Positions 1-64,000 of a stretch of DNA of 64,000 nucleotides are shown one piece after another. The position numbers and the translations under genes were made by a program. The DNA is from Azolla caroliniana (taxonomy: Eukaryota; Plantae; Polypodiophyta). Numbering within the stretch: position 1 is the stretch's first letter; each line of letters opens with the position of its first letter. The stretch lies in contig JBHGNT010000018.1 of NCBI GenBank assembly GCA_043228905.1, positions 11,904,001-11,968,000 on the forward strand. Direction: 5' to 3'. The notes beneath the pieces are model-generated. The model did not search any database and was not told the origin of the DNA. It saw only the letters and a program-made list of their open reading frames with translations.

Positions 1-723
1 TATGGTAGTAGCTAATTAGCTACTACTTAGCTAATTAGCTACTCAACTAAAGTATGGTAGTCGCTAATTAGCTACCACTTAGCTAATTAGCTACTGTACT
101 AGACTATGGTAGTAGTTAATTAGGTACCACTTAGTTAATTAGCTATTGTACTAAACTATGGTAATAGCTAATTAGCTACCATTTAGCTAATTAGCTATTG
201 TATTAAATTATGGTAGTAGCTAATTAGCTACTCAGCTAAAGTATGGTACTAGCTAATTAGGTACCACTTAGTTAATTAGCTATTGTACTAAACTATGGTA
301 GTAGCTAATTAGCTACCACTTAGCTAATTAGCTACTCAACTAAACTATGGTAGTAGTTAATTAGCTACCACTTAGCTAATTGGCTACTCCACTAAAGTAT
401 GGTAGTAGCTAATTAGCTACCACTTAGCTACTTAGCTACTCCACTAAAGTATGGTAGTAGCTAATTAGCTACCATTTAGACAAGAGAACTATTGTACTAA
501 ACCATGGTAGTAGCTAATTAGCTACAATTTAGCTAATTAGCTACTGTATTAAACTATGGAAGTTTCTAATTAGCTACCACATAGCTAATTAGCTACTATA
601 CGAAAGTATGGTAGTAGCTAATTAGCTACCACTTACCTAATTAACTATTGTACTAAACTATGGCAGTAGCTAATTAGCTATTGTACTAAACTATGGTAGT
701 AGCTAATTAGCTACCACTTAGCC
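1..723. repeat. Tandem array of a ~52-bp unit containing two copies of the palindrome TAGCTAATTAGCTA (begins before the window)
   Basis: Unit tatggtagtagctaattagctaccacttagctaattagctactcaactaaag starts at 1, 53, 105, 157, 209, and so on, with some shorter ~34-bp units. Confidence 0.95.
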
Positions 724-759
724 ATAGAGCTAATCAATATCTCCATTTTATTAGGCAGG

Positions 760-1815
760 TCAATTTATTTATTAGGTTCAGACGAATGCATCCAAATGTC
801 AAAGTTGAACTACGAACATTCGAGTCTCTTAAGACACTTCGTGAGACGCTTGAAGGATCGATACACATGTTGTTGCATATACTATGTACAAATGGGTTTT
901 CTCAAGGATTGTGTTAATCTACTACGTCACCATAGCACCTCTCAAGGACTATTTTGTGGGGAGGGATCCTGCTATAACAGGTTTGGAGATGAGATGGAAT
1001 TTTTTTGGGTCTGGCCATGGTAAAGGTGAACATGTTCTGTTATAAAGCGGGCACTTACCCATGAACAACTAAAAGTAGATGGTGTGCAGATGAATTGTGC
1101 AACACATGTAGTTAAATTTTTAAGAGATAATATGTCAACGAGTGCAATTGGTGTTTATTCCTTGCAAGTCCGAGATATCAAACGTGAATTTTGGGAAGTG
1201 AAGATAGATGAAGTAAATAGGGAGAAGACCTAGGAGTGCCAAGCAATTCCCAAATTGCGATCTCTCCATGCTGTTTGCGGTTATTCTAGGTTGGATGGTC
1301 ATTATATTGTGGTTAGAGAATTAATTTGTTTTTGCTTCTATTGTGTGCAGGGAAATTGGAGGTATTGTTTAAACAAAGCATATATTCAGAATTGGGAGTA
1401 TCATACATTGAACGATAAGGAAGCAGTTGATGGAGAAACAAAAAAAAAATGCTAACTTCACATATCAAGGACGTGGAGATACTCTAAGTGATGTCTTAAA
1501 TGTTGGGGATAATTTCGCTATAAATGCAAAAGAAGGCAATTCAGAGGGTGCTAATTTCTATATATTGAAGTGCACGGTTAGTAAACAACAAAATATATTA
1601 GATGCTTGAGGAAATGTTGTATCTACCGGGACATTCTACATCGAAGGTATTTTTTATGCAAGACTAGATGATTACGAGGCTATTAGAAGACAAACCAGTG
1701 GTGTACATGTACTCTCATTTGGTCAAGTGCATCAATGTTCCAATGTCGCAATACAATAACTGCTCAGGTTTATACACAGTTAGTGCTAATGTGTATGAAT
1801 GTATTTACAATTGTA
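760..1815 (+). pseudogene. Decayed DNA transposase, Sola-like (most like Sola2), internally deleted
   Basis: Frames joined by eye: RMHPNVKVELRTFESL..FVRRLKDRYTCCCIYY, then WNFFGSGHGKGEH (995-1033), VIKRALTHEQLK, and VRELICFCFYC. The HGKG..D motif is recalled as the third-Asp signature of Sola-type transposases. Several stops and frameshifts. Confidence 0.6.
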
Positions 1816-2187
1816 TGCCATGGAATTTGTAGCTACAAGTAGCAATTACCAGTTTTCTTGTAAAACAAACAAAGCACATGTATTGCAAATAAACAGTTTA
1901 ATGGACCTGTTTGGGAGTTTTTTTTATTATATACAGTCTACTTTTTGTGCTTCTTTCTCAACAAAATCGTGTGTCATTTTTATATATAGTCTTCTTTCTG
2001 ATATACAATTTAATAATATCGTTTAGGGTTCTTCTTTCTGAGATGTAGATTTACTCAAGTGAACCATGTACAAGTTAAAATAGTTTGCATAATTTTAAGA
2101 AAAAGCACCATCATGAAATCAACAATCCTGAACATACTCTTAAATTTACATAGTAGATAAGTTACTCAAAACAAGCAATTTAATTCT

Positions 2188-2892
2188 TCATTGATTAAGT
2201 GGTAGCAAATTACATACTTCTAACATCCCATTGCCAATGTCTTCAAATCGCCTATAAACAGCTAAGCTCTTGCTGGTCAGTGGAACTTCTCTACATATAT
2301 GATCTGCATACCGAGCTCGGTATGGAGTCCACAACCATCTAGTTAGTTGGTAGCTCAATGTTTTCACCAAATAGTGTTCAGGCATTTCATCGGGTAGAAT
2401 GAGACAGCATCTACGAATGTTGAAGTAATGTCGAAAATGTTTTGTATCCAAAATCAACGTATTGTCGGCATTATAATCTGGCCAAGTGACCCAAAAATCA
2501 GAAAGTCTTTTGAATCTTGCAACATCCTTCTGCTCACAATTCTCTCTTGTCCATTGACCCTTGAAATGTTGTCGCCACTTCGGGAAGAATCTTTCTACAC
2601 ACTTCCACACATCTGTATGTGGTTTTTCGCTCCAAATAAACAAATCAAAATATTGCACAACCCACTCCAAAAATTGATTTGTGTCCCTCCTTGGTGTCAT
2701 ATATCACACACTCATCATAACTTTATCAAGCTCGAAGATCAAGGCTCTTCTTTCGACTTCTAATGGTTTAGGTTTCAATTCTTGTAACTGAGCCTCTGTT
2801 ACACCAATTACTGGTAGCACACAATCAATTTCAATCAACTCAGGTTCTGTCGGCACAATTGGTGTCCTTTTCCTCTTCAAACCCCTGGTCAA
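2188..2892 (-). pseudogene. FCP1/SCP (NIF, HAD-fold) phosphatase-like domain with degenerate catalytic motifs; one in-frame stop
   Basis: ORFs 2704-2892 and 2188-2700 are in the same frame, separated by one TGA. RALIFELDKV..PRRDTNQFLEWVVQYFDLFIWS..FKRLSDFW..YNADNTLILDT follows the NIF pattern (LVLDLDxT..RP..EFL....FDxxIWS..KDL....NTLLIDD). Confidence 0.65.
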
Positions 2893-3012
2893 CTATGTTG
2901 GGCCTGGCTTCACATTCTGGCGCTCTTGTGTTGTCAACTTAGTCATTGGCTCAGTGCATGTAGATACTGATTTGGTTGATATCAGCCCATTGGTATCACA
3001 TGATGCATCTAC

Positions 3013-3790
3013 CTACAAAATCAAATCATCTGTGTAACATGCTTGATCAACTTGCGTGACCAAATCATTTGTGTCAGTTGCTACATCTACTTTCAAGATG
3101 TGGCCCTCTAAACACGCAGCAACATCAACAGTTTCCACACTACCATCGGCTTTAGGAGCAATAGATTCAAACCCTTTAGACTTTGCAACATCAGAAAACA
3201 CCAACATATTCACACTCACAAAGTAACTAACAGTCTCACAAAACAACATAATGAACATGAAATATTTTCCATCATAGAACAATATGAACATAATTATCTT
3301 GGAGAAACATCATAGAGTTTCATTACATAATGTGGATCAAGCAACAACCAATCTGAGGTTTTCCTTGTCCAAATAGATCATAGTAAAACAATCATATCCC
3401 ACTAATAAGTATTTCGCTCCAATTCAAGAACCCCTTGACCGAGTAACTAGTCTTGTCCCCGATCGTGGCCCCTTCTTCAGCCTTTTTCTAGTCGGTTGCC
3501 CATTTAGCCTTGCTTCTTTGACCCATTGCGCAAGTGTGTCCTCCTCCGACAACCTTTCCATCACCTCAGCAACGGCTTGCAGGTTAGCCGCATCTTGCAC
3601 TAGCTTTTCCAATACAATGGGATCTGTTTGGACATTATCAGTAGTTGGGCTTAGTGGGGTGGAATCAAGGTTTTGGGATTCGAAGCAATATTGCATCAAG
3701 TGTTCAAAAACACTATTGTTGTGAACCTCAGATTTACATGTTGTTTCCAATATTTCATGGCTTTTCACATTCTTGCCTAATTCATTACCG
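3013..3790 (-). other. Possible upstream coding segments of the NIF-like gene
   Basis: Same-strand open frames at 3013-3200 and 3424-3790 with protein-like composition and an NLS-like PTRKRLKK; no domain recognised. Confidence 0.3.
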
Positions 3791-3799
3791 AATCTGAGC

Positions 3800-6700
3800 A
3801 TCAACCGAATCGGAACGCGGAAGACACAGAAACCGTAGTCCCCAAAACCGGGAGAAGTCGGGGACACGGTCAAAGTCAAGGGGGAGGCCTACTTGCTTCT
3901 ATTGCGGCAAGCCGGGTCACTTCCAAAAGAACTGTCGGCATTTCCAAAAAGACAAGGAAACCGACGGTACCGATTTGAAGCCGACCCCGGACCGGAACGG
4001 TAAAGACCGGAGGGGGCCGGACCGGAAGGGAACGACGACAATCGCGGCAAGTGAAGAAGAGTTGATGCTCATCACCGAGGAGAGTGAGATAAACCTTGCT
4101 GGCGATGAGATGACCTGGGTGGTAGACTCCAGAGCGTCGTTCCACCTTACCCCGGACCAGAAATGCTTCTCATCCTACTCAACCGGTGATCACGGTTGTG
4201 TCCAGATGGGGAATGAAGGTACATGTCGAATTGTCGACATAGGAGACGTGTGGCTGTCGACACCAACCGGATGCAAGTTGCTTCCGAGGGATGTCCGACA
4301 CGTTCCGGAGGTTCGACTAAACCTGATATCAGCCGGTCGGCTAGATGATGAGGGCTACACGGGTAGCATCCGGAACGGTGTCATGAAGTTCAGCAAAGGG
4401 AGCCTGATTGTGGCTCCGGCCCGGAAGGTAAACACATTGTACTTGATGAATGCCCGGTTATGTCCAAAAGAAGTGAATGTGGCATCCGACACTGTCGGTG
4501 AGCTGTGGCACAAGAGGCTGTGTCATATGAGCGAGAAGGGGATGAAGAGGCTTGCAGACGACAACCTCATTCCAGTGAAGAACGTGCACTTAGAGAAGTG
4601 CACTGATTGTCTGGTCGGTAAGCAGAACTGGACCTCCTTCCGACCAAGGCCACCGATGAGACGTAATGCACTACTGGAGTTGGTGCATACGGATGTGTGT
4701 CAAGTAGACACGAAGTCACATGCCGGAGCGCAGTACTTCGTGACGTTCATAGATGACCACAGCCGGAAGCTGTGGGCCACACCGTTGAAGACGAAGGATC
4801 AGGTGTTATCCGTGATAAACAGATCACCCTCAGCACCCTCAGCACCCTTGGACGGAGACACGCCACAGAGAGTCTAGACCGGTAAGGAAGTGTCCTACCA
4901 GCATCTTAAGGTATTTGGGTGTCTCGCGTACGTGCATGTAGCTAAGGACCGGAGAGGAAAGTTAGATCCAAAGACCCGGCCATGCATATTCCTCGGTTAC
5001 AGTGACGATGAGTTCGGTTACCGAGTGTGGGACCTGGTTGACAAGAAGGTATTCCGGAGTCGAGATATTATCTTCATGGAGGACAAGACGCTCGCCGACT
5101 GGGAGTCGGAGAAGAAGATAATGAACTCCGAGTCGACCGGTAAGGATCGACTCTACGATGAGCAGACCCAACCGGCAAGAGACCGGTTAGCACTCGAGGG
5201 ACCAGCCGGTTACGGTGTGGATACCGAACAGGCTGAAGAAGAAGTAGAGGAAGCTGAAACCGGAACCGGCCAAGACCCCGAATCAGATTCGGATGAAGAG
5301 CAGATGGATGAGCCGGTCACCGAAGCCCAGAGACGGAGATATCCTCTCAGACAGAGAAGGGCCCCCCGGAGATTTCCGGATGCAGAGCATGTTCTGCTGA
5401 CCGATGAGGGGGAGCCAGAAAGCTTCGAAGAAGCGACAGAAGACACCCACAGCCGAAAATGGTTAAGTGCCATGCAGGATGAGATGGATTACTTGCATGA
5501 GAACCATACGTACGAATTGGTGGAGTTGCCGAAAGGAAAGCGGGCACTCCGAAACAAGTGGGTGTACAAGTTGAAACCGGGAGATGCCGGCAACCCCCCG
5601 AGATACAAAGACAGGATCGTGGTGAAGGGGTTCCAGCAGAAGAAGGCCGTGGACTTCGACGAGATATTTGCCCCGGTAGTAAAGATGACCTCCATCCGGA
5701 TGGTGCTGAGTATAGCGGCAAGCATGGACCTTGAGGTAGAGCAGCTAGACGTGAAGACGGCATTCCTTCACGGTCACCTCGAAGAAGAGATCTACATGCA
5801 GCAACCGGAAGGATTCGTGGAGAAGGGGAAGGAGCACCTGGTTTGCCGGTTGAAGAAGAGCCTCTACGGGTTAAAGCAGGCCCCCCGGCAATGGTACCGG
5901 AAGTTCGACTCCTTCATGACCGATCAAGGGTACCACAAGACACAGGCCGATCACTGCGTGTTTGTGAAGAAGTTCGAAGGAGGCGACTTCCTAATACTCC
6001 TTCTGTACGTGGACGACATGTTGATCATCGGACGTGACCAAGTCAAAATACGGATGCTGAAGAAGGCTCTCAACCGAACCTTCTCAATGAAAGACTTGGG
6101 TCCGGCAAGACAGATGTTGGGGATGCACATCATTCGGGACCGGTCAGTGAAGCAATTATGGCTGTCACAGGAGAAGTACGTGACAAAGGTGCTTCACCGG
6201 TTCAACATGTCAGAAGTGAAACCGGTCGGATCGACACTTCCGGCAAACTGCAGGCTATCCGGTAAGCAGAGCCCGAAGACGAAAGCAGAGAAGGCGGATA
6301 TGATGAAGATTCCATATGCCTCTGCCGTCGGGAGCTTGATGTACGCAATGGTGTGTACCCGACCAGATATAGGATACGCAGTCGGAGTGGTGAGCCGGTT
6401 TATGAGCAATCCCGGCAAGGAGCACTGGAACGCAGTCAAATGGATACTCCGGTATTTGAAGGGCACTTCAAATATGTGTCTCTGATTCGGCTCCGGAAAA
6501 CCTCAACTTGACGGTTTCACCGATTCGGACATGTCGGCTGATGTGGATACCAGCCGGTCTACATCCGGGTATGTAATGACATATGCAGGGGGAGCTGTTT
6601 CGTGGCAGTCGAGGCTGCAGAAGACGGTTGCATTGTCAACCACGGAGGCGGAGTACATGGCAGTTGTGGAAGCCGGCAAGGAAATATTATGGATGAAGGA

Positions 6701-7770
6701 CTTCATCGGAGAGCTCGGTATCCGGCAAGATGAATACCGACTCTATTGCGACAGTCAAAGTGCCATCCATCTTGCTAAGAATGTGGCCTACCATTCCCGG
6801 ACGAAGCATATCCAGCGAAGATATCACTAGATCCAGGAAAGAGTAGATGACCAGGAGTTCGCACTGTCGAAGATCCACACGACCGAGAACGGGTCAAATA
6901 TGTTGACCAAAGTTCTGATACCCGACAAGCTGGATGCATGCCGGAAGCAGATCGGACTGGTAAGACACCCCATGCCGGAGTGAAGGGGGAGTTTGTTGGG
7001 AGACAGGTCCCTCCGGATGGGAAGAGAGAAGAACAATGCCGATGAACAAACTAGGCCAAGACCGGAACCAGATGAGGAGTACCCGGCTACAGAGAGCCGG
7101 ATAACGCAGACCCGGTGAGAGCCGGATGAGGAGTACCTGGCTACGGAGAGCCGGATGACGCAAACCCGGTGAGAACCGGATGAGGAGTACCCGGCTACGG
7201 AGAGCCGGATGACGCAGACCCGGTGAGAACCGGATGAGGAGTACCTGGCTACAGAGAGCCGGATGGTGCAAACCCGGTGAGAACCGGATGAAGAGACATA
7301 TTCGTAAATATGTTTCTGAGAGTCCATCGAGGCTATATTTGTAAATAGCCGAAAAGTCATATTAGTATAAATATGACTTAGGGCAAACTTATAGTAGTAG
7401 TTGTTGTTGTTGTTGTCATTTTTCTTGTTGGTACAAGAAGAAGAGAGAGCACGTAACAGTGTACAGAGAGAGAGAGAGAGAGAGAGAGAAAGAGGTCGTT
7501 GCCTCTATTGTAACAGCCGCCTGTGGCGAAGATCGTGAGCACGAGGTCGTTGCCTCCGTGAACTCACTGTTTTTGTACATTCCAACATAGTGATAGTTTG
7601 CAGCTTGTGGGTTGCCGTGGTTTTTCCCTTAGTTTGGGTTTTCCACGTAAACATCTTGTGCACCTTTCTCTCTCCTTTGTGTCGTGCTTTTCCGTTTCCT
7701 GTTTTCTGTGTATGATTCTAAGCTCGGTTGTGGCCGAGCGTTGTGCATAAGGAGCGTTGAGCTCCCAACA
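3800..7770 (+). mobile_element. Ty1/Copia element 1, 5'-truncated, integrase core deleted
   Basis: Zinc knuckle CFYCGKPGHFQKNC; protease WVVDSRAS; GAG-pre-IN LWHKRLCH; RT QLDVKTAFL and LYVDD; RNase H; PPT gaaggggga at 6982-6990; 3' LTR. In-frame jump KDQVLSV>INRSPS near 4812. Confidence 0.95.
6994..7770 (+). repeat. 3' LTR of Copia-1, containing four 54-bp U3 tandem repeats (7071-7286)
   Basis: Termini TGTTGGGAG...CTCCCAACA; follows the PPT; TATAAATA near 7366; (AG)n near 7465-7488. Confidence 0.92.
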
Positions 7771-7862
7771 TATTCCTGGCCGTCAACCAATTGGACAGAA
7801 GGCGGTGGTGGTATGACACGATTAGGAATTAAAGAGGTGTGGAAAGGTTCCAAAAGAGAGCT

Positions 7863-10800
7863 AACACCGGGTCATTTGAAACAGGTAATATGTCGCATTC
7901 TCTTTTTCATATCTTAGTGAGATGTTAAAAAATGCCTTATTTAAGCAGAATTTCAACAAGGCATGATGCATGTGTATGTGGTTTATGAAAACATAGCGAA
8001 AAAAAGAACTAACTAATATCACGTCAACAAAATCATCCGACGTATATTCTATCTACCATGTTTTTGTCCAAATCTTAGACATGGGTGTATTTGTCAACAC
8101 AAGTATAATAGTAACACGGGTCCTTGTGCATATTCTAAAAAGCATGCCCCATTGAATAAGTGACTTCTTCTAATTATGTGTGTATATTTAAATATAATAC
8201 ATCTTAAAGCAAATTGTGAACCTTGCAATTAAGAGATACTACTATGTCAAGAGAAAATTTCCATTGACACGTGATACATGACACTGTCAATGTATAAATA
8301 AACTAGTCTACAATAACATTCCAATCATACGAGTAAATGATAGAGTATAAACTTATCTCCAATATACCCCAAATGATAAAGGAGAGTTTAGATAACATGT
8401 ACACATACAAGTATACTTAATTTCTAAGTTCAATGATTGTTACACGAAAATTATAAGTAAGCTCAACTTATATATTACGTCAAAATTTAACAATTCATAT
8501 TGTTCAAAATTTACAATAAGCCATAACCATTCAATCGAATAATAAGTCTGGTAAAGCCGTCTACTCAGGATTAGCTCTTTCATCAGGATTGTCCTCATTG
8601 GCTTCGTCAGTACGCTAAGTTGAATTGTTAGTATGTTCAGACTTTGAAACGTCTTCTAATTCAACAAGTTGCCCTGCGTCTTCATCTATAGTTCCACAAG
8701 TTTTCTAAAAGTCATCTGGAACATCTAAGTTTTATTGATATGCTTTGCCCCAACTTCTTGGTCTTGATCAGGACAACCCCAGATACCTTGGATCCTCATT
8801 TTGATGACATTAACTTGCTCAAGGTCCTTCTCTAATGCAACAGAGTTCCTGATAATCTTTAAGGCGTATGTTTTAGTAGTACATGACAGTACAATGAAAT
8901 TGCACAGGTAACATCAAACTGAAGAATAGAATATAACGTTAATCTAAATTGATGTAAGTTTTATATTATATACCTGTGTTAGAAAACTAATCTAAAACCC
9001 ATTGAAAATTTGAAACAATAAAATTTGAAAAAATAAAAAATCTTGGATTTTTAATTGGAATCCAATGCGATGCACTAGATTTCAGTTGAAAATCCAAGTT
9101 TTTTTTTTTGTAATTTTTAAAAAAATTTCCATTAAAAAATAAAAAATGGATTTTCAGCTAAAATACTATGCACTACATTATATTTTAGTATATATAGATT
9201 AGAGTCGAAAATCCATTTTTCTTTTTTCTTTTTCCAATGTTATTTATTTATTTATTTTCCATATAAAAAAATAATAAACGGCTTTTCAATTGAAATCCGA
9301 TACACTACATCAGATCGTAGTCTATACAGCTAGACATTGATGCATTGCATCATATTTTAGCTGGCAATCCTCTTTCTTTTCAATTGTTTTTCATTTTTTC
9401 AAAAAATAAATAAAAATATATTAAAAAAGTGGATTTCCAACTAAAATCTAATGCACTACATCGAATTTCAATTAAAAATCAAAATTTCTTTTAGGTTTTT
9501 CATAAAACAATGAGATAATAAAAAAATATTACATTTTCAACAAAATCTGAACCATTGAGTCGGATTTCAATTGCAAATTAATGTTTTATGAAAAAACATA
9601 AGAAAAATATTGGACTTTCAACGCATCGGATTTCTGTTGAAACTCAGTGATTTTGAACGGAAATCCGATGTAGTGCATCGGATTTCCATTGAAAATCCTG
9701 TTGAAAATGATGTGTTTTCAACGGGAATCCGATGCACTGCATCGGATTCCCGTTGAAAACACATCATTTTAAATGGAGAATATCACAATTTGTTTATTTT
9801 TAACACTTTTTTAGAGAAAAATATAACAAATAAGAAAATTTGTAAACAAACAAGAAAAAGTGGACCTTCAATGGAAATCCGATGCAGTGCATCGGATTTC
9901 CGTTGAAAATCCATTTTTTTCAATTCCTATATATTTATTTATGATAAAAACAAAAACAATTCAAAACAAATTCAAAATATCTGAAAAATTGGAAACAAAT
10001 AAGACAAAATGGATTTTCAATAGAAATCCGATGTAGTGCATCGGATTTCTGTTGAAAACCCATTTTTTGCAATTTTTATTTATTTATTTATGGGAAAAAA
10101 TTTAAAAAAAAATTAAAAAATACAAAAAAATATTTTAAAATATGAAAATTTGGTAACAAATAGCAAAAAGTGGACTTTCAATAGTCGGATTTCCTTTGAA
10201 AATTCATTTTTTCAATTTCTATATAGTTATTTATGAGAAAATAGACAAACAAAATACCAAAAAAAATCTAAAAACTATGAAAATTTGGAAAAAAATAAGA
10301 AAAAGTGGATTTTCTATGGAAATCCAATGCAGTGCATCGGATTTCCATTGAAAATCTATTTTTTCAATATTTATTTATTTTTTATAGAAAAAATTCAAAA
10401 AAATTCAAAAAAATTCAAAAAAAAAGCAAATTTGGAAAAAAATACGTAAAAGTGGACTTTCAACCAAAATCCGATGCAATGCATCGGATTTCCGTTGGAA
10501 ATCCATTTTTTCAATTTTTATTTTTTTTTTTATGGGAAAAATAAAAACAAATTAAAAAACAATTCAAAAAATAAGAAAATTTTCAAAAAAATAAGAGAAA
10601 TTGGATTTTCAATTGAATCTGATGCACGGAATTGGATTTCCATTGAAATCTAATTTTTCAATTTTTATTTATTTATTTACGAGTAAAATAAAAAATGTTT
10701 ATTTATTTATTTATGGGAAAATGTTTTATTTTTTCAATTTGTATTTATTTATGTATTTTCGGGAAATCCATGCAATGTATCATATTTTAGTCTATGTAGC

Positions 10801-11733
10801 TAGAATTCAATGCAATGCATTAAAATGCAAGAGTATTTTTTTAATAGAAATTTTTAAAAAAATTCCAAGACTTACAGGAATCTGATGCATTATATCCAAT
10901 TCTAGATGTATAGAGTAAAATTCGACATGTTGCCTCAAATCTAGATGGAATGAATCGGATTTCTGTACGACATCAAAGGCTTACTATGAGAATCTAAGAA
11001 AAATGGAAAACATCTTTAAGACATTTTTTAGATTCTAATGATTTTGGTAGAAAGCTTCTCTCACATAATCTAATCTTGTAAATGGAAAGTACATAATGAA
11101 ATATCATAACCAAAAAGTGAGGAGGAAAGATGCATCAAGCACATCTACTCTTACATTGGATAATGTTTATATATTAGTGTATGACTTATCTTTGACCAAA
11201 ACAAGTTATCTGTGACAGACCACAATGAAGATACTAAAAGAGGATCTGGAATGTGGCTTCAGACACAACACAAAGACAAACAAGAAGCATGACTCATAAA
11301 CTCGATGAGGTTGGATTGCAATTGGATCAACACAATGCATTAGTTGCCATTGATGATGAGGATGAGACCTCATAAACTCGTACTAGTTCATCTAATGGGT
11401 ATGAAGATGATGACATAAACTTGAAAAATGATTGTCCTGATACGTTAACTATAAATATTGTATTGCACATCAAGATTTGGATTCAGAATTTCTATAAATA
11501 TTGGGGTTAGTCATTTTGGACATTCATTTGTAAGTTTGGCATGTCCATTATTTAGGCATATTTTTGAACACCTAAATTTCCGTACATGTTAAAAATCAAT
11601 ATATTTTTGGGTCATTTTTAAAATTCCTTTACGCATGCGGCACCCCTTTTTGTGAATCACCCTAATTTGTGTCATTTTTTGATGGATAGTTCTCAAAATG
11701 CGACATATTACCTGTTTCAAATGTCCCAGTGTT
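7863..11733. mobile_element. Non-autonomous TIR DNA transposon (3.87 kb) with ~37-bp TIRs and AGCT target duplication
   Basis: Left end aacaccgggtcatttgaaacaggtaatatgtcgcatt (7863-7899) is the near-perfect inverse of 11697-11733. AGCT at 7859-7862 and 11734-11737. Removing the element restores the Gypsy integrase sequence seen at ~49441. Confidence 0.9.
9045..10910. repeat. Internal array of palindromic cores (TCCGATGCA-N-TGCATCGGA) separated by poly(dA:dT)-rich spacers
   Basis: Core centres at 9737, 9887, 10036, 10332, 10479, 10627 and 10775. Perfect palindrome with 33-bp arms at 9704-9770. Confidence 0.92.
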
Positions 11734-14700
11734 AGCTATGAAAGTCTAGTGAAGCCGCATATGTGCAGGAAGGTTAAGACAAAATGTTGCATCATTAATC
11801 CATGTTGTGATGGCAAAAGAACGTAAGCATTGATAATCGAGCCTAGCACACGGGCAGGTAGTCTTGATGTGATGACGAAGCAACCATACTCAGTCACCAA
11901 CCTTAAAAGGAGACTTAAGACGATGTCGATCGGCATTGGTCTTATGGTGTACTTGCGCTTTTTGAAGATGTGAAGATAATTCAAACTAGGTTTGTTGTAG
12001 TCAATGGAGGTGATGTGCCGCACTAGGGTTTCGGGACACCTCAGGGAGATCCAAGATACACCATCGAGGGTGGTTGCCAATGTAGGAAAAGAAAGGTGTA
12101 ACTTTTGTAGAAGAGTGTACCGTGTTGTTGTATGCAAACTCAGCAAGATGTAAAATATTGCTCCAATGATCTTGTTGATAATTGATGAAGCATCGAAGAT
12201 ACTGCTCGAGTGTTTGGTTTGTGCACTTTGTTTGTCCATCAGTTTGTGGATGATAAGCCGAAGAGAGTTTGCAGGAGATTTTGAAGCCTACCCATAGGTG
12301 CTTCCAAAAGTGTGAGATAAATTGAGGACCTTGATCACTGATAATATCATTTGGGAGACCATGATGGAGAAACACCTCACGCATAATAAGATCTGCAGTT
12401 TCTTCACTACTAATGGTCTTTACACATGGTACAAAATGTGCCATCTTTGTGAACCGATCCACTAATGTTAAAATACTATCAAAGCCTTTGGAAGGTGGCA
12501 GATCCATAATGAAATCCATAGAAATAGACTATCATGGCTTGTTGGGAGGTGGTAATGGTTGTAGTAAGCCATAAGGATGATGCCTGGGTATTTTGGCGCG
12601 CCAGCAGGTGTCACATGTGCGAACGTAATCTTCGACAAATTTTTGCACGTGAGACCACCAAAACGAACGTTTTACCAGTTCAATGGCCTTGGTTTTTTCC
12701 AAAATGTCCAGCCATGGGGGCATCATGACAATGTTCTAACACTTGAAGTCAGGGTGATCTGTTAGGGACGTAAAGGAGATTCGTATAGAAGAGTAAGCCA
12801 TCTTGCCACTTGAAGTCCTAATAATGTTGAGATGACCCTTGCAATGTGGAGCAAGATGGATGACTTGAACCAATGTGGGCTAAGACATCCTTAGCGAAAT
12901 CATCAGAGTGAAGTTGTTGTTGAATAGTGTCAAGAAGGCTAGAATCAAGTGGCGTGGCATAAATTGTTGTTGCCTGTAGCTTTGATGGCCCGAGGAGAAT
13001 CTGCTTTTGATTGTTGAAGGCCGTATCTCCAGGTCGAAGAGCTAGATACGAACGCCAAGACAAAGCATCTGCTTTTCCTTGTTTTCCAGGGCGAAAAATG
13101 ATCCTGAAATCGAAACGCGTTAGAAATTGGGCCCACGAGCTTGTCGTCTATTTAATACTCGAGTTGTTTGAAAATATGTGAGATTTTTGTGATCACTATA
13201 AATGATAATCTGATGAGGCAATCCTTCTAGAAAATGACGTCATTGCTCGAATGAGTCGACCACAGCTAGTAACTCCTTGTCATGCACCTCATAGTTTATT
13301 TCTGAAACAGTAAATTTTCTCAAGTGAAACGCAACTGGATGACTTTGTCCATCCTCGCTTGGTTTCAATAGGATACTCCCCAATGCGAAGTCTTATGCAT
13401 CCGCCTCAATAGTAAATGGCTTTTCGGGATCAATATGCGCTAGGATAGGTGTTGATGTGAATGCCTCTTTCAACTGAGTAAAAGCCTTATCCGCTTCAAT
13501 ACTCCAAAAAAATGCTTGATTTTTCTTGGTGAGTTGGGTGAGGAGCAACACAATGCTTGAATAATTATGTATGAATTTGCGATAGAAGTTTGCAAATCCG
13601 AGGAAACACTGGACGTCCCGAACTGAGCATGGGGGTTTTCCATTCCAATATTGTTTGGACTTTTGCCGGATCCATGAAAATACCCTTGGATGAAATAGTG
13701 TATCCCAAAAATTCGACTTGTTTGCAATCAAAACTGCATTTCTCAAGTTTGGCATAAAGACCATACTTTCTTAGGCGTTCAAGTACTTTCCGCACATGTA
13801 TATCATGCTCGTCCTGTGTTTTATAGTAAATCAACAGATCATCTAGGTAGATGATGAGAAAGATATCCAAGAAATCCCGGAAAATGTCATTTGCCATATG
13901 TTGAAATATTGCGGGTGCATTTGTGAGCCCGAAAGGCATGACTATATACTCGAAATGACCATACCGAGTACGAAATGCAGTTTTCCACTCATCTCCCGGT
14001 CGAATTCGAACAAGATTATATGCACCCCTTAGATCAATTTTGGTAAAATGCTTTGCCCCACCAATGTGTTCTAAGAGACTGGAGATTAAAGGTAGAGTAT
14101 ACCTATTCCTTATGGTGACTTTATTTAAGCCTCGATCGTCCACGACCAAACAAAGGGAGCCATCCTTTTTCTTCACAAAAAAGATAGGAGCTGGTGAGGA
14201 GACTTTGAATGTCGAATAAACCCATGTGCAAGATTTCCTCGATGTATTCTCGAAGAACCTCAAGCTCAGTGGGTGATAAATTGTAAATCAGACTCCACGG
14301 TGGCTCTTTTCCTGTTTGGAGATCAATAGGATAGTCGTACGACAGATGCTTTGGAAGAACCCTAGCTTTGACTTTGTCGAAAACATCAGCATAGTCTTGA
14401 TATTTTTTGGGAATTTGGATGTCGAAATTCCCTTGAGTGGCACTAGAAGGTGTCACTAATACTGCAAATAAGAAAAGGTTCTCCTTGCCTCCCACTTGGT
14501 GCAATTGTTGCAATGTGATGACTAAAATTTGATGAAAAGGAGATGGTGCATTGGTAGAACTATATTCTTCAAGAGAGTAATCCTGAGTTTGATCCTTGGC
14601 AATGATATTTTCTACTGAAGGGCACCAAATTTCTCGCTTCCTCCAATCGATTCTAGGATTATATAGCTCGAACCATGGCAAACAGAGGACAATTGGATGC

Positions 14701-16486
14701 TCAAGACTACGGATTATGTTAAAGGAAACTACACATCCTAAATCACCTAAGAGTATGTGTATTGGCTCAAACTCTTCAAATATCTTCCCGGAAGCTATGG
14801 GACGTCCATCAATCACTACTACAGAAACTGGACAAGGAAGTCTATGCAAGGACATTTGGTGTTTTTGGGAAAAATCTCTATCCATGAAATAAGAATTGGC
14901 TCTAGTATCTAAGAGGGCTTGGACTTGAAGTTGACAACTTGGTGTCCTAACTTGTACTTGGGTTGAGAAGACTCTACTAACATGCTTGGAAGAAATGGAA
15001 CCCACACTAGGTTGTACATATCTAGGGTTGTCCAACCAAATGGCTCCTATTTTGGCCAGACTTATTCGTTTGACTCCTCTTCTAATTGTCTTAGGACTTC
15101 AAACTTATTGGACAAGGGTAGATTATTCATAATATTAGATTCACTAACTGCTTCTAAAATGTTGGACTCATTTTTATTGTCATAGTGAATTTGATTTACC
15201 TGATGTCTCGGCCTACGGGAGCAATGAATGGCTATATGTCCTGGACCTCCACAATATAAGCACAGACGGTTTGCTCGGCGTCGTTGCTTCTCTTCATTCG
15301 ACAACGATCCTCGTCGTTGAGTGATATCAATCTCCATGGGTGTAGGATTATCCATTGGGACTGGACTACGTGTTTGCCTTGGAGTTGGAGCAAGGCTATA
15401 TGTTTGCGTTGGGGATTATTGTGCCGTTACTGATGCATAAGTTGGTGTGAATCGTGATCTTGTTATTTGTTGTTGTCACTCACATTGATGTTCAAAAAGG
15501 CGATTATCACACCATATTTCTCGACTAATAGCTTCTATAAGTGACCTTGGATCCTCGAGTTTTGACATCACTATGAAGGCTTGAATGGAATTGCTCCATT
15601 AGGGCTTGTTCATCCCAAGGAATATCGCTTGCGATGAGACGGAAATTGGCTGCATATGTCGAAGCTGGCTAATCACCTTGACGTAGTGTACGAATCGTGT
15701 TGATAGTTGTTCTCGCCCCATCAGTATCTCCGAAACAAGCCTTAAATTCTTTGATAAATTCCTCAAAATTATTCAGTAGAGGAGAATTTGTCTCTAACAA
15801 TGGAGCAAACCACGACAACGATATGCAGTCACTAAGGTGCCCACTAACCCGACTCATGATGCATTTGTCGGATAACATGTGGGATGCATTTGAATCACCA
15901 ACCGTACTTGATTCAAGAAACCTCGGAAATGCGGCCTCTAACCATCAAATTTAGCTAGGAGGCTAATTTTGGGCTCCTTGATAAGTCCTTGACCTTCGAC
16001 CCTTCGTTGTTCTAACACTACGATTGTTGACTCAAACTGTTGAACCCGTCGTGTGAACTCCCCTTGTTGTTGTTGCTTCTCTATAGTAACCTTTTGTAGA
16101 TCCCCAAGTAGACGTTGATTCTCTACTTCAAGAAATGCGAACTTGGATTTAAGATTCTCCATTTCTGCAACAAGGGTGAGATATTCTTCTGAGTTAATGG
16201 CGGCAATGGTTTCGTGATGGTTACAGAGGAGGATGAGAGAGAGAGAGAGAGGGAATTCGAATCAAACTGTCAGAACCAAGAATAAAAGATAGAGTGATGG
16301 AAGAAGGATATAACGGAACACGAGAAGAAATGAACGAAATGCTAAGAGAAGAATGGGTGTATTAAGATAAAGAAAGAAAGAGAATGGATACAAGATATGT
16401 GAGAGCTAAAGATTGGTGTTGATTCAAATTTATTTGAGAATACATGTATGCCCTTATTTATAGGCTCCTATAGAATAGCTTAGAGA

Positions 16487-16546
16487 TTTCTATAATGTTC
16501 TAGAATGTTCTAGGACATTCTAGAACATTCTAGAATGATCTAGAGT
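16487..16546. promoter_or_regulatory. Phased heat-shock element (nGAAn/nTTCn) array in LTR U3
   Basis: TTC/GAA alternate every 5 bp at 16498, 16503, 16508, (GGA 16513), 16518, 16523, 16528 and 16533, about 35-75 bp upstream of the TATA box. Confidence 0.75.
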
Positions 16547-16599
16547 TTTTACAATAATCAATCTAATACAAAAATTAGCTTTTATTCTCTCATATGACA

Positions 16600-16671
16600 A
16601 TAAGCTATCTTAATGTTTGAGGTTTTCAATTATGGATTACAAGGTTCGAGGTTCAAGTCCGGGTGACGCCA
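16600..16671 (+). promoter_or_regulatory. tRNA-like Pol III A-box/B-box cassette in the Gypsy-1 LTR, antisense to the element
   Basis: A-box-like TATCTTAATGT at 16606; B-box GGTTCAAGTCC at 16650-16660; spacing 44; ends ...GACGCCA. Confidence 0.6.
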
Positions 16672-16693
16672 TAATGGTCACGTGTTCATGACA

Positions 16694-16976
16694 ATGTCAG
16701 TGACTTCCCAAGGAGGCCGATTGGGCTGGAGATGCCACAGATCGACGATTGACATAAAGGTTCATGTTCTCTCTTGGGAGTGCGGCTATACTAGCCTAGA
16801 GTAGCAAGAAGCAGTCGATAGTGGCCTTGTCAACCATCTAAGTTGAGTATAGAGCAGCCATTGTCACGACATGTGAGGCTATCTCATTGAGAAGAAAAGT
16901 GAGGTCTTCGATTGTTTCTGGAACAGGAAACGAAGAGCAAGATCAAGTGCCTACGATCGGATGGCGAAAAAGTAAA
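16694..16976 (+). mobile_element. Scrambled Copia RNase H and integrase remnants
   Basis: DWAGDATDRR, MFSLGSAAI, SSKKQSIVALST and KIKCLRSDG. Confidence 0.75.
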
Positions 16977-16981
16977 GGTTA

Positions 16982-19900
16982 TGTTGAGAGACAAGCTCAA
17001 CATTCGGTGCGAAGTATGCAACGTAACCCAGTGCGTAGACTGGGTGCGTGAAAAAGTACGCATAACAGGGCCGCATCGGTGTGAAAAATGAAGAGGCCAT
17101 TAGAGCGTTATTCCTCGTAAGGGAATAATTTTGGGAGTTTGTGTAGTCAGCTCATTTATGAGCATTCAAGTACTGTCAGTACTTGTGTCTGCCCGATTGT
17201 CAGGGCTTGTATAAAAGTTGCTCACTGAGCACGGTGTATGTACACAGAACAGAGTGTCATTATTTTGAATTCAAGTTTTCTGTTGTTTGCTCTCTCTCTC
17301 CATCTCCATCTCCATCTCCATCTTTGCGTTTCCTGTGTTTTACTGAATTGTCTTATTCCTCCGAACTGTGTACTCTGTGTTTTCGCACACGCTTCCGCAC
17401 AACATATTCTTTTACATGGTATCAGAGCGTGAGGGTTGAAGTCCTCTGCAGCCGACAAGAAAAGTTTGTGATGAAACAGAGTTGAAGTTGTTCGCTTTCG
17501 GAGAAGAAAAAGACAGTACTATGGACAAAGGAATAGGAAGCTCACTTCCGACTAAAAAGCTTGACAGAAGCAACTACGCATCTTGATCTTACAAGATGCA
17601 TCAGTACCTGCTCGGCCATGGCTACTGGAGTTATGTCAAAGGAGCAAACGATGTGGCACCCGACTCGACACACAAGGACTATCCGGCTTGGGAACAAGTG
17701 GCAAGCAGAGTTCTCTACTGCTTCGCGTCCTTTGTGAGCGATCAACTTTTGAGCTATATTCGGGGAGCCAAGACGTCAAAGGACATGTGGGTGAATCTCA
17801 AAAGGATTTTCGCCGCCAGCACAATGGCCAGAAAGCTGCAACTCAGACAGGAGTTCAACAATGTACGACAAAGAGATATGTCGGTGGCTGATTACACCAC
17901 CAAGATCAAAGAAATCTGCGACTCTCTCGCCTCCGTCAACGTGAACATCGAGGAAGATGAAATGTTGCAGGTCTGTCTTGGTGGCTTGGCGTCAAAGTTC
18001 GGACCTTTCCGAACGGCAATCTGCACGAGGGAGATTACGCCTTCGTTTTTCGAGCTTCAGTCAATGTTGCTCATAGAAGAAAACCACGCGGGTGCGTCGA
18101 CGAGTACGCACGCCGATGGCAAGATGCTTTACATGGAGAATGATAGGCCTCGTGGTCGTGGTGGACGAGGCGGATCGGCGCGCAATGGAGGCGGCCGAAA
18201 AGAGCACAATGTATGACATAATAGAGATGCCGGAAGCAATTCCGAACCCTCCACAAGCAGGGGGAGTCATGGTGGCGCCGGAAGACGGCAAGAGAAGACC
18301 GCGCCGGATTGCTGGTACTATGGCAAGAAAGGCCACAAGGAGAGCGAGTGCTTGAAAAAGCGACCCGATTCGGACAAAGCCGGATCGAGCCGAAGAGACA
18401 CAGAGAGGCGTCAGAGATCGCACTACGTAGAAGGCTCTAAACGACCCAGAAACAAACAGGCCCAGCCTTTGTAATGAAGCATAAGCCCAATTCTATGGCC
18501 ATGAACACCTCAATCAAGCGAGGTGTGGTATGTTGATTCTAGAGCATCAAATCATATGACGAGTCACGAGGAATGGTTCTCGTACATGGAGAAACCAGAA
18601 TCATAAGGAGTGGTCGAAACAGGAGACAACACTCCGCATACCATCGAACATGTCGGCGAAGTTCCTCTCAGCCACGTCGGGCAGAAAGGGAAGCTATTGA
18701 ACGTGTTGCACGTCCCAACAATAACCAAGAACCTAGTGTTGGTTTGTCAAATCGTCGACCAAGGTATGCAAGTTCGAATCACGCATCTCGGTTGCTTCAT
18801 AGAAGAGGAAGGCAAGGTAATCGCGCAAGGGCGCCGTGAAGGGAGGATGTTTATCCTCGACATTAATCAAGCCGGAACCGCGTTGTACGCGAAAGGACAA
18901 AGGGTCGAATCAGATATCAACCTGAGGCACAAGCGGTTCGACCACGTAAATTTCCCACGGCTTCGTGAAATGCAGACGAAGAACATTGTTTTTGGGTTGC
19001 CGAAATTTCGTGGTCGGAATGGCCAAGTTTGCGAAGCCTGTCAGATGGGAAAACAGCACCGGCTTCCATTCCCCAACGAGCGTAATCGGAGCCGTAATCC
19101 GCTCAATTTGATCCATTTGGATGTGTGTGGTCCGGCGCAAAATGGGAGTCTTGGTGGAAGTCGTTACTTTGTAACCTTCATCAATGATTTCACTCAACAC
19201 ACGTGGGCATACACGATCGCAAAGAAGAGCGAAGTTTTCGCATGTTTTTTGGAGGTGAAGAGCCCCGCGGAAAGGGAAACAGGGCATAAAATCAAATGCC
19301 TACGGTCCGATGGCAGGAAGGAGTACTTCTCTGACCAGTTCACATGTTATCTACGAAAGGAGGGAATTCGACGCGATTTCTCATGTAGATATACGCCAGA
19401 GCAGAACGGCGTAGCCGAGCGGAAGAATCAGATGATTGAAGAAGCGGCTCGGGCAATGCTCGAAGAGAAGCATATGCCAAAATTTTATTGGGCTGAAGCC
19501 GTGAAGATGGCTATCTACTTGCAGAATCGGACTTCTGCCAATGGAGGAGTGTCGCCACATGAGTTGTATTTCGGGAAGAAGCCGAACTTGGCACACTTGA
19601 GGATTTTCGGTAGCATTGCGTATGTGCATGTGCCGAAGGAGAAGAGGAGGAAGATAGATGCCAAGGCCGAGAAATGTATATGTTAGGAAACAGGTCCCTT
19701 CAGATGGGAAATGAGAAGAATCGTGTTGATGAGCAACTCGGCCGAGGCCGATAGGCGTCGACCGAATCCGGAAGACCCGGTGAGAACAAAATGTGGAGTA
19801 CCCAGCAACGGAAGACCCGGTGAGAACCGGATGTGTAGTACCCGGCAATAAAAGACCCGGTGAGAACCGGATGACGAGTACCCAGCAAGGAAGACCCGGT

Positions 19901-22900
19901 GAGAACCTCTCATCGGATGGAAGGGACATATATGTAAATATGTTCCAGAGAGCCCACTAGGGCTATATTTGTAAATAGCCCGAAAGTCATATTAGTATAA
20001 ATATGACCTAGGGCAAACTTAATAATGAAGTATAGAGTTATTGGTGTAACTTCTGTACAATGCGTAAGAGAGAGAGAGAGAGAGAGAGATACAGAGATTG
20101 TGTCTCTGTTGTAACCGCCGCTAGGCGAAGATTGAGAGCAAGGGGTCGGTGCCTCTGTGCTCCCTATTGTATTACTTTCCATAGTGATAGTTTGGAGTTT
20201 GTGGACTCCCGTGGTTTTTCCCTCTCAGGGTTTTCCACGTTAATATCTTGTATATTCTCTTTCTGTTTTGTGTACTTACCTCCATTCCCATTTCGTCTGT
20301 GTTTTGATTATCATCAAGAGATCTACGTTTCGGTTGTGGCCGGAGATTAATCCGCGTATTCCACGTCAGTATCTTGGTTGGCTATTCAAACGATCAAAAG
20401 GGGTATAAGTGCTATAACCCACAAACAAAGGAAGTACGCGTAAGCCGCGATGTTGTATTTGACGAGTCCGCTTCGTGGTACCTACCTTCTCCTCCAGAAT
20501 CTCATGACTCCATTCCGATTTCTGAAGAAGACATCAACAAGGCTGAAATGCCTCCCCATGATGACGACATCGGAGCTTTGAGAGAGAGTTCGATCTCATT
20601 TTGGCTAAGCGGGCCGAATGAGGGGTTGGGCCGAGATGGCCAACCAGATGATGAGATGGCCAGTAGTGGAGACTCGGCCATGCATTCCCCGCGCAGGAAG
20701 CCAAGGAGACGGCTTACGCGCAAGGACAAAGGCAAGAAGAAAATGACGGAATACGACTTCGGTAGTGCTGAGTCAGATCCGAGCGAGTCTGACTACGGGC
20801 AAACTGAGAAGGAACCTCCACGGAAGAGGTCAACAGTAGCCGAAAAGGTCATGAAATCGGGTAATCACGAATTACGCTGATCTACCCGCCTCAAGAACCC
20901 CGTAAAGAGATACGGGTATAATAAGTACATGGTGCACCATTACGCATACATGACACAAGTGGCGGAAGTGCGTGAGCCGGAGAACTACGCAGAAGCGGCG
21001 TAGGACGCAAATTGGCGTGCTGCAATGGAGGAGGAAGAGATGCGCGCATAATTGGAGAATGAAACCTGGGACCTAGTTGACACACCGAAGGGTGTAAAGC
21101 CGATCGGATGCAGATGGGTGTATAAAGTGAAATACAACACCGATGGCTCTGTCAACCACTACAAAGCCCGTTTAGTAGCTCAAGGCTACGCGCAGAAGCA
21201 CGACGATGACTACCATCCGTGTTTGGCTCGCAGTAGCCGCGGCAAAGGGGTGGCACTTACCTCAAATGGATGTAAAGAACGTGTTCCTACAAGGTAATCT
21301 TCATGAACAGGTGTACATAGTACAGCCCCCCGGATTTCTATCCGAACAAAATACCTTGGCAGTTTGCCGATTGAAGAAATCCTTATACGGACTAAAGCAA
21401 GCCCCACGAGCTTGGAACGCAAAGATTACGCAACAGTTGCGTAGGATGGGGTTTGCGTCGTCGAAATCGGACTCTTCTCTATTTGTTTGGCAAGGTCAAT
21501 ATGGACCGGTTAGCCTGCTCTTGTACGTTGATGATTTAGTCATTGCCAGTGCCGACCTTGATGAAATCCACTACGTGAAGTCTCAACTTGCGACATCGTT
21601 TGAAATGAAGGATCTCGGAGACCTTCATTAATTCCTCGGGATCGAAGTGATCCGTACGCCCGAAGGCATATTGATCAGTCAGCGCGCGTCATTACGCGTT
21701 GAATATGCTCTTCAAGTTCGGGATGGAAAATTGTAAGCCCATCTCAACCCCTCTGGATAGAAACGCAAAGCTTCGCCGAGATTGGGGAAAGGCATGTGAC
21801 CCAACACGGTTCCAACAGATTGTCGGGAGCCTTATCTATGACTGAACACTTTCAGTGCGCACAATGGATACTGCGTTATGTCAGCGGCACGAAAGACATG
21901 GCGTTGTTTTATCGGGCAGGCGTAGCCGAACAGTTAGTCGGCTACACGGATGCCAATTGGGCTGGAAACGCCCACGATCGTAGATCCACATCTGGATACG
22001 CATTCTCTCTAGGAAGTGAGGCGATCGCGTGGAGCAGCAAAAAGCAACCGACAGTAGCACTGTCGAGCACGGAGGCCGAATATCGAGGGGCTATTACGGG
22101 ATCTGCAAGTAGATGTGTCTGATCCGACAACAATCTTTTGTGACAACCTCAGTAGTATCCACCTTGCGAAGAACCCCGTTTTCCACGCCCGGACCAAGCA
22201 CATTGAGGTGCATTACCATTTTGTCCGCAAGCGGGTCTTTTCAGGTGAAGTCAAACTGATGCATGTTCCGGCTGATCGGTAGATTGCCGACATCTTCACC
22301 AAGCCTCTTGGTCTCGATAAGTTACAGCATTTCTTGGGTGAGCTTGGGTTGTGTCACCTCGACACGCCGAACTTGAGGGGGAGAAAGGAAGATGAACAAG
22401 AATAAGAGCATGAAAAGAGCGGAGGTGTTCATCACGGCGGAAGTGAGCGTGATGAGGAATCGGATGAAGAATTCGATTTCGGACCGGCTGAAGAAGCCGA
22501 AGAAGAAAGCAAGGTCTACAATCGTAGGGAAGAGCCGAGGACAGCCAAATCAGGGGGAGATACAGCCAAGAAGGGCGTAAAGGCCAAGACCAAGACGTGG
22601 TTTGATGTAGTCAAAGGCATAAAGACAGGGGACGAATTGGAGACAACCAATTCGAATGAGAGCGGAATTTAATCGAAAGCGTTCGATTCAATCGAAATGT
22701 TCGATTCAGATACGCCAAATCAACTGAAGGCATGCCGGAAAAAGGGCAACGAAGGACGCGTCGACACCGCGACAGCAAGGGAGCTAAGAAGGGCCGAACG
22801 AGTAGACAAGCCAACCGAAAGGGTCAAAGCGCGTGGAATAGAACGGGTCGAGGAGTGCGAGCGAGGCGTGAACCCAGAAGGAACCGGAGCCTAGATCCAA

Positions 22901-23367
22901 TGGAGCAAGTGGAACCTCAAGTCGAGCTTGAGGGGGAGTGTTGAGAGACAAGCTCAACATTCGGTGCGAAGTACACAATGTAACCCAGTGCGTAGACTGG
23001 GTGCGTGAAAAAGTACGCATAATAGGGACGCATCGATGTGAAAACCAAAGAGGCCGTTAGAGCATTATTCCTCGTAAGGGAATAATTTTGGGAGTTTGTG
23101 TAGTCAACTCATTTATGAGCATTCAAGTACTGTCAGTACTTGTGTCATCCTGATTGTCAGGGCTTGTATAAAAGGTGCTCATTGAGCACGGTGTATGTAC
23201 ACAGAAAAGAGTGTCATTATTTTGAATTCAAGTTTTTTGTTGTCTGCTCTCTCTCTCCATCTCCATCTCCATCTCTACGTTTTTTGTGTTTTACTGAATT
23301 ATCTTATTCCTCCGAACTGTGTACTCTATGTTTTCGCACACGCTTCTGCACAACATATTCTTTTACA
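16982..23367 (+). mobile_element. Full-length decayed Ty1/Copia element 2
   Basis: LTRs 16982-17416 and 22939-23367 (about 27 substitutions by eye); TSD GGTTA; tRNA-iMet PBS TGGTATCAGAGC at 17417-17428; gag from 17521; IN, RT and RNase H motifs with stops; PPT at 22927-22938. Confidence 0.97.
19681..20368 (+). mobile_element. Solo LTR related to the Copia-1 LTR, inserted in the Copia-2 integrase
   Basis: TG...CA; TSD GTATA/GTATC; removal restores AEKCILVGY; ~40-bp U3 repeats share the core GACCCGGTGAGAACCGGATG with the 54-bp repeats at 7071. Confidence 0.9.
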
Positions 23368-23714
23368 GGTTATTTGCAGTAGAAAGGAATTTTGTTGATC
23401 ATACGATCGTCGACAAGGAGTGCGAATGGTGTATCATCGGTGCACGGCTTGGAGAGCATGAGAGAGAGAGAGAGAGAGAGAGATTAAACCTTGATAACTT
23501 AAATTATTATAGGGATTAATTAAAACTTAAACATAACTAAAAGTATAATGAGAAAGGGAGAGAGGGCTAGCCATTAAGTATTAATTAAAAAGACTAAAAC
23601 AAATGTTACTAACATGTTAAGAGAGAGAGAGAGAGAGAGAGTGTGAGAGAGAGTGATTAAGAGCAAAGCTATTACTAATTATCATTAAGATTGAAAAAGA
23701 AATTACATGGGGAT

Positions 23715-23773
23715 ATGGTCATGAGCAAACTAGTTTCGCCCACCATGGGGCTCATCAGTGCTAAAATGACCAT
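23715..23773 (-). ncRNA. Minimal type I hammerhead ribozyme
   Basis: Minus strand: atggtcat-tttagca CTGATGA gccc-catggt-gggc GAAA ctaGTT^tgct-c-atgaccat. Stem I agca/tgct plus distal atggtcat/atgaccat; 4-bp stem II; palindromic stem III AACTAGTT. TATATAAA just upstream (~23788-23795). Confidence 0.85.
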
Positions 23774-23862
23774 TAGGGGTGGATACATTTATATAAGGAG
23801 TTTTAGGAGAGGATTTAGAGAAATGACAATAGGGAGTGGGGGTGTGTGCTTATGGATATGAT

Positions 23863-24498
23863 ATAGATTGACACATGCGTGATATTCGTGATATTCTCCA
23901 TGCGCAATATTCTCAATATTTGAGAATACAAAATGGCCCCAAGAATATTAAAAAACCATTCGTTTTGTAAAATAAATATAAAAAATTATTTATTTATTTA
24001 AATAAATGTATTTCACCAAAAAAAAATTATTCATTAATAGATTATAGTGTCAAGAGAGTTTATGAAACTTATTTTAATTAATTAATTTTTTAAAAACGAA
24101 TATTTTTATATTTATTATACAAATATGATTAGTATGAACTTTGAAGATATCATTAGTTTGAAGTACCATTTTTAATGTCAAGATAAAAATATCCATAAAT
24201 TTTGAGGAAATAAAAAGTGAGAAATTAATGAGCCTTTATTTTATTTTATTTATTTATTAAAAATAAAACGACTATACATTTATTATAAAATTTTAGTAGT
24301 GTCACGTCCCCAAAGTCACTCTTTTATTATCCCTATTTAATGTTAAGTTCTTTTTTTTTATCTTAGGAAATTTTTAAAACAAAAGTTTTTTTTTTTGGAG
24401 GGGGCGGGGGGGTTAAACGAATACTTGACTACCCATTCGTATTCATATTCGTTTGCATTCGAATGGGAACCCCCAGGAATGCGAATATGTCAATCTAT
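23863..24498. mobile_element. MITE-like TIR element
   Basis: TIR ATAGATTGACA/TGTCAATCTAT (imperfect to ~17 bp); flanking duplication GGATATGAT at 23854-23862 and 24499-24507; AT-rich interior; a related right end occurs at ~36590-36650. Confidence 0.75.
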
Positions 24499-24732
24499 GG
24501 ATATGATTTGAAAAGGGGAAGATTTGGAGAAGAAAGAAAAGGATATTATGAGCTTTAATGTGACAAGGGGGAGGTTTTGGTATAAGGGAAAAGAGGTTAT
24601 AATGTTGAGGGATAAGGAGAAAAGAGAGAGTTAGGATATGAAATGTAAAATGAGGGGAAATATTCAAAGGGGAGTTAAGATTGAGGGGGAAATAAGGAAA
24701 ATATGTGAGATGATGAGAAAGGAAGGAAAGAG

Positions 24733-24768
<36 letters not shown>

Positions 24769-26429
24769 TGAGTAGAAATAAGGGGAGTGAGTAGATCTAC
24801 GAGGATCAAGGGTGGGAAAACGAGAGAAAAAGTAAGAGAGAGAAAGAGGGTAGAGAGAGGAGAGAGATACATGTGTAAACTAGACAAAGTAAGAGAGAGA
24901 AAGGAAATAGGAGAGAGGTAAGGGAGAGAGACAAGTGTGGGGAAAGAGGAAAAGAAAAAGGGGGAAGGCTATAGATTTAGGAAGAGGATCGGGAGGGGTA
25001 GGGTAAGAAAAAGTAAAACATGGGTGAGGGTAGAAAAACAAAAATAGAAAGGTGGATAAAATAGGATAAGAAAAGATTTTGAGAGAGGAAAGGAAAAAAC
25101 TAAGAGAGGGAGAAGTGATAGCTTAAGTGTGAGAGAGGGAAAAAAAGAGGAAAAGATTTAGAGAGAGGAGGGGTGGGGGTAGGGTGTTTAGTTTTTAAGA
25201 AATGAGGGGGGGGTAGGGTGGCAATAAGAAAAAGTGGGAGGAGGGGTAGAAAGGTAATTTTGAAAAACTAAGGGGGAAGGGTAAGAGGGTAATTTTGAAA
25301 AAGTGAGGGGGAAGGGTAGGAGGGTAATTTAGGAAGGTAAGGGAGGGATAGGGGGGTAAATTGACAAGGTGGGGGTGAAGTGAAAAGTTCACCAAGAACA
25401 ATTTGAGCGCACCCAAACCATTTGATACACTTGGTGTGAGCTAGGGAGGGTTAAGGTTAGGGGTAGGGTGGTAATAAAAAAGTAAAGGGAGGGGTAGAGG
25501 TAAGAGAGAGAGAGAGGTAGGAGAGAGAGAAGAAAAATATATGGGGCAACCAAGAATTCAAAGAGAGAGAGAGGAATAAAAAAGGAGAAGAGTGTTATGG
25601 AGAGAAAAGAGGGAAGGGTAGGAAAAATAAAAATAAAAAATTGTAAAACATGGGTGAGGGTAGAAACTACAAGTAAAAGGAAAACGAGGTTGCATTAAAA
25701 AGCTACTAAAAGAAAGAAAAGTTAAGGGGAGGGGTAAAGTTAAAATATATGAAAATTGATGACGGGGGTTGTGGGTAAATATAATCTAAAGATTAGGTTT
25801 TTAATAAAAGTGTGGGAGAGAGGTATAAGTAAAAATATGAAAAAGTAGGGGAAGGGGTAGGGCCGAAAATAGGAGAAAGTAGGGGAGGGGTAGGGTTGAA
25901 AATAGAAGAAAGTAGGGGAGTGGTAGGGGTAGGGTTAAAAATATGAAAAATCTAACAAGGAGTGAGTGCATATGTAGGGACGTGGGTGACAAGCATTGTG
26001 ATTGGCGATATAGTTTAGGGTTTGAGATACAAAATGAAAATAATGTCGGCTACCAAATGTAGTCCCGAACATATACAATGAAAGAGGGATAAAAAATGGG
26101 AAAATGCATGGCTACCGAATGTAGTCCCATGCTTACAACATAATGATGTGCGAAAAGTAAGGTAGAGTGTTGAGAGCTTGTTATGTGAGAGGATATGAGA
26201 GACAAGTTGATGATGCCATTGCAAAGCCACGCAACGTTTTGTGGGGGCACTCGGCACGAAACGAGGGCTCGGTGGTTGACGATGCTATCTCGCCATGGGT
26301 GCCTATCCCCGATACATGGGCCTCCATAGAGAATGCGGGATCATGAGTTTTGTTGATCATACGATCATCGACAAGGAGTGCGAATGGTGTATCATCAGTG
26401 CATGGCTTGGAGAGCATGAGAGCTTGAAA

Positions 26430-29400
26430 TTATCTGGGCGAAGAAGATAAAGAAGAGTTCGGTACTCGAGATGAGAGTTTGATGTCATTCCGGCTAAGTG
26501 GGTCAAATGAAGAGCTGAGTCGGAAAGACCAACATGATGATGAGTCGGTAAGTAGTGGAGACTCAGTTGTACTCTCCCCGTGCAAGGAACCGAGGAGACA
26601 ATTCACATGTAAAGACAAGGGGAAAAAGAAGATGTCGGAATACAATGTCGTGACGTGGCTCACCTAGAAGCGTAGCATTGCGCACACAAAGGATAACGTG
26701 AAAGTGAGGAAGGAATCACTGGGATTATGGATGGAAGAGACGAAAGAGTAGAGATGGAGTGAATAGAGATCAATAAGATATGACAAAATAGGATTTTTAA
26801 GGAATATAAGATAAGACAAGATAAGATATAAACTAATATATGAGAAAGTGTATGAAATTTATAATCATTTTCATGAAAGAGTTACAAAATGATTGTGCAC
26901 GTCGTTGAACCTCCGAACTTTGTCTTGCAAGGTAATCGCTCTTCTCTTTCTTGATCGTAGACCACTACAATCTTCTCTTCAAGATTTTGATGAAGATAAG
27001 GCTCGAACCGCCTCCCTCTTGTTGAGAGTTGACCACCACGACCGCCAAGCTAGAGCTCCACGTTTATGTTAAACTTCTTCCCTTCTTTATCTATTTTTAT
27101 GATTATCTCTTATGTAATACATAATTTGATTGATATCTCATACATCTTCCTTTGATCTTCTCTTTCACCATTTAAATAGGTGCCCCCATGCATATGATGC
27201 ATTGGAGGGTACAAGCCATGCATGTAGTGCATGAAATGCATGTGATGCATGATCGCCATTTGGCGTTCATGCATTACATGTGATGCATGATAAACATCTC
27301 ACTCATTTCAGCTTTCATGTATGAAACAATATATGCAATAACAATAAACATGAAAATATAATCTTAAAGAGAAAGGACCTAGCCTAATGGTAGGTGTGTT
27401 GACTTTGGTGTATGAAGTTGTGGGTTTGAGTCTCAAAATACTATTGAATACAACATACAGCTTTATTTTTATATCATGAAGCAAATCCTTTATATAATAT
27501 AAAGTATATATAAAGTATGCTTTATTTTATGTACATTACTAGTATAGAGTAAATGGTAAGATTTGAGAGTCATAGGATGGGGTTATTGGTTCAAGTCCTC
27601 TCTTGTTCGTGTAATATAATATATTTATCTATATATATATATATATTATTTTTCTTTACATATATATAAATTTATCATATGTGTTGTTAATATTATCTTT
27701 ATATATAAAACATTATCAAATGTTAGTTTAGTTACGTATTTATCTTATTGTAGACTTTTAATGTGAAGCTTTCGTACTTCACGACAACGACACCAGTAGA
27801 GATGAGTCTAATCAAAGAGAATCCGACTCTGGAAAGAATGAAGACGGACCTTCAGAGAAGAAGTCCGAATCGGCCAAGAAATTGGCTAACGAGAAGTTAC
27901 ACCGATCTAACCGCCAGAAGAACCCCGTCAAGCGGTACGGTTATAATGAATACATGGCGCATCACTATGTGTACATGATGAAAGTGGTGGTAGTGCATGA
28001 GCCGGAGAGCTACATAGAAGCAGCAAAAGACACAAACTAGCGTGCCGCGATGGAGGAAGAAATGCGAGCCTCGATGAGAATGACACATGGGATCTGGTTG
28101 ACCCTCCCCAACACTACAAACCAATCGACTGCAAGTGGGTATACAAGGTAAAGTATAATCCCGACGGTTCGGTCAACCAATGCAAGGCCCAGCTAGTGGT
28201 GAAGGGATACGCACAGAACCACAAAATCGACTATGACGAGACGTTCACTCCTGTAGCAAAGATGATGACGGTCCATGTGGTGTTGGCGGTTGTTGCGGCA
28301 AGGGGGTGGCATCTTCACCAAATGGACATAAAGAATGCATTTCTTCAAGGCGATCTTGAAGAACAATTCTACATGATTCAACCCCCTGGGTTTTAGTCAG
28401 AGATGAACAAGTCGGTAGTGTGCTGACTTAAGAAGTCGCTCTATGGCCTGAAGCAAGCTCCCCATGCTTGGAAGTCGAAGATAACACACCGGTTGCGTAA
28501 GATGGGGTTTGCGGCCTCGAAGTCCAACTCTTCATTGTTCATCCGGAGAGGTCTGGAATGTTCGGTGTGCATCTTGCTATACGTGGATGATCTAGTCATC
28601 ACCGAACCTATACTCACTGAAATCAGTTGAGTGAAGTCCCAACTGTTGGATGCATTCGAAATGAAGGACTTGGGGACCTTCATTATTTCCTCGGGATCGA
28701 AGTGATCCATACTCCCGACGGCATATTTCTCTCACAGCGATACTATGTGTTGAGTATATTGTACAAGTTCCGACCAATCTCTACACCCTTGGACCGAAAC
28801 CTGAAGCTTCGTCCCAACTCTGGACCGGCCTGCAATGAGAGACGGTTCCGACAAATTGTCAGAAGTCTTATTTACTTAATTATCATCCAACTCGACATCA
28901 GCTATCCAGTTGGAGCGACCAGTCAATTCATGCAAAAGTTGACCGACCAACACCTTCAATGCACGCATCGACTATTGCGATATGTGAGCAGCACTAAGGA
29001 TAGGGAATTGTTATATTGCCACGGTATAACCAAAATGCTAATCGGTTATAAAGATGTTGATGGGGCCAATGATGCATCAGATCATCAGTCCACCTCCAGT
29101 TTTATGTTCTCTCTTGGGAGCACGGTTGTTGCGTGGAGCAGCAAAAAGCAGCCGATAGTGGCTCTATCGAGCACTGAGGCTAAGTATCGGGGAGCTATTG
29201 TTGCCACCTATAAGGACATATGGCTTTGGTGGCTGCTGCAAGACCTCTTGATCAAAGTACCAACTCCTATCCCGATCTACTATGACAACATGAGCAGTAT
29301 GCAGCTTGCCAAGAATCCCATGTTTCATGCTTGCACAAAGCACATCGAAGTGCATTATCGCTTAGTGCATGAGGGGATCATGAGCGGTGAAGTTGAGCTA

Positions 29401-30514
29401 CGGTATGTTCGAAAGGATTGGCAAGTTGCCGACATCTTCACCAAGCCACTTGGATCGGACAAGTTGCAACATTTTTCGGAGATGCTTGGTCTACAACATC
29501 TCAACATGCCGCACTTGAGGGGGAGAACCGGAAAGACATCTATAGGCACCGGAGAAGCAATCGGAGAGCAGGAGGAAATGATCGAAACAAGGGGAGACAA
29601 GAAGAAAAAGGGAATTGAGTCGATTGAAGAAGTAGGCACATCCGAAAAAATCGGAATAAGCGGCGACAGCAGCAAAGTCAAGAAGGAAAAGGTCGACCGA
29701 AGAAGAAGGCCAAGACCCGGATATGGTCTAATGTGGTAAAGGGCCTGAAGATTGAGAACGAATTGGAGACAGCCAATTCAAACAAGAGTTGGAATGAATC
29801 AGAGAAACTTGATTCGGAGGAGCCAAATCAACTCAAGGCCAAGCGGACGACAAGGTAGCAGAAGTCAAAACCGACATAGAGGAACCAGCAAGTCGAGAAG
29901 CGCCGAAGTCATAGCAGCGAAGGAGCTGAGATGGGCCTCTTGAGCAGACAAGCCGACCGAGAAGCTCGAGATGCACAAAGAGCACGTGCGAAGCTGGACG
30001 GGTCAAAGAGCACGTGCAAGGCGAGAAGACGCTAGGAAAAGCCGACTGCAAGGATCGGCAAAGACTGACACTGAGATCCGACCTCAAGTTGATCTTGAGG
30101 AGGAGTCTTGAATGGACAAGCTCAACCTGATCTGGATTAGCTGAGTAAGCCAGAGCTAGATCGGTGTTCGGAGAGGAGAGCTGGATCGGAGAGCCGGACC
30201 CACGTGCGAACCGATAGGCCGTTGGAGGTCTACACTCCTAGACTACTAGGTAGTTATCCTAGGAGTTAGTGTCAATAGCTCAGTACAAGCATTGAAGTAC
30301 TTTTGTCATTCCTTTTAAGGACTTTTATAAAAGTGTTCACTGAGGACATTGTATGTACAAAGTGTTTTTATTTTGAAATTGAGTTTACTGTTCTGCTCTC
30401 TCTGTCTCTCCCACATACTGTGTATTTTCCAAGCTTCCATTAAACCTTGTCTCTATTTTCTGTTGTTATCTGGCTAAGCCGGTTTGTCTAAGCCTCCACA
30501 CATTCACTTTCACA
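26430..30514 (+). mobile_element. Ty1/Copia element 3 (Copia-2 lineage), 5'-truncated
   Basis: IN C-terminal linker KDKGKKKMSEY; RT HQMDIKNAFL and YVDD; RNase H KHIEVHY; PPT at 30095-30105; 3' LTR 30106-30514. Confidence 0.9.
26646..27786 (-). mobile_element. Solo LTR (1.14 kb) inserted in Copia-3, carrying two tRNA-like cassettes and an RY-motif cluster
   Basis: Termini TGTCGTGA...TCACGACA; Copia coding sequence resumes on both sides; TSD degraded; orientation inferred from minus-strand TATTTAAA (27171-27178) and base skew. Confidence 0.8.
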
Positions 30515-31232
30515 TATGGTCATGCCCGTAACAGCTTTGGGGCTACTTTGTTTGCTCCTTCTGCATAACTCCAATAGTCGTGTCCCAACAGGTACTGGTG
30601 CATCTTGTACGACCAAGATGCGTAGTTTCTTCGGTCGAGCTTTTCTATAGGAAGCGAGCTTGCCAGGCTTCTGTCCATGTCTTTCCTTCTTTCTTTCTAT
30701 TCTTTACCAAAAACTAGGTCTTGTTCTGTCTAAGCGCTTTCTATCGGCAGCTGAGGATTGTCAACCCTCGCGCTCTGATACCATGTAAAGAGTTACGTGT
30801 GAAAGCTCGTAGACACAACCGGCTCAGTCGGATAACAACATAAAGTATATGAAGGTTTAATGGAAAGCTTAAAACACACATAGTACGTAGGAGAGAGAGA
30901 GAGAGAGAGCAAAACACAATGTCTATTTCAAAAATAACACTCAATACTCTGTACATACAAGTGTGCTCTGTGAGCACTTTTATACAAGTCCTTACAAGGA
31001 TTGACAGAAGTACTGATAAGTACTTCAATGTTTATAACTGAGCGATGACACTAACTCCCAAAAATATGCCTATCTACTAGGCTAGGAGTGTAGGCCTCTA
31101 AAGGCCTACCGGTTCACACGTGGGTTCGGCTCTCCAGTCCGACTCTCAAATACGGCTCTCCGATCCGGTCCACCAGTCCGGCTCTCAGCTTGTTCAGCCG
31201 ATCCGGCCCACGTTGAGCTTGCTCACTCAACA
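30515..31232 (-). mobile_element. Copia element 4: 5' LTR, PBS and gag start only
   Basis: LTR 30784-31232; iMet PBS at 30772-30783; gag NYASWSYKMHQYLLGHDYWSY. Confidence 0.88.
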
Positions 31233-31426
31233 CTAGTTTAGTAGGTGGTTATAGCGTTAGGGGCCTATATTCCTATGCTAGTAAATAGGAATATTATGGG
31301 TCGAGTTAGTGTCAAGCATCAAGCTTCTTCCTCTTCTCATCCAGCACATGCACATATGCAATGTTGTCGAATACCCTTAGGAGACTTACATTCGGCTTTT
31401 GTCCCATGTATAACTCATGTGTTGAC

Positions 31427-31821
31427 TGTTAGGAATCGACCGGCCACAACCGGTTTCACGTTCATATTCGTGTGCAGAAACCAAGAACTAGTACACAGAC
31501 GAAAAACGTGAAGACACAGAGACACCGATATTTGGAGGCAACGACCTCACAAACCCCAAGAAAACAGATCACTATAGTAGAGAGAAAGTAAAAATACGGA
31601 ACTTGGAGGCAACGACCTCGAGTTCTCCTTCGTCTAATAGACAGCTACAAAGTTACACTCTCACACTCTCACTCTCTCACTCACGGTTACAAAGACAACT
31701 ACCTCGTTCTAACTTTTTCAATAATGATCAACTACTCTCAAGCTATAAGGTTTGCCCTAGTTGCTTATAAACCAAAGCAACTTTCTGGCTATTTACAAGT
31801 ATAGCCCCCAAGAGGCATGAC
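31427..31821 (-). repeat. Truncated LTR of the Copia-1/solo-LTR family
   Basis: Shares ggctata(c)ttgtaaatagcc, gggcaaac, gaggtcgttgcctc and ttgtggccg motifs with the LTRs at 6994 and 19681; ends in AACA on the minus strand. Confidence 0.7.
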
Positions 31822-34336
31822 GTCTTCGAATGTATTTAAGTTCCGGAAACATTCGAAGACGTCATTCTTTTTCTCTATTAGGTAGATCCAAGTGTGTCGG
31901 CTATAGTCATCAATGAAGGAGACGAAATATCGACTCCCCCCTAGACTCACATTTTGTGCAAGTACCCACACATCTGAATGTATTACGTCGAGCTTATTGC
32001 AACTTTGATTTCACTCACTGGGGAAAGGAAGCCAGTGTTGCTTCCCTAGTTGGCAAGCTTCACAAACTTGGGCCTTTCGGCCACTGAACTTTGGCAAGCC
32101 GAACACAATCTATTTTGCTTGCAACTCTTGAAGCCACTGAAAATTGACGTATCCGATTCCACATTTTGTCCTCTGGCGAACATTGCGATGCCGGTGTTGT
32201 TTGTGTCGAGGATGAACATCCTCCATTCTCATTGCCCTTGTGCGATGATTTGCCCTTCTTCCTCAATGAAGAAGCCAAGGTGGGTGAACTGAACCTGCAT
32301 TCCTTGGTCGACAATCTATTTGAATGACACCAAATGCTTGGTGATTGTCGGCACATGCAGGACATTCATTAGTCTCCATTTTTGGCCGACATGGCTCAAG
32401 GGGACGTCACTGACATGCTCGATGGGATGTGCGGTGTTGTCACCAGTTTCGACGACCCCCGGCTAGTCCAGGTTCTCCAAATGTGAGAACCACTCTTTCG
32501 TGGTTGTTGAGCGGGCAAGCTCAACCAGATTCGGATCGGCTTAATAAGCCAGAGTCGGATCGGTATCCGAAACAGAGAACCGGATAGGTACCCAGATCGG
32601 TGTCTGAATATATCGGTATTCGGAACCTAAAGCCGGACCGGAGAATTGGATCGTACTCCGGAATAGTGAGAACCGGTAGGCCGTTGGAGCCTACGGTCCA
32701 AGCCTAGTACGTAGGCATATTCCTTGGAGTTAGTGTCAGTTGCTCGTATGAGCATTGAAGTACATGTCAGTACTTCTGTCAGTCCTTTTAAGGACTTGTA
32801 TAACAAGTGTTCTGTAGGACATTTGTATGTACAGAGTGTTGTTATTTTCAATTGAGTTTATGTTGTTCTGCTCTCTCTGTCTCTCCCACTCTTTGTTTGT
32901 GTTTTGTGAAGCTTCCATTAAACCTATACTCTTTCTATTGCTATCCAGGTGAACATGTTTGTCAAAGTTCCCACATATTAACTTTGACAATGGTTCGTCA
33001 TGTGATTCGATGCTCTGGAATCGACATACCACGCCTTGTTTGGTTTTGAGGTGCATGTCTTCATCGAGTTGGCCTTATGCTTCATTACAAATGTTGGGGT
33101 CATTCCGACTCCTCCAGAGCCTTCGACATAGTGCGATCACTGTCGGTTTCCCTATTCAGCTCTACTCGATCTTGATTTGTCCGAATCGGCTTTCTTCTTC
33201 CATCACTCGCCTTCTTTGTGGCTTGTTCGACCACAATACCAGCATTTCGTTGTGGCCTTCACTTGCTGGTTTCAGGCGCCGCCTTGACTCCCCTTGCCCG
33301 TGGAGGGTCTGGAACTCTTGTCGGCATGTCGATTATGCCTTTGATTCTACTCTTGTCGGCCGCCACCATTGTGTGCCGATCCGCCACCTTCTACATGACC
33401 ACGGGCCTTTCCGCCTCCGTGTACAACATCCAACTGTCAGGTTGTGTGCGTCACAAATTTCCTAGATCTTCATGGTGTAGTTAGTCACCGTCATATCCCT
33501 CTATCGGATATTGTTGAGCTCTTGGCGACGCTACAACTTCCAGGTCGTGGTACTCGTGGCAAAAATCTTCTTCAGATTTTCCCAGGCCTCCTTCAATGTC
33601 TTTGCATCTCGAATGTGGCCCAACATTTGATCGTGCACATAGGACGCAAGGCAGTACAAGATTCTACTTGCCGCCTACTCCCATGTAGAAAATCCTTGTG
33701 TGTCGATTCTGGTGCTACTTCGTTTTCTCCATGGATGTAACTCCAGTAGCCATGCCTGAGTAGGTATGGGTGCATCTTGTACTCCCAAGACGCGTAGCGT
33801 AGTTAATTTTGTCTAACTTCTCTGTTGGAATAACACCACCCATTCCTCTGTCCATTTTCTTCTTGTTGTTTTTTCTTGTCCGGGGATTAAGGTTGTCTGT
33901 GTTGAAACGCTTGTCAGCAATAGAGGATTATCAACCCTCGCGCTCTGATACCATGTAAAAATTATGTGCAGAAGCTAAAATAGAACACAACCGGCTCACC
34001 TAGACAACAACAAAGAAGACATAGAGAAAAAATGGAGATACACAGAATGTAGGAGAGACAGAGAGAGCAGAAGACTCAAGAAAACTCTATTCAAAATAAT
34101 ACGCTTTGTACATACAAATGTGCTCAGAGAGCACTTTTATACAAGCCCTGACAGCGGGTTGACACAAGTACCATCAGTACTTTAATGCTCACTTAAGAGC
34201 ATCTAACACTAACTCCCAAAGTTATTCCTGCCTACTGACATAGGAGCGTAGGCCTCTAACGGCCTACCGACTCCCTACCAATCCGGTTGTCGACTTATTC
34301 AGCCGATCCAACCCATGTTGAGCTTGCTTCCCAACA
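31822..34336 (-). mobile_element. Copia element 5, 3'-truncated (LTR, PBS, gag, protease, partial IN)
   Basis: LTR 33954-34336; PBS 33942-33953; gag MHPYLLRHGYWSY; WYVDSRASNHMT; SRYFVSFIDDYSR. Confidence 0.9.
32505..32989 (+). mobile_element. Solo Copia LTR inserted in the Copia-5 protease region
   Basis: TGTTGA...ACA; TSD GTGGT/ATGGT; similar to the LTR at 30106-30514. Confidence 0.85.
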
Positions 34337-34339
34337 TAA

Positions 34340-35295
34340 AACACATGCAATCATGGATAATTTAAGTGTTGGGTTCTCAAGAAATACCTTTACCATAATT
34401 TGTTGACTCCAATGCTTCTCTTGGGGTAGAAGTATGCGGTTAGCATCCCAAAATCTACTTGGAAAGAATTGAAAATGTCCAAAACCATTTTCTTGCAAAG
34501 TATCTACAAGTTAAGAAACAAACGTGATACACCCTCGGACCTTCCAACTACTTGAGACAGGATCACTTCCCATTGAGATCATGGTCATGGAAAGGGTTAT
34601 GGAATACATGCATAAGGCTAAAAAATGTCCCTCACATCGGCTTTGTAGAATAGTATGGGAAGCAAGCAAAAATATCCAAAAGATATATAAAAGCAAATTT
34701 TTGTGTTCCGGTTGGATGCAAGATATAAAAAAATGGTTTGGTAGATGGGATGCAACATGGTTGCTTCATGACACATCACTAGCTTCCTCTGAAAATGAGG
34801 CCTTTTTGCAACGCCAATATAGCATGACATGGGAAAACTCACACTTCACACATTATACTACAAAAGTTGCACCTAACTACAAAACCATATTCTTTGTCGA
34901 ATATGGAAACCATACACATCGATACATGTTAGAGTCCATCCCGTTGTCTGCCATATTAAAGTTCCATGTGACTTAGGTCACAAGCATTGCGATGTGAGAT
35001 GGGGCATTGGGGCACAAGTGATGAGAGTGGTCAACTATGCATGCTTTGCCCTAAACAAGTTTGAGAGTCCGAGTATCACACTTTGATACAATGCTTGCGT
35101 TTGGTCATATTTGACCATGCTTTTCACACATATTTCTCTCACAACCACAATGTGTACTCTCGATTGCAACATTCATTGGTAAAGTTCTTGAACATCAAGA
35201 GTCGCTACTCACTCCCACATGTATTACGTGAAAATGTAAAAATTTTGGTCTCATAGGTCCTATTTGACCTCCGAACATGATAATAGAATCTATCA
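34340..35295 (+). mobile_element. 5'-truncated LINE fragment (ORF2 C-terminus and 3' UTR)
   Basis: ETGSLPIEIMVMER..LRCEMGHW..LCMLC..ESEYHTLIQC parallels the LINE C-terminus at 57376-58083; shared 3' stem-loop at 35255-35270. Confidence 0.75.
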
Positions 35296-37858
35296 CTCGA
35301 TTAAGGCTAAATGTTTCACTTAATAAGTAAAACCAAAAACCTTATCTAAATATATTTTTGTTCATGCATTATCAAACATATTATTAGTGATTAATTATTG
35401 GATTAGAGAATCATTTTCTACCACATACAAGTGATAGAAATTTCATGCATTTGTATGTATATGTATATATATACATATATACACATAAAAGATTCACACA
35501 ATCTATTATAAATCCATAGAAATAAAATATTTGAACATGCAAACTTTTTTAGTGTGCAAAGTTAATTAACCCATTCATTTTGGTCATAAAATTCACTTGT
35601 TTGAAATAGAACCTCACATATCAATTCTTATATGTTTGACGTCTTGTTGATAAATTAGTATTTAACCTAAAATGTTTATAGTTATTTATGTTTATTGCTC
35701 ATTATCAATCAAAGTAGTTGTATAAACTAATTAGATCACCAACAAATGAAAAAAAAAGACGCCTTTCTATTCAAAGGTAAAAATTGAGTTCAATTAACAT
35801 AACGAGATATCAAAGTTCTCAAATACTTTATTCATGTTGGTGAGCTCCATTCCAATGACTTGATTGTATTCATGTATAAGCTACTAAGGTCAAAATCATC
35901 ATTGTACGTGTATGTAATCGAAAAATGGAAGGTCTTCAAAAATCAAAACCACTAGTGGAACCCATTGAGTGCCTCAAGCTTCCATAGCCATTGCTGCTTC
36001 TTTTGCTTTTGGCCTTTTGCCCATGGCATCCTTGACAACAACCTGTGGATTGCTATTGCTGCCCACCCCTGCCAAGACATCCCCTCCTATGATCTCACCC
36101 CCCCCCCCCCCCCCCCTGTTTCTCTCCTCCTGTCTTAACCTATATTTATGTGAAATGATACCTTTGATGAGATTCTTCTTTCTCTTCTGCTTTGAACCTC
36201 ATTGACTCTTTACATTTGATGGGTTTCTTTCTGTTTCTTTTTGTTTTTCCTTTCTTTCTTTTGCTACCCAAGCTGAGTGGCATCTTTTATGGATTCCTTC
36301 TGATTAACCTAATTTGAGTGATCTCTATCTTGGATCATATCTGTTTTACCCTAGTTTGATTGATATCTCTTATTGCTTTGTACTGTTTTGCCCGAGTGTA
36401 TGTCTTACGCAGGAGGAGGAAAGGACGTAGTCAAACCCTAAATTTCGAGGAGCCAATGTTTGATGTTGTTCCCTGTTGATTGCTGATTGCTATTCCTTGC
36501 AGAGCTCTTCTCTATTCGCTACTCGTTGAATGCATTTTTTCAAAAATAAATTAGGGAAAAAAAGTTAACGAATATTGGAAGAAATATTCTTATACGTATT
36601 CGTTGGTATTCATGGGGGAGGCCCCACGAATGCGAATATCTCAACCTATGATTGGAACTATGGTTTGTGGAAGTCTCAGAAGTCTCTTGTATGATGTATG
36701 GAAATCAATCTTTTCTTTCGCATTTAATGTATTGTTAACATTGCCTTTAAATGTACCATATAACCAAATGTCAATTGCATAAAGTCAATTCCTATGAGCC
36801 AAACTCTTATTTACATCTATAGTTGTGATGTAGGTAAACCTAGCAATTATCTCAAATTAAATATATGAAGAAATTTCTCATGGACTCAACATTAAACAAC
36901 TTGCTAGGAACTGGAGTCCCACTAGCTAGAACTTGAATACTATAAAGCATAGTACATGTGAGCTAGGGATAGTGAAGGTCTCTTTTGTGGTAACATGCCA
37001 AAAACATTTATGTCACATAATCCCGCTTTAGCATTGCATTCTCTAAGACAAATGTGTTACCTTAGGCCCAATGTAAGGCAAAATGTTTGCCATTGCAACT
37101 ACTAATTTGTATGAATTGTTTCACTATTTAAATATCCCTTTCAGATCACGACTTTATATACAACCTCAAATTAATTCATTATTTAAATATCCCTTTTAGA
37201 TTGTGACTTGATACACACATGCTTTGGTTTTTGTAGCTCAAGACAAGTTTTTCTCTTAAAACAGTATTTACAAAAAATTGACAAGCTTTCAGAGTTTTTT
37301 TCTTTTCATTCGCTCTCCTTCATCCTTGACTTTTCTCTTTCCATTTTGCTCTATCTATCTCTACGCGTCCCCTCTATTCCCTCATCTCAAAATCCCATCC
37401 TTTCTCCAAAAAGAGAAAACAAAAATGGACAGGGATTATGAATGCTAAAAAGTTCGATTTCATGTGAGCCTTTCATAAAAACAATGAACGAAATATGATG
37501 AGAAAGTATAAAAAACATGCTAATCCAATAATTTCTCAAAGTATTAAAAATACACCTTGTTTAGCCACAGAAAGATCGAGGGATACTTTTAACAGATTCT
37601 AGACCTTAGTTTAAGAAAAAAAGCTGTAAAGTTGGGACTCAAAACTGAGTCTAATGCGAGGGAAAATAAAAACATTGAATAACATGTGTTTATGGTCGGT
37701 CGGTACTCAAAACAAACAATTCCTATAAATTTTAGCAAGTGCCTAATAAGTAAAGGCTTGGCTGTAAATATGTATTTCGTGCCATCTAACCCCTAGTAGG
37801 AAGGGGCTCTAGTCCTATCAATTGAAGTAACACAAGAAAGACCTTGACCTCACTCACC

Positions 37859-37861
<3 letters not shown>

Positions 37862-37896
<35 letters not shown>

Positions 37897-38073
37897 CACA
37901 CACACGATTGATCCTCCACTCCATGGCTCTCTTTTCGCGCGTTACTCTATTTACATATTCCATCACTCTCTCTACCTAATAATTAAATTTATTACTGCAT
38001 AACAAAACATCTATCTCCATACAATCATATGTATTGCTGCACATACATACATACATACATACATACATACATA
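37862..38073. repeat. Microsatellites upstream of the gene: (AG)n 37862-37894 and (ACAT)n 38041-38073
   Basis: Read directly from the sequence. Confidence 0.9.
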
Positions 38074-38355
38074 CTGATACATGTATGCATGAACATATAT
38101 TTACCTTCTTTACATTTTTACACTCCCTCCCCCCTCTCCCCTTTTTACACTCATCCATCCCTCAGTTCTTCTGCTTAACTCAAAGAAAGCAACTACTAGA
38201 GCAGAGAGCAGAGAGAAATGATCGCGCACACACACACTCACACTCACACACTTGTAAATTAATGTATGACAGAGTAACTTGAGGAACATACAGAGATCTA
38301 TTGTTAATTTTCTTTTCCTTTTAGACAGACGATGAATCAAAGCATTCTCTGATTG

Positions 38356-41300
38356 ATGGCGCTGAAATCTAAGATTAGATGGGTGGCTCTCATGGGCCTC
38401 GCGCTTTCTGCTCTCTCTCTGGCCATCCACTTCCTCCTTGCTCGCTTCTATAGAAACGAAGTCCAACAAGTAGACGCACATGAGATTCAAGCTCTCATGG
38501 GATGGTCCTCTAACCCCACAGAGGTACTCTGTGGGCTGTAGACAGAGAGACACGGGGAGAAGTGTGGGTTCTTGTCTTTCTTTTTGCCTAATTTCCGATG
38601 ATCTTCTTTTTTAGGACCCTAGCTATGGTAAAGTATGGAGCAGAGTTAAACATCTGCAAAGTCTTCGTCCGTATGCGGTTCCAAGGAAAGCATATCCTGG
38701 TAGGTTACATTTTTTATTCTTAAAATCACATTAAAGTGCTCATAAAGACATACGCATACAAGTAATGATCAGGGCAAGAGGATTATTATTTATATGCGTG
38801 CATGCATCTGATTTAACAGGACTTTTTTTCCATGTGTTCATAAATCATATTTTGACGATGTATTTTCCTGCATTTCAGTGAACACATGTAATGTAGTCTT
38901 CGAGGCTAAAAATGATATTGGGAATGTTTCAATTAGTGTGTATCTAATATAGTACACTCGCATGTGGAATAAGGACATAATTCTTCTGATAGACATTATA
39001 TCCTAATGGACGGATATGGTCTTCAATGAAGGACTTATAGTTTGTAGGAAATCAAACACGCAACTGAAGAGAAGATAAGTGACAGTGGAGAAGATATTTC
39101 CATGCCCTCATAATACCCCTTTTCAAATAACGTTCCTGGCTTTGGGTACAGATTCTCATATATGCCTATTTTTTCACGTTTTAGTGCTTAGGAAAGTTTA
39201 GAACATATTTTAAGAATATGAGGGTTGAATGCATGACTGATTGTGGTTCTTTGTTTCACTTGTCAACTCCAAGATTTTCGTCTCGTAAAGTGTTTAGAAG
39301 TCATACTTCAGATTCCGATACAACTCCCATTTGACCTAATGATATATAAAGCATGAGCTCTTTCGTTACTTTTGTACTTGGTATTGAGATACCGATGTTT
39401 TGGTGACGGATCTAATTAGTTTAATAATACCTATTCTTTTTTTATGTTCATTCTAAAAATTGTTCAATATTCTGAACTTCAGTTTCTTGAGCTGGAATTT
39501 GCTCACTGAGGTTAGTATATGGCATTTAGAGTTATGGAAAGAGAAATCATTATTAAAGAAAACAATATTGATTTTTAAATAGCCTTAAGACTAGAAATTT
39601 GCATGTGAATAGGGGCAATGTATTGATCATGCTGATATTATCTTAGAATATCCACGTCGAAGCTAATAGAATTCTGTGATTTCCATTGTCCCAATGTTTG
39701 GTCTTCCATTGTTTTGGTGCTATTTTTTTCCAATTTGGACCTTTATTTCTTTGTTACGTACCTTGTATGTTTCCCTAGCTCCAAACTCTGGGTTCTTGAG
39801 ACCCAAAATACAGATTGGTGTAGCATGAAACTCATAATTGCAGCCCCTAGTAGTTTTTCTAATTTATTTATGGTTCTCAAGGTGTACAGAAACTTTGATA
39901 TCACCTAGGGCACTGATAAATTTAATAAAGATGGTCAGGATACCATACATAATTCAATTCAGGTTCACGAGTCGTGATATAACTCTTTGTATATGCTTTT
40001 ATGATCTATATTTTTATATTGTTGACCCTATTCTCTGAACTCTCAAGTGTATACGGAAGAACATTATCACGAAATCCCAAAAATTCTCATGCTTCTTTGT
40101 TCCAATGGTTTAAGGCCATACTTAAAAACGGATTAAGGTATTTTAAACTTGGCAGAAACCTAGAAATACACTTTCAGTCGTACTCATTTACATTTTACTG
40201 GCCTCAATACTATGATGCAATAGGATCTATGTAGCGATGTGCCAAACAACCACCCTTGCCTGGAGGAATTCATGTATCTATTTAAAAGGGAAAATAAAGA
40301 ATCTTTACCTTTAGATGGGCAAGAAGTTTAACAACTCCAATTTCCTTGGACTGAGATACTAAATTCTGGGTACTCATGAAATGTGATGCTGTACCCATTC
40401 TTGAACACTGATGATGTAGGTAGCTTTTTTCTATCTGAGGTAACACAACAAGAAGTTATTTTGAACCCCCCTCCCCTCCTACATGGGTGGTTGCTTTTTT
40501 CTAACTGAGATAGGACAAAGTTAGGTATCTTGCAGTCAGTGAGTATTTTATTTTTTCATGCTTTTGTTTTGAGGAACTGTCCTTTAACAGGAAATAATTC
40601 TTCAAGAATGAACTTCAATTGTATTTTGAAGTGCTTTTAATGATGAGGAGAGAGGCACAACCATATGATGGATTCTCTTGATTAACTTTGCATCTTTGTC
40701 TATTTCAACAGCTCCACGTGACACTAACAATGGCTTTATATTTGCACACATTGAAGGAGAATTTCATGAAATCAGAACAGCTGTAAGGTCTTAACTTAGC
40801 TTGGAGTCTATCTGGGAAACATGATCAGTGGTTGTAAAGTGTAGAAATTGTAAAAAACTCAGTGCTGCAAAGACTATTTTACCTTATGACTAAATTGATT
40901 GTGATTTTTTCATTTAGATTTGTGACTTGGTAGTAGTTGCGAGGCTTTTAAATGCAACACTCATCTTACCAGTGCTTCAAGAAGTGGAATCTATAAGCCA
41001 AGGGATCAGGTGTATTATACAAAAAGTTCTTATAGAGAGATTTATTTTTTGGTTACAAATACAACTAATACGTGCTCTGTATTTTCTATTTTACAGCTCG
41101 AAATACAAAGGATTCGGATACATTTATGATGAGAAACATTTTATTACGACATTAAAGCGGGATGTTATAGTTGTGAAGAGTCTTCCTAAGGAGCTTATGG
41201 CCATAAAAAAGAAGCTGAAATTTATACAACCAAGCATATTGTCATCCCCAGAATTCTACCTGAAGGAAGTGTTACCTGGCTTGAAGAGGAAAAGGGTATT

Positions 41301-43455
41301 AGGACTATTGGTTTCTGGTGGGGGTTGCTTGAAGGTATTGACAAATCTGGGTGTACTGGCCTAGCCCATTTCTTGTTGATTTTTTCATTTGGATGCCACC
41401 TGTTGTGCTCTAATGCCATTACATGTTCTACTATTCTCGTTGAGTTTTTCTGGCCCATGGGTTGCTTCTATGTAGTTGTTGAATGAAAATTTCTGATGCA
41501 GAATTTATTGCCTCCTCGACATGCTGAATACCAGAGGCTCAGATGTAGGGTTGCTTATGAAGCACTCACTTTCAGGAAAGAAATCCAAGAACTTGGGTTT
41601 AGAATGATTCAGAGGTGATCTATTAAATTTGCTTTTGGATTCAATCAATTTTCTTATGTTACAAGCATGCCACAGTAATAAGTATCTAGCGAGAACGATG
41701 GAATTCTGGAATTTACATTTATCTCTGTTCGCAAGTTCAGGTTACAAGCATTGGGGCAACCATACCTTGCGTACTATGTTGGACTAGAACAGGACTCTTT
41801 AGCTTTCCATGGTTGTGCAGAACGTTTTCAGGTTCTGTTTTGAGTTTAAGATTCATTTATTTTTTGGACCGTTGTTTCAAGAATTACTATAAGTCAGTAA
41901 TTCTTATGTTGATTTTATTTGGCACTATTTCTACACATCAGGATCTCCACACAGAGCTTATACAATATAGACGTGCTCATATGATCAAACGTGGGCATGT
42001 TAAGGGAAATCTCAGTGTTGATTCAGAGCTGCAGTGGAAGAATGGTGCTTGTCCACTTATGCCAGAAGAGGTAGACCTAATTAATTGAGAGAAGCTTTGT
42101 TACTACTGATCAGTCTTCTTTTCATGCATGAAAAATTAGGAAATTATGAGAAACTACCAGAACTATATAGGAAGTTTGTGGAATTTTAATATAATCCTGG
42201 TGGATTTTGTTTTTTTATAAATGTTTCCAACCGGTGTTTTAATAGATGAGGGCACATTTTTTCCAAACATTGGTTCTTCTCCTCCATTTGAGAGTCCAAG
42301 AGTTTTTTGTTCCTTATATTGGGTGGTTCTATGAATACAGGTAGGCCTACTTCTCCATGCCTTAGGGTATGGATCACATACACGCATCTATATATCTGGC
42401 CGTGCCATCTTTGGAGGGCAGAGAGTTTTGATTCCATTACGAGCCATGTTCAGTAATTTAGAAGATAGGACTACTCTAACGACAGAAGAGGAGAGGGCAC
42501 TCATATATGGGCCAGAAGAGCCTTTACCACCACCACGGTCACCACCTCCGCCTCCATCATCTGAAGATGTGCAAAAAAAGCTCTTAGCCTGGAAAACTGC
42601 GGGCCCCCGTCCGAGGCCATTGCCACCACCTCCTAGCCGTAATATCTATACACACGAGCTAGAAGGGTGGTGGGGTTGGTTAGCAGTTTCAGGTGAAGAG
42701 CCCCCCCCATCTGTGGCAGACCTTAGATTGCAAGGTCATGAGTTGCTTTGGGCTGCTTTGGATTACATTGTATGTGTCGAGTCCACTGCATTTTTTCCAG
42801 GTTTTGATCGAGACAAGAATGGCCAGCCTAATTTTGCTAGCTTGGTCATGGGTCATAGAGCATACATGTCACCTTCTTTACGAACATATCGTCCAGACAG
42901 GTGGTTCCTCAGACATAAACTTAGATTAGAATTTTTTGAGGATGTTTTAAATAGGATCATAGGCTTTATTGTGTGTCTTTTTTCTATCACAGGAAAATTA
43001 TTGCCAAGTTTCTAGAAGAGTTGGGGGAGAAGGTTTATCATCCCAAGTATTTATGGACCATGTCCATCCAGAAACATTTGAAGTCGAGCCTGGATTTCAC
43101 AAAATTTGTGGACACATCAAAGCAGGATTTATTTCTTTCTCACCCTGTCTCAGAATGTTCGTGTAGTCTTTCAGCTAAGAGCTACTGGGCAACAGTAAAT
43201 GTTTCTTCTGCTGAAAAACAGAATAAAAGGCAACGTCCATTTGATGATTTGGAGACATGTCCTCAATGGATGGGAAGTGATGTCACTAACACAAAAAATG
43301 GCATGAATGAAGACAATGGAAGTGAGGTTATTGATGACCTTGAACTTTCTGATGCAGACATAGAAGGGGACGCACCTGTAGGTGCTGAAGTGGAGAAGGT
43401 AGAGAAAGAAGATAATCAAGGTGATACTGATGATGACATCGATGCCAATGATTGA
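38356..43455 (+). CDS. O-fucosyltransferase family protein (PF10250/GT106-like), EDA30/OFUT27 clade, 669 aa, type II membrane protein
   Basis: Ten GT-AG exons with consistent phase: 38356-38523, 38615-38699, 40712-40782, 40918-41009, 41097-41334, 41502-41614, 41741-41831, 41942-42070, 42341-42900, 42993-43455 (2010 nt). Motifs: N-terminal TM helix, NNGFIF, ICDLVVVARLLNATL, YQRLRCRV, GACPLMPEEVG, GPRPRPLPPPP..EGWWGW, AALDYIVC, NFASLVMGHR, HPVSECSC. Confidence 0.95.
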
Positions 43456-44699
43456 ACAATGTAGCTCCAGTCTGGACAAGATTGTTTAGTAGAGTGAAGA
43501 GTGAGTTGCAGTTGCAAGACAGCAACAGGTAAAGGATTTGCTATGCCTTTTTTTCCCCTCTTAAGGAGGGTTAATTGCAACAAGGGTCAAGGTTAGCTCC
43601 AGACGTAATTATCTATCTATCTATGTATATATACATATTTCTTCGTAATGGGTGGTTCTATGGCTTATAAAGTAAAGGGGTTAGGACAAGTTTCCAACTC
43701 TATGAAATTCTGTGTTTCTTAATTTGTATTGATACTTGTGTTTTTTTGAATGATCCCTACCAACAACTCAGATAAGATCCCATTGGCCAATATTATAACT
43801 GTATATGCATCGTTCTATTTTTGTTATAGATATATATACATTTCATTTTATGCAATATATAGTGCATATATATACATATAACTGCATTTAGATATATCTG
43901 CACACACTATATAAAGTATTCGTCTTGGTTTGCTTGTCTTCCCCAATTGAGCAGATTTTGGAGTCTCCAATGTGCAGGCACACTATACTCTTATTAGAGA
44001 TGATGCTGGGAGGGGCAGCATTCATTTTCTTGTGCATCATTGATCATCGTCCTTCCTGCCGAAGTATATCCAAGGAAAATGTCCTTTATTTTTGTACTCT
44101 ATTATTGGTTTGGATGCCATTGACATGCATGTTATAAGAGGTGATCGGTTATATTTACTTTCTACAGCAATAGTGCATTTTATAATCCTCCAGGCAGTTT
44201 GTAATAAATATCTTCTTGATTTAGTGAGAGCTTCAGCTCAAATAAAACAATCAATCATATCATTCTTTGAATATGTTTTGCCATTTTTTGGTCAACTTGA
44301 AAGATCCCGTTGCTTCATGAAACTTTAAAATACTATGGTGGAATGGAGAAAAGAATTTGATAGAAGTATGTAACCCGTTTAGCCAAATTTCAATGTTTAC
44401 TATTATGAATCAAATTGAAAATAAATTTGGCTGATTACTGAAGAAAAAAATCAGACATTGTGCAAAACGCACCGTAACCTAAAATTATGTGTTTGGTGTC
44501 ATGCTGTGCTAGATAGTTTTGTTAATTCTTTAATTGCATTTTAATTCAAGAACCACAACTCATTTAATCGTTAACAAATTTCTCGTTTTAGCATTGCTAT
44601 CCATCAGAACTCTTTTATTGACAATAACAAATATCCAACTTTTATGGGGTGAGGTTTTAATGCTCCAAAAATATTCTCATTTTCAAAATGGTCAAGTAA

Positions 44700-45600
44700 A
44701 CTTGCAAAATCAATTTATTCTAGTTACATACACAAACGAGTTAAGCTCAAGTCTGGTATGCTTCAAAAAATAAATAACATACAGCTCTAGGAAGTTCACG
44801 AATCCTCCAAAGCATGACATCAAATGAAGGCACTTTCCAAATGACTCGAGAACCTCAAAAAAATGAATGGCCAAAATAAGAAGACAAGAACATTGTGATG
44901 TGTTATATTCCTCATGAGTTGCATCATACATGTCAAAAAGACAGAATTGACTCACCTACATTGTTTTCAAAAACCAAATTTGCTACCATAAATGGGCTTT
45001 CATGTACTTGACAATGTTTAGAAATAATTGCCAAAATTTCTCCCTCTTTACATAAACTTACAAAGATCAATCACCGCACTAATTCATGCCATTTGTTTAC
45101 TCAAACATTTGTCACAAACCATAGCTCAAGAACTCCATTGCCACAAATAATAAGAATGATTGACAATAATGATTGCATTTATGTTTGTATGTTACACACT
45201 TTCTCAAAAGTTCCACCTAGAACCTACAACGCACACATTTTTCCAACACAATTTTTGTATGATTTCTTATGTGTACGAATGAGCTTGGTGCACCTCCTCA
45301 TTCTCAAATCTACATATAGGCACAATAGTTTTGTCGAACATGTATAATTGACACAAATACATTGACTTGAAATTGAACTATACTCCATGTTCAAATGGTA
45401 TGAGCCCTTGATGTTGCTTATCTACTTTCCAAATAAACATTTCCCACTAATCAAGCTCATCACACAACTTTCTTTGATGCTTTTATCACACATCTATTGA
45501 AAGCAATAAATGTTGACTACCATGTTCATGACTGTAGACAATAAAACATATCAACTTGGAGAATACTGGAGATGTTGGCTAGCACAAAAATTTCATTTCT
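44700..45600 (-). pseudogene. Possible highly decayed hAT (DUF659-type) transposase remnant
   Basis: Frameshifted fragments LLSIDV, VELLRKCVT, AMVCD and EKFWQLFLNIVKYM occur in hAT motif order. Confidence 0.35.
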
Positions 45601-48385
45601 TCTTTCATTAAGGCTAGGTTGTGGCATTTCTTCTTTCTTCTTTGAAACATTGTTTGCTGCCATTCACGGATTGAGTACCAAACATCCTAGGTATATTCCC
45701 ATAAGACCCACATGTTATGAGCTTTGGGATAGTTTTCTTGTAGATGTTCCTCCATAAATAGTGATATTTTCGATCCTTATTAAAAGTCAATACAACTTAC
45801 TTTGTGCATAATTATATGGTCACTTTCACAACTATACCATCCCCAACAATTATATTTCTTTTGTTTGAAAGGATTTGATTCACAACATGTCTATAATGGG
45901 AAAAATAAAATAACGCTGGAGTTCTTCCCTAATCTCATTAAAACTTGGGTAAAGTCCCCAAATGCTCCTTACAAACGTGTTGTGAATCATGATGACAAGA
46001 TAAGCTCCCTAGTTACAAAAGACAATTTTTTATCCAAAACGCTAGTATAAATAAACAAAAGAATACAAATAATCCTTGTCTAAAATAATAGTTATCTTAT
46101 GGAAAATAAATATTGTAACTTATTATTAGATAAAACTTTGTGGAAGAACCCATGCATCAAAGTTTAAACTTTGTTTTGTGATCTATTTTACCACACAAAA
46201 CACAAACCGTAAGGGTCTATTGCATAACCTTCTCGTTTTAGACGGACAAACATATCAATTGAGCTACAACCAATTTAGGGCCTTTAGTCTCTCAAATGAC
46301 AATAAACCCCCAATGTTTTTAAGTTGTGACGTGCCATTAAGGAACCAAATAACTTACGGTCATATAAACAACATATGGTTCATCAAAATTTCTACTTCTT
46401 CTCAACTTTTTTATGAGCTCTTAAAATTTGTCCAACTTTTCTAAGGCCTTTGGTCTCCCACACAATAAGTAAACCCTACATTTTCATGATGCTAGATCAA
46501 ACTGCCACATCCTCCCAAATTTTGAGCAATTTCTTAAGAGCACTCAATTCCTCCAACCTTTTCAAGGTCTTTGGTCTTGGCATTGGGATTTGGTCCACTA
46601 ATACCTAAAATTCAAAGCATTTGGAAATTGTGTAAGCTTTGGTCATCCAACACTTCTATTGAACCATTCATCAGTTTCAATGCATTCATCCTATCATTTG
46701 GTTCACATCAAAATAGTGAGTCTCTTCTTTTAAAGATATAGTCATGTACTACCTTAGTTCTTTGTGGCTTGAGCAAAAATACTCGATCAATTGGGCTCCA
46801 CTTAGCTCGTTGGTAAGAATCAATAATGTTGTATGTTCTTGGTCATATTTGAACTCGAGACCTCGTGGCGTTCGGGTTGACTATAACAATCAAGTAGGCA
46901 GATGGTTTTGTACACACTCCTTGAAGAAATTTTAAGCGAAAGCATTAAACACCTGAGCTAACCAAATAGGTTGCTCGTATTGAACGTTTAATTTATATGT
47001 GTATGAGGGATATGTGAATGCATTTACCTATATAAGTTTTTTAAAAGAAAACATGTGTCTAGAAACCTTATTTCCCCCTCGTTAACAAGAAAACTCTATT
47101 GGTATGTTACCCAACCTCAAGTCTCATCATTAGGATGACATACCCCAAAGTGCAACCTAATCGTCAGGCCACACGAGCCCCACATGGCCCATCACATGGT
47201 TACGTCCTTACAAATGCCTTCCGTAATGATGATCTCATGGTGGCATCGTAACCATGTAATGAGCAAGGAATGTTGGATGCGTGTCATACGGGCGACCTCA
47301 CATGAAGCGTGTCATACTGGCTCCCCGTGGATCCGATTCTTCGATCCAAGCCGATTGGTCTTTTCATTGGATCGGGCTCTCGGCTTGTTCAACTGATCCG
47401 GCCCATGTTGAGCTTGCTTTTCAACACTCCCCCTCAAGCTCAACTTGAGGTTCCATCTGATCTGCCGGTTCCTTCCCTCCTCACACCCCTTTGGTCCAAG
47501 GCACCTGGACCCTGTCACGCCACAACGATGTCAAATACGTAGTCAGTGAGGATTGAACCTGCAACCTCACAGCTACAAGATGTCATGCTCAACCATTTTG
47601 ATATGAGCATGCATTTGTATATGCATGGTTTAGTATTCTATAGTCTAGCATATAGTACATTTTAGAATCAGAATATTCTAGTCAGTAGTATATTCTAGAA
47701 ATATTGTACGACATATTCTAAAGATATTTCTCGAGTATATTCTAGAGATATTCAATCTTGGAACATGTATAAATACTTGTAACCTCCTTGGTCCCTTCAA
47801 GGGATTCAACACCAGTCATTGACACATCAATCTAGTATTCTCGTTTCGCCTCATCTTTGTCTCCTTGATCTTTATTTCTGTCTTCATGCCCTCATGTCGT
47901 TCACAACATCTAGAGTTCCTAGCCTCGTCACATCTAGCTCCAAGTTCATCCATCGCTCGTAGCCCCATCATCTACGGTCAGTCCTAGTTCACGCTTTTGG
48001 TGTGTCCGTGATTGTTTGAATCCCTTCCAACTGGAAGTACCACCCGTCTTCGTCATCGCCTTTGCTTCTAGAGTTACCATCATCACCATCCTTGCTTTCA
48101 GAGTTACCGTCATCAACATCCTTGTCTTCGACATCATCATTTTCAGTACCTCTTCGCCCAACCATTGTCGTCATCAACACTACTTGTCATCATTTTTAGT
48201 TATCATTTTGCATCATGATTTTGGTGAGGAGTGCTTTTGATTGCTCACCTTCCCAGTTCCAGTGGGGGTCACAACCACTCACTTTCCTAGTGGGGATCAG
48301 ATCATTGTTCGCTTGCACTGTATTTTCGTTGTAGTTCAAGTCTCGTGCCATTTTCTGTTGGTGAGGACTGATTTTGATCGCTCAC

Positions 48386-51300
48386 TATCAGAACCAAGAG
48401 AGAAGATAAAATGATAGAAGAAAGATAAAAAGCTAGGAGCACCAACTGGAGACTTTGAATGTCAAATAAATCCACTTGCAAGATTCTCGTCAATGTATGC
48501 TGGAAGAACCTCAAGCTCCGTTGGTGACAGATTGTAGATCGGACCTCATGGTGGCTCTTTTCCTAGTTGTAGATCAATGGGACAATCATATGGCCGATGC
48601 TTTGGAAGTACACTAGCTTTGACTTTGTTGAAGACATCAACATATTCTTGGTACTTTTTAGGAATGTAGACCTCTGACTTCCCTTGAGTGTCACTAGAAG
48701 GTGCAACTGATATGGCAAACAAGAATAAATCTTCTTTTGCTCCTTCTTGGCATAATTGTTCTAGGGTGATGATTGAAATTTGATGAAGAGGAACAACATG
48801 TTTGGTAGAGGGTGAATTGGTAACACTATGTTTTTCAAGGAGAGGATCCTGGGTTCGACCCTTGACTACTATGTTTCCTTTTGAAGGGCACCTAATTTCT
48901 CGTCGTCTCCAATCAATTCTTGGGTTGTGTAGCTCGAACCATGGCAAACCAAGGACTATTGGATGCTTAGGGCTACGGATTATGTTAAAGGAGACCACAC
49001 ATCCTAAATCACCTAAGAGTATGTGTATCGGCTTAGACTCCTCGAATATCTTTCTAGAAGCTATGGGACGTCCATCAATCACTACTATGGAAACTGGGCA
49101 AGGAAGTTTATGCAAGGCTATTTGATGTTTTTAGGCAAAATCTCTATCCATGAAACAAGAATTGGCTCTAGTATCTAAGAGAGCTGGGACATGAAGTTGA
49201 CAACTTGGTGTCCTAACTTGTACTTGGCTTGAGAAAACTCTATTAACATGCTTGGAAGAGATGGAAGCCACACTAGGCTGTATTAAAGAGATGGAAGAGA
49301 AGGTAAAGTGATAGAAGAAAGATATAAAGAGATCACAAGAAGAGGAATGAGATGATAAGAGAAGAATGAATGTATTAAAGTAGAATAAGAATGGATACAA
49401 GATAGGTGATGAGAGCTTAAGACTGGTGTGGTAAGGTTCCAAAAGAGAGTTGTGAAAGACTGGATGAAGCCGCAAACTTGCAGGAAGATCAAGACGGAAT
49501 GTTGCATCATTAATCTGCTTCGTGATAACAAAAGGACCCAAGTGTTTATAATCTAGTTTATCACACGGTCGAGTAGTCTTTATGTGACGATGTAACAACC
49601 ATACCCGATCACCAATCTTGAATGGAGACGAAAGACAATGTCGATTTGCATGGGCCTTATGTTGGGCTTGAGCTTTCTGAAGATGTGAAGACAACTCAGA
49701 CTGAAGGTGTTGTAGTCGGTGGAGGTGTTGCTCTGCACTAGGAATTGGTAAGATCACTGGAATGTCCAAGAGACACCATTGAGGATGGTTGCCAGTATAG
49801 GCATAGAAAGGTGTGACCTTGGTAGAAGAGTGTATGGTGTTATTGTATGCAAACTCTGCAAGATGCAATATATGACTCCAATCATCTTGTTGATAACTAA
49901 TGAAACATCAAAGATACTACTCAAGTGTTTGATTTGTGTGCTCTGTTTGGCCATCAGTTTCGGGATGATATGTTGAAGAGAGTTTGCAAGAGATTCGGAG
50001 CCCGTCACATAGGTGCTTCCAAAAGTGAGAGATAAATTGTGGTCCACGATCACTAATTATGTCATTTGGAAGACCATGATGGCAAAATACTTCACGCATA
50101 ATGATATTTGTTGTTTCTTGACTATTGATGCTTTTTACGCAGGGTAGAAAATGTGCCATCTTGGTAAACCGATCCACTATGGTTAAAATAACATCAAAAC
50201 CTTGTGAAGGTGGCAGATCTGTAATGAAATCCATAGTAATTGACTGCCATGGCTTGCTCGGAGTCGGCAATGGTTGTAACAACCCGTAAGGATGATGCCT
50301 AGGCATTTTAGTTCGACAACATGTGTCACATGTGCGAACATAATCTTCAACGAATTGTTGTAAATGAGGCCACCAAAATGATCGCTTCACTAGCTCCATG
50401 GTCTTGGCAATACCAAAGTGCCCTGCCAATACGGGCATCATGACAGTGCTCCAACATTGGAAGGCGTGGTGATCCATCAGGGACATAAAGTAGATTCTTG
50501 TAGGAAAGTAAGTTATCTTGCCACTTGAACTCCTTATAGCGTCGAGATGTCCTTGGCAATGTGGAGCAAAATGCATGATTTGAACCAAGGTGGGTGAAGA
50601 CATCCTTAGCAAAATCATCAGAGTTAAGTTGTTGTCAAATAGTATCAAGAAGACTTGAATCCAATGGCGTGGCACAAACCGTGGTTGCTTGTAGCTTTGT
50701 TGGACCAAGGAGAACTTGCTTTTGATTGTCGAAAGCTGGATCTCCAAGGCGAAGTGCCAAATATGAGCGTCGAGATAGAGCATATGCTTGCCCTTGTTGG
50801 TTGCCTGGGCGGAAAATGATATTGAAATCAAAACGAGTTAAAAATTGCGCCCACCGAGCTTGTCGCCTATTTAGCACTCAAGCTGTCTGAAAATATGTAA
50901 GATTTTTGTGGTCACTATAAATGATGATTTGATGAGGCGAACCTTCCAGGCAATGTCGCCATTGCGCAAAAGAGTTGACCACAGGTAGTAACTCTTTGTC
51001 ATGCACCTCGTAGTTGATCTCCGCAACATTAAACTTTCTTGAGTGAAATGCGACTGGATGTAAGTGCCCATCTTCACTTGGTTGTGATAGGATGCTCCCC
51101 AATGCAAAGTCGGATGCATCTGCCTCAATGATAAATGGCTTTTCTGGATCAACATGAGCTAAGACAGGAGCTGATGTGAATGCCTCTTTCAATTGAGTAA
51201 AGGCTTTGTCTGCTTCAGGAGTCCAAAAAAATGCTTGATTTTTCTTGGTGAGTTGAGTAAGCCGCAATACAATCTTTGAATAATTCCATATGAATTTGCG

Positions 51301-51876
51301 GTAGAAGTTGGCAAATCTAAGGAAACACTGAACATCGCGAACGGAACTTGGAGTATGCCATTCCAAATTTGTTTGAACTTTCGTTGGATCCATGAAGATA
51401 CCTTTGGATGAAATGGTATAACCCAAGAACTCAACACCTCCACCGACTAACACCTTCAGTCTGAGTTGTCTTCACATCTTCAGAAAGCTCAGCCCAACAT
51501 AAGGCCCATGCAGATCGACATTGTCTTCCGTCTCCATTCAAGGTTGGTGATCGGGTGTGGTTGTTACACCGTCACATAAAGACTACTCGACCGTGTGATA
51601 AACTAGATTATAAATGCTTGGGTCCTTTTGTCATCACGAAGCAAATTAATGATGCAACATTCCATCTTGATCTTCCTGCAAGTTTGCGGCTTCATCCAGT
51701 CTTTCACAACTCTCTTTTGGAACCTTACCACACTAGACTTAAGCTCTCATCGCCTATCCTGTATCCATTCTTATTCTACTTTAATACATTCATTCTTCTC
51801 TTATCATTTCATTCCTCTTCTTGTGATCTCTTTATATCTTTCTTCTATCACTTTACCTTCTCTCTTGGTTCTGACA
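48386..51876 (-). mobile_element. Rearranged Gypsy-1-family insert bounded by two inverted U5 ends
   Basis: TSD CTCAC at 48381-48385 and 51877-51881; termini tatcagaaccaag...cttggttctgaca; contains RT-RH-IN (49430-51435), R-U5 (49296-49430), protease (48433-49282) and an inverted duplicate (51432-51876). Confidence 0.88.
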
Positions 51877-52039
51877 CTCACCTTCTAGTTTCCGTGGGGG
51901 TAAGAACCGCTCACTTTCCCGGTGGGGATTGCATGGGTTTCTCACTAGCGCTACTGTTTGTGCCGTGTCTTGGGTCAACCTCGACTATTTACCCTCTCAT
52001 AATAGAAGGAGTCGAGTCGACCACTTCACTTGCACTCCT

Positions 52040-52650
52040 TCGCCCGTTGTTGTTCTAGTTCTCGGTGAGGGCCGCATGGTCGCTCACGTCCGTTCGTGTT
52101 CAGTTCTCAGTGAGGGCCACATGGTCGCTCACGCCCGTTCGTGTTCGAGTTCCCTGTGAGAGTCACACATGGTCACTCACGCCCGTTCGTGTTAGTGGTC
52201 CCGGTGATGACCGCATGGTTTCTCACTCTCGTTCGTGTTCGAGTTCCCGGTGATGGCCACATGGTCGCTCACTCCCATTTGTGTTCTAGTTCCCAATGAG
52301 GGCTGCATGGTCGCTCACTCTCGTTCGTGTTCGAGTTTCCAGTGATGGCTGCATGGTTGCTCACTCATGTTTGTGTTCCAACTCCCAATGAGGTCCGCAT
52401 GGTCACCCATGCCTGTTCATGTTCCCGATGAGGACCGCACATGGTCTCTCACGTCTGTCCGTGTTCTAGTCTTCGGTGAGGGCCACACATGGTCGCTCAC
52501 ACCCGTCGACGTTCTAATCTCCGGTGAGGACCGTACATGGTCGCTCACGCCCGTCAGTGTTCCAATCTCCGGGGAGGACCGCACATGGTCACTCATGTCC
52601 ATTGGTGTTCTACTCTCATGTGAGGACAACATATGGTTCCTAACACCCTT
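52040..52650 (+). repeat. ~46-48-bp tandem repeat, about 13 copies, upstream of the PPT
   Basis: Unit like ggtgagggccgcatggtcgctcacgcccgttcgtgttcgagttccc. Confidence 0.9.
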
Positions 52651-53425
52651 CAGTGCTGCAATTCCCATCCACCCCTACACCACACTTTCGAAAAGGCAGC
52701 TGTGAAGGGGAGGATATGCCATGACACAACGATGTCAAATACGTAGTTAGTGAGGATTTAACCTACAACTCACAACTACAAGATGTCATGCATGCTTTAG
52801 TATTCTATAGTCTAGCATATAGTACATTTCAGAATCAAAATATTCTAGTTAGTAGTATATTCTAGAAATATTGTACGACATATTCTAGACGAGTATATTC
52901 TAGAGATATTGAATCTCAAAACATGTATAAATACTTGTAACCTCCTTGGTCCCTTCAAGGGATTCAACACCAGTCATTGACACATCAATCTAGTATTCTC
53001 GTTTCCCCTCATCTTTGTCTCCTTGAACTTTATTTCTGTCTTCATGCCCTTGTGTCGTTCACAATATCTAGAGTTCCTAGCCTCGTCACATCTAGCTCCA
53101 AGTTCATTCGTCGCTCGTAGCCCCCTTGCGCTCCGTCCTAGTTCGTGCTTGGTGTGTCCATGACAGACCCCTCCGGGTTTGTGCACCTCAACTCCTTTGG
53201 TCACCTTGTCTCCTTGTCCGGTTGGTCGTCATATGATTCGTCTCATCCAAATCAAGCCACTCGACCAAATCAGTTATCTCTGATTCGTTATCCTTCTTTA
53301 GACCCTTGAACACATCCGACTATGACTTGGTCCTGGCCTTTCTCTTTTGGTCGACTCTATCCTTCTTGACTCTGCCGCCTTTGCCGTATGTTCCGACTCT
53401 ATTGGATGTTTCTACTTCCTCAGTA

Positions 53426-53647
53426 CCTGAACGTTCCCTTGCCACAAGTCACATGAACACACAAGCAAGATTTACACTAACACGCAAGACACGTAAGTTT
53501 GAATGCCTTTGTGAAAGGAGAGGTGCATGGGCAAGCCTGAACGTTCCCTTGCCACAAGTCACACGAACACACAAGCAAGATTTACACTAACACGCAAGAC
53601 ACGTAAGTTTGAATGCCTTTGTGAAAGGAGAGGTGCATGGGCAAGCC
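53426..53647. repeat. 110-bp tandem duplication
   Basis: Copies start at 53426 and 53536; one mismatch seen. Confidence 0.9.
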
Positions 53648-54049
53648 CGAAATTATTTCTGTTTTCTAGCGCCAAATTTCACATGCAAGTATTTTTGGAA
53701 ATCTCTTTGGGTTAGCTTTCTTATGCATCTTGTCTTTTCTAATTTGGACATTTGACGAGGCAATTATGAGCTTTTTTCTCTACTGTGCTCCTCATATCCA
53801 CGCGTGTTTTTTTCTCTCTCCATCTTTTTGTCCACTTTTGAAAACCGCCTCTAACTTAATATTCATCATTATTTATTGTAAGGTTCAATCCTTTGACCAT
53901 TTATTTATAAGGAATTATCTTTGGAAAATGAAAAAGTATTTTTTTCTACCAATAAAGTTGACTTCACAATACTAGTTTATTTGAACTACTATTTTACTTC
54001 TTTTTAAGGGTGGTTTCACACATTGTGTTAGAAACATCACGACAACGCA

Positions 54050-54360
54050 GACGTAATGAAGTCAGACTCTCTTCTCGAGTGCGAACTTTGCTTCTTCTTC
54101 TTGGATCATGTCAGCGTCACTAGCCTTATCCTCCGTAATCGAGAGGTCGGTGTTGTCAGGGGTTAGGGTCAGAAGAGCTTACCAGGACGCTGACTCGTCG
54201 AACACAAGATTTTGGCATGGACTTGTTTGGTTTGGGGGTTATAACACTTATACCCTTCTGTTCTTGTGAGTAGCCGACCAGTATGCAATTTTTTTTCTTC
54301 GCGTCCAACTTCTTCCGCTTCTCATCCAACACATGCACGTAGGCAATGCTGTCGAATAAT
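54050..54360 (-). mobile_element. Copia integrase C-terminal fragment
   Basis: SIAYVHVLDEKRKKLDAK..CILVGYSQEQKG. Confidence 0.8.
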
Positions 54361-54368
54361 GCGTTTTT

Positions 54369-56997
54369 TGTTGAATACGGGTCTCTAATGGACGTATTCA
54401 CATTGTCTTCTTTTGTACACATTAGGCTTAGGCTATTTATGTAAATAGTGAGAAGGGTAGTTGCTATAAGCCAATCAATATATAAACTAACTTTGTAACC
54501 TAGTTAGAGCGGTCACGTTAAGTTGTAATATACTGTTGACATAATTGTCTCTCTCTCTCTTTCTGGCGTACTAGTTGGTTTCTTTTTTCTATCTTCACTA
54601 CCATATTAACAATGAACTTGCATCCATTTACGATCTTATCATAGAAGAGTGTTGACCTTGTTCCGCATTAGATGACGGTGTATCCAACATTTGGTATTAG
54701 AGCGATGTTTGTTTGATTCCATTGCCGCCATCTATCTAACCTCCATCGACAACTCTTCTCCTATACACCTTGATGATCTCGATTGGAAACTCCTCTTGAA
54801 ATCACATCTAACGAAGAGAGACAACCCCAATCTATGTTTCATTCGGCTCAACGACACTCAGGAGGACCACTTGGCTCCGTCCCTCTCATTTTTGTAGTTA
54901 CCCGAAACAAGATTGGCCTGGAGAATCGAAAAAATCGACATTTGAAATCGAACAATCGAATCCAGGTTCAACTTGACTAAGTCAGTTGATTGTAGTCACT
55001 CCGAACAAGACTCATCTAGATTCGAAACTGACACGACTTGTGTCCAACTCCAGTTAGAACGACATCGAGTGAGCCTGGCTACTGCACTCCACCATAGTTC
55101 ATAGCTGACTCCACACAAAGTCTATTAAACCAACACAGATGGCATCAACGTCCAACTCATGTCTAAGGAAGTTCGACGGATCGAACTTCCACTTCTGGAA
55201 GGAGCAGATGCAGGACTATTTAATAGTCAAGGGGCAAATTGACCCCATTGAGAATGAAGACCCTCTAGAAGGATACAAGCCGCTTGAATGGGAAAAGCTC
55301 GACAGAATCGTCTGAGCCACCATTCGGATGCACCTATCGGAGTCTGTGCACTTCACAGTGCAATCGTGTTTGACTGCCTTCCAACTATGGAAGAAACTTT
55401 TGGACACTTACGAAAAGAAGGTCGCTGCCACCAAGATATACCTGATTCGGCGCCTTTATAACCTTCGGATGAAAGAGTCCGATTCGGTCCAAGCACACCT
55501 AAACGAGTACGAAAGCTTAAGCTCCCAAATTTTGACCAAGGGGATGATTATCGAGGATGAACTAAAAGCAATGCTGCTCATGAGTAGTTTCCCTCCTTCG
55601 TGGGAAACTTTCATTACAACCGTGTGCAATGCGTCGACAGCTGCCGTCAAGTACTCCTCAGTCACGAGTGCAATTATGACTGAAGCAGCTCGGAGAAAAT
55701 CGTTTGCTTACAATTCAGCCAACAATGCTTACGTAGTACAAGGTTCGACTGACCGATCGAACAACAGTGGAAGAAGTTCTTCACGGTAGCCAAACAATCA
55801 GCGAAGTCGGAGCAAGTCCCGGTATAATCAAGTCTGCGCCTACTGCAAGAAACCCGGACACATCAATGCCGATTTCCATGCACTCAAGGCCAAAAATGAT
55901 AAGGCTCAGCGAGCCGAGCAGAAGAGTGGCCGACACGAGGAGATAAACTACATCGGCTCTTCGACCGAAGTATTGACAAACGACCTGAATATACTATCAA
56001 TTGAGAACCCAATCGAATAAGAAGTTCTGCTTATGACTGAAGAATCAAGCACATGGCTCTTAGATTCGGGTGCTTCCTTTCATGTGACTCCTCATCGATC
56101 CCAATTTCGGCAATACACGGCCCGACATTCTGATTCAGTTCGAGTAGGAAATTCACAACACTGCGACATAATTGGAATTGGCATGATAGAGCTCAACCTT
56201 GCGGGTGGCTCTACATTAGTACTACGCAATGTTCAACATGTACCTGAGCTCTCAAGACCACTGATCTCAGTCGGAAAATTGGATGAAGACGACATCCGTG
56301 CTGCCTTCTCATTAGGAGGGTGGACATTCCACAGAGGGAACCTCCTGCTTGCTCGAGAAAAAAAGATACACTCATTGTATCGTTTGCATGTCACACTCAG
56401 AGAGGGTGACCTGTTTTTGGTTGACATTCCCATGTCATCACTCTAGCACGGACGACTCGAACACCTTAGCAAGGCCGGCGTCACGCACTTATCTAGAGCC
56501 GGATACATCCCCAAACTCTCCTTATGAGATCATCAGTTCTGCGAGCATTGCCAATATGGCAAGCAGATAGTCATAACACACCCTTCATCTGCCCTGAGAG
56601 AATCGAGTCCACTCGGACGTATGTGGCCCTATGCCACATCAATCCCTCGGCGGTGCTCTATATTTCGTCAGCTTCATTGACGACTCGATTCGGAAGGTGT
56701 GGGCTTATCCGATTAAAACCAAAGATCGTGTTTTCTCGATCTTTTCCGATTGGCTCGCCATGGTTGAGAATCAGTCCGGCCGAAAACTGAAAAGCTTTCG
56801 GTCCAATAACGGGGGAGAGTTCAAATAAGAGGAATTCGTCAAATTTTGCCGACAACGCGGCATACGACGTGAATTTATGGAACCTCATAGTCCGGAGCAG
56901 AATGGAATTTCCGAGTGAATGAATTGGACAATTCAAGAATGGATAGTTTCCATGCTCCAACACTCTGTATTGTCAGATGGCTTTTGGGCAGAGGCCC
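54369..56997 (+). mobile_element. Copia element 6, 3'-truncated in integrase
   Basis: LTR 54369-54689 (TGTTG...CAACA); PBS TGGTATTAGAGC at 54692-54703; gag from ~55139; CAYCKKPGH; WLLDSGAS; FVSFIDD; ends at FWAEAL. Confidence 0.9.
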
Positions 56998-57168
56998 TGT
57001 TGGCATAAAAGGCCGACTCCTTCCAAGTTGTATCTGTCTGAGAGTGATCTCGTCAATTAGTTAGGGCTTAGTATATAAGCGAATACCTAACATTGTATAG
57101 AGTGACGAGTGGACGAGTGGAAGAGAGACGAAGAACTGATTCTCTGGTTCTGTGTATTGTATCTCAAA
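56998..57168 (+). repeat. Possible LTR 5' fragment
   Basis: Starts TGTTGG exactly where Copia-6 coding stops; TATATAA near 57073; cut off by the LINE tail. Confidence 0.4.
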
Positions 57169-60100
57169 GAGAAAGAAAGAAAGAAAGATATATTAACGTT
57201 TTCTAAGGCCAAATTTGGCCCATGAGACAATTGGTTTACAAAAAAATGAGTATTTATCCAGTCATCATAACTAAAATAAAATAAAGTAAACATAGAACTT
57301 AAGCTAAAAGAGTTCTAGTAGTGTACAATACGTGGTATACTCGATAAAGGAAGTTACTTTACACTAATCCTAATTTTATTTCCACCCAAGCCTCTTGAAA
57401 AGAAGTGGGGGGTCAAAGGGTTTTGATGTGGGTGTTACCCGTGGTTCCAATGTAGAGAGTGCCCTAGCCATGGCTTCTAGGCGGTGTAGCTCACGTTCCC
57501 TTATTTTCATTATTGCTTCCACACCACTTCGAGTTGCTTTGAAACCCGGCACCCGAGGATGTCTGGTTCTTCTTTGGTTTTTTGCCTCATCAAGGGAAAG
57601 GCCAAGTGGTGCAAGTGTGTTGACATTTGTTGTCTCCCCCTTTTCCTGAAAAACTTCATTTGTTACATAGTGGTGAACATTAGCAACATTATTGTCAACA
57701 TTTTGTAACTTATTCTCTCTGTGTTCTTTTAGCTCTAGAATGTATTTGCCTAATTTCTTTATATCTAGAGTATCTAATAGTTTGGGGAGGGTGGGAGAGG
57801 AACCAAGTATGTCTTGGTATTTTTCCCTTATCTCGACGTAGGTTGGGCACTTGCATGTAAAGTGATACTCATCCTCTATCTCTATGTGACATAACCTACA
57901 TATCCTTTCCTCCCTAGGGACTCCATTAGTATGGCCATTCTCAATCTCAAGTTGGTAAGATGATATTCTAAGTTGTCCAATGGCAACCCTTAGTGCATGT
58001 GGTAAGAATACATCTAGATATTTTGGCCGTGTGATAAAACCTAACTCAAAGAAGTGCCTAAAGTGTTCCTTATAGTACAACATTTTAGATGGGAGTGGCT
58101 CTTGTGGGGTGATCCATTTATTGTTGTTGGGGTGGGGGGTGAGGCCTAGAATGGCTTCACCCCCCTCCCAAGGGGGTTACGATAAAGAGCAAGAGATAGA
58201 GAGAAATACAAATAGAAAATGACACAAAATGAGGGGGAAAATTGTATATCCATTAGATGCCCCATAAGGGGTTTATATAATACATAATGTAACGGTAATA
58301 ATGACCGTTACACTCTTGTCACATGCACATAATTGTGCATGTGCTCACAGATACTCATTTACTTTACACATACACATCAACCACATCATTACACATACCC
58401 TTATGCCTCCTTGTATTATCTTACGGGTAACACATGGCACACCTGTGGGACAGTGCATTGCACGGTGAACCCACTTGCCATGGCAATTCTTCTTGACCGA
58501 AACTCCATCGGTCGTCTCAATGGTCGGAAATCCCTCGACCGGATCAGTGCTCTACGATCGATAACTTCGATCGGAGCTTTGCTTGACTCGAACCTTCTCG
58601 TTCGGTCAACACAAGTCGCGATTGGATCATACACCAATCGGCTAGTACAATGTGGCATGGGTCGTGAAATCGTGTTGTGCATTTGTGTATTCTTTCTTTC
58701 ATCATGTGAAGTGAGTTTAATATTTTTTACCCTTTGGTCTTAAAATTTTTTTACCCTAAGAATTTTTGAAATTTTATTTTTGGCTCTTCAATATTCAAAA
58801 TTTTGTATTCTTCCCTCCAAATTTTGAAATTTTCTCTTCATACCCCTCTTCTCTTTTGTCTTATCTCTTCATCTTTTGCTTGGTTGTCTTCGCGGTTGTC
58901 ACTCGGCCGTACTCTTGACCACGCATCACGGTCGTCCTCTCGGCCATTTGCCTCGGCTGTACTCTCGGCCACACGTCTCGGCCGTCTTATCGGCCGCTCG
59001 TGTTGGCCGTATTCTCGACCGCTCTCTCGATCGCGCCTCTCGGCCGCACGTCTTGGCCGTGTGGCTGTCCGCTCGGGATGAGCTTTACTATGGCCGCCCA
59101 CTTGCGGTGCATCTTCCATCCAGAACTTTGCGCTTGATGTGAGGCCTCATATAGTTTTGCCTGGGTTCTCTGTATCGAATTGATATCATAGAGAGACGAG
59201 TGTAGAGAGTTTGATTTTGTGGTGACATCAATGATTTCCCTCATGTATACCCTTTCTTCTTGTTCTTTTTCTTCTCTGCTTCTGTCATGCCCTCCCTCTG
59301 TCTTCTGTGGTGGTGGTGGTCATGATCATGATCATCATCTTCTTCTTCTTCTTCATTCTCTGATGATCACCTTCTTCTCCCGCCTACTGTCTGTCTTTGG
59401 CCGTCTCGGTTCGTAGGCTGTCCATAGTCGTCTCTCCGTGGGCTGTCTCTGTCGGCTCTGTCCGGCAGCCACGTATGGGACCCTTTGTTCGACGGTTGTC
59501 ACTGTTTCTCCGGTCGTTCTCTGTCGGACGTCGGCCGATGCTGTCTGGTTCACTGGTCGGCTCGGCTGGCCGGCTCTGCTTGTGACCGTTTGCCGTCGGT
59601 CGGCTGTGTCCAACGGTCTCCGCCTTCTGGCCATGGTCGTTTTTCTATTCAGCCGTGCCTTTCTGGCCGTCTGACCGGCTTTGCCGTCGCCGATTGTCGG
59701 TTGTCGTCGTTCATTGTTTGCCGAATGTCTCTAGGTTGTCGCGGTCTATTTGGCTGACCGTCTCTTTGTTCGGTTGGCTATTAGACCTTCTGTCCGGCCG
59801 TTGCCATCGCCGTTCGTCGGTTGCTGGTTGCTGGACCTTCGTTTTACCAGCTGTCTCACAGACTGTCCGACAGCCTCTTCCGGCTGGCCATGGCCGTATG
59901 TTCAGCCGTGGATGTGCACACCACATGGCTATGGCCACCATCCTTTTCATTTGCTTCTACTCAGACAAAAGCAACTCTTTCACCTCTAGCATATGGACAC
60001 CGCTCTTCATCATCTCTGCGTACTAGTCCAACATGTCTCAGAAAAGGAATTTTGAGAGACTTGGAACTTCATGAAAACTTCATGACTTTCGTCAAGAGCT

Positions 60101-63100
60101 TGAGTGTAGAAAGCCATCTTTTTGAGTGATATCATCATGTTCACATTGACCTCTGCATCATTGATGTCAAAGGTAACAGAGATCGACTGGTGCCAATCGA
60201 GTTCTTCAGGCCATCCAATCTCTTCGAGCTTCCCATGGATGGCGATGGAGTTGTAGACGACGGCATAACAAATCTGCCTCGTGGCAAGTGGTATGGGGAT
60301 TGGGATGAGAACACATGGATTTTGACACTAGACGCCATTGAGTGATGGCGATGATCAGAGGAAAGTACTGAAAATGGAAGAGAGAGAATCTACGATGATG
60401 AGGTCATAGATGCATGTTTTCTTCTTTGAAGACACCATGGTTGCTCTCCTCGTGTCTTCTTTCTCTATTCTTCTATGCTTCAAATAGATCTCTTCTTCCT
60501 CTCGTTCTCCCACATGCTCATCATGAACTCCATTGTCGTCCTGACAAGAACTCACACCACCAGCCATCTCTGGATGTCTTTGAGTTAGACCAAGCTAGAA
60601 GAGAGATTGTTTCCATCCAGAAGCCAGAGTTTCTGCCTCCAAGTGAGCAAAAGATGATTGAGATGATGAGACTTTAATGAGAAGAAGAATTGGATGAATC
60701 CCCACAACAGAAAACAAACAGACATAGAACTAATTAGAGAAATAAGATAAGTAACAAGAACATCATATGAGTAGCTTTACTTATGTGGGTTACTAGTAGA
60801 AAATATCGCACTACTCATAAATCAAAATGTATGGTCTGCATCACTCTCTAACAGAGGGACAGACAAACACATGCATCACTCCCTAACACAGAGACAAACA
60901 AACACACAGAGAGATACACACACAAAGATGGAGAGAGAGATTTGTGATGGAGAGAGGGAGAGTGAGACTTCTTCTCAAGGGAGGGTCGTCCGTTCGGGCG
61001 TGCCAAAAGTGTTGTTGGGGTGGGGGGTGAGGCCTAGAATGGCTTCACCCCCCCCCCCCAAGGGGGTTACGATAAAGAGCAAGAGATAGAGAGAAATACA
61101 AATAGAAAATGACACAAAATGAGAGGGGGAAAATTGTATATCCATTAGATGCCCCATAAAGGGTTTATATAATACATAATGTAACGGTAATAATGACCGT
61201 TACAAAAGAGACGACCGTTACACTCTTGTCACATGCACATAATTGTGCATGTGCTCACAGATACTCATTTACTTTACACATACACATCAACCACATCATT
61301 ACACATACCCTTATGCCTCCTTGTATTATCTTACGTGTAATATTTATACCGAGTGTAAATTTGCCATATGTCTTGGCGTATTACTTTATTGCGGTCCTCA
61401 TGAGAGATTAAAGTGTTATCCATCGTGTGGTTGTACCTAAGGGGAGGTAGGTTATTAATGTCTAGACCATTCGCAAGAAGCCAACTCACCATCATGCCAT
61501 ACCATGAGCTAGTATAACCGGACTCATACAATGATCGAGAGGCCTTAAAGGCTTGATGAGATATTCTATCATGTGGTTGGCTATGTATCCTATGAAGAAA
61601 GACTACAAGTTGGAAAAGTGCCTCTACTAATATTGGGGATAACATGAACTCAGCCCTAATAATGTCATGTGGTACTATCGATTTGCTTCGGAGTTGGCGC
61701 GATAACGTCATCACCAATGGTCTCTCTAATTGCGTCCACATGAAAGATGGTAATCCTGGAGCCGAAACCGCGGATGCATACATGAGGGAGGGGGTCACTA
61801 ATGAGTCAAAGAGCCACCCTTTAGTCCGTGGCTCTTGAAAGTATGCTTGGTGGCATTGTCTCTCTAGGAGTGAGAGGGATGCATGTCCTCTCGTAAGTCT
61901 ATCCTTCGTTGCCTGTGTCATCGAAAATTTACCTGAGGGAGCACTGAAAGTGACTCCGAGATAGATGTATGATCCAAACACCTCAACTGGGCTATGGGAG
62001 ATAGTTAGGTGACACTTAGCTCTAACTTGGGCTGATGTGTGGAAGATAAGGACTTTAGTTTTCCCTAGATTCACTACCAATCCTTGTTGTGCACAAAAGT
62101 CATCTAAGGCATTAAGGTGCCTTTGTAGGTCGTGTTCGGATTCAGAGAGCAAAACTATGTCATCCGCATAGAGCAAGATACGAACCTGCGTATCCCCAAG
62201 GACAACTCCGTTGCCTCCCTTATGAGCAATAAAATCTGTGATCTCATCAATGTAGATCCCAAAAAGTGTCGGTGATAGGGGGCAACCTTGTTTTACACCA
62301 ATAGTGCTAGTGAAACAATTGGATAGGCCACCTGGGCATCGGACACACCCGAACAGTTGTTCATATAGTGCGTAGATGGCCCAGACCATGTCATCTGGTA
62401 TCCTCAAGCTTTTAAGCCTATCAAACAACCGCTCTCTAGGGACTGTGTCAAAGGCCGTGCAAAAGTCCACAAAACAACAATATAATTTCTTCTTGTGAGC
62501 CTTAGTTTGGTCAATTAAGCATCTAAGTGTGAAGATATGATCAATGGTGGAGAAGGCTCGTCTAAAGCTAACTTGTTCAGGTGCACGAAGATTTAGGGTC
62601 TCCATATAATTGCTAAGCTCTGCTTCCATTACTGCACCATATACTTTAGCAAGGGTATGACCTATCATAATGGTCCTATATGAATTTGGGTCCATGGGGT
62701 CCCCCCCTTTATGTATGGGGGCCACTTTGTTCATAGTCCACTGTGGTGGAAAAGCCTCCGCAAGGGCACGATTGAAGATTAGAGTTAGCAAGGGAGCTAG
62801 GCACTCTCTTGCATATATAATGTGTTCTGCTTGCAATCCTGTGTGGTCCATGGACTTCCTATGTTGTAATTTCTTTATGACCTTCGCGACCCCAAAGGTC
62901 GTGAAAAGTGTCCCCGTGGTAGGTCGGGGTGTGGAAGGTATTGGAATGGGTGGTTGGTTTGGGATTTCGTAAAGTCTCTCTGTATATGTGTGCTAGGTTT
63001 TGAGATCTTCGATGGGTGTTTGTGGTCTTGGCTCCCGTAGTCTCTTCCATGTCGTTGCGCAATCGCTACTGATGAGCATATGGTAGAGTTCCCAATATTG

Positions 63101-63825
63101 GGATGCCTCCCACGCCCGTCTCTTACAACGTGTCATCTTGCACATTTCTTTGCAATGTGTCATCTTGTATATGTGTGCCAGCAATATTATAACGGGATCC
63201 TTTTGGGGGAGAGTAACAAATGGTGAAAAATACTACTTGGTCCTTGGTTGTGGAGACTTTCACCCACATAAAACGAGCTTCTGGGTCTGTCCTCAGTATT
63301 TCTATCCTATTATGTAGCTCTCTACGAAACAATATCATGACACCTCCAGATCCCCTGGTAGTGTGTCGACGTGAGGTTTTTCTAAAAGCGGACTCCCAAC
63401 AAAATCCTTCAACTAGTGGGAGTCCTCTATTTGGGCTTTGGTGTGTTTCTACCAAGAAAAATATATCTGATACCTTTAATATCTCCTCTAGGCGGCTGCG
63501 GTGTGTCTAGATGCGTCGTTACAATTCCATAAGGTCATCCTAAGTGCATTTTCTGTCACATGGGCCACACGCCATCAATTAGTAGTGCGATCATTTATGA
63601 TCACTCGCCCGTCTCGGTAAAAGGCGTGATGCCCTTCTTTACGAGCTTGCATAACTCGTGGCATACAACTCTTGCGATGCTCAATTTGCATCTTAGTGAG
63701 GTCTTCATTGAGATAGATAGGGTTCCCACCCAAGCGTCGAAGAATTGGTCTCTTCTTAAAGAAAGTGATTCTAGAGAGATTGAGAACGAAGCAATAAAGC
63801 TTTCCATTAGAGCTTGCACTGAGTA
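57169..63825 (-). mobile_element. LINE (APE-RT, RTEX/CR1-L2-like), decayed, interrupted by an LTR element
   Basis: ORF1 C-terminus IYLNEDLT; endonuclease LWNCN, ETH and RGSGGV; RT GVKQGCPLSP and LLYADD (61343-62851); C-terminal RICRLC..EDEYHFTCKC; 3' stem-loop and (TTTC)n tail at 57169-57188. Confidence 0.9.
58122..61342 (-). mobile_element. Non-coding LTR element (Tat/Ogre-type PBS) inserted in LINE ORF2
   Basis: LTRs 58122-58432 and 61010-61342; TSD TTTAT; minus-strand TATATAAA; PBS TGGCACGCCCGAACGGAC at 60988-61005; no gag or pol motifs recognised. Confidence 0.92.
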
Positions 63826-63829
63826 AGTC

Positions 63830-64000
63830 TACGCCTATTCTATTTTTCTGTCTGCGTTGTTTGCTGTTCATAACTGACAACAAATCCATACACGTTTCCA
63901 CAAAACACACTCATTATCAACAACTGGTATCAGAGCGAAGCTTTGTTGTTCAGTGGCAACAGACAACAGACGAAGCTGAAAGAAAAGACTAGGTCAAAAA
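63830..64000 (+). mobile_element. LTR 3' end and tRNA-iMet PBS of another LTR retrotransposon running out of the window
   Basis: ...TCAACA at 63922 followed by TGGTATCAGAGC at 63925-63936. Confidence 0.75.

What the first reader, a model, noticed from the sequence alone, without database searches (positions are those of the whole stretch)
16600..16671. Outward-facing tRNA-like Pol III cassette at the U3 edge, recurring in three distinct LTR families
Seen: an A-box-like motif and a B-box at tRNA spacing (43-44 nt) occur here (TATCTTAATGTTTGAG...AGGTTCGAGGTTCAAGTCC), at 47550-47603 and twice at 27380-27598. All are antisense to the element, and the sequence between the boxes is divergent. The layout is always LTR edge / tRNA-like cassette / TF-motif array / TATA. 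Known: B-boxes recruit TFIIIC, and tDNAs act as heterochromatin barriers in yeasts; small-RNA-derived LTR segments are known in TRIMs such as Cassandra (5S). Inference: these retroelements, including a coding chromovirus, carry a built-in Pol III insulator or antisense promoter that protects an inducible Pol II promoter.
Basis: partly seen in the sequence, partly recalled or inferred. Interest (0 to 1): 0.85.

Follow-up and report, generated by a model that had tools for sequence, protein, structure and literature searches.

The report
Backward tRNA promoter guards retrotransposon edge
A lineage of protein-coding plant jumping genes keeps the two promoter boxes of a tRNA gene, back to front and at fixed spacing, at the outer edge of its terminal repeats while the DNA around them diverges, which likely marks a binding site for the RNA polymerase III factor TFIIIC that would shield the element's own promoter from silencing.

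Summary
The A-box/B-box pair at 16606-16660 is part of a high-copy LTR family. It lies antisense, 33 nt inside the U3 edge of a self-priming, Tcn1-like chromovirus. Among related metagenome loci, 35 of 40 close relatives carry the pair and 0 of 28 more distant ones do. Across 21 cassette-bearing LTR families, the boxes, the extended B-box (GTY) and the 43-44 nt spacing are kept. The spacer is at background identity. tRNA stems and a terminator are not kept, and the neighbouring enhancer arrays are swapped. This pattern is what selection on a DNA site read by TFIIIC would leave; it does not fit a SINE insertion or a tRNA-like RNA. The window's own family carries a second antisense pair in-frame in pol. 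The function (barrier or open-chromatin boundary) is inferred and untested. tRNA boxes in LTRs are known from Helenus (sense, non-coding TRIMs); ten literature searches found no antisense case in coding elements. The scan noted backward tRNA relics before, in fungal Gypsy elements of other genomes.

The parts
16268..16693 (-). 5' LTR of element A (Tcn1-like chromovirus), TG...CA, 426 nt; high-copy family
   Evidence: (depth falls from tens of thousands to 10-30 beyond about 16705; loose ends at 16693)
16606..16616 (+). A-box, antisense to element A; the T at 16616 is private to this copy (more than 99.7% of laid depth reads G in 4 of 4 runs)
16642..16660 (+). Extended B-box: AGGTY (tRNA positions 44-48) plus core B-box 16650-16660, ending 33 nt inside the LTR edge
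   Evidence: matches the published extended consensus GTCnnnnGTTCRAnYC
16545..16598 (.). AT-rich tract between the cassette and the enhancer, where TFIIIB would load (inferred)
   Evidence: mean 78% AT over 20 families
16498..16535 (-). Array of GAAnnTTC dyads (heat-shock-element pattern, recalled); densest 200-nt bin of the window
   Evidence: 5 dyads
16455..16462 (-). Pol II TATA box of LTR A
16419..16430 (-). Self-primer in R, complementary to the PBS (12 nt in relatives, 7 nt unbroken in this copy)
16251..16267 (-). Self-priming PBS; not complementary to a tRNA 3' end
11739..15600 (-). Broken gag-pol of element A (RT, RNase H and integrase pieces), 3'-truncated
   Evidence: 87-89% DNA identity to intact L001 and L004
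14544..14596 (+). Second antisense A/B pair inside the protease-RT linker, on an in-frame extension found only in family A
47513..48013 (+). 5' LTR of element C (47513-53164, TSD GACCC, self-priming PBS)
47549..47603 (-). Antisense A/B cassette of LTR C, spacing 44, ending about 35 nt from the edge
52717..53164 (+). 3' LTR of element C, 93% identical to the 5' LTR; A-box deleted, B-box mutated
48809..48862 (+). Internal antisense A/B pair in the protease-RT linker of a second family-A-type copy nested in C
26648..27787 (-). Solo LTR D inserted in a Copia element; CATGCA-rich array; lineage not determined
   Evidence: contigs join 26643 to 27800 across the empty site
27380..27433 (+). Antisense A/B pair D1 (B-box has C56>T), 354 nt from the LTR edge
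   Evidence: multi-copy depth
27545..27598 (+). Antisense A/B pair D2, 189 nt from the LTR edge
26999..27052 (-).

Best explanation
A lineage of self-priming, chromodomain-bearing Gypsy retrotransposons keeps a tRNA-type A-box and extended B-box, antisense and 43-44 nt apart, at the outer U3 edge of its LTRs, and this pair is likely a TFIIIC/TFIIIB assembly site that would act as a chromatin boundary for the element's own Pol II promoter. Shown: position, orientation, spacing, fixation in the family, selective conservation of the boxes, loss of tRNA stems, swapping of the adjacent enhancers, and intact gag-pol in carriers. Inferred, step 1 (about 0.85): the boxes are read as DNA by TFIIIC and come from a captured tRNA gene or SINE head. 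Inferred, step 2: because the cassette is antisense, TFIIIB would load on the AT-rich tract between the boxes and the enhancer array, and TFIIIC would sit between the flanking DNA and the promoter. Inferred, step 3 (about 0.5): this keeps the enhancer and TATA region accessible and limits spreading of silent chromatin from the repeat-rich sites these elements occupy. Any antisense RNA would be a by-product.
For: Box conservation in 21 families: T54, T55, A58, G46, T47 21 of 21; C56, G53, G45, G19, T16 20 of 21. Mean pairwise identity is 0.87 (positions 44-48), 0.71 (B-box) and 0.61 (A-box), against 0.31-0.35 for the anticodon arm and flanks. In a free search 22-90 nt upstream, the best A-box includes 43 or 44 nt in 20 of 21 families, uniquely so in 16, while the edge distance varies 15-62 nt and the A-box-to-TATA distance 114-208 nt. 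The extra GTY matches the extended B-box GTCnnnnGTTCRAnYC that isolated Dictyostelium B-boxes also carry (PMC3159450 passages). G53, T55, C56 and G57 are among the bases human TFIIIC contacts (PMC11811891 section 8; numbering converted by me). The sense strand scores at background. Carriers have uninterrupted gag and pol with a chromodomain, a TATA box and a 12-nt self-primer that covaries with the PBS, so Pol III is not their main promoter. Heat-shock-type and CATGCA/GCCAAGTGGC arrays replace each other behind an unchanged cassette. Family A gained a second antisense pair in-frame in pol. The moss chromodomain element RLG1 sits in heterochromatic islands yet is transcribed (PMC7466625 passages). 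TFIIIB/TFIIIC barriers are described in yeast (PMC9540200 passages).
Against: No binding, chromatin or expression data were available. The passages read from the plant barrier review give TFIIIC/tDNA barriers only for yeast and animals. C61, a contacted base, is kept in only 15 of 21 families. CAA at -10..-1 occurs in 4 of 20. L028 lacks the cassette, and L027 and L044 have decayed ones; L027 still has a 1211-aa pol ORF, so the cassette can be lost. 0 of 28 more distant loci carry it. The 21 representatives were picked as carriers and are related, so their counts are not independent. Acceptor-stem pairing shows a small excess (67 of 147 vs 54.9, p=0.007 with G-U; p=0.06 without). Most carrier contigs have neighbouring accession numbers and may come from few host species. 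Strict 43-44 nt spacing is tighter than TFIIIC is thought to need (recalled).
Confidence: 0.5

Rival explanations
1. The cassette is a Pol III promoter whose antisense RNA or act of transcription matters. From the 3' LTR it would read across the PPT into the integrase end and limit copy number or seed small RNAs; or it would dampen basal activity of the adjacent Pol II promoter, as yeast tRNA genes do (recalled).
For: Both boxes and an AT-rich upstream tract (mean 78% AT) are kept, so initiation is plausible. The PPT and pol stop lie within tens of nt of the B-box in 3' LTRs. Foamy viruses use Pol III units in U3 to make miRNAs (PMC3993851 passages).
Against: No conserved terminator: a T4 run lies inside the LTR in 6 of 20 families, predicted lengths run from 71 to about 590 nt, and 2 families have no T4 in the stretch examined. 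The transcribed spacer is at background identity and shows no T-, anticodon- or D-stem covariation when G-U is counted.
Confidence: 0.22
2. The motif works on the genomic RNA: its sense strand is complementary to the D and T arms of host tRNAs, which would anneal there to help packaging, dimerisation or strand transfer, like the 3' part of the Ty3 bipartite primer site.
For: Antisense orientation at the 3' end of the RNA fits. Ty1 and Ty3 use sites complementary to the TPsiC and DHU arms of tRNAiMet (PMC4974528 passages). The colinear, native tRNA spacing is kept.
Against: These elements self-prime. Wobble-tolerated changes are almost absent: no G>A at G18, G19, G45, G46 or G53, and no T>C at T47, T54 or T55. 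A58 is invariant, although m1A58 cannot form a Watson-Crick pair (recalled). Bases that would pair with one specific tRNA are not conserved. The site also occurs twice in solo LTR D and inside pol.
Confidence: 0.1
3. TFIIIC binds, but for genome positioning or integration, for example tethering cDNA or inserted copies to Pol III/condensin foci or serving as a landing pad for further copies.
For: TFIIIC organises chromatin at extra-TFIIIC sites (PMC11811891 passage). Dictyostelium TRE5-A integrates upstream of B-boxes.
Against: A, C and D sit in Copia-like or other repeat sequence with no tRNA gene in the window. An A-box is not needed for that kind of site, yet it is conserved here.
Confidence: 0.1
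4. The cassette is a passive relic of one old SINE or tRNA capture, or of repeated captures, carried along without function.
For: Losses and decayed copies exist (L027, L028, L044, L045; 3' LTR of C). One carrier (L040) lies outside the main clade.
Against: Neutral decay cannot leave several positions invariant while neighbouring positions are at background identity and integrases have diverged to a median 68% identity. CpG is kept at 56-57 in 13 of 21 families against a CpG observed/expected of 0.37 nearby. Recent recapture would leave intact stems, which are absent.
Confidence: 0.08

Closest known systems
Helenus (TRIMp3; Kojima 2024, PMC10886601; parts 1-4 of 6 of the text, searched passages and one supplement search read)
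   Same: tRNA-derived sequence inside the LTR, conservation concentrated on boxes A and B, no functional tRNA; one plant case (Selaginella).
   Different: Helenus elements are non-coding TRIMs of 311-1263 bp with a tRNA-primed PBS. The Selaginella and bivalve LTRs shown carry the tRNA-like part in sense, and the paper takes it to be the element's own promoter. Here the boxes are antisense, at the U3 edge of elements with full gag-pol, a TATA promoter and self-priming. The paper calls sharing of LTR sequence between TRIMp3 and autonomous elements unlikely; it also says 'not a few' Repbase LTRs have tRNA-like parts and followed up only the TRIMs.
Cassandra and Ajax TRIMs (as described in PMC10886601)
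   Same: Pol III promoter from a small-RNA gene embedded in the LTR.
   Different: 5S-derived (box A, IE, box C), non-autonomous; for Cassandra it drives the element's own transcript.
Tcn1 clade of chromoviruses (PMC6317226 and PMC2864245, passages)
   Same: Gypsy domain order with chromodomain, self-priming PBS, LTRs of about 420-470 nt, seed-free plant host.
   Different: The passages read mention TATA and CAAT boxes in the LTR but no Pol III boxes. Membership was not placed against reference Tcn1 sequences.
Foamy virus Pol III miRNA cassettes in U3 (PMC3993851, passages)
   Same: Pol III A/B boxes inside the U3 of an autonomous retroelement that also has a Pol II promoter.
   Different: Those units have terminators and hairpin products (miRNAs); here neither is conserved.
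tDNA/TFIIIC chromatin barriers and extra-TFIIIC sites (PMC9540200, PMC11811891, PMC3159450, passages)
   Same: The proposed mechanism, and the extended B-box consensus.
   Different: Known as host chromosomal features in yeast, animals and Dictyostelium; here the site would be carried by the mobile element itself, in a plant.

Membership tests
Helenus / TRIMp3 | tRNA-derived A and B boxes inside the LTR | tested here: met
Helenus / TRIMp3 | Non-autonomous TRIM of about 1.3 kb or less, no coding capacity | tested here: not met
   Carriers have gag of 330-450 aa and pol of about 1200-1245 aa
Helenus / TRIMp3 | PBS complementary to a tRNA | tested here: not met
   PBS is complementary to the element's own R region
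Helenus / TRIMp3 | Pol III boxes in sense, able to transcribe the element | tested here: not met
   Antisense in 21 of 21 representatives, sense strand at background; Helenus examples seen are sense (not all families inspected)
Tcn1 chromovirus | PR-RT-RH-INT order with C-terminal chromodomain | tested here: met
   Pfam on L001, L004, L016, L040; window copy A is truncated before the chromodomain
Tcn1 chromovirus | Self-priming in place of a tRNA PBS | tested here: met
   11-12 nt R/PBS complementarity that covaries between families, in 5 of 6 loci examined and in element C
Tcn1 chromovirus | Phylogenetic placement with reference Tcn1 elements | not testable with these tools
   No reference set available; the tree holds only fetched loci
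Functional tRNA gene | Cloverleaf with paired stems, detected by tRNA finders | tested here: not met
Independent SINE insertion | Own TSD or tail, absent from other LTR copies, extra copies outside the LTR | tested here: not met
   Depth even across the LTR A cassette, no listed joint skipping both boxes; D cassettes multi-copy; not tested for C
TFIIIC chromatin barrier | TFIIIC occupancy and block of silencing spread | not testable with these tools
   Needs ChIP and reporter assays

The most novel reading that the evidence does not exclude
A whole clade of heterochromatin-targeting plant chromoviruses has domesticated a tRNA-gene promoter as a portable TFIIIC boundary. It is kept through tens of enhancer swaps and was gained a second time inside pol, so each new insertion brings its own anti-silencing insulator, and thousands of solo LTRs would seed TFIIIC sites across the host genome. 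It would be the first tDNA-type barrier in plants and a cis counter-silencing strategy for retrotransposons.
Probability: 0.4. Interest if true: 0.88.

Novelty: new variant of a known kind. Interest (0 to 1): 0.74.

Why it matters
Chromoviruses are thought to insert into heterochromatin yet must stay inducible there, and how they do so is open. A conserved, compact, mutable cis-element at the LTR edge makes that question testable with one point mutation. It also gives a natural candidate for a TFIIIC-type barrier in plants, where the review passages read cite none, and possibly a transgene insulator. It extends Pol III boxes in LTRs from non-coding TRIMs to autonomous elements, in the opposite orientation and with a different likely role.

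Tried and rejected
No whole genome is held for this window, so copies were studied through sequencing-run contigs and metagenome loci. ARAGORN at 100% and 90% threshold finds nothing; at 80% it gives 33 calls over the window, including 47537-47611, 26989-27060 and 48805-48873, too noisy to use. Rfam E-value scans of the window and of the three sites gave no tRNA hit. Two scans of viral contigs found no relatives; genome contigs gave 3 distant elements without the cassette. No RNA holder was listed. One run guessed to be RNA laid only 4 contigs on LTR D; neither result says anything about expression. (internal cassette by tblastn anchor) was mis-anchored and was replaced. LTRs C and D have no full-length match among the loci, so C was not tested at family level and D's lineage is unknown. 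The stem test has no positive control: only 2 real tRNAs were in the loci. The within-family polymorphism test is weak: 1 of 88 sites at 16606-16693 vs 26 of 338 elsewhere (p=0.025), but p=0.15 for the A-B span alone, and contigs break at variants. The host is not settled: the window's O-fucosyltransferase exon hits two fern proteins at 58-59%, which supports a seed-free land plant only. The idea that the B-box pairs with the self-primer in R was dropped: family A's primer is not complementary to it.

Full report
Setting. The window is a nest of Copia, Gypsy and LINE remnants around a fragmented O-fucosyltransferase gene. That gene's best hits are two fern proteins at 58-59%, so the host is taken as a seed-free land plant, not further resolved. 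The reported site lies in the 5' LTR (16268-16693, minus strand) of a broken Gypsy element A. From the U3 edge the LTR reads: B-box, A-box (both antisense), AT-rich tract, five GAAnnTTC dyads, TATA, self-primer, pyrimidine-rich U5, and then a PBS complementary to the element's own R region. Self-priming is reported as typical of the Tcn1 clade among plant chromoviruses (PMC6317226, passages).

Observation. The four box pairs are present at 43-44 nt spacing and exceed local shuffles: perfect B-boxes 6 vs 0.83, strict pairs 5 vs 0.07, 0 of 200 shuffles reaching either. A loose definition is not significant (24 of 200). No tRNA finder calls them. Element C (47513-53164, TSD GACCC) has the same layout in its 5' LTR and a deleted A-box in its 3' LTR. 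Solo LTR D has two antisense pairs further from the edge and one sense pair.

Family level. Contigs of four DNA runs (at most 3 samples) laid on LTR A give summed depths of tens of thousands across the motif array, the cassette and up to 16693, falling to 10-30 outside. No listed joint skips both boxes. The A-box mismatch at 16616 is private to the window copy. The depth is not a copy number, but the cassette is clearly part of a high-copy LTR and not a private or free SINE. D's two cassettes are likewise multi-copy, and contigs bridge D's empty site.

Lineage level. An integrase-chromodomain alignment fetched 76 metagenome loci, the best of 473 confirmed relatives. 68 of the 76 include at least 100 nt of 3' LTR. 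Scoring the antisense strand as A mismatches plus twice the B mismatches, with a cut-off of 6, 35 of 40 loci in the close group pass and 0 of 28 in the distant group (grouping set by me from identity and contig series). Clustering at 80% gave 34 LTR clusters. I took 21 cassette-bearing representatives: 20 from loci (including L020, short; L034, start set by hand; L039, called by eye at score 8) and LTR C. Non-carriers were left out of the conservation counts. On an integrase tree (FastTree, 47 rows, rooted arbitrarily on L078/L079, labels by eye) a clade with support 0.999 holds 27 carriers, 2 decayed and 1 without among 30 scorable tips. Outside it are one carrier (L040), one B-only (L045) and 12 without. 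Carrier integrases are 41-99% identical (median 68%). Both LTR copies carry the pair where two are assembled (L001, L002, L016). Carriers have uninterrupted gag and pol with a chromodomain. Most carrier contigs have neighbouring accession numbers, so host breadth is unknown.

What is conserved. Information is confined to the A-box (T8, A14, T16, GG), AGGTY at tRNA positions 44-48, and G53-A58. Pairwise identity is 0.87, 0.71 and 0.61 in these parts and 0.31-0.35 in the anticodon arm and flanks. Spacing is 43-44 in 20 of 21 under a free search, while the distances to the edge (15-62 nt) and to the TATA box (114-208 nt in 14 measurable families) vary. The GTY extension equals the extended B-box GTCnnnnGTTCRAnYC described for intragenic, external and isolated B-boxes in Dictyostelium (PMC3159450, passages), which favours protein readout of DNA. 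Stems are not maintained: T stem 31 of 63 pairs vs 31.3 shuffled; anticodon stem 41 of 105 vs 36.2; D stem 48 of 84 vs 45.6 (Watson-Crick only, p=0.047); acceptor stem 67 of 147 vs 54.9 (p=0.007; Watson-Crick only, p=0.06). The acceptor signal may be residue of ancestry or one of ten tests. A T4 run lies inside the LTR in only 6 of 20 families. Behind the cassette, heat-shock-type arrays (for example L002, L011, L016, L023, L024, L040, L058) and CATGCA/GCCAAGTGGC arrays (L006, L010, L012, L014, L017, L039) replace each other; the motif names are recalled.

A second cassette. Family A (L001, L002, both L004 units, and both window copies) has another antisense pair, spacing 42-43, on an in-frame extension of the protease-RT linker. 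The other 26 linkers printed score 6 or worse and lack it. Coding constraint may contribute to its conservation. It suggests a second capture or a duplication.

Mechanism. The pattern is that of a type-2 Pol III promoter selected as DNA (about 0.85). The elements already have a TATA promoter and need kilobase transcripts, so the cassette is not their main promoter. Its orientation would put TFIIIC towards the flank and TFIIIB on the AT-rich tract beside the enhancer. I therefore favour a boundary or open-chromatin role (0.5 overall) over a functional antisense RNA or dampening (0.22), tRNA pairing as in Ty3 (0.1), positioning or targeting (0.1) and a passive relic (0.08). None of these roles was tested directly.

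Literature. Ten full-text searches returned Helenus/Ajax/Cassandra, foamy-virus Pol III miRNAs, Tcn1 surveys and TFIIIC barrier work, but no report of antisense A/B boxes conserved in coding chromovirus LTRs. Papers seen: PMC10886601 (parts 1-4 of 6, passages, one supplement search); PMC11811891 (section 8, passages); passages only of PMC2864245, PMC6317226, PMC13437025, PMC3993851, PMC7466625, PMC9540200, PMC4974528 and PMC3159450; all others as search listings. The library lacks most subscription journals and Repbase Reports. The Helenus paper notes unstudied tRNA-like parts in other Repbase LTRs, and unread supplements of the Tcn1 surveys could bear on this, so prior notice cannot be excluded. 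Two earlier scan notes describe backward tRNA-like pieces in fungal Gypsy elements; I did not test them.

Verdict. The feature is real, lineage-wide and under selection. It is a new variant of Pol III boxes in LTRs, and its barrier function is likely but unproven.

Noticed in passing
window 14544-14596 and 48809-48862; L001 2953-3005, L002 2653-2706, L004 1010-1063 and 6334-6386: Second antisense A/B pair on an in-frame extension of the protease-RT linker, only in family A; the B-box falls on conserved R-T-Q codons.
   Followed up: partly
window 26999-27052 (-): A/B pair in sense orientation downstream of the TATA box in solo LTR D.
   Followed up: no
window 26648-27787: LTR D shares only a 26-27 nt enhancer motif with carrier loci L008, L009, L017 and L018. 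Contig depth peaks over its CATGCA array, so the module is shared by other families. Loose ends at its U3 edge do not look like the chromovirus PPT. It may belong to another Gypsy lineage, such as the PPT-less one noted elsewhere in this genome.
   Followed up: partly
window 48448-51876: Rearranged family-A-type copy nested in element C: a 435-nt inverted duplication (96%) in which the integrase end is joined directly to R-U5, with the chromodomain and U3 missing.
   Followed up: partly
window 52027-52662: Tandem array of 46-48 nt units just before the PPT of element C; C shows no coding region of its own in the parts read and may be non-autonomous.
   Followed up: no
L004, L016, L017, L019, L007: Elements joined head to tail through one shared LTR (a 3' LTR followed by a PBS and gag); real tandem arrays or assembly collapse.
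   Followed up: no
L012, L014, L016, L017, L039 R regions: The self-primer sits in a small hairpin and itself resembles a sense B-box with one mismatch; probably coincidental.
   Followed up: partly
window 58584-58644 (-): Weaker A/B pair (spacing 50) inside another LTR element (58122-61340).
   Followed up: no
window 23708-23774 (-): Weak Rfam hammerhead HH9 match (24.9 bits, gathering score 52, E=0.076); likely chance.
   Followed up: no
window 9028-10787 and 1-733: Satellite-like arrays with units of about 148 nt (palindromic core) and 52 nt.
   Followed up: no
window 16983-23368: Copia element with tRNA-Met-type PBS and TSD GGTTA, inserted about 290 nt from LTR A; its LTR scores at background for A/B boxes.
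   Followed up: yes
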